NCBI GenBank assembly: GCA_016743995.1
Contig: JADGFG010000017.1
Coordinates: 1-32,000, forward strand
Source of the DNA: Kangiellaceae bacterium
GTDB taxonomy: Bacteria > Pseudomonadota > Gammaproteobacteria > Enterobacterales > Kangiellaceae
Reading direction: 5' to 3'
Length of the DNA: 32,000 bases
In this document: one piece after another, positions 1-32,000 of the stretch
Numbering within the stretch: the first letter of the stretch is position 1
Layout of the letters: every line of letters begins with the position of its first letter
Notes under the pieces: generated by a model
Told to the model about the DNA's origin: nothing
Databases searched by the model: none
The model's input: the letters and a program-made list of their open reading frames with translations, nothing else
Program-made: the position numbers and the translations under genes

Positions 1-548
1 ATAAGATGGTGCTTCAAACCACCCGCAATGTGCAATAACGCCAGAACAATAATTGAATACGCCAACCACTTATGAATACCCCCTGCGACATCCTCCTGAT
101 TGTTAAAAATGAAAGGTAATGAAGGAATTTCAAACCATTGAAAAAAAAGTAATCCTCGATGATCAGAAGTAACAATAAGGTATCCACTAATCACTACAAA
201 AATAATAAGTATATAAAGTATTAAATGAGTAATTTTACTCAGCATCGACTCCCACCTGGAATGCGTCGATAAGGATACGATTGCCCCTTCTTTTAAACGC
301 CAGAATATTCTGAATAAAATAATGACCGCTAACAATATACCAACACTAGAATGTAGATGTGGTGCGTCCTGATACCAACTGCTGTAATAATCTAGCTCAA
401 CCATCCAGAACCCCAACGCAAATAACCCAAAAATTAGCACCGCCACCAACCAGTGTAATATTTTACTCACCGCACTATAACCTTTCTGGTAGCGACTTTG
501 AGTGTTCCTGAAAATACGTCGCGATGTATCTCGAGTAATTTTTGTCAT
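1..548 (-). CDS. Cytochrome b561-family di-haem membrane protein (CybB-like); C-terminal end cut by the window edge
   Basis: Absent from the ORF track because there is no stop inside the window. ATG lies at 548-546 on the minus strand. My hand translation stays open to position 1: MTKITRDTSRRIFRNTQSRYQKGYSAVSKILHWLVAVLIFGLFALGFWMVELDYYSSWYQDAPHLHSSVGILLAVIILFRIFWRLKEGAIVSLSTHSRWESMLSKITHLILYILIIFVVISGYLIVTSDHRGLLFFQWFEIPSLPFIFNNQEDVAGGIHKWLAYSIIVLALLHIAGGLKHHL. It has four hydrophobic helices with conserved His positions (HWL, HL, IHKW, LLH..HH), as in cytochrome b561. Confidence 0.75.
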   Translation of the reverse strand, partial: MTKITRDTSRRIFRNTQSRYQKGYSAVSKILHWLVAVLIFGLFALGFWMVELDYYSSWYQDAPHLHSSVGILLAVIILFRIFWRLKEGAIVSLSTHSRWESMLSKITHLILYILIIFVVISGYLIVTSDHRGLLFFQWFEIPSLPFIFNNQEDVAGGIHKWLAYSIIVLALLHIAGGLKHHL

Positions 549-611
549 CATATCTACTCTACAGTAATCACTCCACCAATATCAGGGCTGGCAACGGTAC
601 TGACTAACGGT

Positions 612-659
612 TAACTTGCTTAATGCCAGACTTTCTTAATACCCGACTTTCCTAATACC
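612..659. repeat. Three tandem 16-bp direct repeats upstream of the cytochrome b561 gene
   Basis: The units are taacttgcttaatgcc (612-627), agactttcttaatacc (628-643) and cgactttcctaatacc (644-659). Units 2 and 3 match at 14/16 and units 1 and 2 at 12/16. The array lies between the aminopeptidase stop (691) and the b561 start (548). Confidence 0.6.
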
Positions 660-690
660 AGGTTTAGCACTTGTCATTTCGCCAATCAAT

Positions 691-2244
691 TTATTTCGAC
701 AAATAGCGTGCAGCCAGAGCGACTAACGGTGCGCCCGTTGGCTTTCCATGCTGCCAGTTCCCCCCCTCGACACCACTACCGGCAATGTCAATATGGGTAT
801 AACACAAAGGCGTTTCTGATCTTGCGTGATGTTTGTCCAGCCCCGAAGATAACGCCAGAAATGCCATGGGGAACTGATGACCTCGCGCCACACTCACCGA
901 TGGGCCATTATTTGAAGAAAGTACATCGTCAGCCTGAGTATGGGGTTTAATCATATCCCAGTCTTCTCTTCGCGAACGTCCGGCTTCAATACAATCTCCC
1001 CAGGCTTCTCCTGCCGTTTCCAATTGCTGAGTCACTCGATTTTGTCGCGCTGCGCCATTATCAATCATAATGGTATAGGGGCCAACCGACAGAGCAGCAT
1101 GACCTGTCAGAGTTGCAATGGTCATTAACTCTGGAGAGACTTCATTTTTTGCAATTTCTCGCCCCTGAGACAGCAGGTCAGCCATTACCAGACGACCCTC
1201 GGCATCAGTATTACCAATTCTGACTCGAACACCGGAATGCGCTTTAATAATTTCATCAGCGACAAAACAATCCGAACCAATGCTATTACGCACCACTCCC
1301 AGGTAAGCAACAACCTTTAGTCCTTTCGGTTTCAACTGCGCAACCGTTTTAACAAAGCCAGCCACCGCTGCTGCGCCTCCCTTATCGCGACTCATTCCAG
1401 CCATGTGACCGCCCACTTTTACATCTGCGCCACCGGTATCATAAGTCACCGCTTTTCCAACCAGAATAAGCGTTTTTTCAATGGGGCCATCTCCTTCATA
1501 AACCATTTTGACTACTCGAGGCTGATGTCGCTTAACCTGTTGAGAAGCCCTTGCTACTGCCGCTAATAAAGGAAATTGTTGCTCAATGGTTTCTCTGTCT
1601 TTTATTACGCTCACCTGTACACTGGTTCCCTGCATCGCCTGCTCACAATAATCTGCAAAATGTGGTGGTGAAAAACGTTCAGGCTCTGTACCAGCGAGAT
1701 CTCTTGCGAGCCGCCGTCCACTTTCTACAGCCATCAGGTAAGGAATATCGATAGTTTCAGTTGTAAAAAGCGTTATCGACCTGACGGGCTCAACCACATT
1801 TTCCTGTAGCGATTCTCTGGCTTCAAGTGGTTGCCACAACCTCTGACAGGCACTCAGATAACACACTTCTATCGCCCGCAGAAACTCATCTCCTAAAGGG
1901 ATACCGTCAACAATAATTAGTGGATTCACACTACCGGTATTTTTTGCCAGCGCGATAGCCTTTGCCGCTGCATCACCAAAATTACGAACATCGTCATAAT
2001 CTCGGTCAACGAGCCCCGTGGGCGAATGAATGAAACGTCCACCGGCCAATAACGGAGAATGAATCATAACCACTTCATTACCCAGTCGATTATCAATCTC
2101 TCGAGTTTCAGCCAACAATTGCGTAATCGCGGGATCAATATCACTACTCACCTGGCTGCTCACCAGAATGACACAGTCATTAATTTTATTTTTTACTAGC
2201 AGACTTTCACTGTCATGAGTTTGTTTTAGCTGAGGAAATGCCAT
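691..2244 (-). CDS. M17-family leucyl aminopeptidase
   Basis: 517-aa ORF. The M17 signature NTDAEGRL is encoded at 1189-1212. The metal-ligand region VGKAVTYDTGGADVK is present. SD-like AAGGGG lies upstream of the ATG. Confidence 0.88.
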   Translation of the reverse strand: MAFPQLKQTHDSESLLVKNKINDCVILVSSQVSSDIDPAITQLLAETREIDNRLGNEVVMIHSPLLAGGRFIHSPTGLVDRDYDDVRNFGDAAAKAIALAKNTGSVNPLIIVDGIPLGDEFLRAIEVCYLSACQRLWQPLEARESLQENVVEPVRSITLFTTETIDIPYLMAVESGRRLARDLAGTEPERFSPPHFADYCEQAMQGTSVQVSVIKDRETIEQQFPLLAAVARASQQVKRHQPRVVKMVYEGDGPIEKTLILVGKAVTYDTGGADVKVGGHMAGMSRDKGGAAAVAGFVKTVAQLKPKGLKVVAYLGVVRNSIGSDCFVADEIIKAHSGVRVRIGNTDAEGRLVMADLLSQGREIAKNEVSPELMTIATLTGHAALSVGPYTIMIDNGAARQNRVTQQLETAGEAWGDCIEAGRSRREDWDMIKPHTQADDVLSSNNGPSVSVARGHQFPMAFLALSSGLDKHHARSETPLCYTHIDIAGSGVEGGNWQHGKPTGAPLVALAARYLSK

Positions 2245-2390
2245 CGTAACCCCTTATTTTTTATTAAAGATTAAACGATTCAACTGGCTTCCATTCCAAT
2301 TGCATATTTGCTTTATTATTTAAGCATGAACTTTGCGTTTAAGTATATACCCAAACCTCTTGAAGATGCAGGATTCAGGGACAAGCCAGG

Positions 2391-4166
2391 TTAATGAGAA
2401 TGACGCGGCATTTTACTGGCGATATTTCGATATTTGACCATTTCATCAAACACTGCGCCTTCATCCAGGTCAGACACATTCTGACGATAGATTTCCTGCC
2501 ACCAGGTCTGGTTCGGCCTGATATCAAGCTTTAACTTTTCTCGCCTGGCATTCAATTCCTGCTCACCAAGTAAAACATCTACCGTATTGCAATTGAGATC
2601 AACTCGAATACGGTCACCATTTTTTAACAACGCCAACCCACCACCATTTGCCGCCTCTGGTGAAGCATTTAAAATTGATGGCGCACTGGAAGTACCACTC
2701 TGACGTCCATCTCCCAATGTTGGTAACGCATCAATACCTTGCTTCAACAAATAGTCGGGTGGCTGCATATTAACCACTTCTGCCGAACCAGGATAACCTT
2801 TAGGGCCGGTACCTCGCATCACCAATATCGAATTTTCATCAATATTAAGCTCAGGACTTTCAATGTCCTGATGATAGTGTTCAGGTCCCTCAAATACAAC
2901 GGCATTGGCAATAAACACATTGGGAGTATTATCATCAGAAAGATAACGGGTTTTAAAAGCTTCATCGATAGCAGAAACTTTCATAACCGCTGAGTCAAAC
3001 AGATTACCTGTCATTACCATCAAACCTGCTGCCTCACTAACAGGCGAAGCAACTGTTTTAATCACTCGAGAATCAAACACTTCTGCGCTCGCACAATTTT
3101 CAGCAATCGTTTTACCCGTAACCGTCAACGCTTCAGGTTCAATCAGTTGATGAGCCATTAACTCTTTGAGTACTGCCGGAACGCCACCTGCTCGGTGAAA
3201 CTCCTCAGCAAGATACTCACCAACGGGCTGGCAATTAACAATATGTGGAATTGCCTGGCCATGGGTTTGCCAATCCTGAATTTCCAGACTAACGCCCGCA
3301 TGTCTGGCCAGTGCATTAATATGGACTGGTGCGTTGGTCGAACCGCCAATGGCAGAACAGGTAACTATCGCATTTTTAAATGCCTGTTGGGTTAAAATTT
3401 TATCTGGTGTGAGATCTTCCCAAACCATATCAACCACTCTTTTTCCTGATAAATAAGCCATCTGTGCCCTTTCTCGATAAGGGGCTGGTATTGACGCACA
3501 ACCTGGCAACATCATCCCCAACGCTTCTGCCAGAGAGTTCATTGTTAATGCAGTTCCCATCGTATTACAGTGACCCGCAGAAGGCGCTGAACTTGCGGCC
3601 ATCTGCATAAACTCTTCATAATTAATCTCGCCGCGAGACAGCGCTTTTCGTGCCGCCCAGATAATGGTGCCCGATCCGGCACACTGGCCTTTATAATCAC
3701 CATTAAGCATAGGCCCACCAGAAAACGCAATGGCAGGTAAATTAACACTGGCAGCAGCCATTAATAAAGCCGGGGTAGTCTTGTCGCAACCGGTGGTTAA
3801 TACAACCCCATCAATGGGATATCCATGTAGTATTTCAATCAGTGATAAACACTGTAAGTTTCTATCAAGTGCAGCGGTTGGTCTGCGCCCGGTTTCCTGA
3901 ATGGGGTGAACCGGAAATTCTAACGGAATACCACCAGCATCTCTAATACCATCCTTAATCCGTTTTGCAAACTCAAGATGACAACGGTTACAAGGCACCA
4001 GGTCTGAACCGGTTTGCGCAATACCAATAATCGGACGGTCTGATTGAAGCTCATCGATAGTTAATCCAAAGTTCAAATAACGCTCCAGATAAAGCGCTGT
4101 CATCCCGGGATCTAATGGATTATTAAACCACTCTCGACTTCTTAACTGACTGGGATCTTTACTCAT
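2391..4166 (-). CDS. IlvD/Edd-family sugar-acid dehydratase (context suggests D-galactonate dehydratase)
   Basis: 591 aa. IlvD/Edd hallmarks are GCDKTTPALLMAAA and AGHCNTMGTALTMN (Fe-S ligand regions). It is the last gene after dgoK-dgoA, with a 31-nt gap. SD-like AAGGTAA lies before the ATG. Confidence 0.85.
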   Translation of the reverse strand: MSKDPSQLRSREWFNNPLDPGMTALYLERYLNFGLTIDELQSDRPIIGIAQTGSDLVPCNRCHLEFAKRIKDGIRDAGGIPLEFPVHPIQETGRRPTAALDRNLQCLSLIEILHGYPIDGVVLTTGCDKTTPALLMAAASVNLPAIAFSGGPMLNGDYKGQCAGSGTIIWAARKALSRGEINYEEFMQMAASSAPSAGHCNTMGTALTMNSLAEALGMMLPGCASIPAPYRERAQMAYLSGKRVVDMVWEDLTPDKILTQQAFKNAIVTCSAIGGSTNAPVHINALARHAGVSLEIQDWQTHGQAIPHIVNCQPVGEYLAEEFHRAGGVPAVLKELMAHQLIEPEALTVTGKTIAENCASAEVFDSRVIKTVASPVSEAAGLMVMTGNLFDSAVMKVSAIDEAFKTRYLSDDNTPNVFIANAVVFEGPEHYHQDIESPELNIDENSILVMRGTGPKGYPGSAEVVNMQPPDYLLKQGIDALPTLGDGRQSGTSSAPSILNASPEAANGGGLALLKNGDRIRVDLNCNTVDVLLGEQELNARREKLKLDIRPNQTWWQEIYRQNVSDLDEGAVFDEMVKYRNIASKMPRHSH

Positions 4167-4197
4167 AGTGATATTACCTTAATATTATCTGGTCAGA

Positions 4198-4827
4198 TTA
4201 CCTGGCCAACTTTACAACTTCAACAATTTCCAGGGCACTACTCCTGACTTGTTCTATGCTTTTATCTGGTGTAAACAACGACGAACCGATACCGAACCCC
4301 GAAACCCCAGCCTGAATATACTGCGGCATATTATCTTTGGTGATCCCGCCCACAGCGACACATAAAGTATCTCTGGGTAAAACGACCTTCATTGCTTTAA
4401 TGGCGGCAGGCGGTATATTTTCAGCTGGAAAAAACTTAAGCATATCGGCACCTGCTTTTAATGCCGAAAAAGCCTCTGTAGGTGTTGCGCAACCTGGAAC
4501 CGAAATCATGGATTGCTTTACCGTCTGTTTCACAACATCCTGGTCAAAATTTGGAGAAAAAATCAACTGCCCTCCAGCTCGTTTAACTGCATCAACTTGC
4601 TCTACCGTTAAAACAGTACCCGCACCAATAATCACCTGTGAACCAAAAGCCTCACTCATTCTGGCAATCGACTCTAGCGCCTCATCAGACATTAATGGTA
4701 CTTCTATAATCGTAAATCCTGTAGCAATCAGCGTTTCCGTAACTTCAATACACTGTTCAGGTCTGATACCTCTTAAAATGGCAATCAGCGGACATTTTTT
4801 CAAACTTGATTTTAGTAATTTTTTCAT
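4198..4827 (-). CDS. dgoA: 2-dehydro-3-deoxy-6-phosphogalactonate (KDPGal) aldolase
   Basis: 209 aa, collinear with remembered E. coli DgoA: PLIAILRGI.P, IEVPL, IGAGTVL..EQVD, PGCATPTEAFSALKAGA..LK.FP, AVGG. It starts 9 nt downstream of dgoK. Confidence 0.9.
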   Translation of the reverse strand: MKKLLKSSLKKCPLIAILRGIRPEQCIEVTETLIATGFTIIEVPLMSDEALESIARMSEAFGSQVIIGAGTVLTVEQVDAVKRAGGQLIFSPNFDQDVVKQTVKQSMISVPGCATPTEAFSALKAGADMLKFFPAENIPPAAIKAMKVVLPRDTLCVAVGGITKDNMPQYIQAGVSGFGIGSSLFTPDKSIEQVRSSALEIVEVVKLAR

Positions 4828-4836
4828 TTCAGATAA

Positions 4837-5772
4837 TCAGATAAAATTTGTTTTTGCAATTTCAAAAGAACCCTGAATAAAAACTTCATCAGGGTCGGTT
4901 TGTACGGCTTTCATTCCATAAACTTCACTGGCTTTACTATAAAGCTGTTGTAGCTCAGGAGAGCCCACTAATATAAACTCAGAATATTCCGGGTACAATT
5001 GCTTTGCCCCGTGAAATTCATTGCCAATAATCATTCCTGACAAAAATGAATTCACATCTTTTTCATCCAGTGCATTGAGCAAAACGCCAGAACGAGCTTT
5101 AAAGACCTGATGTAACAATCCACCTTTTTCCTGACTGAAGGCAACACCCCGTAAAAATACAGAGTCATTCATTTTTTCAGTGGTAGCTTCATCCTCCAAA
5201 GCAGTACGGGTCAGCGAACTATGCTGCCTCAACGTCGCATAGAGTTCTCCAGTAAAAAAAGTCGAAAAGCCAGTCAGACTACCCCGGTTAACCTCTGCCC
5301 ACTTACTATGAGTACCAGGCAAGCAAACCAATCCTGTTAATTTATTCAGCAACTTCAATGCGCCAAAAATCTGAATTTCTTCACCACGCATCACATCGCT
5401 GGAAAAATCAGTTTCACCACAACAGACTCCTGGAATAATATTCAACTGATGAGTTAATGCTATTTTCTCAGAGTCAGCTAACTCTATCGAAATCAGCCTG
5501 TCAGATAATTGCCCGGCAGTGACCGGACAACTGAGGTAAGGCGTTTCCTGCCAGCCATTTCGACTGCCAACCATACCAGACATTAATACAGGCAACCCGG
5601 GGTACCTGCCAAGCCATAGCTGACAGACTTCCGCTAAATAACCAGCAAAATCATTTTTAGCAAACTGAAAAATCCCCTGGCTGGTTTTAATTTCATCCAG
5701 CTTTTCTCCCTCATCACTGATTAAAAAAGCACGAAAACAGGAAGAGCCCCAATCAACACTGATAAACGGCAT
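4837..5772 (-). CDS. dgoK: 2-dehydro-3-deoxygalactonokinase
   Basis: 311 aa. DgoK-like blocks are ISVDWGSS.FRA, MSGMVGSRNGWQETPYLSCP, VMRGEEIQIFGA, LPGTHSKWAEV, FFTGELYATL and SFLSGMIIGNE. Its start overlaps the SDR stop by 1 nt (TAATG). Confidence 0.9.
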   Translation of the reverse strand: MPFISVDWGSSCFRAFLISDEGEKLDEIKTSQGIFQFAKNDFAGYLAEVCQLWLGRYPGLPVLMSGMVGSRNGWQETPYLSCPVTAGQLSDRLISIELADSEKIALTHQLNIIPGVCCGETDFSSDVMRGEEIQIFGALKLLNKLTGLVCLPGTHSKWAEVNRGSLTGFSTFFTGELYATLRQHSSLTRTALEDEATTEKMNDSVFLRGVAFSQEKGGLLHQVFKARSGVLLNALDEKDVNSFLSGMIIGNEFHGAKQLYPEYSEFILVGSPELQQLYSKASEVYGMKAVQTDPDEVFIQGSFEIAKTNFI

Positions 5773-6536
5773 TATACACGCCCTCCATCAACAATCAGAT
5801 TTTGCCCGGTAATCATCTTTGATGCCTCTGATGCAAGAAATAACGCCGTATTGGCAATATCCTGCTCAGAAACTGTCGACTTTAAACACTGCTGTGACAG
5901 ACATTCATCAACCGCTTCTGGCGTTGCCCAAAGTTGCTTCTGACGTTGCGTCATTACCCAGCCAGGAATGAGCGTATTCACCCGAATAGCATATTCTCCC
6001 AACTCTCTTGCTAACGCTTTACTTAACCCTGTAATTCCGGCTTTTGCCGTAACGTACGCAGGATATCCAGATAACCCCAGCAAAGCAGAATTTGAACCGA
6101 CATTAATAATACTCCCCTGCCCGCTCTGCTTCATTCCTTCTACCACCGCCTGCGCGGTAAAAAAATGAGGCCTCAGATTAACATTCATTGATGCATCCCA
6201 CTGTGCTGCAGACAAACTATCTAATTGATGACGACTATCATTAGCCGCATTATTAATAAGTACTTCAATATCACCAGTTACCTCACCAATCTGAGCAATG
6301 GCACTTTTAATCTGAGTAACATCGGTTACATCACAGTGAACAAATAACGGTCTGATACCCGTAAGCTCTTCCACCTCAATACAAAGCGCATGTGATTCTT
6401 CATCATCGATAGAAATAAAACTGACTCGTGCTCCCTGTTGAGAGAAGTTCCTGACCATTGAAGCACCAATACCGGAGCCACCACCGGTAATCAATATTGT
6501 TTTGTTTTTTAGATCGTTATAATTTGATAAGGTCAC
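5772..6536 (-). CDS. Short-chain dehydrogenase/reductase (SDR); context suggests an aldose (galactose) 1-dehydrogenase
   Basis: 254 aa. Classical SDR motifs are present: TGGGSGIG, NNAA and the S...YxxxK catalytic set (SGYPAYVTAKAG). The substrate is inferred from operon context only. Confidence 0.85.
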   Translation of the reverse strand: MTLSNYNDLKNKTILITGGGSGIGASMVRNFSQQGARVSFISIDDEESHALCIEVEELTGIRPLFVHCDVTDVTQIKSAIAQIGEVTGDIEVLINNAANDSRHQLDSLSAAQWDASMNVNLRPHFFTAQAVVEGMKQSGQGSIINVGSNSALLGLSGYPAYVTAKAGITGLSKALARELGEYAIRVNTLIPGWVMTQRQKQLWATPEAVDECLSQQCLKSTVSEQDIANTALFLASEASKMITGQNLIVDGGRV

Positions 6537-6585
6537 AATTTTGTTCCGTTTACACTTCGGGTAAAAAAGTTACAACAAGTACTCG

Positions 6586-6621
6586 ATGACTCAAACGTTC
6601 AAGACTTAACATTTGAGTCAT
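6586..6621 (-). other. Perfect 10-bp inverted repeat (hairpin) abutting the GntR-family gene stop codon
   Basis: atgactcaaa (6586-6595) and tttgagtcat (6612-6621) are exact reverse complements separated by a 16-nt loop. On the minus strand a T6 run follows about 20 nt later, so this is not a textbook intrinsic terminator. Confidence 0.45.
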
Positions 6622-7331
6622 TACAATTCTGTCAGCTGCTCATCAATAAGCTTTAACGCTTCCAGCAATATTTGACGAGAAGCCACGCGCGCTTCCTCTG
6701 CATTAGTAGATGCAATAGCCAGAAAGATATCATTATGGTCATTAAAGCTCGCGGCACTCACACCTTTAATTTTATTGGTATAACGAATACTGACTCTTAA
6801 TGCGGTTTCAATAAAATCAACTAGCTGAATAAAAAATGGATTATTGCTGGCAATTAGCAGGCTCGAATGAAAGGCAATATCTGCATCGAGTACATCATCA
6901 AGCCCTTCTTCAGCTTTTTTCATTCGATACAGGGCATTCTCAATATTAAGCAGTCCTTGTCTGGTTACCTGATTCGCAGCCAGAGCGGCCGCTTCTGGCT
7001 CTATCGCAAGACGTAACTGTGTAAAATCTCTAAGCATGGTTAAACTGGGTGTACTATTTAAAATCCAGCCTAATACATCAGTATCAAACATATTCCAGTA
7101 TTGTTGCTCCTGAATACTGATTCCTTTTCTCGGGCGAGAAACTAACAATCCTTTTGCCGACAGCATCTTAACTGCCTCCCGCGTTGCAGTTCGGCTAATC
7201 CCAAATTCCTGACAAATTTCGGCTTCCGAAGGCAGACTTTTCTCGGTAGTATATCGCCCCTGTACTATCGCACTGCCCAACTTGTTAACCAGTTGCTGAG
7301 TGAGATTATTGCTGACATTAGTTTTCATCAT
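6621..7331 (-). CDS. GntR/FadR-family transcriptional regulator (probable regulator of the galactonate/galactose locus)
   Basis: 236 aa. N-terminal winged HTH: LPSEAEICQEFGISRTATREAVKMLSAKGLLVSRPRKG. The all-helical C-terminal half is of FCD type. It sits inside the sugar-acid operon, as DgoR-type regulators do. Confidence 0.85.
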   Translation of the reverse strand: MMKTNVSNNLTQQLVNKLGSAIVQGRYTTEKSLPSEAEICQEFGISRTATREAVKMLSAKGLLVSRPRKGISIQEQQYWNMFDTDVLGWILNSTPSLTMLRDFTQLRLAIEPEAAALAANQVTRQGLLNIENALYRMKKAEEGLDDVLDADIAFHSSLLIASNNPFFIQLVDFIETALRVSIRYTNKIKGVSAASFNDHNDIFLAIASTNAEEARVASRQILLEALKLIDEQLTEL

Positions 7332-7365
7332 TTTCAGTACACTACCTTAATCCAATTACTTCTAT

Positions 7366-8310
7366 TTAAATGTTTGTAAGCTTGCAAAAAGGCTCATCAA
7401 CGCTGAGAGCGGTTACTTTGTAAATAAACAAATTGCCTGCCTGGGGCTGATTTGATAATTGCTCTGGAGTGAGCTCATCTCTGGCACTCGTTACAAAAAG
7501 CAAGTCACCTTTTTTACCGCCTAAAGCAACGCAGGTTGGCTGAGTCACCGGTAATTCAATAACCAGATTTTCCTCTCCATCCGGGGAATATCTGACAACT
7601 CGACTACCTCCCCATTGTGCATTCCATAAAAATCCTTCCTTATCGACAGTCGAACCATCAGGAAAATAATTTTCAGGTGTTTTTACAAAAAGTGTTTTAT
7701 GACTTACCTCCGCCGTAGCCAGATTAAATCGATATCGATAAATTGAATGGCGCGGCGAATCTGCATGATATAAATATTGATTATCTGGACTCCAGCACAA
7801 ACCATTAGAAATTAAAATATCTGTTAATCGTCGATGACACACAGCCTGATCATCAATGCAATAAAGCGAACCAGAGACGCCAGCCGGATTAAGCGAGCCG
7901 TTTTCAATCATGCTGCCAACCCAGAAACGTCCCATTGCATCTGTTTTGCCATCATTCAAACGATTACCAGAATAATCAGCTTCTGGTCGAACCAACCAGT
8001 CCAGATTTTGTGTTAACAAATTATAAATTGCAATACCACGATCAAATGCCACCAGCAGAGTCATTTCATCATCAGTGAAACCAAATGAACACACAGGATA
8101 CGGCGTAATCCAGTAAGCTAACTCATGAACGGAAAGACAATACTTATATATCCTGTTCGACTTAATATCGGTCCACCAGATACTATCGCTTTCACGTCGA
8201 TAAATAACCCCCTCTCCAAGAACATTACTCACAGCAATAGTGCTGATCAATTCTGCACTGCTCAATTCAGAATTAATGTGCTCATTTTTTTCTCGCTCCC
8301 GGGATTTCAT
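7366..8310 (-). CDS. SMP-30/gluconolactonase/LRE-family lactonase (context suggests galactonolactonase)
   Basis: The ORF track gives 7366..8343 with a TTG start, which would overlap the symporter gene by 26 nt. I prefer the ATG at 8310 (MKSRE...), which has GGTGG upstream and lies 7 nt after the symporter stop. The sequence is beta-propeller-like (GEGVIYR...WWTDI, NDGKTDAMGRFWVG, SNGLCWSPD, PDGSTVDKEGFLWNAQWGG), typical of SMP-30 lactonases. Confidence 0.8.
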   Translation of the reverse strand: MKSREREKNEHINSELSSAELISTIAVSNVLGEGVIYRRESDSIWWTDIKSNRIYKYCLSVHELAYWITPYPVCSFGFTDDEMTLLVAFDRGIAIYNLLTQNLDWLVRPEADYSGNRLNDGKTDAMGRFWVGSMIENGSLNPAGVSGSLYCIDDQAVCHRRLTDILISNGLCWSPDNQYLYHADSPRHSIYRYRFNLATAEVSHKTLFVKTPENYFPDGSTVDKEGFLWNAQWGGSRVVRYSPDGEENLVIELPVTQPTCVALGGKKGDLLFVTSARDELTPEQLSNQPQAGNLFIYKVTALSVDEPFCKLTNI

Positions 8311-8317
8311 CAACGAA

Positions 8318-9883
8318 TTACCACCAGGTTGCATACAACGCAATTAAAATACAGGTAACAGCTAGCGCAGCAAATTTATAACTTGTTGTTGTAGAAAAAT
8401 CTATATCGTCCAGGTGTACAGCTTTCGCTTCATTATTTTCCGGGTCAAAATGAGAAACCAGTAAAGCAAGAAAGGTACAGGCAAGAAAAACAATACCCAC
8501 ACGATCAATAAATGGAACCTCCGGAACGGCAAATTTTAATGCCAGAGAAATCAGGAACGAACCAATTGCAGAAGCCAATGCAGCTCTGGCTGTTGTTTTC
8601 TTCCAGAACATTCCTAACAAAAACAGGACCACTATTCCTGGTGTGAAAAATCCGGTAAACTCCTGTATGTACTGAAATGCCTGATCCAGATTTCCCAGCA
8701 AAGGTCTGGCACAAAGAGCAGCCAGTATCATCGCTCCAAAACTGACCAGGCGGCCGACAAATACCAGATCCTTTCCAGAATCAATTTTTTTGTAATGAGA
8801 ATAAATATCCATCGTAAAAATTGTTGAAATACTATTTGCCATAGAACCCAGCGAAGAAACAATCGCCGCCACCAGCGCGGCAAAGACTAATCCCTTGATA
8901 CCAACAGGCATCAAATTCATTAACTCAGGGTAAGCTTTGTCAGCAGGTTCTAAAGAAGGCATCAATACAAACGCTGCTATACCAGGAAGCACAACAATAA
9001 CAGGCATCAATAATTTTAAAAATGAGGCAAACACAATTCCTTTTTGCGCCTCAGCAAGACTTTTTGCAGCGAGTGCTCTTTGAATAATATACTGATTAAA
9101 GCCCCAGTAAGATAAATTCATTATCCACATTCCACCAACAAGCACTGACAATCCCGGCAAGCTCATGTAGTGCTTGTTATCCTCGGATAAAATCATATCA
9201 AATTTCTCTGGCGCCTGATTAACCAATTGTTTAAAACCAGCTAACACTCCCTGACCATCAGCAACCATGTTCAATGAAACATAAGATAAAAACAATCCAC
9301 CCGACACCAGAATAACGACCTGAATGATGTCAGTAAAAGCGATCGCCTTTAAACCACCGTATAAAGAATAGACCAGAGAAAAAACAGCAAGAAAAACCAA
9401 TGCATAATTGAGATCTAATCCAGTGACCGTATTAATTGCCAGAGCACCCAACCATAAAATCGACGTTAAATTAACAAAAACATAAACGCCTAACCAGAAA
9501 ATTGCCAGTGTCACTCTTACATTAAAATCATAACGCTGTTCGAGAAACTGAGGCATCGTAAATATCTTTCGCTTCAAAAAGATAGGTAAAAAATACTTAC
9601 CAACAATAATTAAAGTAATTGCTGCCATCCATTCGTAAGAAGCGATTGCCAATCCGATAGCATACCCAGAGCCAGACATACCAATAATCTGCTCAGCAGA
9701 AATATTAGCTGCGATTAACGATGCACCAATTGCCCACCATGGAAGACTGTTACTTGCCATAAAGTAATCACTGGCATTTTTCTGATGACCCGCTTTTTCA
9801 CGAGAAACCATAAAAGCAATAATGATTAAAATAAAAATGTAACTGGCAAAAATCGTTAAATCGAGAGATGATAGTTGTTGCAT
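8318..9883 (-). CDS. Sodium:solute symporter family (SSF/SGLT-type) sugar transporter
   Basis: Polytopic membrane protein with SGLT-like blocks (WWAIGASLIAANISAEQIIGMSG, GGLKAIAFTDIIQ). The track ORF extends to 10051. I call the start at the ATG 9883 (MQQLSS...), which has GGGAA upstream. The 56-aa extension is non-hydrophobic and would leave only 22 nt for two divergent promoters. Confidence 0.85.
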   Translation of the reverse strand: MQQLSSLDLTIFASYIFILIIIAFMVSREKAGHQKNASDYFMASNSLPWWAIGASLIAANISAEQIIGMSGSGYAIGLAIASYEWMAAITLIIVGKYFLPIFLKRKIFTMPQFLEQRYDFNVRVTLAIFWLGVYVFVNLTSILWLGALAINTVTGLDLNYALVFLAVFSLVYSLYGGLKAIAFTDIIQVVILVSGGLFLSYVSLNMVADGQGVLAGFKQLVNQAPEKFDMILSEDNKHYMSLPGLSVLVGGMWIMNLSYWGFNQYIIQRALAAKSLAEAQKGIVFASFLKLLMPVIVVLPGIAAFVLMPSLEPADKAYPELMNLMPVGIKGLVFAALVAAIVSSLGSMANSISTIFTMDIYSHYKKIDSGKDLVFVGRLVSFGAMILAALCARPLLGNLDQAFQYIQEFTGFFTPGIVVLFLLGMFWKKTTARAALASAIGSFLISLALKFAVPEVPFIDRVGIVFLACTFLALLVSHFDPENNEAKAVHLDDIDFSTTTSYKFAALAVTCILIALYATWW

Positions 9884-10014
9884 TCGGTTTCCCATCACAA
9901 TTTTAATGTTAAAAAGTTGGTTAATATCCTTCAAGCTAAGTTCATCCAATGAATTCAGCATTCGTTTTATCGACATAACTTTGTCAACATATTGTAATCG
10001 GCGTAATAAATCAG

Positions 10015-10043
10015 TTGAAGTTATGTCATTAATTTGTATTATA
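10015..10043 (+). promoter_or_regulatory. Candidate sigma70-type promoter for the beta-galactosidase gene
   Basis: TTGAAG (10015-10020), a 17-nt spacer, then ATTATA (10038-10043), about 30 nt upstream of the ATG at 10074. A GAGAG Shine-Dalgarno-like element lies in between. This is pattern match only. Confidence 0.25.
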
Positions 10044-10070
10044 AATAGCATAATACCTAACGAGAGCTAA

Positions 10071-13235
<3,165 letters not shown>

Positions 13236-13414
13236 GATTTGAGACTCTCTCAACTAAAGCGGTCATCAATGAACAGGAGTACTCATTCTGTTTGTTGATG
13301 GCAAACTATCTTAATCAATAAAAACGCTATGATTTCCGATTCTTTTTCATCAGTAAATGAAACTCACACATTAGCTGTAGGATTCCTTTCAATAATTTTC
13401 AATAAACGACAGGC

Positions 13415-13446
13415 AAAAAAAAGAGTGGTACAGATAGCTGCACCAC
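13415..13446 (-). terminator. Candidate rho-independent terminator downstream of the TonB-dependent receptor gene
   Basis: Minus-strand reading: GTGGTGCA-loop(6)-TGTACCAC (7 of 8 paired), followed by TC and T8 (the A-run at 13415-13422 on the plus strand). It lies 53 nt after the stop at 13499. Confidence 0.5.
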
Positions 13447-13498
13447 CCAAAGCTCACATTCTTAAAAAGATTGCGTATTTATTTTATAATTATGGTCG

Positions 13499-16219
13499 TT
13501 AGAACGACGCTCTAAAGCCTAATGCATATCGAGGTCCGGTTTCGATAACATCCAGTATATGGTTATCAAAAGTACCACGTTTAATAGTCGTCTCGTTCGT
13601 TACATTCAAGCCTTCAAAAAATACGGTGAAGTTATCATTAATATCATAACTTCCGCTAATATCTAACTGATAGTAATCATCAACCCAGACAGGCTCTCCG
13701 CTATAATAGTTTTCAGTTGACTGAACAAACTTGTCACGGTTGTTATAAGCAACACGGAACTGATAACTTTCCTGCTCATAAAACACGATAAGGTTTTGTG
13801 AATCGCCCAGACCAACAAGTGGTAACGGCTTTCCAGAATTAATCGTAGAAGACTCACTATCCACAAAAGTCATATTTGCAATAAAACCTAAACCGTTAAA
13901 CGGTTCTGGCAGACTATTGAAAACATGCTGAACCGCCAGTTCATAACCATCAATTTGAGCATCATCAGTATTTTTTGGACGAGTCATCGTATAATTATAT
14001 TGACCACTAGGCACTGTCAGTACTTCGTTATACAAACCATCATCAATAAAGTTATCAATATCTTTAGTAAATCCGCCAACTGCTGCATAACTGCCTTCGT
14101 CATAATACCATTCCAGAATCAAATCAAAATTGGTTGATTCATAAGGTTTCAGTTGTGGGTTTCCACCACTGCCTTTTAAGTCATCAACTTTTCCACCGCC
14201 ATAACTGGTTACCGGTGACATTTTCGACAAATCTGAACGAGTAATACTTTCAGAGTAGGCAAACCGCATCACTAACTCATCAGTAAACTCAATATTGGCG
14301 TTAATACTCGGCAAAACATCAGAGTAATCATAAGTCACTTCAACCGGAGAATAGGTATCCGAGGTTACCACTCTCACTTCATTGTTCGGTGCCGAGGTGA
14401 TATTGGTTACATACTGCTGTTGTCCACTGGAAAGATTTTCAGTTTCTACATATCGAACACCAGCAGTAACAGACCATGGCATTAAGCCCAGCTCACCTTC
14501 CAGTTGAAAATCAACATAAAAAGACTGTGTTTGTTCATTGATTTCATAAGCACTGTTATCTCTATGCGCGGAATAACCATTATGTTGCGCCAACAGAGCT
14601 CGCGCTGCGGCTGGATCAGCCAACTGATTGATTGCCGTATCACTTAACAGATAACTAAATAACTCTTCTGAGTTAAAAGCGAGCCACTGTTGTGCAGGGT
14701 TGCCGTGGGCTGCAGACAGGAATCCATCAGCATCATAGGTAGAAAACAGGCTCTGAGGTAAGTTGACATGATTCGGTTTATTATTACCGTACAGAACAGC
14801 AATATCACTTTCAGTCGAATAAGAAGTTTTTCCCAATGTTCGATCAGAATACATGGTACCAAATCCTATTTTGGCCAGTACACCACTATCAAACTTAAAC
14901 TCTCCATCCAGCTTAACTTCCAGAATTTCATCATTGATATCATCACCACCGCGAGCAGCCCACCCGGCATAAACACTATCCATATTGATACTGGTAGGAA
15001 AAGTCAACGCTGGCAGCAATTCACCGGCGGTGTTATCGAGGGTATATTCGTGCTGATAAGAGGCAACGGTATCAGTCACTTTACCGCCGTTCTCAGACTC
15101 TGCTTCTGAGTAGGCGATATCACCAAACAAGCTCAAGCTATCAGTCGCATCCCAGCTCACATTAAAACCATAAGCCTGAGTTTCTGTTGGCCGGTTTGAT
15201 ATTCGATTTAAAAAGTCAGTTTTACTATCTGCGCCTGCAGAAGTAAAACTGGTTACCGTTCTGTTGGCATCAATCGTAGCGTCGGTAATCGCGCCTGGTT
15301 CTATCCAGTGTGCAAGTACATTTTGTGTGTAATCAACTTCATACTTTGAATATAGTGCATCAACGGTCATAGTGACTTCTTCAACCGGCTGATACTGGAA
15401 TGAAACAGTTCCACCGGTACGCTTACGCGATTCTTCATGAGCGATCTGGTCATAGTTACGTGGTGGTTTAACATTCTCTAGCGTACTACCGTTCGCTAAA
15501 TTCAGAGTTTTACCCTGACGATAACCAGCAACCTCAGCATGATCATATTGACTTTCACGTTCACTATAGGCAATTGAAACCAGTGCACCCATTTTATTAT
15601 CTGCGAAAGTATTGCTAAGCAATCCGGAAAATTGCGGTTTAGTACTACCGGTCATGTGATCATAAAACGCTTTTGCACTACCGACTGCTTTAAAACCATT
15701 AATATCAAGTGGTCGCAAAGTAGTTACATTGATTGTTGCACCAATAGCACCTTCCGTTAAATTGGCTTTTTGAGTCTTATGAACTTCCGCGCCACTGATT
15801 AACTCAGAAGCTAGCGTGTCAAAGCTAAATGCTCGGCCACCACTAATTGTCGCCATGGTGCGACCATTCACTAATACTGAATTAAATTCTGGTCCTAATC
15901 CTCTGACAGAAACCAGTTGTCCTTCACCACCATTTCGATCAATGGCAACACCAGTGATACGTTGCAATGACTCAGCAACATTTTGGTCGGGGAATTTACC
16001 AATATCTTCAGACGAGATAGCATCAACAATGTTATCTGCATCTCTTTTCATATCCATTGAGCGTATTAAACTACCACGGATACCTGTAATCACAATTCGA
16101 GCTTCTTCATCTTCGTTGATATTCTGTTGTTTTGTATCTGCTGCAACAACTGAATTAACGACGCCCAGGTTGAGTAAGATTAGTGAAGATAAATAACCTA
16201 ACCTGAATTTGTTTACCAT
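13499..16219 (-). CDS. TonB-dependent outer-membrane receptor (probable oligosaccharide/galactoside importer)
   Basis: 906 aa. Signal peptide: MVNKFRLGYLSSLILLNLGVVNSVVAAD. Plug-like N-terminal region: IVITGIRGSL...VDAISSEDIGKFPDQNVAESLQRITGV. A long beta-barrel region follows, and the protein ends in the terminal aromatic motif ...GFRASF. GGAG lies upstream of the ATG. Confidence 0.9.
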   Translation of the reverse strand: MVNKFRLGYLSSLILLNLGVVNSVVAADTKQQNINEDEEARIVITGIRGSLIRSMDMKRDADNIVDAISSEDIGKFPDQNVAESLQRITGVAIDRNGGEGQLVSVRGLGPEFNSVLVNGRTMATISGGRAFSFDTLASELISGAEVHKTQKANLTEGAIGATINVTTLRPLDINGFKAVGSAKAFYDHMTGSTKPQFSGLLSNTFADNKMGALVSIAYSERESQYDHAEVAGYRQGKTLNLANGSTLENVKPPRNYDQIAHEESRKRTGGTVSFQYQPVEEVTMTVDALYSKYEVDYTQNVLAHWIEPGAITDATIDANRTVTSFTSAGADSKTDFLNRISNRPTETQAYGFNVSWDATDSLSLFGDIAYSEAESENGGKVTDTVASYQHEYTLDNTAGELLPALTFPTSINMDSVYAGWAARGGDDINDEILEVKLDGEFKFDSGVLAKIGFGTMYSDRTLGKTSYSTESDIAVLYGNNKPNHVNLPQSLFSTYDADGFLSAAHGNPAQQWLAFNSEELFSYLLSDTAINQLADPAAARALLAQHNGYSAHRDNSAYEINEQTQSFYVDFQLEGELGLMPWSVTAGVRYVETENLSSGQQQYVTNITSAPNNEVRVVTSDTYSPVEVTYDYSDVLPSINANIEFTDELVMRFAYSESITRSDLSKMSPVTSYGGGKVDDLKGSGGNPQLKPYESTNFDLILEWYYDEGSYAAVGGFTKDIDNFIDDGLYNEVLTVPSGQYNYTMTRPKNTDDAQIDGYELAVQHVFNSLPEPFNGLGFIANMTFVDSESSTINSGKPLPLVGLGDSQNLIVFYEQESYQFRVAYNNRDKFVQSTENYYSGEPVWVDDYYQLDISGSYDINDNFTVFFEGLNVTNETTIKRGTFDNHILDVIETGPRYALGFRASF

Positions 16220-16549
16220 AATATGTAATCTCCAAGGGATATTTCATTTATTATTTGATTAAAATTTTACCTAAAATGACTTTTAGATGTAAGCGGCGCC
16301 ATTTATACTATATATTATTAAAAAAACGCAGAAAAAATAATACAAATGCTTATACATGTGACGACGTTCATAATATTGTACAACAATAAAGTTATCGCGT
16401 AATCAATAACATAGGTTATAAAAACCCATTTACTAATCGCGTTATTGAGATAATGGGTGAAATTGGCATTATTTCTAAAAATTTTAGCCTGATTTTTAAC
16501 AAATCAGTTCTTAAACAAAAACAAACCAGTTAAATAGTATTTATATTAA

Positions 16550-19093
<2,544 letters not shown>

Positions 19094-19150
19094 AGGCAAC
19101 AAAATTAAAGCTTTTGCTTTTCTCCGATTATGACAACAACCAGTCATTTT

Positions 19151-19690
19151 CTAAAAGGTAGCTACGCTAACTCGACCAAACGGTAACGTTAGCGTACTGC
19201 CTTTTCTACAATAAGTCGATTCTGGATGCTTTTTCTGCATTAATTTAATCACCAGGCTTGCCTGACTGGCAGAAACATCCACCATAATCAGGAAATAACC
19301 TTGCTCTATTTTTTCGTGAAAAGGTTTTAATTGATAATTCTCGTTCTGATATCCCAGCAAACTGCCATGCCATCCGCCGACAATCACACCAAAAACCAAT
19401 ACGCCCAATAATAAGCTAAAAGAAGGTGTACTCCCATGAATGGGGATCTGAGACAACACTAATGCTGTCGCCAATCCTCCCACAATACCTTTCAGTACAC
19501 CACGCTCAGCACTATGAATAAAATCAGTTTTCTGCAGCAAATTAGCCAAATGAATATGTCGTTTGTAGAGTCCTTTTTCATGCTTACTAAGAACATGAAA
19601 ATTCCAGTCAGTTATTCCTGCATCATGTAAATCATTAGAAATAGAATCAGCACTTTCTATCTGTTGCGTTAAAAAATAAAGTCGTTTCAT
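19151..19690 (-). CDS. Hypothetical small membrane protein (two glycine-zipper-like TM helices between soluble N- and C-terminal segments)
   Basis: 179-aa ORF. Hydrophobic segments are GIVGGLATALVLSQIPI and LLLGVLVFGVIVGGWHGSLLGY. I recognise no catalytic motif. It has the same orientation as the upstream cluster but is separated from it by 249 nt. Confidence 0.55.
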   Translation of the reverse strand: MKRLYFLTQQIESADSISNDLHDAGITDWNFHVLSKHEKGLYKRHIHLANLLQKTDFIHSAERGVLKGIVGGLATALVLSQIPIHGSTPSFSLLLGVLVFGVIVGGWHGSLLGYQNENYQLKPFHEKIEQGYFLIMVDVSASQASLVIKLMQKKHPESTYCRKGSTLTLPFGRVSVATF

Positions 19691-19939
19691 TTTTACAACT
19701 CCCGCTATTCAAGCTAGCCTTACGTAACACCTGACTACTAATCTACGCTCTTTACAGGCATGCACCAATAGTTAAACGGAAGAACCAATGTTTAATCAAA
19801 GAATGGTTTAAATGACTTGTTGAATAGACTCGGTCATTATAAAAAGACTGAAGTCCATCCTGCCGAAATTCTACTATTCAACGATAGCTTAGCTGAAAAT
19901 AGAGAGTCAGAACTCCGTTAACGCTTCATAAGTTGTTTT

Positions 19940-20968
19940 TCAGGGAATCAGTAAATCAATTTTCTTTTTTCTGCCTTTGCGCCAGATAACAAGATGTAGA
20001 CGATCACCTGACTTAAGGCTCTTAATCGATTTCATCAACCTGTTCAGTGAACTTTTGCTATCAAAACGATTACCATCAATGCTCAGAATAATATCACCAC
20101 CAAGTATAAAGGGCTCATCCTCGATCATGGCGTGAATCGTTCCACCTTGTAAGCCAGCCTTAAATGCAAGCGAGCCAGAAGCCACCTTTTGTATCAGCGC
20201 TCCAGTATCCTGGGGTAGTTGAAATGCATCTGCCAACTCTGGTCCCATGGCAGATACCACCATCCCGGACCAGAAATGGCCACGACTTAATAAAAGCTCT
20301 TTTACCGTTTCACTAGTTACGGTAAAACCCAATCCTTCTGAGCCCCCGGAATGAGATTGAATATGCGACGCAATTCCAATAATTTCTCCAGCCATATTAA
20401 ATAGCGGACCACCCGAGTTTCCCGGATTAATTGCCGCATCAGTTTGAAAAAACTCTGCCATCGGTGCGGCGGGCCTTGAACCTACGGGATGTTTTCCGCT
20501 AATGTAACCAACAGTCAGAGTTTTAATCAAGCCTTGTGGTGCGCCTATCACAAAGACTTTCTCTCCAATCTGTACTTTGTTCGAATCTCCTAATTGAGCG
20601 GGCTTAACATTTTCGGGTAAAGCATCCACTTGAATCATCGCCAGATCGCCCCAGATAATTGATGATAAAACCTTCGCTTTTTTAAACTCACCGGTTTCAA
20701 ATTCCACCTGTAACGCATCTACGGTGTGAACAACATGAGAAGCGGTAATAATGATGCCATCATTGGAAATAATAACACCAGAGCCTAAACCATTTGGAGT
20801 GGTAACAACACGAGTAGTATTACCCATCACTTCATTTTCAAAGGTGTGTAAAGTAACCACACTTGGTAGCAATTTTTTATAAAGCGCAGGTAACGGGTTA
20901 TTTTCAAAAGCCTGGGTTAAAGAATGGTAAAATAGTCCGATAATCAGCAGGCCAATTTTTGTGTTCAT
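19940..20968 (-). CDS. Periplasmic S1C (HtrA/DegS-like) serine protease with a single C-terminal PDZ domain
   Basis: 342 aa. Signal peptide: MNTKIGLLIIGLFYHSLTQA. Catalytic triad context: ITASHVV (His), GDLAMIQV (Asp), GNSGGPLFN (Ser codon 20414-20416). The C-terminal PDZ-like region is ALIQKVASGSLAFKAGLQGG...GDIILSIDG. Confidence 0.88.
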   Translation of the reverse strand: MNTKIGLLIIGLFYHSLTQAFENNPLPALYKKLLPSVVTLHTFENEVMGNTTRVVTTPNGLGSGVIISNDGIIITASHVVHTVDALQVEFETGEFKKAKVLSSIIWGDLAMIQVDALPENVKPAQLGDSNKVQIGEKVFVIGAPQGLIKTLTVGYISGKHPVGSRPAAPMAEFFQTDAAINPGNSGGPLFNMAGEIIGIASHIQSHSGGSEGLGFTVTSETVKELLLSRGHFWSGMVVSAMGPELADAFQLPQDTGALIQKVASGSLAFKAGLQGGTIHAMIEDEPFILGGDIILSIDGNRFDSKSSLNRLMKSIKSLKSGDRLHLVIWRKGRKKKIDLLIP

Positions 20969-21025
20969 AGTTTTCTCTTGTTGTTTATTATTGTCTGTTC
21001 TTGTCGTTATAAATGATATCCGTTT

Positions 21026-21475
21026 TCAGGCTTTGTCTTTAGCCAGGATCTCTTTCTCATCGGTTAGTGCTGATACCGGCTTGTCGTAAAATATTGATAG
21101 AGAAATAATAATAAACATTGCCAGATGAACCGCATTAATGCCGTATTTTTGTGTGGTGATCGCATTTGACTCATACAAATTTACTATATGACTAATCACA
21201 TGATTTCCATTACAGCAACTCTCATTTTTTATTGCATCTATCTGATGATAAATGCTCCATAAAAACTGAGCCTGACTTTGCATCATTAAATTATTAATTG
21301 CCGCAAATCCACAATAGATAACAATGGCGACAATTTTCTCTTTTCTTGTCAAAGGCCGGTCTACGTAAATGATACCACCAATAAGTGCCAGATGTACGGT
21401 AATAAATAACGACCAGTGGGTATCCAGACGATTACTCAGCGATAATGCAAGATCCAGTAGTTCATAAGGTGTCAT
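21026..21475 (-). CDS. Hypothetical integral membrane protein (about 3 TM helices)
   Basis: 149-aa ORF with hydrophobic segments (LFITVHLALIGGIIYV, IVAIVIYCGFAAINNLMM, AVHLAMFIIISLSIF). I recognise no family. It starts 24 nt downstream of the preceding gene and ends 57 nt upstream of the protease gene. Confidence 0.55.
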   Translation of the reverse strand: MTPYELLDLALSLSNRLDTHWSLFITVHLALIGGIIYVDRPLTRKEKIVAIVIYCGFAAINNLMMQSQAQFLWSIYHQIDAIKNESCCNGNHVISHIVNLYESNAITTQKYGINAVHLAMFIIISLSIFYDKPVSALTDEKEILAKDKA

Positions 21476-21499
21476 CAGCAGACTCCAGATTTAGTCAAT

Positions 21500-21778
21500 C
21501 TATGTTATATGCTTATCAACTGCACTTTCCAATTCAGTTTGAATTTGCGTTTTTAATACTCGGTACATCAGTCCCAGTTTTACCGTAAGTTGAAACTCAT
21601 TTTCAGTGACACAGATCGTTCCGTTCGCCCCTTTTTTTTGAAAACCTAACTGTCTCTCAGACTCCCATTCATAACGAACACCCAGTTTATCTTTTAGTTT
21701 GACGGCTATATGCTCAATTCTATTTCTAATTTCATCAATTGATAAATGATGCGTTCTTTCTATTTTAATCATAGACAT
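21500..21778 (-). CDS. Small PHA_gran_rgn-like protein (family annotated as 'putative polyhydroxyalkanoic acid system protein')
   Basis: 92 aa. The pattern I.IER.H.L..DE.R..IE.IA.KL....GV.Y.W......F.K.GA.G...V.......V.LG.M........I..E.E.A..K matches my memory of this roughly 90-aa family. It starts 8 nt after the giant ATPase stop. Confidence 0.6.
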   Translation of the reverse strand: MSMIKIERTHHLSIDEIRNRIEHIAVKLKDKLGVRYEWESERQLGFQKKGANGTICVTENEFQLTVKLGLMYRVLKTQIQTELESAVDKHIT

Positions 21779-21786
21779 AAGTGTTA

Positions 21787-24700
21787 CTAACTCTCAGGGT
21801 CCTGCTTTGGTTGATGGGACGATTTCTTCTGCCTGCCAGGCTCGACTAATTTTGTCTGCCTGGAAATCAGCTCAAGCTTCTCATTAATATCCTGAATTTT
21901 CTGATGTGTTCCCAGGTCAAGGTCAAGCTTTCCATCCATTAGCCGGATCAACGGGTAAAAAGTTGTTTCAAAGACTTCCTTTATCTGGACCATTAACTGC
22001 TTACTCAGTTCCCCGGGCTCTTCATTATTTTGTAAATTATTATTCTGCTGTCCCCATTTATCAGCAAGATTTTCAATCGCCTCAACAATCAATGGCAGTG
22101 AATTTTTCTGGTCATTAACCGCTGACTTTACCGATTCCTTTTCATCAGCTACCAGCTGCCGACTGTCCCTCCAGCTACCAAGGGTAGACACCAGGTCATT
22201 TAACTGCCCTACAATCTGACGACCAGTATCCGCTTCATCGCCACCCATGGCTTTATTCCTGGTAAAATCCTTCTTAATTTCTTGCCAGCGTCGCTGTTTT
22301 TTCTCTGACAAGCAGCCTCTCATCTCGGCAAGCTTTAATAAATTGGCTTCTGCGCCGTTAGTTAAAAGCTGCGACTCTCCCTGATAATGGTCATCTACTA
22401 ACCGATTTAATTCTTCGTCTGTCATTATGGCCGAAACTTTTTCAGACATTTTATTCATGTTTCTATAGGAACCCTGCAACTTGAACGCGGGTTCAGTCCT
22501 ATACCGATCATCCTGTGCGCTAGATGCGATATACTGTTTGTTCACAGAAGATACCGTATGCTGAATAACTTTTAACTTCTGCAATATCGCCACAATTTCC
22601 TTTATTTCAGCGCCACTATACTGATGACTGAACTCTGTTGTAGCAACGGTTTTTCCCTCAGACATTTCAATGAATTTGTAAAAATCCTGCAAATCTCTGG
22701 TGGCTAACGGTGCCAGCACCTGATTAGACGTGAGAGAATTTTCCAGATAACTCAAGTCAAAAATTGCTTCCTTTCCACCCAGCACATCACCCAGATTATA
22801 AACATCGGCACGATTAGCTAGCATATCGGGAATTTGAAAAACTTCGCCGGTTTCTGTATACGGATTTCCAGCCATAACAACACAGAATTTTTTACCGCGC
22901 ATATCATAAGTTTTTGTACGCCCTTTCCAGATCCCCTCAATTCTACGAGTACCATCACATAGCGATATAAATTTTTGCAAAAACTCACTATTTGTATGCT
23001 GAATATCATCCAGATACAACATGACATTATTACCCATTTCAAGTGCCAGGTTCAGCTTTTCCAGCTCTTGTTTTGATGCACTATTATCTGCCTGCTGCGG
23101 GTCAACTGATGTGACAGAATGCCCAATAACAGGACAATTTATTTTCATAAAAATCAGTCCCAGCCGGTCCGCAACATATTCCATCAAGGTTGTTTTTCCG
23201 TAACCGGGTGGAGATATCATTAATAATAACCCCATTAAATCAGTTCGCTTTTTCGCACCAGCGGTTCCAATCTGTTTTGCCAGATTATCACCTATCAAAG
23301 ACAGATAAACTTCGTTAATCAGACGATTTCGTACAAATGAAGCCAATGGCTTTGCTTTAAACTCGCTAATTCTTAGCGTTTCTCGTTGTTCGCTGATAAA
23401 AAGCTGTCTGACTGACAGGTAGTTCTCAAAAGCTGGGACGACTTCTCTGGCATGGTATTGATTAGCTCGTAAAAATTCATCGAGCTGAACAATAAGGGCC
23501 TGACCTTTTAAACGCGAATGTTCTCCAATCAAACCTTCAATCTTTAACTGAATATCCACTTCCCTGTCAGTTCTGCTGATTCGTTGCTCTGAGTTTAAAA
23601 TACCAATTGCCTCACCAACAAAACTGATATATTCATTTTTATTTTGTGAATTGATGTAGGCCCTGATCCATTTTTCAGCAATGGACCATCGTTTTCCAAT
23701 CTGTCCCTTAATATCATCAAGAGATCGCTGATAATCACGCCAGACAACTTTTGACTCCAGATAAACTTTAAAATCTTCACATAATCGGCGAGCATATTTA
23801 GAAGTCGAAAAACTGATTATATCTTGCGATAACTCCTCTGATAAATATTCACTGGCACTGACTATAACGTGCTCTTTAATTTCCATCTTATTTTCAATAA
23901 CAAACTCAGACATATCCTGTCTGATTTCATCTGCTAAAAGTTTTTTTGCACTCGAATCAAAAAAGACCTCTGACATTTTCGCTGAAGTTTTTGCTCTAAG
24001 TTGCCAGAGTTCCTGGATATTACCCTGCTGACGATTAGCCCAGTAAACCGTTGCAAAACCTCTGGCCAGCGGAGAAAATTTAAATACGCCAGCCAGCTCA
24101 TAAACCGGTACCAGCTTTTTTAATATGAGCGCCGCATCATGGTCATGAATGCCTTTTTCATAACCTTCACGATATCTTGGCGCTGCATAATCAACAACTA
24201 ACCGATTAAGTAGTCGACTATCAGCAACAGCGTCTATCAATTGACGCCAGCTTAAACCGTCCTGATTACCTTGCGCCGCATTGATAATATTATAGGCCAG
24301 ATACTCTGAACGATAAATTGATGTGGACTCAGAAGGAAGCAACATATTCCAGTAGTCTTTATATTGCAAAAGCCGCTTATCGTTAACCGTTTCAGTATAA
24401 TCAGTACCCGACAATCGAATCGTTAACGCTTCATCTCTGGGCAGAATGGTCAGGTCAAGCTCTTGTCTGTTCACTGAAAATTTATGCCTTGGACCTAATT
24501 TAATGACCTGCCCATCATCTTCATAAAGATCACTTTTGTCTCTTAATGCTCTTAATGATTGTTCTTTAATTGCTTTTAAGCGTGCATCCAGATCTTCTGA
24601 CTTAACACTATCATCAAGTTCCTTCAGATGAACAATAATCTCACGAACTTTATTAATTAACGGGTCTGCCGCAAAGAAAGTATTCAGCTCATCTTGTTCG

Positions 24701-27114
24701 GAAAAACGTTTCACTCTTTTTTCAATACTTTGCAAAATTCGGCTGCCAGCATCATCCAGAGATTGTGCTTTCCTTTGTCTTGCCTCAATTAAAGATTGTT
24801 TATGCTCTTCAAAAGTTTCAAATATTTCTTCTCTTTTATTAATAATATCGCTGATAAAATCATCATAATCACTGAACTCACCTTCTAACTCATCCAACTG
24901 AACTAAAAGCCTTGAAACTTGTTCGTCACATTTATCAGGCGTAGCAGACAATCCCAACGCATTATGAATACTCTGATTAAGCAACTTTAACCTGGCAGAA
25001 AACTGAGCCGTTGCTTCGGATTTTCCCATGTTCTTTTTTTGATGTTCCAGTTTTGCACGCTGCTGATTTAACCTGGCATATAACTCAGACACCTCATCAA
25101 CAATCCTGGTTTGCAATGTCGCATCTTCAACTTTTAACATGGTCATCACTTCAGAGATTAAATCCATTCCCTGTGACATACTGGACAATGCTTCCAGATA
25201 CTGTTTTAAATCCAGGTTGGTTTTACATTGACTACTTTCAGATTCAACACGCTCCAGCTCTTTGTAGTAACTTTTTAACGCTGATTCAGAGGCCAGAAAT
25301 TCAACAGTTTTTTGATTAAGTAGTTCTTCTTCCTTCTGTATTTCCTGATCAAGCGTTTCAATTTCCGCTATATCGATATATCGATATTCCTTAATCGTTA
25401 ATAAATGACCTCGATGTTTTCTTATTCGGCTTAATGCATCAACAAATTCCTGGGGAGTATGCCAGCTATCAGGCTCAATCAAACGAATTATTTCTCGCTG
25501 AGTTGCTTTTGATTCTGTTAAAGCTTTTGAAGACTGATTACGAATGCTCTCAACTTTTTCGTATTCATCGATTACTGATTCAGCGGTCTGTGCAATTTTT
25601 TTAATCAGCTTTGAAGTATCACTCAGCTCGGTTGAATCCAGCCAGAAATAGCTATCAAAAATTTTCTCGCAGGATTGACTCAGTTGATGATAATGTTTTG
25701 CAGACACATCGTTTGTAGAAATATTTTTTGATATATCATAGAGTTCAGAAATTCCCCTCACCAGATCCGCATTACCAATTTTTCCATAAAAACTTTGTGA
25801 AGCTGGCTGTGAGCTTGCATACAGATCAGAAAAATAAGGGGTTTGCCATATTTGTATGGGGTGCACTCGAGCCGGCTCTTCATCAGCATAAAACAAAATC
25901 ATACGTCCATCTTCATAGAAACCAAAGCCATGGCCAAAAAGTGGGTTCTGTAATGTTTTTTCAATAATGTTATACGGATAGAAAGCAACAACATTTGTTT
26001 CTGGTTGATAAAACAGGTACAAAACATCTTCGCCATTGGGGGAACGCATTGTTCGTTTATAAACAAGTCCCTCCAGCTCATCATCAAAAGATTTATACTC
26101 GCCACTCGTCAGATAGTAGCCACCCGGAAAAATAATACCATGGCCTTCTGGCAATTGAACACAGGCATCGCCAATGGCATCAATTCTTACAACAGTTTCC
26201 GTCATACGATTGAAAATGAGATAGCGGTATTTTTCTTCCTGATAGGGTTTAATCTTTAACAAAACCAATTGTTCTAAATCAGCATAATAAAACTCCGCAT
26301 CATCAATCGACTGATTACTTTCCTCAACAGATTCGGAATAGATCCCTTTACCAACATTGGTATTATTTTCAATTTTAATGGTGATATCGCCACGTAACGT
26401 ATCAACAAAAAGTGTATCCAGTATATTAATATGAGGGTTTCGACCATCGATAACATCGTCGCGCTGACATTGAGTCCATTCAAAATCATGACTGGCCGGT
26501 AAACGAATATCTCTTTCTCCACGATTATCGATATAATCTATTCGCTTACCATCTGAGGAAACCTCCCAACGAAAAACTCTGATATCCGTCAGCTTTCTTC
26601 CTGTTTGAAAAGATGCCAGTAATCGGCCGTCTTTTAAAACCAACTGAGAAAGTGAAGTATCCTTATAATAAGCATAGAGCTCCTGAAAGTCCGTATGAAA
26701 ACGTGAATCGGACAGAAACGAGTCTTCTAACGCAACCGAATGCAATTCATATTGGCCTTCGCTTTCTTTCAACTGATAGAGTGATAAGACATCTGTCAGT
26801 TTCGTTTCTTTTTTCAGACCAATGTAAACATTGTAACCAAACAGAACATAATCGCCGACAATCACCAGATCCTGAGCCTGACAGTTATTTTCTGTTCGCA
26901 GACGCATTCTACCGAGAACTTCCATCTCGGTATTACCAAACTCCTGTCGTCGCGCTGTATTTAATTCACTAGTTAACTCATTCAGCAAACTGCCCTGTTC
27001 AGATAAACGCTGGCAGATAATTTCATAAGCACCGCCTTCAGCGACTGCTTTTTCCACAATTGAATTTTTTTCTGTCTGTTCTGTCACGTTAAAGTCCCTG
27101 AAGAAGATCGACAC
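21787..27114 (-). CDS. Giant (about 1775 aa) single-AAA+ protein: beta-rich N-terminal region, long helical/coiled-coil middle, MoxR/dynein-like (AAA_5-type) ATPase module, helical C-terminal tail
   Basis: Uninterrupted 5.3-kb ORF. Walker A MISPPGYGKTT is encoded at 23188-23220 (P-loop 23188-23214). Walker B VMLYLDDIQH is at 22996-23025. This is followed by FCVVMAGNPYTETGEVFQIPDMLANRADVYNLGD, a MoxR/midasin-like NP...G...P..L.NR block. I found no second P-loop. Residues about 60-450 are rich in short beta-like segments with aromatic/Gly turns. Residues about 450-1290 are E/K/Q/L-rich heptad-like sequence. The start is uncertain: the GTG at 27114 lacks an SD, while the in-frame GTG at 27087 is preceded by AGGGA. 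Confidence 0.8.
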   Translation of the reverse strand: MSIFFRDFNVTEQTEKNSIVEKAVAEGGAYEIICQRLSEQGSLLNELTSELNTARRQEFGNTEMEVLGRMRLRTENNCQAQDLVIVGDYVLFGYNVYIGLKKETKLTDVLSLYQLKESEGQYELHSVALEDSFLSDSRFHTDFQELYAYYKDTSLSQLVLKDGRLLASFQTGRKLTDIRVFRWEVSSDGKRIDYIDNRGERDIRLPASHDFEWTQCQRDDVIDGRNPHINILDTLFVDTLRGDITIKIENNTNVGKGIYSESVEESNQSIDDAEFYYADLEQLVLLKIKPYQEEKYRYLIFNRMTETVVRIDAIGDACVQLPEGHGIIFPGGYYLTSGEYKSFDDELEGLVYKRTMRSPNGEDVLYLFYQPETNVVAFYPYNIIEKTLQNPLFGHGFGFYEDGRMILFYADEEPARVHPIQIWQTPYFSDLYASSQPASQSFYGKIGNADLVRGISELYDISKNISTNDVSAKHYHQLSQSCEKIFDSYFWLDSTELSDTSKLIKKIAQTAESVIDEYEKVESIRNQSSKALTESKATQREIIRLIEPDSWHTPQEFVDALSRIRKHRGHLLTIKEYRYIDIAEIETLDQEIQKEEELLNQKTVEFLASESALKSYYKELERVESESSQCKTNLDLKQYLEALSSMSQGMDLISEVMTMLKVEDATLQTRIVDEVSELYARLNQQRAKLEHQKKNMGKSEATAQFSARLKLLNQSIHNALGLSATPDKCDEQVSRLLVQLDELEGEFSDYDDFISDIINKREEIFETFEEHKQSLIEARQRKAQSLDDAGSRILQSIEKRVKRFSEQDELNTFFAADPLINKVREIIVHLKELDDSVKSEDLDARLKAIKEQSLRALRDKSDLYEDDGQVIKLGPRHKFSVNRQELDLTILPRDEALTIRLSGTDYTETVNDKRLLQYKDYWNMLLPSESTSIYRSEYLAYNIINAAQGNQDGLSWRQLIDAVADSRLLNRLVVDYAAPRYREGYEKGIHDHDAALILKKLVPVYELAGVFKFSPLARGFATVYWANRQQGNIQELWQLRAKTSAKMSEVFFDSSAKKLLADEIRQDMSEFVIENKMEIKEHVIVSASEYLSEELSQDIISFSTSKYARRLCEDFKVYLESKVVWRDYQRSLDDIKGQIGKRWSIAEKWIRAYINSQNKNEYISFVGEAIGILNSEQRISRTDREVDIQLKIEGLIGEHSRLKGQALIVQLDEFLRANQYHAREVVPAFENYLSVRQLFISEQRETLRISEFKAKPLASFVRNRLINEVYLSLIGDNLAKQIGTAGAKKRTDLMGLLLMISPPGYGKTTLMEYVADRLGLIFMKINCPVIGHSVTSVDPQQADNSASKQELEKLNLALEMGNNVMLYLDDIQHTNSEFLQKFISLCDGTRRIEGIWKGRTKTYDMRGKKFCVVMAGNPYTETGEVFQIPDMLANRADVYNLGDVLGGKEAIFDLSYLENSLTSNQVLAPLATRDLQDFYKFIEMSEGKTVATTEFSHQYSGAEIKEIVAILQKLKVIQHTVSSVNKQYIASSAQDDRYRTEPAFKLQGSYRNMNKMSEKVSAIMTDEELNRLVDDHYQGESQLLTNGAEANLLKLAEMRGCLSEKKQRRWQEIKKDFTRNKAMGGDEADTGRQIVGQLNDLVSTLGSWRDSRQLVADEKESVKSAVNDQKNSLPLIVEAIENLADKWGQQNNNLQNNEEPGELSKQLMVQIKEVFETTFYPLIRLMDGKLDLDLGTHQKIQDINEKLELISRQTKLVEPGRQKKSSHQPKQDPES

Positions 27115-27182
27115 AAGATAAGCGGCACAATATTATTAACACAATATAATCCACATAACTTAAAGGCTGAATTAAACGAACA

Positions 27183-27226
27183 GATCAGCAAAATAGTCTC
27201 TTAAAATTTATTCTATTTCACTGATC
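27183..27226 (-). other. Imperfect 14-bp-arm hairpin between the flotillin and giant ATPase genes (possible partial terminator / RNA processing or stability element)
   Basis: gatcagcaaaatag (27183-27196) pairs with ctatttcactgatc (27213-27226). That is 12 of 14 pairs with a central 2x2 mismatch and a 16-nt AT-rich loop. It lies 19 nt downstream of the flotillin stop. Only a weak T-tract follows on the minus strand. Confidence 0.4.
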
Positions 27227-27244
27227 CGCAAACGAATAAGTACT

Positions 27245-29290
27245 TTATGCTTCGTCTTTATCGGCGTTAGAAATTGTTTTAGGCGCAGATTTATCTCCAC
27301 CCAACAGTTTCTCCATCAGCGCCTGAACAACCGGACTCTTTTCAATAAAACCACTGACCGCGTTTCCTGCCCCCATGCCTTTCGCCAGTTTATCGAAATA
27401 ATCTCCTTGTCCAGTGACAATATCAACATTCGCACTCTTAAGTGCTGAGGCAAGGACTTCCGCCTGATCACCAGATATTTCTTTATTCGCTTCTATAGAA
27501 GCAAGCACTTCTTTCAGGTTATATTCAAGGTTCAGTTTAAATTCTTCAAAACTACGGGATTCTTTATCCATATTATTCATTGCTGCAAATTTGTCGACTA
27601 ACGCATCCGCTTCAGCTTTACCTTTTTCTCGAAGAACCTCCGCTTCATTCACGCCTTTTTCTTTAATCGCTGTCGCCTCAGCAATACCTTGTTCTTGTGT
27701 TACATGCGCTTTGCTAAGACCAATTTCTTTTTCTGCGACCGCTTCAGCTCTTGCCATTTCTTCATTACCGCGCGCTTCAGCCGTCAATTTTTCTTCTAAG
27801 ACTTTTGCTTCGGCCAATCCTTCTTTTTCCAGGGATACCGCTTTAGCTTCTTGTACTCTTGCCTCAGCAATGCCTTCTTTTTCAAACGCGTCGGCTTTTG
27901 CTTCCATCACTCGGGCTTGTGCAATACCTTCTGCCGCATCAGTTGCCTGTTGACCTTCTGCAATTTTCTTATCTGCTTCTGCTTTTTTAGTCGCCGCTTC
28001 AAGATCTGCCTGAGCGAGTACGTTTATTTCACGAGCCCTGAATTGCGCTTTTTGTTCATCAGCTTCTGCACGTTTAACCGTTTGCACCAGCTCTTCCTGA
28101 GCTAAAGCTTCGGCCCCTAGAACAACCACCTGCTTCTTTCGATCAGCTTCTGAAACTTCCTTAACTTCCTTAATTCTCTCTTCTTCTTCAGCAACTTTCT
28201 TTTCTACCGCAATACGCTCACTGATCGTTTGTGCAATAATCTTCTTTTCTTCTTCAAGTGCTTTGTCTTTATCAATGATCGAAAGCTCAACTTCTCTTTC
28301 TCTGTTCACTTCTTCCATTTCTTTTGCGCGAATCACCCTTTCTTTTTCAATAACGACAGCGCGTTCTCTGTTTTGCTCTGCAATTTCAATCTGGCGTAAT
28401 TTGACCTGATCTCTAATCTCAAGTTGTTCTTCGGTTTCAATTCTTGCCTGTTCATATTTCAGCCTTTCTTCTTCCTGTACTTTTTTTGTTTCAGCTTCTT
28501 CTCTTGCCCTGACCGTCTCAATTTCTCTTTTCTGCTTTGATTCTGCATCTATCTGCTGTCTTTCCAGCGATAACATTGACTCGCGAGTTTCCACATTTTT
28601 CTTAGTGATCGCCAGAGACTCATCTTTTTCAAGACGATTAGTTTCAATATTTTGCGTCGCAGTAATTTCGGTTATTTTTCGAATACCAACAGAATCCAGA
28701 ATGTTAGTCGGGTCAAGTTGTGCTTTCGGTGTTTGTTCCAGATAATCAATGGCGACATCTTCCAGAATATAGCCATTCAAATCGTCTCCAATCACTTCAA
28801 TAATTTTTTCCCTGAACTGAATTCTGTTTTCAAAAAGATCCAGAAACAACATGTTTTTACCCACCGTTTTTAGTGCTTCTGAAAATTTTGCGTTAAACAG
28901 TTCGTTAACAGCAATTTTGTCAGATGCGCGGTCGACACCAATTGACTTGGCCACCCGGAGTACGTCATCACGGGTTTCATTCACTCTTAAATAAAATGCA
29001 ACGGTAATATCTGCCCGAAGGTTATCTTCACAGATAAGCCCATCATTTCCGCGACGATCAATTTCCAGTGTAATCAGAGAGATTTTCATCACTTCCATTT
29101 TATGAATGACCGGTATTACCATGCCGCCGGTAAAATGAACTTTGGGTTTGGCTGACATGTCATTAACAATGAGCGCATATCCCTGAGGTACCTTTTTATA
29201 GAAAGCGCTAAACATAAACGCGATCCCCATAATAATTACCAGTATAATTCCGCCAGTTGTAATTATTGGCATTAAAATTCCGCTATCCAT
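27245..29290 (-). CDS. yqiK: Flotillin-family SPFH/Band-7 protein (YqiK-like)
   Basis: 681 aa. The N-terminal TM helix is PIITTGGIILVIIMGIAFMFSAF. An SPFH-like region follows (VPQGYALIVN...GGMVIPVIHK...LRADITVAFYLRV), then a very long E/A/K/R-rich coiled coil with periodic repeats. This is the architecture of E. coli YqiK and bacterial flotillins. GGAG lies 9 nt upstream of the ATG. Confidence 0.88.
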   Translation of the reverse strand: MDSGILMPIITTGGIILVIIMGIAFMFSAFYKKVPQGYALIVNDMSAKPKVHFTGGMVIPVIHKMEVMKISLITLEIDRRGNDGLICEDNLRADITVAFYLRVNETRDDVLRVAKSIGVDRASDKIAVNELFNAKFSEALKTVGKNMLFLDLFENRIQFREKIIEVIGDDLNGYILEDVAIDYLEQTPKAQLDPTNILDSVGIRKITEITATQNIETNRLEKDESLAITKKNVETRESMLSLERQQIDAESKQKREIETVRAREEAETKKVQEEERLKYEQARIETEEQLEIRDQVKLRQIEIAEQNRERAVVIEKERVIRAKEMEEVNREREVELSIIDKDKALEEEKKIIAQTISERIAVEKKVAEEEERIKEVKEVSEADRKKQVVVLGAEALAQEELVQTVKRAEADEQKAQFRAREINVLAQADLEAATKKAEADKKIAEGQQATDAAEGIAQARVMEAKADAFEKEGIAEARVQEAKAVSLEKEGLAEAKVLEEKLTAEARGNEEMARAEAVAEKEIGLSKAHVTQEQGIAEATAIKEKGVNEAEVLREKGKAEADALVDKFAAMNNMDKESRSFEEFKLNLEYNLKEVLASIEANKEISGDQAEVLASALKSANVDIVTGQGDYFDKLAKGMGAGNAVSGFIEKSPVVQALMEKLLGGDKSAPKTISNADKDEA

Positions 29291-29447
29291 TTATCTGTGC
29301 TCCGGTTTATTAAAATTAATTTTGATTGGTCTTTCTTATTTTGTTTGAAGTTTAGTAATACGTCTTAATGCCTGTTTTATTCCTGCCAGAAACAGATTTT
29401 CCTGATTGCCAGGCTACTCTGGTGGCCTGATTACTCTAATTGCCCGG

Positions 29448-30098
29448 TTATTCCAGTTGCTGATTAAATTCTTTTTCACTGACAATCTGATAAGTCCTAT
29501 CAACCTGATGTTCAATAATCACCGCAGTATCTCCTGCCTTATAGGTATCATTTTTACCATGAGTTCTAACTTTAACAATAAGACTGGCACCATGATGCAA
29601 ACATTCAGCCTCTCCAAATGCTTTATCGACTCGACTGCTTCTGATTTTGCAGGTTCGGCCTATCAGCGATTTTGATACTGGTTCACGGTTGATCGTCTTA
29701 AAAAGACCTTTCGTTGGTTTAATCATGACCGCAGTCAGCGGGATCGCAATTAGAAAACTCACAATCGCAATGCCCAGCTCAATCGCCAGTTGCAATAAAG
29801 AAATAAGATCAGGGAACTCAGGAAGAAGTAAGCTCATAAAATAGCAGATAAGCCAGCTATTCAACACTAACAGGCTAATAACGAGGGTAACGGGGACGCC
29901 AGTGAGGCCCAGTGTGACTAATAATCCAACAATGCCGCCCAGCTGACTGACATCGGTATCCACGTCAATATCCAGGTCAAACATATCAAAGTCAAATAGT
30001 CCCAGCATAACCATAAACCAGTAACCCACCACAACAACCAGTGCGGTACTATAAATGGCAGTAGGAAAACTGCTAATATTCAGTAGAAAAGTATCCAT
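29448..30098 (-). CDS. yqiJ: YqiJ/NfeD-like inner-membrane protein (short NfeD form: TM helices plus C-terminal OB-fold-like domain, no protease domain)
   Basis: The track ORF starts at a TTG (30107). I prefer the ATG at 30098 (MDTFLLN...). The protein has multiple TM helices and an acidic loop (DFDMFDLDIDVDTD). Its C-terminus LIGRTCKIRSS.VDKAFGEAECLHHGASLIVKVRT....YKAGDTAVIIEH resembles the NfeD OB-fold. It sits immediately upstream of the flotillin gene, as in E. coli yqiJK. Confidence 0.7.
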   Translation of the reverse strand: MDTFLLNISSFPTAIYSTALVVVVGYWFMVMLGLFDFDMFDLDIDVDTDVSQLGGIVGLLVTLGLTGVPVTLVISLLVLNSWLICYFMSLLLPEFPDLISLLQLAIELGIAIVSFLIAIPLTAVMIKPTKGLFKTINREPVSKSLIGRTCKIRSSRVDKAFGEAECLHHGASLIVKVRTHGKNDTYKAGDTAVIIEHQVDRTYQIVSEKEFNQQLE

Positions 30099-30132
30099 TA
30101 TAAACAAGCCCTGTTATCTATTTTTCATTATT

Positions 30133-30693
30133 TTATTTCTTTGTTTTTCGTTGTCTTTTTCGCACAAGCAATCTGGCCGTAACGATACCAGAAGCAAAGC
30201 CAAAGATATGACCTTCAAAGCTTACCCAGGAACGAAAGTCCAGTAAACTGAAAGCTAATCCACCATAAAGAAAAACCGTCACCAGTGCCAGAATAATGTT
30301 CTTAATATTCCGGTTAAAATAAGCCCAGCCCAACAAAAAACCAAAATACCCCATGACAAGTCCAGAGGCACCCACATGAAAAGCGCTTCTGGCAAATATC
30401 CAGACCATTATTCCGGTCAACAACATAATGGCAAGCGTAGCTTCTTTGCCTTTATTGGTAGCACACACCAGAAAACCCAATACAATCAGAGGGATAGTGT
30501 TTGCAATCAAATGATAAAGACCACCATGCAAAAAATGCATCGTCACAACGCCGTAAAGATGACCAAGGTCTCTGGGTAATAAACCATATTGGTTGAGATT
30601 ATGGTTAAGCGCAATATTAATCAATTCTATTAACCAGATTAATACAACAAAAGCCAACAACAGCTTAAAGTCTTTAATGGATTGACTGTTCAA
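30133..30693 (-). CDS. Rhomboid-family intramembrane serine protease
   Basis: 186 aa with about 6 TM helices. It carries the TM2 HxxxN motif (YHLIAN), the catalytic GxSG (HVGASGLVMGY; Ser codon 30364-30366) and the TM6 His (EGHIFGFASG). It has a TTG start preceded by AAGGA, overlapping the upstream gene stop by 4 nt (TTGA). Confidence 0.85.
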   Translation of the reverse strand: MNSQSIKDFKLLLAFVVLIWLIELINIALNHNLNQYGLLPRDLGHLYGVVTMHFLHGGLYHLIANTIPLIVLGFLVCATNKGKEATLAIMLLTGIMVWIFARSAFHVGASGLVMGYFGFLLGWAYFNRNIKNIILALVTVFLYGGLAFSLLDFRSWVSFEGHIFGFASGIVTARLLVRKRQRKTKK

Positions 30694-31022
30694 ATTGAGT
30701 CCTTTTTCATTACCAGATTAATTATCTCTTTAGCGGCCCTCTCTTTTATCGCGAGTTTATCATTCCTGTCAAGCCCATATTGCTGGGCCAGAATAATATA
30801 ATCGTCGGCAGATAGCGAAATCGTTAACCTGGGTCTGATTGGTTTTTTACTCGGCAACCCCAGAATCTGGCGCATTTGATCAGAAGGCGACAAATCATTA
30901 TTAATCGCCAACAGTTTTAATTGTTTTTGAGCCTCAGTAGAAATATCAAAAGCAACCTGAGTTGCCTTGATAGCTTTTTTTTCTTCACTCCACAACTCTG
31001 GCTTTTTTTTGTCTGTGCCCAT
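30690..31022 (-). CDS. Small soluble protein of unknown function; possible tandem ribbon-helix-helix (RHH) DNA-binding protein
   Basis: 110-aa ORF. Its start overlaps the yjfJ-like stop by 1 nt (TAATG) and its stop overlaps the rhomboid start. Two segments show a strand-helix-helix pattern: TQVAFDISTEAQKQLKLLAINNDLSPSDQMRQILGL and PRLTISLSADDYIILAQQYGLDRNDKLAIKERAAKEII. The fold assignment is inference only. Confidence 0.6.
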   Translation of the reverse strand: MGTDKKKPELWSEEKKAIKATQVAFDISTEAQKQLKLLAINNDLSPSDQMRQILGLPSKKPIRPRLTISLSADDYIILAQQYGLDRNDKLAIKERAAKEIINLVMKKDSI

Positions 31023-31717
31023 TATTGATAAGTGCTATTTTTTAATCGCTGCAATACATCTGCAGCAGTATGCTTTTCTTTAATAATTCCAGCTGTTTTC
31101 AGCTTTTCGTCAAGCGAATCGTCTTGCATTTCTTTTTGCAACTGAACGCCCGCATCAAACTTGTCCTGCTCTTTTTGTTGCTTTTGCTTTATCCGTTCTA
31201 ATGACTCTCTTGCGGTACCAATAGATGACTGATTCATTGTTACCGATTGCGTCACTGACTGCGTAGCTTGCTGAACCGATTCTCTGGTTTTCACCATAAG
31301 TAGCTCTCTCTCATGCTCGGCAATGGTCTTGTCTGCACGTTTTATTTCACCTTTCAACAAAGTAATCTGTTGTTCATAAGTGAGCGCTTCCTGCTTCAGC
31401 TCATTATTTTCTATCTCCAGTTTAGCCACCTTATCAGCAATTTCCAGCGCCAGCGCCTCATCTTTCTTCTCCAGTGCTTTTAGCGCATAAGATTCGTTCT
31501 CACTGATATCTTCTTTCAGCTGGTTAAGCTTTCTGTCTACCGCCATTTTTCTGGCAACTATTTCAGTTAACCCTTCTTTTGCTTCAGCAACACCATTTTT
31601 TGAATCTCTGATTTCCTGCTCAAAAATGCGCATTGACTGGGTATCAACTACCGCTTCACCCAGCTCTCTGGCACCACCACGAATCGCGGTTAATAATTTT
31701 TCAACAATGTTAGTCAT
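31022..31717 (-). CDS. yjfJ: PspA/IM30-family protein of the YjfJ subgroup
   Basis: 231 aa, all-helical coiled coil. It is collinear with remembered E. coli YjfJ: MRIFEQEIRDSK vs MLEQHIRDAK; ARESLERIKQKQQKEQDKFDAGVQLQK...LDEKLKTAGI...AADVLQRL vs AAESLKRLQTRQAERQARLDAAAQLEK...LDEKLAEAGI...AQDVLARL. GAGGA lies 8 nt upstream of the ATG. Confidence 0.88.
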   Translation of the reverse strand: MTNIVEKLLTAIRGGARELGEAVVDTQSMRIFEQEIRDSKNGVAEAKEGLTEIVARKMAVDRKLNQLKEDISENESYALKALEKKDEALALEIADKVAKLEIENNELKQEALTYEQQITLLKGEIKRADKTIAEHERELLMVKTRESVQQATQSVTQSVTMNQSSIGTARESLERIKQKQQKEQDKFDAGVQLQKEMQDDSLDEKLKTAGIIKEKHTAADVLQRLKNSTYQ

Positions 31718-31728
31718 AATATAATCCT

Positions 31729-32000
31729 CTATTTAATAAATTCTTCAAGCGCCTGTAAAGTTTCAATTGAGTTGGTTGCCAACGCAATTAACTCCTGAGT
31801 AATGCTTTCAAATTTTGAACCACAACTTAATGCGCCAAAAATAACATAATGCTCATCAACCAGTGCAAAAGAGCTAAGTGGCATCGGCACATTAAGCTCT
31901 AGCAGGTACCGATTAAGTTCTGCTTCTTTTTCAGTCACTATTTCCTGTTGAGTGAAAAGATAAGAAATACATAAAATCTGCGTTGAAGTGACAGTCACAA
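31729..32000 (-). CDS. yjfI: YjfI-like DUF2170 protein (CesT/Tir-chaperone-like fold proposed for this family); N-terminus lies beyond the window edge
   Basis: The C-terminal 89 aa are visible: NRYLLELNVPMPLSSFALVDEHYVIFGALSCGSKFESITQELIALATNSIETLQALEEF. This aligns with remembered E. coli YjfI: NTFLLRNQKIMPLSSVGISSV..EEYYIVFGALSLKSSLEDILLEITSLVDNALDLAEITEEY. It ends 11 nt upstream of yjfJ. The GTG at 31998 in the track is probably internal. Confidence 0.75.
   Translation of the reverse strand, partial: VTVTSTQILCISYLFTQQEIVTEKEAELNRYLLELNVPMPLSSFALVDEHYVIFGALSCGSKFESITQELIALATNSIETLQALEEFIK

Follow-up and report, generated by a model that had tools for sequence, protein, structure and literature searches.

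The window, a stretch of 32,000 nucleotides from a Kangiellaceae bacterium (contig JADGFG010000017.1), holds ten co-directional minus-strand open reading frames from position 19940 to its end, as a sequence-only reading had claimed and the ORF listing confirmed. The first in the direction of transcription is yjfI (31729..32000; DUF2170, Pfam 79.6 bits), encoding a CesT/Tir-like protein of the BacA family, of which the window contains the 3' two-thirds. Its ORF was listed as 31729-31998+, running past the window edge; read on the source contig (L081, 754-1161), the complete gene starts 136 nt past the window end and encodes 135 aa. Against the NCBIfam BacA model YjfI scored 36 bits, under the cut-off. 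It is followed by a YjfJ-type PspA/IM30 gene (31022..31717; 231 aa, PspA_IM30 112 bits), the gene of a small RHH-like protein designated p110 (30690..31022; 110 aa), a short rhomboid intramembrane serine protease (30133..30693; 186 aa, Pfam Rhomboid 66.7 bits), a YqiJ/YuaF-like membrane protein (29448..30107, or from 30098 if an ATG rather than a TTG start is used), a YqiK-like flotillin of the BacD family (27245..29290; 681 aa) and a giant AAA+ protein of the BacE family (21787..27114; 1775 aa, DUF3686 640 bits, with DUF7902 and AAA_5/AAA). The last three genes encode a PHA_gran_rgn protein (21500..21778; 92 aa, Pfam 81 bits, TIGR02610 63 bits), TM149, a 149-aa protein with three hydrophobic segments (21026..21475), and a single-PDZ HtrA/DegS-like periplasmic serine protease (19940..20968; 342 aa, Trypsin_2 101.7, PDZ_2 32 and TIGR02037 227 bits). 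Family assignments were made by Pfam/NCBIfam profile searches, which matched the claimed families DUF2170, PspA_IM30, Rhomboid, PHA_gran_rgn, HtrA/PDZ and AAA+. The spacings claimed earlier were all reproduced from the ORF coordinates: from yjfI downstream, 11 nt, a 1-nt overlap, a 4-nt overlap, 25 nt (34 nt if yqiJ begins at the ATG of the public call), 157, 130, 8, 24 and 57 nt. An eleventh co-directional ORF (19151..19690, minus strand) lies 249 nt beyond the HtrA gene, outside both units proposed below. Its hypothetical 179-aa product gave no above-threshold family match and no match in 69 surveyed loci, and a weak terminator-like hairpin (19024-19012) lies past it.

The window YjfI is 32% identical to E. 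coli YjfI (E=6e-12), and the PspA is of YjfJ type, as proposed, with 35% identity to E. coli YjfJ (E=6e-28) versus E=0.06 to E. coli PspA. The flotillin and the YqiJ-like protein matched no Pfam model even at E<10 and no PDB sequence. In fact, they are homologues of E. coli YqiK and YqiJ, so that the flotillin and YqiJ/NfeD-like identities suggested before hold despite the missing Pfam matches. The flotillin aligns to YqiK by BLASTP over the SPFH and coiled-coil regions (E=4e-39, 27% identity) and by hhalign (99.9%), and has an N-terminal transmembrane segment, an SPFH domain and a long coiled coil; E. coli YqiK matches Band_7 and Flot, whereas the window protein matches neither. The YqiJ-like protein, hydrophobic in its N-terminal half, was assigned by synteny and by hhalign to E. 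coli YqiJ (93%, E=2.5e-7), as a divergent NfeD2-type flotillin partner.

The public gene call starts the giant ATPase 9 codons later (1766 aa). DUF3686 (44-490) and DUF7902 (612-694) are followed by a long helical stretch and a single AAA+ module (~1280-1450), and there are more than 5348 homologues. Walker A (GYGKTT, 1304-1309), Walker B (D1369-D1370, thus DD and not DE), N1417 and R1435 are invariant. Residues 1230-1775, modeled with AF2 at moderate confidence (pLDDT 67.5), include a pre-sensor-1 hairpin, and the best Foldseek matches of the module were NorQ, CbbQ, RuvB and MCM, all marginal at E ~1e-3. No classic-clade (Vps4) protein occurred among the top 50 Foldseek matches, and no MIT domain was found in the protein. 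The modeled AAA+ module thus resembles MoxR/NorQ- and RuvB-like proteins rather than Vps4, and the analogy to a Vps4-type motor drawn by the sequence-only reading is not supported at the family level.

A synteny survey seeded on the giant ATPase covered 80 loci, all from Gammaproteobacteria; its counts are of raw loci, uncorrected for phylogeny, with denominators varying by feature (64-71). The YqiJ gene, immediately followed by that of flotillin, precedes the ATPase in 70 of 71 loci, and YjfI-PspA does so in 51 of 68, across many genera, so that the linkage predicted from the single locus was borne out. Other genomes have the first eight genes in this order too, which is therefore beyond chance. 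The sequence-only reading was right that comparative surveys had noted this linkage: Ravi et al. 2024 (PMC11237479) described an operon class of YjfI(CesT/Tir)-PspA(YjfJ) with YqiJ, flotillin and a giant beta-propeller/coiled-coil AAA+ protein. The eight-gene operon is a local variant of this published class, and its core is already known. The belief that experimental characterization was missing proved wrong, since bacABCDEF of P. aeruginosa is the same system, for which reports give co-transcription by RT-PCR, phenotypes of mutants and the crystal structure of BacA (PMC10948618, PMC2587700). All six bac genes were found co-transcribed and co-regulated at the protein level (Wallart 2024, PMC10948618), the phenotypes concern biofilm, rhamnolipid and virulence, and BacA was proposed as a negative controller (PMC10948618).

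Other members are more variable. The rhomboid, found in 35 of 64 surveyed loci overall and hence a genuine recurrent member, occurs in 35 of 51 PspA-containing loci versus 0 of 13 PspA-less loci (Fisher p=5e-6, uncorrected for phylogeny). Its gene lies past the ATPase (the usual position), between p110 and yqiJ, or divergently upstream; that of the window lies upstream of the ATPase, unlike the usual arrangement. An alignment of 14 sequences, GlpG among them, shows no variation at H56, H61, N65, GxS110G and H162. The window protein is 38% identical to the operon-linked rhomboid of Pseudomonas (E=2e-26) versus E=0.25 to GlpG, which on alignment places it in a short, operon-linked subfamily with its predicted catalytic residues intact. 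The frequent operon membership of this short rhomboid was found to be unreported. The PHA_gran_rgn gene, whose membership was likewise upheld, is present in 7 of 69 loci and in the nearest relatives L083 and L084; in loci of Kangiellaceae and Psychromonas, as in these two relatives, it lies 1-156 nt past the ATPase, and it is a lineage-specific member and the last conserved operon gene in the clade. A PLD gene follows the ATPase in 25 of 69 loci.

TM149 and HtrA do not hold as members of the system. All 69 surveyed loci whose downstream flank was long enough lack both, and both are missing from the operon of the two nearest relatives (70-72% identity), which have yjfI through PHA_gran_rgn in common with the window and diverge beyond. 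At sites apart from the operon, TM149 orthologues (76% and 64% identity) immediately precede HtrA orthologues; one relative's HtrA orthologue (P0248) is ~590 kb from the operon on the same contig, and in Colwellia the orthologous pair adjoins DUF3313 and RND efflux genes. Judged by these pairings, TM149-HtrA appears to be a conserved independent module, with TM149 as its first gene, and not a component of the operon's system. The region is thus best read, with good though not full confidence, as two units, Unit 1 being the Kangiellaceae variant of the published operon and Unit 2 the TM149-HtrA pair. Unit 1 would run as a single operon, yjfI-pspA(yjfJ type)-p110-rhomboid-yqiJ-flotillin-giant AAA+-PHA_gran_rgn, from 21500 to past 32000, with its promoter ~160-200 nt past the window end. 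Unit 2 (19940-21475) would be an envelope-protease pair placed downstream by rearrangement. It may receive read-through from Unit 1 in this host: with intervals of just 24 and 57 nt from PHA_gran_rgn to TM149 and on to HtrA, and no terminator-like hairpin predicted in them, co-transcription of HtrA and some local functional coupling may occur.

The p110 family comprises only 138 proteins and carries no Pfam domain; its two halves have no detectable similarity to each other. The RHH assignment is weak: local Foldseek matches are almost all RHH DNA-binding proteins, but at E>1 for the whole model, and the AF2 model (pLDDT 78) has no strands. In 11 of 11 testable p110 loci, a sigma-70-like promoter ahead of yjfI is overlain by perfect GACATAWTATGTC palindromes, which were absent from 72 of 74 loci without p110. 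These p110/palindrome loci come from four or more lineages and belong to two classes of operon. Exact palindromes number 23 in 1.88 Mb, all directly upstream of the first operon gene, and two further loci reached via distant p110 homologues had them as predicted, one being in the other (spermine-synthase) YjfI-PspA operon class. In that class an RHH transcription factor is the last gene (Ravi et al., PMC11237479), and in locus L090 a p110 homologue is the last gene of such an operon. The TTGACA / TAnnnT / palindrome architecture is conserved and the flanks are not. In L039, where yjfI-pspA and yqiJ-flotillin-ATPase are split, each half has the same operator pair. No sigma-54 -24/-12 match was found upstream of yjfI on the source contig. 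The promoter would be sigma-70-like, with the -35 TTGACA inside one palindrome and the start region under a second, and operon-encoded p110 would repress it. p110 is probably an autorepressor of the operon, and the predicted regulation of Unit 1 is unlike the sigma-54 control proposed for Pseudomonas.

Several other readings were weighed. The palindromes might be bound by another regulator, p110 being no DNA-binding repressor and instead serving PspA/YjfI, for example as adaptor or partner. Aliikangiella marina (L001) has the palindromes and no p110 within 25 kb, the fold assignment of p110 is statistically weak, and BacA/YjfI itself is the proposed negative controller (PMC10948618); this is nevertheless unlikely given the near-strict co-occurrence of palindromes and p110, the almost exclusively RHH local structural matches, and the position of the RHH factor of Ravi et al., which is that of the p110 homologue in L090. 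A single integrated membrane-proteostasis system made up of all ten genes, TM149 and the periplasmic HtrA included, would accord with their co-directional order, the short gaps free of a predicted terminator and the distal-end protease of other loci (rhomboid, or Peptidase_M90 in 2 loci), but the absence of the pair from all 69 surveyed loci with enough flank and from the operon of both closest relatives, and its separate location elsewhere, make this quite improbable.

A reading in which yjfIJ-like, yqiJK-like and ATPase operons lie side by side by chance, independent and devoid of joint function, could invoke the 157- and 130-nt gaps as room for internal promoters, the separate dyads of E. 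coli and the 13 loci with an abbreviated YqiJ-flotillin-ATPase operon without PspA; it is extremely improbable against the order kept across many genera, the co-transcription and co-regulation of the six bac genes and the shared operator pair of the split L039 halves. The ATPase-centred part could also be a nucleic-acid-directed conflict or defence system with membrane proteins as sensors or effectors, as 'DNA repair ATPase' in database names, the Nuc/DrmC/MkoB-like character of the PLD protein past the ATPase, a Mokosh-like SF1 helicase past the ATPase in 7 loci and the RuvB and MCM matches would allow. Yet the giant ATPase, flotillin and p110 matched no PADLOC model, the window lacks both PLD and helicase, the invariant partners belong to the membrane-scaffold proteins, the P. 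aeruginosa phenotypes are those given above and the top structural matches are MoxR-type NorQ/CbbQ, which leaves a defence role very improbable.

For Unit 1 as an operon of its own, a working model can be drawn from the protein families. The YqiK-like flotillin and NfeD-type YqiJ would form a scaffold at the cytoplasmic face of the inner membrane. There the CesT/Tir-like chaperone YjfI would hold or deliver the YjfJ-type PspA, a polymer of ESCRT-III fold, and PspA would seal or remodel stressed membrane. The giant ATPase, with its single MoxR/RuvB-like AAA+ module, would drive assembly or disassembly at the expense of ATP, its propeller and coiled coil serving as the docking part. The short rhomboid would be an accessory intramembrane protease, most likely targeting a membrane-anchored component or client.

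In the mitochondrial SLP2-PARL-YME1L (SPY) complex, an SPFH scaffold and a rhomboid protease share one membrane with an AAA+ enzyme. The same three are linked genetically in the window; the window AAA+ protein, unlike that of SPY, lacks a peptidase domain and does not resemble FtsH/YME1L, and SPY contains no counterpart of PspA or YjfI. NfeD-stomatin operons (e.g. Pyrococcus PH1510/PH1511) and YuaF-YuaG (FloT) pair an SPFH protein with an NfeD-type membrane/OB-fold partner as the window does, with YqiJ/YuaF as the divergent NfeD proteins that partner SPFH proteins of flotillin type (PMC2636767). Long NfeD forms couple a protease to the SPFH protein (PMC2636767), whereas the window YqiJ has no ClpP-like protease domain and the linked protease is the separate rhomboid. 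The E. coli yjfIJ(KLMC) and yqiJK dyads are homologous to the window genes (YqiJ by profile) and were confirmed to lie at two separate sites in K-12, without giant ATPase, rhomboid or p110; the Pfam models that recognize the E. coli proteins miss the window flotillin and YqiJ, which have diverged too far.

Among the closest counterparts is bacABCDEF (PA3732 onward / PA14_16140-16200; Mace 2008, Wallart 2024), which shares five families in identical order: DUF2170 (BacA), PspA-like (BacB), YqiJ-like (BacC), flotillin-like (BacD) and the giant DUF3686 AAA+ protein (BacE), all matched at the P. paraeruginosa locus L038. The sixth protein, BacF, of PLD/HKD type, has no window equivalent, and the window adds p110, a mid-operon rhomboid and PHA_gran_rgn, has a short YjfI (135 aa versus ~206 aa) and a sigma-70-like promoter with palindromic operators in place of the proposed sigma-54 site. 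The class of Ravi et al. contains the window's eight-gene operon, but their text has neither rhomboid nor PHA_gran_rgn and no operator, and notes the RHH factor solely for the spermine-synthase class (PMC11237479). The window AAA+ protein differs from Vps4 in the pre-sensor-1 hairpin, the NorQ/CbbQ/RuvB/MCM matches and the lack of an MIT domain, and unlike PspF is no sigma-54 activator; even so, as in the ESCRT-III/Vps4 and PspA/PspF pairings, an ESCRT-III-fold polymer, here PspA, is encoded alongside its potential AAA+ remodeler.

Ten consecutive minus-strand open reading frames (ORFs) were found in the ORF listing from position 19940 to the end of the window, with an eleventh at 19151-19690 (p179, 179 aa). 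They were read from the sequence alone as one integrated ten-gene membrane system including HtrA, and this proposal was supported in part: an integrated system of eight genes, from yjfI to the PHA_gran_rgn gene, stood, whereas membership of the other two, encoding HtrA and a 149-aa protein with three TM segments (TM149), did not, and the core operon was already known. The ten ORFs and all their spacings, 11 nt, a 1-nt overlap, a 4-nt overlap, 25 or 34 nt, and 157, 130, 8, 24 and 57 nt, were identical to the values computed from coordinates. The calls of DUF2170, PspA_IM30, Rhomboid, AAA in the 1775-aa protein, PHA_gran_rgn, and Trypsin_2 with PDZ in a 342-aa protein were likewise matched by Pfam/NCBIfam. 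The DUF2170 gene yjfI and the PspA_IM30 gene, both assigned by Pfam, are 11 nt apart; window YjfI matched E. coli YjfI by BLASTP at E=6e-12, and the PspA is YjfJ-type, with E=6e-28 against E. coli YjfJ and E=0.06 against E. coli PspA. The PHA_gran_rgn protein scored above curated cut-offs over its full length (PF09650, 81.4 bits against 26.6; TIGR02610, 63.2 against 40.25). Catalytic residues are intact in the rhomboid, HtrA and the ATPase. No family was matched in an Rfam scan of the whole window, of which positions 1-19100 form a carbohydrate-utilisation neighbourhood with a GH2 beta-galactosidase (10074-13235, plus strand), a TonB-dependent receptor (13499-16219, minus strand) and a YgjK/trehalase-like glycoside hydrolase (16553-19093, plus strand). 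The receptor is an intact 906-aa ORF in the window and two genes of 647 and 256 aa in the ENA copy of the contig, relative to which the window carries four extra bases (ACTT) at 14340.

The 681-aa flotillin (27245-29290), the 219-aa YqiJ-like protein (29448-30107) and the 110-aa protein p110 (30690-31022) had no Pfam match even at E<10. Searches of Pfam at E<10 and of the PDB, by single sequences and profiles, with the flotillin, the YqiJ-like protein and the giant protein added nothing of use beyond a RuvB P-loop match at E ~0.05, and orthologue-built profiles matched no PDB sequence. Because domain models and PDB searches gave nothing useful, identity was taken from direct comparison, with E. 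coli K-12 yqiJK, yjfIJ and pspA as references. The 681-aa protein matched E. coli YqiK at E=4e-39 with 27% identity over the TM, SPFH and coiled-coil regions (BLASTP; hhalign, 99.9%), and the 219-aa family aligned with E. coli YqiJ at an hhalign probability of 93%; both assignments, made by the sequence-only reading, thus hold by comparison with E. coli though not by domain models. E. coli YqiK matches Band_7/Flot and E. coli YqiJ matches YqiJ_N/YqiJ_OB in Pfam, and Pfam misses the flotillin and YqiJ homologues of the P. paraeruginosa operon just as it misses the window proteins; these are therefore divergent operon-linked subfamilies, unrecognised by all four models. Automated, domain-based neighbourhood surveys therefore under-count the system. 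The window YqiJ-like protein matches neither the NfeD nor the YqiJ_OB model, and its putative OB-fold is linked indirectly, through homology to E. coli YqiJ and through the published pairing of flotillin-like SPFH proteins with YqiJ/YuaF as partners of the NfeD type (PMC2636767).

A conserved operon with CesT/Tir-like YjfI, yjfJ-type PspA and a YqiJ/YuaF protein, joined by a PLD protein in some Proteobacteria, was described by Ravi et al. 2024 (PMC11237479), so that the linkage of YjfI-YjfJ with flotillin, YqiJ and an AAA+ protein, which the sequence-only reading had tentatively ascribed to comparative surveys, proved right. The accompanying belief that nothing had been characterised experimentally was mistaken, since the bacABCDEF operon of P. 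aeruginosa has been studied (PMC10948618, PMC2587700). Wallart et al. 2024 assigned bacABCDEF of strain PA14 to this family, obtained RT-PCR products across every junction, proposed a sigma-54 promoter, solved the crystal structure of BacA and found that BacB through BacF accumulate 6- to 13-fold in a bacA mutant (PMC10948618). Biofilm, rhamnolipid and virulence phenotypes were reported there, some of them earlier (PMC2587700). An HKD/PLD protein is encoded directly after the ATPase in the P. paraeruginosa locus, and BacF is therefore a PLD protein. A literature search on 'DUF3686' found no paper, and an eLife paper on Arc, in which PA3729 is only pull-down background, was set aside as irrelevant.

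More than 5348 proteins are homologous to the giant protein at E<=1e-10; of those with a named source, the closest come from Aliikangiella (Kangiellaceae) at ~70% identity. A pattern scan with one genome per species yielded 80 loci, all from Gammaproteobacteria but one MAG labelled Zetaproteobacteria; the window proteins, together with examples of unlabelled neighbours that recur, served as queries against the ORFs of these loci, and linkage was counted in loci with enough flank. This neighbourhood check seeded on the ATPase, as the sequence-only reading had proposed, bore out the linkage: YqiJ and flotillin lie directly upstream in 70/71 loci, and YjfI and PspA upstream in 51/68 each. Rhomboid was found anywhere near the ATPase in 35/64 loci, p110 upstream in 6/68, and downstream PLD in 25/69 and PHA_gran_rgn in 7/69; the last appears to be a new accessory of the operon. 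Peptidase_M90 follows in two loci. The two closest relatives (L083 and L084, 70-72% identity) keep the same order, DUF2170-PspA-p110-rhomboid-YqiJ-flotillin-ATPase-PHA_gran_rgn, and diverge from the window immediately after PHA_gran_rgn. Several other neighbours recur. The distal end of the operon often includes a ~180-aa protein that bears TFIIB-type zinc ribbons (20/69 loci; e.g. L013 16618-17151, L003 15606-16160); it stands directly after PHA_gran_rgn in Kangiellaceae relatives and is missing from the window. An unannotated ~80-aa family, s80, occurs in ~24/80 loci (15 upstream, 9 downstream; e.g. L083 7580-7822, L013 17182-17418) and shifts its place in the operon: its gene may follow that of PspA, separate flotillin from ATPase, or lie downstream. 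The window lacks s80, and similarity to PHA_gran_rgn was not found. A ~905-aa SF1 helicase follows PLD in seven Pseudomonas and Motilimonas loci (L040, 15811-19211; L028, L037, L048, L049, L076, L078), abutting or overlapping it in most; by PADLOC the operon-distal PLD resembles DrmC/MkoB and the helicase MkoA/MkoC, a Mokosh-like pair.

HtrA and TM149 (21026-21475) were absent, like p179, downstream of the ATPase in all 69 loci, and absent from both nearest relatives. In a related genome, one 1.99-Mb contig carries both an ATPase homologue and, ~590 kb away, an HtrA orthologue (62% identity); a TM149 orthologue (76% identity, E=3e-59) precedes the latter, and DUF3313 and RND efflux genes follow. 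The same TM149-HtrA-DUF3313-RND efflux arrangement was found in a Colwellia genome. The pair, being kept elsewhere, therefore constitutes an envelope module of two genes in its own right that is only juxtaposed here, and its inclusion in the system was withdrawn. The intergenic gaps of the operon hold no terminator-like hairpin, an indirect hint that its genes may be co-transcribed, and none lies between PHA_gran_rgn and HtrA; read-through into HtrA is therefore possible, which is no evidence of membership. Excluding the pair sets a clear boundary and guards against over-reading the cluster. PADLOC gave no defence model for the giant ATPase, flotillin, p110, PHA_gran_rgn, TM149 or p179, and its HtrA matches were generic trypsin-domain matches.

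The 1775-aa protein matched DUF3686 (640 bits), DUF7902 and AAA_5/AAA in Pfam and is 52% identical to the P. paraeruginosa BacE homologue; the fold of its N-terminal propeller was assigned by Ravi et al. (PMC11237479). Walker A (GYGKTT), Walker B (DD), N1417 and R1435 are invariant among homologues, and no solved structure related by sequence was found. An analogy with Vps4-type motors had been drawn. When residues 1230-1775 were modelled with AF2 (pLDDT 67.5; core 75-90), helix 3 proved to be joined to strand 4 by way of a beta-hairpin, a pre-sensor-1 hairpin. The best 50 Foldseek matches of this model were confined to NorQ and CbbQ of the MoxR family, RuvB and MCM (E ~1e-3, probability 0.99), with no classic-clade AAA+ protein such as Vps4 among them, and Pfam found no MIT domain in the protein. 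The analogy does not hold at the level of family; it may still hold functionally.

The p110 family comprises 138 proteins among 5.8 billion, none of them annotated. Its AF2 model (pLDDT 78) has four helices after extended segments and no strands; whole-model Foldseek returned nothing significant, and local matches were almost all ribbon-helix-helix (RHH) proteins, namely Arc, CopG, FitA, NikA, PutA, ORF56, AvtR and single-chain Arc, with rmsd ~1 A over ~37 residues at E>1. Its N and C halves showed no significant similarity by hhalign. Since the window ends inside yjfI, promoter DNA was read from L081, the copy of the source contig that agrees with the window at every base between 32000 and 14341 and extends upstream of yjfI. 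There, within 685-740, lie the perfect palindromes GACATAATATGTC and GACATATTATGTC, whose starts are 30 bp apart; TTGACA overlaps the first, TAAGCT follows 18 nt later, and the second lies between TAAGCT and the ribosome-binding site. This TTGACA/TAnnnT/palindrome layout is conserved across loci and the flanks are not, and from this cross-species conservation the yjfI promoter is placed. A simple sigma-70 scan did not call it because the -10 hexamer matches 3/6 positions. The exact motif occurs 23 times in 1.88 Mb of loci and window, and every copy sits immediately ahead of the gene that opens the operon. It is present in every p110 locus of the first set (L003, L007, L034, L041, L050, L080, L081, L083, L084) and absent from 72/74 loci without p110. 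The exceptions are L001, which lacks p110 within 25 kb, and L039, where yjfI-pspA and yqiJ-flotillin-ATPase diverge with a site pair on each half and the contig ends inside pspA. An independent check came from distant p110 homologues (~45% identity), which led to two further loci and brought the testable p110 loci to 11/11 positive. L091, of the same operon type as the window, has two perfect sites before yjfI; L090, of the DUF350/spermine-synthase YjfI-PspA class, carries the p110 homologue as last operon gene and two perfect sites directly before yjfI. An RHH transcription factor was noted by Ravi et al. as the last gene of that class (PMC11237479). From these sequence patterns we infer that p110 is probably the autorepressor of YjfI-PspA operons; the module of p110 and its putative operator appears new in the class with YqiJ, flotillin and ATPase. 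An exact cis element with a candidate repressor offers a route to the inducing signal. YjfI itself falls into two sizes, ~135 aa in loci with p110 and palindromes and ~205-235 aa, BacA-like, in loci that have neither; E. coli YjfI is short (133 aa). Further upstream in L081, a 27-bp perfect inverted-repeat pair surrounds ~210 bp in a MITE-like manner (64-90 and 301-327; window-equivalent ~32563-32826) and adjoins a small divergent ORF, and between that ORF and the yjfI promoter lies a perfect 12-bp hairpin, GACAGGGTTGTC-loop-GACAACCCTGTC (~482-513; window-equivalent ~32377-32408), overlapped by an opposite-strand sigma-70-like site.

The window rhomboid scored 66.7 bits against a Pfam cut-off of 22.6; H56, H61 and N65 (TM2), G108-x-S110-G111 (TM4) and H162 (TM6) are invariant across an alignment including GlpG. 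It is 38% identical to the Pseudomonas operon-linked rhomboid (E=2e-26) and was not alignable with E. coli GlpG by BLASTP (E=0.25). The gene directly follows the ATPase in 31/35 loci, often with a 4-nt overlap, precedes yqiJ in L001 and L041, an order shared by the window and its two nearest relatives, and is divergent and upstream in L017 and L030; the linkage outlasts these changes of position and orientation, which argues for functional coupling. Of the loci with PspA, 35/51 also have the rhomboid, against 0/13 of those that lack PspA (Fisher p=5e-6, with kinship among loci ignored). This linkage appears new: it is unmentioned in Ravi et al. (PMC11237479), and in the literature library that could be searched no paper joins rhomboid, flotillin, PspA and operon. 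A catalytically intact, conserved rhomboid that tracks the PspA-containing operon form offers students of rhomboids a small set of candidate substrates; to our knowledge, few substrates that bacterial rhomboids cleave in nature have been identified.

The core system, published with its mechanism unexplained, brings together a flotillin scaffold, a 200-kDa ATPase and a bacterial member of the ESCRT-III superfamily; in P. aeruginosa it has effects on biofilm and virulence. PspA is a membrane remodeller of the ESCRT-III fold. In the proposed mechanism, flotillin and YqiJ would form a scaffold at the inner face of the membrane, at which PspA would work with YjfI as its chaperone; the MoxR-like giant ATPase would power assembly or disassembly, the rhomboid would process a membrane-anchored component or client, and p110 would repress the operon. 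We tentatively propose, as an idea with the odds against it, that the short operon-linked rhomboid serves a bacterial PspA-flotillin-AAA+ membrane-repair machine as its own intramembrane protease, with flotillin, YqiJ or a client as substrate. It would then be a prokaryotic counterpart of SPY, the SPFH-rhomboid-AAA+ arrangement of mitochondria, and the whole unit would be switched by a hitherto unrecognised RHH repressor/operator module (GACATAWTATGTC) that accompanies YjfI-PspA dyads from one operon class to another.

The SPFH and rhomboid components of the mitochondrial SPY arrangement have counterparts in the window, whereas its AAA+ partner is of the FtsH/YME1L type (AAA with M41) and no peptidase domain was found in the 1775-aa protein. 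Compared with the Bac family, the window lacks a BacF-type PLD/HKD gene after the ATPase, a member that is optional in the family. The sigma-54 promoter proposed in P. aeruginosa has no counterpart upstream of window yjfI, where no GG-N10-GC consensus was matched from -330 to +260 in L081 and TTGACA-18 nt-TAAGCT with the two palindromes is found instead. The other Bac features are present: a DUF2170/CesT-Tir-like gene followed by YjfJ-type PspA, a YqiJ/YuaF-type protein directly upstream of a flotillin with TM, SPFH and coiled-coil regions, and a giant AAA+ protein with DUF3686 and a coiled coil.

Follow-up and report, generated by a model that had tools for sequence, protein, structure and literature searches.

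The window, the whole stretch of DNA that was analysed, comprises 32,000 nucleotides from a Kangiellaceae bacterium (contig JADGFG010000017.1). It contains a run of minus-strand genes around a giant AAA+ ATPase gene, listed here in the order in which they would be read.

31729..32000, minus strand: 3' part of a DUF2170 gene (YjfI, CesT/Tir-like), which leaves the window; when taken whole from the source scaffold, the gene matches PF09938
31022..31717, minus strand: PspA/IM30 gene (ESCRT-III superfamily); Pfam PspA_IM30, E=3.2e-32
30690..31022, minus strand: 110-aa ORF between pspA and the rhomboid gene; no Pfam match
30133..30693, minus strand: gene for a rhomboid-family intramembrane protease; Pfam Rhomboid, E=3.3e-18
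29448..30107, minus strand: YqiJ/DUF1449-like (NfeD-like) membrane protein, 216-219 aa, from homology to a Hymenobacter protein
27245..29290, minus strand: flotillin/SPFH gene, 681 aa, directly upstream of the ATPase gene; Band_7
21787..27114, minus strand: giant AAA+ ATPase ORF, stop included, with 1775 codons counted from GTG 27114
21500..21778, minus strand: PHA_gran_rgn gene, 92 aa, beginning 8 nt after the ATPase stop; Pfam E=5.9e-23

A DegP-like protease gene, recognised by Pfam, also lies 0.8 kb downstream of the ATPase gene in the window; it is absent from all 80 related loci.

Translation confirmed the open reading frame of the ATPase and the motif positions given in a first-pass annotation of this DNA, with 1775 codons from the first GTG of the minus-strand frame at 27114. 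An identical protein (P0001) is present in public data, where the gene is called at 1766 aa. Since an AGGGA-like site lies 8-9 nt upstream of GTG 27087 and none lies ahead of GTG 27114, and since the database call also has 1766 aa, the true start is likely GTG 27087. Identity to any other database sequence is at most 72%. As the annotation had stated, no TM helix is predicted (the top Kyte-Doolittle score over 19 residues is 1.28), which suggests a soluble, cytoplasmic protein. Its remark that nuclease and protease motifs are lacking also agrees with our searches, in which Pfam gave no protease domain and neither a nuclease nor a DNA-binding domain turned up.

The protein is not the orphan it had been taken for. 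It matches DUF3686 (E=1.6e-192) and DUF7902 (E=1.4e-22), has thousands of homologues, and is a full-length member of a DUF3686-DUF7902-AAA+ family. At E<=1e-30, relatives are present in at least 582 species genomes and fall into 421 clusters at 50% identity; homologues of full length, with 1600-2036 aa, keep a common register with the ATPase. The family is labelled "DNA repair ATPase" at NCBI, and our literature search found no experimental work on any DUF3686-family member. A flotillin operon with a propeller/coiled-coil AAA+ ATPase has been described computationally (mSystems 2024, PMC11237479), and its ATPase was predicted to act in ATP-dependent remodelling of membranes or complexes. Therefore, the suggestion of the first-pass annotation that the protein remodels flotillin or PspA polymers is reasonable, yet it had already been published as a prediction.

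AlphaFold2 (AF2) models and Foldseek give the following domain order: short N-terminal helices, a beta-propeller, a helical rod, a compact helical domain, one AAA+ module, and a variable tail. The regions and motifs of the ATPase are as follows.

25645..26985, minus strand: DUF3686 region, residues 44-490; Pfam PF12458 (E-value as above), AF2, Foldseek
24520..25824, minus strand: predicted helical rod, residues 431-865, with DUF7902 inside; AF2 secondary structure
25033-25281, minus strand: Pfam DUF7902 (PF25472), residues 612-694
23380..24519, minus strand: compact middle domain, chiefly helical, residues 866-1245; AF2
24136-24153, minus strand: motif G988-x-H990-D991-x-D993 of the middle domain, kept in 87-92 of 92 sequences
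22780..23379, minus strand: AAA+ core, residues 1246-1445; Pfam AAA_5 and AAA, AF2 strands, Foldseek
23188-23214, minus strand: SPPGYGKTT, residues 1301-1309 (Walker A GYGKTT, 1304-1309)
22996-23019, minus strand: LYLDDIQH, residues 1366-1373
23005-23010, minus strand: Walker B D1369-D1370
residues 1415-1437, minus strand: AGNPYTETGEVFQIPDMLANRAD, a block named in the first-pass annotation
22864-22866, minus strand: sensor-1 N1417
22810-22812, minus strand: candidate Arg finger R1435
22195..22779, minus strand: lid and conserved helical region following the AAA+ core, residues 1446-1640; conservation, AF2 helices
21790..22194, minus strand: variable C-terminal tail, residues 1641-1775; 22% identity, pLDDT <60

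The match to PF12458 scores 640 bits (cut-off 25) and spans the full profile. In the AF2 model of residues 1-870 (mean pLDDT 85), helices at residues 10-59 precede strands that run throughout residues 65-424, and Foldseek matched these strands to the beta-propellers of Ski8, TLE6, IFT-A, prolyl oligopeptidase, and the clathrin terminal domain (best E=5e-6). These results bear out the propeller-like region of about 400 aa noted in the first reading. The same reading had placed a heptad-rich stretch of about 800 aa after it; the first part stands as the rod, in which long helices over residues 430-863 reach about 57 residues, but the remainder is a separate compact domain modelled with pLDDT >90 at about 890-1240 and containing a few short strands. 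Neither a profile search of the PDB nor the 50 listed Foldseek matches, where no non-AAA protein appeared, gave a relative of this middle domain, and it is therefore a novel conserved domain within the scope of these searches. Its G-x-H-D-x-D motif was considered as an HD-domain signature and this reading was rejected, since neither Pfam nor Foldseek backs it. The post-AAA region carries a conserved block, RTEPxFKLQGSYRN, which includes R1551. The helical tail described earlier is likewise present; beyond about residue 1640 it is modelled at low confidence, and many homologues stop near residue 1650.

The AAA+ module is single, as had been noted: one P-loop, about 1300 residues from the N-terminus, and one AAA match are found in 1775 residues. 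The core is the best-conserved region of the ATPase (84% identity), and a check for degenerate motifs, which would have counted against the first-pass annotation by its own criterion, instead showed them nearly invariant when 137 diverse representatives and the query were compared: K1307 is kept in 138 of 138 sequences, D1369 in 137, N1417 in 136, R1435 in 135, D1370 in 133, and R1551, a candidate sensor 2, in 132. It appears from this near-invariance that the ATPase is catalytically competent. Walker B reads D-D and not D-E; therefore, hydrolysis may be slow or regulated.

The affinity of the module within the AAA+ proteins is less clear-cut. The score of AAA_5 (28.2-28.7 bits, cut-off 22) is close to that of PF00004 (23.5-29.3 bits, cut-off 21.2), at E-values of about 1e-6 to 4e-8, with AAA_5 at E=2e-6 in the scan that also gave DUF3686 and DUF7902. 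Both profiles are matched by 37 of 37 homologues. The PF00004 match is limited to profile positions 1-94 of 131. In PDB sequence and profile searches of the AAA region, only about 35-50 residues near the P-loop were matched (p97 and NVL over about 35, RuvB over about 50). Foldseek placed NorQ at the top (E=8e-4), followed by CbbQ (5e-3), and also gave RuvB, MCM, ClpA, and p97. The AF2 model is moderately confident near the P-loop (pLDDT 51-66); it predicts a beta-hairpin at residues 1391-1404 ahead of strand 4, and residues 1327-1344 form a loop without a clear helix-2 insert (local pLDDT 51-90 for both). The partial coverage of PF00004 and the lack of a MIT or peptidase domain in Pfam argue against a place in the classical AAA clade (Vps4, FtsH, p97). 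The MoxR/dynein-like call of the first-pass annotation is thus weakly supported: NorQ and CbbQ do lead the structural matches, at E-values of 8e-4 and above, but PF00004 scores as well as AAA_5, no VWA partner was found, and the AAA module is single.

In the flotillin encoded upstream, one TM helix lies at the N-terminus; the protein also has a Band_7 domain and a long coiled coil rich in Glu/Ala, and it shares 49% identity with a Streptomyces 'flotillin family protein'. Residues 1-230 alone match Band_7 (E=3.6e-10). A Pfam scan of the full-length protein gave no match, which is probably an artefact of composition bias. The TM helix is followed by KK, and by the positive-inside rule the SPFH and coiled-coil parts would be cytoplasmic.

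In 76 of the 80 related loci, the gene immediately upstream of the ATPase gene codes for a flotillin; the other four are contig ends, so that all 76 informative loci have it. The same arrangement occurs in Streptomyces, Hymenobacter, Deinococcus, and the plasmid pQBR103, in distant relatives with 32-36% full-length BLASTP identity (L089, L093, L094, L095), and in a relative with 43% identity (L092); the sole exception among the distant and cross-phylum loci checked is L091, with no flotillin within 5 kb. The adjacency spans Proteobacteria, Actinomycetota, Bacteroidota, Deinococcota, and Gemmatimonadota. Two studies in the literature, an SPFH survey of P. aeruginosa PA14 and a study of Shewanella SO1376/SO1377, deal with flotillin loci that lack the DUF3686 ATPase. 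Scanning for promoters and terminators revealed no enrichment, nor any terminator separating the flotillin and ATPase genes, and was uninformative.

The other genes are less constant. The YqiJ-like gene, which matches a Hymenobacter 'DUF1449 family protein' at the same operon position (E=2e-13), is found in 68 of 80 loci, PspA in 41, and DUF2170 homologues in 40. The rhomboid gene is a variable member (19 of 80), often directly after the ATPase gene, and a PLD/HKD gene is found downstream in up to 33 loci. Homologues of the 110-aa ORF adjoin pspA in five loci (L027, L060, L064, L076, L087). The PHA_gran_rgn gene occupies the same position at L082 and L088 and is absent from L087 and from 80/80 related loci; it is a clade-specific accessory, found in the closest clade only. 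Of the gene placement given in the first-pass annotation, the flotillin directly upstream and the spacing of 8 nt before the gene that follows were correct, but the small partner across that gap is confined to the closest clade. The universal partner of the ATPase is flotillin and not PspA.

A proposed function can be described as follows. The ATPase may be the cytoplasmic enzyme dedicated to a conserved gene triad, YqiJ (DUF1449/NfeD-like), flotillin (SPFH), and ATPase, that remodels the SPFH scaffold, and we consider the chances of this scheme to be about even. At about half of the loci, the one in the window included, the triad is embedded in a YjfI (CesT/Tir-like)-PspA envelope-stress operon. 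The AAA+ modules would form a ring, probably a hexamer, and the propeller, carried on a long helical arm, would dock to the cytoplasmic flotillin/YqiJ assembly. Hydrolysis of ATP may then lead to remodelling, disassembly, or turnover of the SPFH scaffold. At loci that also encode PspA, the ATPase may act as well on PspA polymers brought to that patch of membrane; PspA is missing from about half of the loci and is therefore not a universal substrate. The ATPase would be analogous in function, though not homologous, to Vps4 on ESCRT-III or FtsH with HflK/C. A more specific version, which we regard as tentative, is that the family is the missing machine for disassembly or recycling of flotillin cages and of co-encoded PspA/ESCRT-III polymers, with a ring of six 200-kDa subunits, propeller-tipped helical arms, an AAA+ scaffold unrelated to Vps4, and a second activity contributed by the G-x-H-D-x-D site of the middle domain.

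Gene adjacency would fit the scaffold itself or clients held by the scaffold as the target. The flotillin synteny serves equally well a client-directed unfoldase or extractase, recruited or corralled by flotillin, that draws membrane or peripheral proteins out of the microdomain when they are damaged or misassembled, and possibly passes them to the rhomboid, DegP-like, or PLD products of nearby genes. HflK/C-FtsH is an established pairing of an SPFH cage with an AAA+ enzyme, and the rhomboid and PLD/HKD genes in or near the operon, as well as the DegP-like gene of the window, could supply the downstream enzymes. However, these genes are variable, the DegP-like gene occurs in none of the 80 loci, and the ATPase itself carries no protease domain in Pfam; we judge this possibility to be the less probable one, with perhaps one chance in a handful. 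An ATPase that takes PspA/ESCRT-III polymers as its main substrate, as a counterpart of Vps4, with flotillin as a mere membrane platform, is unlikely. In B. subtilis, PspA is recruited by SPFH proteins, and PspA and DUF2170 share the operon here and at about half of the loci. A Vps4-like ATPase also appears to be absent in bacteria (2025 review, PMC7619361). Nevertheless, PspA is absent at 39 of 80 loci while flotillin is essentially constant, no MIT-like domain was detected by Pfam, and assignment of the AAA+ module to the classical Vps4 clade is not clear.

Defence systems often contain giant ATPases that bear sensor propellers, copies of the ATPase gene are found on megaplasmids such as pQBR103, a WYL regulator adjoins one locus, and single-HKD PLD genes adjoin many; a phage-defence or abortive-infection module sensitive to membrane perturbation is nevertheless improbable. 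PADLOC-DB gives no match for the ATPase, the flotillin, or the YqiJ-like protein, nor for the PHA_gran_rgn protein, and no homologue was found in 50,697 phage records, on which grounds the defence reading was set aside. Moreover, the core of the operon stays the same from phylum to phylum, and its flanks, where seen, carry metabolic or other ordinary genes and no defence genes. A maturation chaperone of the MoxR type, inserting cofactors or activating a partner as in NorQ/NorD, CbbQ/CbbO, and RavA/ViaA, has the top Foldseek matches and AAA_5 on its side, as well as the NP...R spacing after sensor 1, which may resemble the MoxR signature. It is very unlikely, since PF00004 scores as high as AAA_5, the ATPase is five times the size of a MoxR protein, and no VWA partner lies among the neighbours in the window or in any annotated related locus; the ATPase appears not to be a MoxR family member. 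The scarcely credible case is a SMC-, Rad50-, or RuvB-like DNA-repair ATPase, as implied by the Pfam and NCBI label and a weak P-loop likeness to RuvB. This likeness is confined to about 50 residues near the P-loop, RuvB_N stays below its cut-off (21-24 bits, cut-off 27), and so does NCBIfam RuvB (21 bits, cut-off 282). In addition, the neighbours are membrane-stress genes, the ATPase has no recognised nuclease or DNA-binding domain, and no paper backing the name was found. The "DNA repair" label thus appears to be without support and was rejected on the scores, which are far under cut-off, and on the membrane-stress neighbourhood.

Remodelling of the SPFH scaffold by the ATPase would bear on two questions about bacterial membranes, namely the dynamic assembly and clearance of flotillin/SPFH assemblies, and the regulation of PspA polymers given no apparent Vps4-like ATPase (PMC7619361). 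A conserved and apparently catalytically competent AAA+ ATPase, nearly always adjacent to flotillin across five phyla, is an obvious candidate for an SPFH/PspA remodeller. If true, the disassembly reading, on which we would place only a minor share of our belief, gives bacterial flotillin cages, and PspA polymers, their ATP-driven recycling machine. Since the flotillin-ATPase link was already noted computationally in 2024, the value of the present analysis lies in its confirmation and refinement: the quantified motif invariance, flotillin and not PspA as the universal partner, the apparently unsupported 'DNA repair' label, and the novel middle domain.

Several known systems resemble parts of this arrangement. 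With the MoxR proteins NorQ, CbbQ, and RavA, the ATPase shares an AAA_5 match and perhaps the hairpin that is predicted before strand 4, and NorQ and CbbQ are the best structural matches of its AAA+ module; however, MoxR proteins have about 300 aa and VWA-domain partners, whereas the ATPase has 1775 aa, its own propeller, rod, and helical domain, no VWA neighbour, and a D-D Walker B. Dynein and midasin (Rea1) are also large, mechanoenzyme-like chains with an AAA_5-type match and long helices, but they carry six concatenated AAA modules per chain, and the ATPase has one P-loop module. In Vps4-ESCRT-III and PspF-PspA, the likeness is the coupling of an AAA+ gene to PspA of the ESCRT-III superfamily, seen here at half of the loci. 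In contrast to Vps4, the ATPase has no MIT domain or clear classical-clade signature and its universal partner is flotillin; unlike PspF, it is not a bEBP. HflK/C-FtsH, at the inner membrane, likewise combines an SPFH scaffold and an AAA+ machine. There, a periplasmic cage encloses FtsH, a membrane-anchored AAA protease of the classical clade, whereas the ATPase is predicted to be soluble and lacks a protease domain, the body of the flotillin is expected to lie in the cytoplasm, and the ATPase and flotillin genes are strictly adjacent. The operon family of PMC11237479 has DUF2170, PspA, YqiJ-like, flotillin, and sometimes PLD genes and a matching domain content, and shows no essential difference from the operon in the window, whose peculiarities are only local: the rhomboid gene upstream of yqiJ, the 110-aa ORF, and, in its clade alone, PHA_gran_rgn at the 3' end of the operon.

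The giant ATPase is encoded by an unbroken minus-strand ORF (21787..27114) of 1775 codons, counted from the first GTG. The public-data gene call for the identical protein is 1766 aa, which places the start at GTG 27087, downstream of an AGGGA-like ribosome-binding site; none was found on inspection of the sequence upstream of GTG 27114. The DNA comes from a marine metagenome scaffold, and the nearest named relatives, at ~70% identity, are Aliikangiella (Kangiellaceae). The protein is not an orphan, as the first-pass annotation had it, since it matches Pfam DUF3686 at residues 44-490 (E=1.6e-192, whole profile) and DUF7902 at residues 612-694 (E=1.4e-22) and has thousands of homologues. Residues 1297-1420 give weak Pfam matches to AAA_5 and AAA.

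A word-indexed search with the giant ATPase returned 5348 proteins at E<=1e-5, the best 120 of which are all full-length and 53-72% identical. Exhaustive HMMER searching with residues 861-1775 gave 421 clusters at the E<=1e-30 threshold and 878 at E<=1e-10 (clustering at 50% identity); 71 of the 150 listed representatives reach 1500 aa or more (1504-2036, with a median of 1685). Relatives occur in at least 582 species of Gamma-, Beta- and Zetaproteobacteria and Longimicrobium when one genome per species is scanned, and tblastn of plasmid records adds Streptomyces, Nonomuraea, Deinococcus, Hymenobacter, Vibrio, Photobacterium, Proteus and the Pseudomonas megaplasmid pQBR103; the phage records searched held no relative. 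They are named 'DNA repair ATPase', 'AAA family ATPase' or 'MoxR-like ATPase' at NCBI, and a literature search found no experimental paper on the DUF3686 ATPase family. The window protein, a metagenomic one, adds a new member to a family that is known and widespread but experimentally uncharacterised; it is not a new kind of system.

Two AlphaFold2 models, residues 1-870 (mean pLDDT 85) and 861-1775 (mean pLDDT 79), were built on a 97-sequence alignment and give the following domain order.

Regions of the giant ATPase in the AlphaFold2 models
residues 10-59, N-terminal helices
residues 65-424, beta-rich domain
residues 430-863, long helices
residues ~890-1240, compact, mostly helical middle domain (pLDDT >90)
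AAA+ core, then lid and more conserved helices to ~1640
after ~1640, C-terminal tail (low confidence)

The upstream region had been described as possibly propeller-like, and in Foldseek its beta domain indeed matches propellers in the PDB (E down to 5e-6), namely Ski8, TLE6, IFT-A subunits, prolyl oligopeptidase, paraoxonase and the clathrin terminal domain. Pfam and PDB profile searches gave no match for the middle domain, nor did the listed Foldseek matches include any beyond the AAA+ ones. A G-[VI]-H-D-x-D motif (residues 988-993, nt 24136-24153, minus strand) that opens a helix in this domain may bind a metal or a partner; G988-x-H990-D991-x-D993 is near-invariant (87-92 of 92 sequences, counting the query). 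Averaged over 31 homologues, identity to the window protein is 84% in the AAA+ core, 66% in both propeller and lid, 58% in the rod, 46% in the middle domain and 22% in the tail.

What had been read from the sequence was largely correct. A single P-loop is present (SPPGYGKTT, residues 1301-1309, nt 23188-23214), followed by LYLDDIQH (residues 1366-1373, nt 22996-23019) and AGNPYTETGEVFQIPDMLANRAD (residues 1415-1437). The protein is soluble, and no TM helix is predicted because the top 19-residue Kyte-Doolittle mean is 1.28. The catalytic residues are conserved among 137 representatives and the query, 33-80% identical over the AAA+ region.

Conservation of AAA+ motif residues (n=138)
K1307, Walker A: 138/138
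D1369, Walker B: 137/138
D1370, Walker B: 133/138
N1417, sensor 1: 136/138
R1435, candidate Arg finger: 135/138
R1551, candidate sensor 2: 132/138

The degeneration of these motifs among homologues that the first-pass annotation had considered was not found, since they are almost invariant in the 138 sequences. In essentially all family members Walker B is D-D (nt 23005-23010, minus strand) instead of the usual D-E, and from this sequence feature ATP hydrolysis may be slow or regulated.

Neighbour frequencies were counted over 80 related loci.

Minus-strand genes of the window, in order, and their frequency in related loci
DUF2170/YjfI, cut by the window end: DUF2170 in 40/80
PspA: 41/80
30690-31022, 110-aa ORF
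rhomboid: 19/80, where it often overlaps the ATPase stop
YqiJ/DUF1449-like membrane protein: 68/80
27245-29290, flotillin (681 aa): 76/80 immediately upstream of the ATPase; the remaining 4 begin at a contig end
21787-27114, giant ATPase
21500-21778, PHA_gran_rgn (TIGR02610, 92 aa): 0/80
21026-21475, 149-aa membrane protein: 0/80
19940-20968, DegP-like trypsin/PDZ protease: 0/80

Adjacency to flotillin and YqiJ is near-obligatory. The triad of YqiJ, flotillin and ATPase, or at least the flotillin-ATPase pair, is found in Streptomyces, Hymenobacter, Deinococcus and pQBR103, and in related loci L089, L093, L094 and L095 (32-36% full-length identity) and L092 (43%). The sole synteny exception found is L091 5001-9830 (GCA_031454105.1), which lacks both a flotillin and a YqiJ gene within 5 kb; its ATPase, a distant family member, is 37% identical over the C-terminal region and 32% by full-length BLASTP. 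The window flotillin, which shares 49% identity with a Streptomyces 'flotillin family protein', matches Band_7 with residues 1-230 alone (E=3.6e-10) and has no Pfam match at full length, probably because its long Glu/Ala-rich coiled coil triggers HMMER bias correction. The same bias probably explains why automatic annotation calls such flotillins 'hypothetical' in L084 and L085.

The 8-nt gap between the ATPase and the next, 92-codon gene was confirmed; "small conserved partner" overstates this PHA_gran_rgn gene, which was seen behind the ATPase in no more than the closest clade (L082 from Aliikangiella and L088, a Psychromonas-like MAG), lies 1-9 nt from its stop in this Kangiellaceae and Psychromonas-like clade, and is missing at the Pleionea locus. 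Here it is tied to the flotillin operon, not to PHA genes. The DegP-like and 149-aa genes, on the same strand 3' of the operon, are conserved in no related locus. The 110-aa ORF, between pspA and rhomboid, overlaps the pspA stop with its start, has no Pfam match and, to judge from its sequence, may be a small protein with a DNA-binding or regulatory role; homologues adjoin pspA in L027, L060, L064, L076 and L087. A single-HKD phospholipase-D-superfamily gene lies just past the ATPase or rhomboid at L004 (15865-16590) and up to 32 more loci (up to 33/80, a count perhaps inflated by off-frame ORFs clustered with it), and the part of the window that was examined showed none. In L087 (Pleionea sediminis, 1-11223), Ser/Thr kinase, PP2C phosphatase and FHA genes immediately 5' of rhomboid, YqiJ, flotillin and ATPase hint at regulation by phosphorylation in this lineage. 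L086 (pQBR103 of P. fluorescens SBW25, 37-13241) has a merged operon in the order YjfI, PspA, rhomboid, DUF2491, DUF350, DUF1190, glutathionylspermidine-synthase-like, YqiJ-like, SPFH and ATPase, uniting polyamine-type and flotillin-type PspA operons, which are separate in literature descriptions.

A 2024 mSystems survey of PSP systems (preprint 2020) already reports the flotillin-ATPase operon as having four parts, including the CesT/Tir (YjfI, DUF2170)-PspA pair and a YqiJ/YuaF membrane protein, at times with a PLD hydrolase; shortened operons (flotillin, YqiJ, sometimes ATPase) are more widespread, and chaperone-like, ATP-dependent remodelling of membranes or complexes was proposed (PMC11237479). 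The first-pass proposal of an ATPase acting on flotillin or PspA polymers is therefore sensible but previously published as a prediction. One possible scheme, to which we give about an even chance, is that the AAA+ modules would assemble into a ring, that the propeller, carried by its helical arm, would dock the cytoplasmic flotillin/YqiJ assembly, and that ATP hydrolysis would remodel or disassemble that scaffold, with PspA also acted on where co-encoded. Since the universal partner is flotillin and not PspA, flotillin is more likely the direct target, and a PspA-specific analogue of Vps4 is unlikely. A Vps4-like ATPase is apparently absent from bacteria (2025 review, PMC7619361). Extraction of clients inside a flotillin domain, by analogy with HflK/C-FtsH, would be somewhat more plausible than a Vps4 analogue, though still improbable, and a role as a defence module appears less probable than either.

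The AAA+ module itself is divergent. PF00004 and AAA_5 score equally in 37/37 homologues tested, and the match to PDB sequence profiles (p97, NVL and RuvB) is confined to ~35 residues at the P-loop. DNA repair, as the database name has it, has a sub-threshold RuvB P-loop similarity in its favour but nothing else, and is very improbable. Foldseek matches, all weak with low TM-scores, run in the order NorQ (E=8e-4), ClpA, more NorQ chains, RuvB, CbbQ, MCM and p97. The pre-sensor-1-hairpin superclade includes MoxR, RuvB and MCM, and a beta-hairpin predicted at 1391-1404, after helix 3 and before strand 4 (local confidence moderate), fits this superclade. Of the earlier MoxR/dynein-like assignment, a weak nearest affinity to MoxR/AAA_5 stands; the organisation is not dynein- or midasin-like, because there is a single AAA+ module. 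A MoxR-type maturation factor is hardly to be expected. The giant ATPase is not a member of the MoxR family, for three reasons: no VWA partner, of the kind that MoxR proteins work with, was found among its neighbours, it is five times the size of MoxR proteins, and its accessory domains are different.

Follow-up and report, generated by a model that had tools for sequence, protein, structure and literature searches.

Among the operons that pair a CesT/Tir-like protein with PspA, group 1 of Ravi et al. 2024 (PMC11237479) combines YjfI and YjfJ with a band-7/flotillin protein, a novel AAA+ ATPase and a YqiJ/YuaF-like protein of three transmembrane (TM) segments. The biofilm-associated bac cluster of P. 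aeruginosa (PA3732-PA3729 / PA14_16140-16180) encodes the DUF2170 protein BacA and the PspA-like BacB, and after them a short NfeD and then the flotillin PaFlo3 (PMC10948618, PMC13086221). Short NfeD/flotillin pairs normally occur without any protease partner (PMC2636767), in agreement with the clusters sampled here. The word 'rhomboid' is absent from the text and one supplementary file of PMC11237479, where a ribbon-helix-helix (RHH) factor is mentioned for group 2 operons only, and rhomboids go unmentioned in the main texts of the two papers on the bac cluster. We were not able to find a paper that joins a rhomboid with PspA, flotillin or AAA+, or with NfeD, stomatin or operon; a literature query for rhomboid and 'phage shock protein' gave a top match that lacks 'PspA', and its remaining matches were unrelated by title.

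The stretch of DNA analysed here, 32,000 nt from a Kangiellaceae bacterium (hereafter the window), contains all five components of group 1 in the same order and co-directional: DUF2170, PspA, an NfeD-fold TM protein, a flotillin made of a TM segment, an SPFH domain and a coiled coil, and a DUF3686 AAA+ ATPase (Table 1). The bac cluster shows the same succession of DUF2170, PspA-like, short NfeD and flotillin genes. What sets the window apart from group 1 is a pair of additional genes that follow PspA and precede the YqiJ-like gene, one encoding an RHH-like protein and the other a rhomboid. Judged from gene order and spacing, the genes for PspA, the 110-aa RHH-like protein, the rhomboid, the NfeD-fold protein, flotillin and the DUF3686 ATPase are one tight minus-strand operon. 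This operon looks like a fusion of a PspA module, comprising YjfI (DUF2170, CesT/Tir-like), YjfJ (PspA), the 110-aa protein and the rhomboid, with a flotillin module, comprising the YqiJ-like NfeD-fold protein, flotillin, the DUF3686 AAA+ ATPase and a PHA_gran_rgn protein. The rhomboid gene lies exactly at the junction of the two.

Table 1. Features of the predicted PspA-flotillin operon, in window coordinates
Feature	Position	Strand	Basis or remark
yjfI-like DUF2170 (CesT/Tir-like) gene, 3' two thirds	31729..32000	-	PF09938 2.4e-22
yjfJ-type PspA/IM30 gene, 231 aa	31022..31717	-	PF04012 (PspA_IM30) 3.2e-32
110-aa protein, probable two-unit RHH repressor of the operon	30690..31022	-	weak Foldseek matches, Atlas leads, operator correlation
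Rhomboid intramembrane serine protease gene, 186 aa	30133..30693	-	TTG start overlaps stop of 110-aa gene; PF01694 66.7 bits
Catalytic Ser110 codon TCT (GASG)	30364..30366	-	read from sequence
YqiJ/YuaF-like membrane protein, C-terminal NfeD-type OB domain	29448..30098	-	AF2 and Foldseek; probable start ATG 30098
Flotillin-type SPFH protein, 681 aa: N-terminal TM, SPFH domain, long E/A/K coiled coil	27245..29290	-	Band_7
DUF3686 / AAA+ ATPase, 1775 aa	21787..27114	-	PF12458 1.6e-192, DUF7902, AAA_5
PHA_gran_rgn-family gene, 92 aa	21500..21778	-	PF09650 5.9e-23

From PspA to the YqiJ-like gene, successive genes are spaced by -1, -4 and 34 nt, and no terminator was found between the genes. The TAA stop of the PspA gene and the ATG of the 110-aa gene share base 31022 (TAATG), and the TGA stop of the latter overlaps the TTG start of the rhomboid at 30690-30693 (TTGA). 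Overlaps of this kind are common in operons. The first overlap is not conserved, the gap being 17-121 nt in relatives, with L038 alone overlapping, by 8 nt; in 13 loci the junction of the 110-aa and rhomboid genes stays tight, between -4 and +15 nt. A promoter and terminator scan of positions 27000-32000 gave sites no more common than in shuffled sequence. The sequencing runs that contain the window's sequence are marine-metagenome DNA only, and no RNA run was found.

To our knowledge, natural substrates and roles are known for just a handful of bacterial rhomboids. In Providencia, AarA matures TatA. GlpG and Rhom7 of E. coli and Shigella serve in quality control of orphan respiratory subunits (PMC7232013), and YqgP of B. 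subtilis acts with FtsH (PMC7231995). The window's rhomboid matches Pfam PF01694 (MEROPS S54) at E 3.3e-18 over profile positions 2-142 of 143, well above the cut-off of 22.6 bits. GASG spans residues 108-111 (G108, S110, G111), HLIAN supplies H61 and N65, and GHIFG supplies H162. H61, N65 and S110 are invariant in 81/81 aligned homologues and H162 in 80, the sole exception being a sequence truncated where its contig ends. No start codon is possible before the TTG, upstream of which just 8 codons are open; homologue N-termini agree with it, and AAGGA lies 6 nt upstream. Four strong segments stand out in a simple hydropathy scan, with the glycine-rich catalytic helices below threshold. We take the product to be a minimal rhomboid serine protease, of the presumed six-helix type and very probably active. 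Searching solved structures with the rhomboid both as a profile and as a single sequence recovered no relative, even at E<=10; GlpG therefore cannot be aligned with it residue by residue. Identity as a rhombosortase (TIGR03902) was rejected, at 28.4 bits against an equivalog cut-off of 84. Two other rhomboids are encoded elsewhere in the same genome. An earlier note on this DNA had reported both start/stop overlaps, the AAGGA, the position of the Ser110 codon, the HxxxN, GASG and TM6 His features of an intact catalytic site, and a short NfeD-fold protein and a flotillin as neighbours; we find all of these as it described them.

The yjfI-like gene extends beyond the window to about C144:32139 (its full open reading frame was read in L151), and 135-aa DUF2170 homologues precede PspA in L005 and L006. 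The window's DUF2170 protein weakly matches the NCBIfam BacA model. Its PspA is 51-68% identical to those of related Kangiellaceae and Pleioneaceae clusters and falls, in a tree, within a clade of RHH-associated PspAs, unlike the PspAs of rhomboid-less flotillin-type operons other than Kangiella L049. The 110-aa protein has no Pfam match and is conserved in 14 other loci. Its AF2 model contains two helix-helix units, each preceded by an extended segment; a Foldseek search of the model gave nothing significant, the weak matches being mostly RHH proteins, and the Atlas leads were RHH families without exception. From the weak matches, the Atlas leads and the operator correlation given below, it is a probable two-unit RHH repressor of the operon. 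Two copies of a 13-bp operator, GACATAWTATGTC, lie upstream of DUF2170 just outside the window, and this pair is the only exact occurrence in the genome. Exact copies were found in 31 other fetched loci, mostly paired just upstream of the first operon gene; the PspA dyad usually stands behind the conserved pair. Across loci the pair tracks the presence of the RHH gene, and the operators are probably bound by the RHH protein.

The YqiJ-like gene could begin at ATG 30098 (216 aa) or TTG 30107 (219 aa); the former is favoured, and homologues begin MD.F. The 219-aa form gave nothing at E<=10 against NfeD (PF01957) or YqiJ_OB (PF07290), by hmmscan or in a six-frame search of the genome, and NCBIfam matched neither it nor the full-length flotillin. 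In its AF2 model (pLDDT 88), membrane helices at the N-terminus lead into an OB-fold at the C-terminus, a five-stranded domain at 152-210 that Foldseek matches to the NfeD soluble domain 3CP0 (E 1.5e-5, TM 0.88, rmsd 1.7) and to YuaF 2K14 (E 6e-4). The nearest Atlas clusters are labelled YqiJ_N, YqiJ_OB and NfeD_TM, which we take as a lead only. A separate gene with a true NfeD domain, a 498-aa open frame, lies on another contig of the genome. A YqiJ-like gene immediately precedes flotillin in the window; of 17 further full-length DUF3686 clusters, 16 have it in that place and in one, L050, it was not detected. Full-length flotillin has no Pfam match, which we attribute to its long E/A/K coiled coil; residues 1-250 alone match Band_7 (4.9e-10, 40.2 bits against a cut-off of 23.6). 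Flotillin is 46-85% identical in most related clusters and 34% in L050, and the DUF3686 ATPase follows it in 19/19 sampled clusters. By hydropathy flotillin has one TM segment (residues 9-27), which we read as N-out/C-in by the positive-inside rule; no other protein of the cluster is single-pass on the same scan, which makes the YqiJ-like and 149-aa proteins polytopic. The PHA_gran_rgn gene is a conserved last gene of the Kangiellaceae and Pleioneaceae clusters (L004-L006 and most of L052-L062), and neither the 149-aa protein nor HtrA has a homologue in any related cluster.

The earlier note had held that its proposal would fail were the rhomboid adjacency peculiar to this genome. The full arrangement, rhomboid included, recurs in 14 species-representative genomes of Aliikangiella, Pleionea and Kangiellaceae MAGs, and in metagenome contigs (L004-L006, L038/L070, L052-L063 and L066). 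In the order sample, 17 of 19 YqiJ-like/flotillin/DUF3686 clusters have no rhomboid within 10 kb, and the Kangiella operon L049 is otherwise the same as the window's, running from DUF2170-PspA-110aa directly to the YqiJ-like gene. The rhomboid of Aliikangiella maris heads a flotillin module with no PspA nearby, which is compatible with a flotillin link too. By analogy with Providencia TatA, we sought extensions or motifs at the N-termini of flotillin and the YqiJ-like protein, and found none specific to rhomboid-bearing clusters.

The same rhomboid subfamily also ends YjfI-YjfJ operons that have neither flotillin nor NfeD; these belong to two other operon classes and to no fewer than three further lineages. 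In Paraglaciecola, within a classical yjfIJKLMC operon, the order is yjfI-yjfJ-K channel-DUF2491-DUF350-DUF1190-GSP_synth-rhomboid. Uncultured Gammaproteobacteria carry the spermine-synthase and DUF4178 types, namely DUF2170-PspA-RHH-AdoMet_dc-DUF4178-channel-DUF350-...-Spermine_synth-rhomboid (L079) and DUF2170-PspA-DUF4178-RHH-rhomboid (L080 and L130). The three rhomboid-linked classes match classes of Ravi et al. 2024 (PMC11237479), and all three architectures apparently stand under one conserved operator. In the rhomboid tree the PspA-linked sequences fall in at least four places; the deep nodes are weak, so independent recruitments are possibly fewer than four. The Paraglaciecola and L079 rhomboids are sisters (support 99) while their PspAs are separated by a split with support of 99, and one rhomboid lineage has therefore become attached to two PspA operon classes. 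Taken with the rhomboid-less flotillin clusters, these flotillin-less operons indicate that the common partner is the PspA dyad: across operon classes, on comparative gene order, the recurrent partner of the rhomboid is YjfI-YjfJ and not flotillin.

Within the order sample, DUF2170 is present in 19/21 genomes that have the rhomboid subfamily and in 44/130 that lack it, and the rhomboid and DUF2170 genes are no more than 5.5 kb apart in four genomes from three families. Rhomboid-linked dyads are rare: 4/63 DUF2170-bearing genomes of the order sample have one, as do 0/17 others among 400 genomes sampled from the class. Most YjfI-YjfJ systems therefore function without a rhomboid. The rhomboid is a lineage-restricted accessory, core to neither module.

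We propose that the rhomboid is an active protease and a cistron of the PspA-flotillin operon, tied to the YjfI-YjfJ dyad and made together with PspA, a reading to which we give a probability of roughly 0.6. Production would be driven from a promoter carrying the two GACATAWTATGTC operators; sharing that promoter with PspA, the rhomboid would therefore reach the membrane once PspA's response to membrane stress is induced. Its targets there would be one or more single-pass or destabilised membrane proteins, and cleavage would serve either to clear proteins that are damaged or orphaned or to process a partner of the PspA/flotillin assembly in the membrane. We advance more tentatively, as a possibility well short of even odds, that the short subfamily is a dedicated and repeatedly recruited effector of YjfI-YjfJ (PspA/ESCRT-III-like) membrane repair, which would be induced with PspA upon release of the RHH repressor and would cut, at sites of membrane damage, a membrane protein that governs or goes with the assembly of PspA/flotillin. 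In this genome, flotillin's N-terminal segment is the only candidate substrate that is encoded in cis and predicted to be single-pass; it may be cut in this lineage, though it cannot be a general substrate of the subfamily.

The earlier note was right about the neighbours, and the adjacency does recur; its interpretation, which casts the rhomboid as a substitute for the protease that short NfeD lacks, is the part that does not hold up well. It supposed that the rhomboid supplies in trans the proteolysis of long NfeD proteins, cutting the N-terminal membrane segment of flotillin, or else the YqiJ-like or 149-aa protein; on this model the cut would regulate the scaffold. The long NfeD PH1510 indeed cuts the stomatin it partners (PMC3795559, PMC13086221), the rhomboid gene lies directly upstream of the NfeD-fold and flotillin genes in the 14 species representatives, Aliikangiella maris has kept it with the flotillin module, and flotillin's predicted orientation is that of the type I/III candidates screened by Liu et al. 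(PMC7232013). Such a role is nevertheless disfavoured by the 17 triads that lack the rhomboid, the otherwise identical Kangiella operon among them, and by its occurrence where flotillin and NfeD are missing. Of the nominated substrates, flotillin and the YqiJ-like protein have N-termini that look alike with and without a rhomboid, and the 149-aa protein is unconserved; both the latter and the YqiJ-like protein are polytopic. Complex predictions of the rhomboid with flotillin 1-230 and with the YqiJ-like protein scored 0.00, which for the former the tool itself judged neither support nor counter-evidence and for the latter was uninformative. We consider this proposal quite unlikely. A truer analogy with PARL-SLP2 would leave the flotillin/NfeD-fold cage uncut, corralling the rhomboid in a microdomain and controlling which substrates it meets. 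A precedent exists in the SPY complex (SLP2-PARL-YME1L), where a rhomboid is kept within a scaffold of SPFH type (PMC10818064), and in this clade gene order suggests that the rhomboid is co-transcribed with the flotillin module; the scaffold would explain neither the flotillin-less PspA operons nor the many flotillin clusters without a rhomboid, and the same 0.00 scores offer it no predicted interface. We give it very little credence.

It is also conceivable, if unlikely, that a general housekeeping rhomboid has been caught at operon ends and junctions with no functional tie to PspA or flotillin. Such sites tolerate insertions, the genome has its two further rhomboids, and most subfamily homologues occur in unrelated contexts; among the best 80, 57 have no PspA in the fetched flanks, 29 of these being on contigs too short to judge. 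Against chance capture, the YjfI-YjfJ pair is present in fewer than 5% of sampled Gammaproteobacteria, yet linkage to it turns up repeatedly, across three operon classes and in several lineages of the rhomboid, the junction to the preceding gene is always very tight, and the subfamily co-occurs with DUF2170 in genomes.

Conserved gene order thus links a compact and apparently active rhomboid to PspA membrane-stress operons, which come in three architectures. The idea of a stand-in for the NfeD protease, attractive though weak, is thereby corrected, and the search for substrates narrows to conditions that induce yjfIJ and to single-pass membrane proteins that change in level along with the rhomboid. 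Carriers that can be cultured exist in Aliikangiella and Paraglaciecola. Were the PspA-effector reading true, a bacterial rhomboid would be placed in a defined physiological pathway, and the conditions under which to look for its substrates would be few.

Compared with long NfeD proteins (the PH1510/YbbJ type, with an N-terminal ClpP-like protease), the window likewise places a membrane protease gene beside NfeD-OB and SPFH genes; the protease differs in class and fold, and the SPFH partner is flotillin-type (SPFH2) in the window and stomatin-type (SPFH1) for long NfeD. Like the window, SPY groups a rhomboid with an SPFH-family protein. The SPFH protein of SPY acts as a scaffold instead of being cut, and it is tied to the rhomboid physically, not through an operon (PMC10818064), whereas in the window the link is known from genes alone, and this rhomboid subfamily also occurs with no SPFH gene nearby. 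With the characterised bacterial rhomboids the window's protein shares the Pfam family, the Ser-His dyad in GxSG and TM6, and HxxxN; it differs from GlpG, Rhom7, YqgP, AarA and rhombosortase in having only 186 aa and no extra domains, and in its PspA/flotillin context, which has been described for none of them. The operon family itself is already known, so far described by comparative genomics only, and to it are added two parts: the rhomboid and a putative RHH repressor with its operator.

The rhomboid gene lies in a co-directional run of genes on the minus strand, at 19.9-32 kb of the window. The tight junctions reported in the earlier note were confirmed in the sequence: the PspA and 110-aa genes meet at TAATG (31022), and the 110-aa and rhomboid genes at TTGA (30690-30693), with AAGGA 6 nt upstream. 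The genome as a whole contains 3 rhomboid genes and 5 PspA-family genes, as well as a separate NfeD domain gene elsewhere, within a 498-aa open frame.

Genes of the run and the palindrome pair upstream of it (window positions unless a contig or locus is named; C144 is the window's contig and L151 a locus of the same genome)
Feature	Position	Strand	Remarks
DUF2170/YjfI gene	31729 to past the window end	minus	
YjfJ-type PspA	31022-31717	minus	PF04012, 3.2e-32
110-aa protein	30690-31022	minus	without Pfam match
186-aa rhomboid	30133-30693	minus	PF01694, 66.7 bits against a cut-off of 22.6
219-aa membrane protein (YqiJ-like)	29448-30107	minus	longest ORF
681-aa flotillin-type protein	27245-29290	minus	
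1775-aa DUF3686/AAA+ protein	21787-27114	minus	
PHA_gran_rgn protein, 149-aa membrane protein, HtrA-type protease		minus	after the DUF3686 gene in the run
Palindrome GACATAWTATGTC, two copies	C144 32156-32168 and 32186-32198 (L151:557-569 and 587-599)		outside the window, beside a TTGACA hexamer

Judged by its sequence, the rhomboid looks like an active protease and not a pseudoprotease, because its catalytic residues are invariant across homologues. The catalytic features claimed for it are present, namely the GASG serine at residue 110 (codon TCT, 30364-30366), H61xxxN65 and H162. Among the 81 homologues collected, H61, N65 and S110 never vary; H162 is conserved in 80, the remaining sequence being truncated at a contig end. 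The rhomboid frame offers no start earlier than its TTG, and the N-termini of homologues begin at the aligned position.

The rhomboid adjacency is recurrent and is not a peculiarity of this genome. The order DUF2170-PspA-[110 aa]-rhomboid-YqiJ-like-flotillin-DUF3686-PHA_gran_rgn recurs in Aliikangiella marina and on two metagenome contigs. Species-representative genomes were scanned for rhomboid homologues and the best 80 were examined; 14 of these showed the full arrangement, carried by Aliikangiella, Pleionea, Kangiellaceae MAGs and a further gammaproteobacterial MAG. The 110-aa and rhomboid genes are tightly joined throughout (-4 to +15 nt in 13 loci), and the overlap between the PspA and 110-aa genes is not conserved among the loci compared. 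Variants also occur: in Aliikangiella maris the flotillin module begins with the rhomboid and has no PspA gene beside it, and in Pleionea sp. CnH1-48 (L066:7849-10555) the putative operator pair described below precedes a divergent 214-aa PspA-like protein (PF04012 at E 4e-4, which is below cut-off) and a membrane acyltransferase (Acyl_transf_3), and then the rhomboid, the YqiJ-like gene, the flotillin and the ATPase.

To see which module the rhomboid goes with, we counted from the flotillin side and from the rhomboid side. DUF3686 was found in 19 of the 151 genomes of the order sample. All 19 carry flotillin and the ATPase, every full-length DUF3686 locus except one (L050) has the YqiJ-like gene, and a rhomboid of any kind lies within 10 kb in only two genomes, the window's own (G000) and G004. 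A Kangiella genome, which belongs to the family of the window's genome, has the YqiJ-like gene 1 nt after DUF2170-PspA-110aa and no rhomboid in the cluster. Conversely, nine further rhomboid homologues among the best 80 have a DUF2170-PspA pair within 10 kb and no flotillin or ATPase nearby. Typing the intervening genes of these flotillin-less loci by Pfam scans gave two architectures. In Paraglaciecola the rhomboid is the last gene of a classical yjfI-yjfJ-K+ channel-yjfK-yjfL-yjfM-yjfC operon; in uncultured Gammaproteobacteria it closes operons of the spermine-synthase/AdoMet-decarboxylase/DUF4178/DUF350 type, including a five-gene form, DUF2170-PspA-DUF4178-RHH-rhomboid.

In the rhomboid tree, PspA-linked sequences occupy at least four separate positions; its deep nodes are weak, so that the count of independent recruitments is uncertain. 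The rhomboids of Paraglaciecola and of L079, a locus with an operon of the spermine-synthase type, are sisters in this tree (support 99), but a split in the PspA tree (support 99) separates their PspAs; one rhomboid lineage is therefore attached to two PspA operon classes. The link to DUF2170/PspA is uncommon, being present in 4 of 63 DUF2170-bearing genomes of the order sample and in none of 17 others from a 400-genome class sample. Of the 21 genomes in the order sample that have the rhomboid subfamily, 19 also carry DUF2170, versus 44 of the 130 that lack the subfamily, a co-occurrence that is only suggestive because related genomes are not independent.

The description of the 219-aa protein as a short NfeD of the YqiJ/YuaF kind is borne out as regards fold and context. 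Profiles of NfeD and YqiJ did not match it, even at E<=10, but its AlphaFold2 model (27 homologues, pLDDT 88) places an OB domain after the membrane helices, and the call holds because this domain finds its best PDB matches in the soluble domains of two NfeD proteins (3CP0, E 1.5e-5, TM 0.88; B. subtilis YuaF 2K14, E 6e-4). The longest ORF opens at a TTG (30107); since all homologues begin MD.F, the protein probably starts at the ATG at 30098, giving 216 aa and a start 34 nt after the rhomboid stop. The full-length flotillin matched nothing in Pfam, and a Band_7 match appeared only when its first 250 residues were scanned alone. We attribute the full-length miss to the long E/A/K-rich coiled coil; automatic annotation could miss flotillins of this kind.

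Just upstream of the DUF2170 gene are two exact copies of a 13-bp palindrome, GACATAWTATGTC, 30 bp apart. The 4.68-Mb genome has no other exact copy, and one-mismatch copies are no commoner than for a control pattern. Exact copies were found in 31 other loci examined, mostly paired just upstream of the first operon gene, including flotillin-less rhomboid operons and the rhomboid-less Kangiella operon. Across loci, palindrome and 110-aa gene tend to occur together, being both present in 22 and both absent in 27, with the palindrome alone in 7 and the gene alone in 3. The pair probably serves the operon as its operator. In the 110-aa protein there are two helix-helix units, each preceded by an extended segment, and its weak structural and language-model neighbours, none significant, are nearly all ribbon-helix-helix (RHH) proteins; we infer that this protein would act as the operon's repressor. 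In that case the rhomboid would come under the same control as PspA.

Operator and rhomboid are kept in L052 (Aliikangiella marina), L053 (A. coralliicola) and L059 (a Kangiellaceae MAG), and the RHH-like gene is missing between PspA and rhomboid, so any repressor there must be encoded elsewhere. Two genomes have a third exact copy of the palindrome some 4 kb upstream of their operon (L080:3930-3942, L137:5957-5969), which hints at a further regulated gene. The window's genome also has a second DUF2170-PspA pair (contig C92, 8770-9865; L150), without operator, RHH gene, rhomboid or flotillin.

The earlier note proposed that the rhomboid may act in trans for the protease domain missing from the short NfeD, with the flotillin N-terminal TM segment, YqiJ and the 149-aa protein as candidate substrates. 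Type I and type III candidate substrates have been screened by Liu et al. (PMC7232013). Flotillin alone in the cluster is single-pass, with one N-terminal hydrophobic segment, and by the positive-inside rule is predicted to be N-out/C-in; the YqiJ-like and 149-aa proteins are polytopic. The N-termini of flotillin and of the YqiJ-like protein show no extension or motif peculiar to rhomboid-bearing clusters, and complex predictions of the rhomboid with flotillin(1-230) and with the YqiJ-like protein scored 0.00 each ('no support, and no evidence against', in the tool's verdict). The 149-aa protein and the HtrA/PDZ protease (19940-21475) have no homologue in any related cluster examined and probably stand outside the conserved system. 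In the five-gene operons L080 and L130 the rhomboid is the sole membrane protein encoded. A substrate common to the whole rhomboid subfamily cannot be a flotillin-module protein, and none of these results singles out a substrate. What stands of the proposal is that the rhomboid belongs to a recurrent membrane-stress operon; replacement of the NfeD protease, or action on flotillin, is not favoured by the comparison. The rhomboid is best read as an optional, lineage-restricted and apparently active part of YjfI-YjfJ/PspA operons, which in this genome sits at the junction of a PspA module and a flotillin/AAA+ module. Once the PspA programme is switched on, it probably acts on membrane proteins.

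Operons of this family are already known, from Ravi et al. 2024 (PMC11237479) and from the P. aeruginosa biofilm-associated cluster, bac. The word 'rhomboid' is absent from the text and one supplementary file of the former, and two papers on the latter (PMC10948618, PMC13086221) have no mention of a rhomboid in their main text. Ravi et al. distinguish three classes of CesT/Tir-PspA operons, and the rhomboid-bearing operons found here fall exactly into these three; the additions to the known family are the rhomboid and the RHH/putative operator pair.
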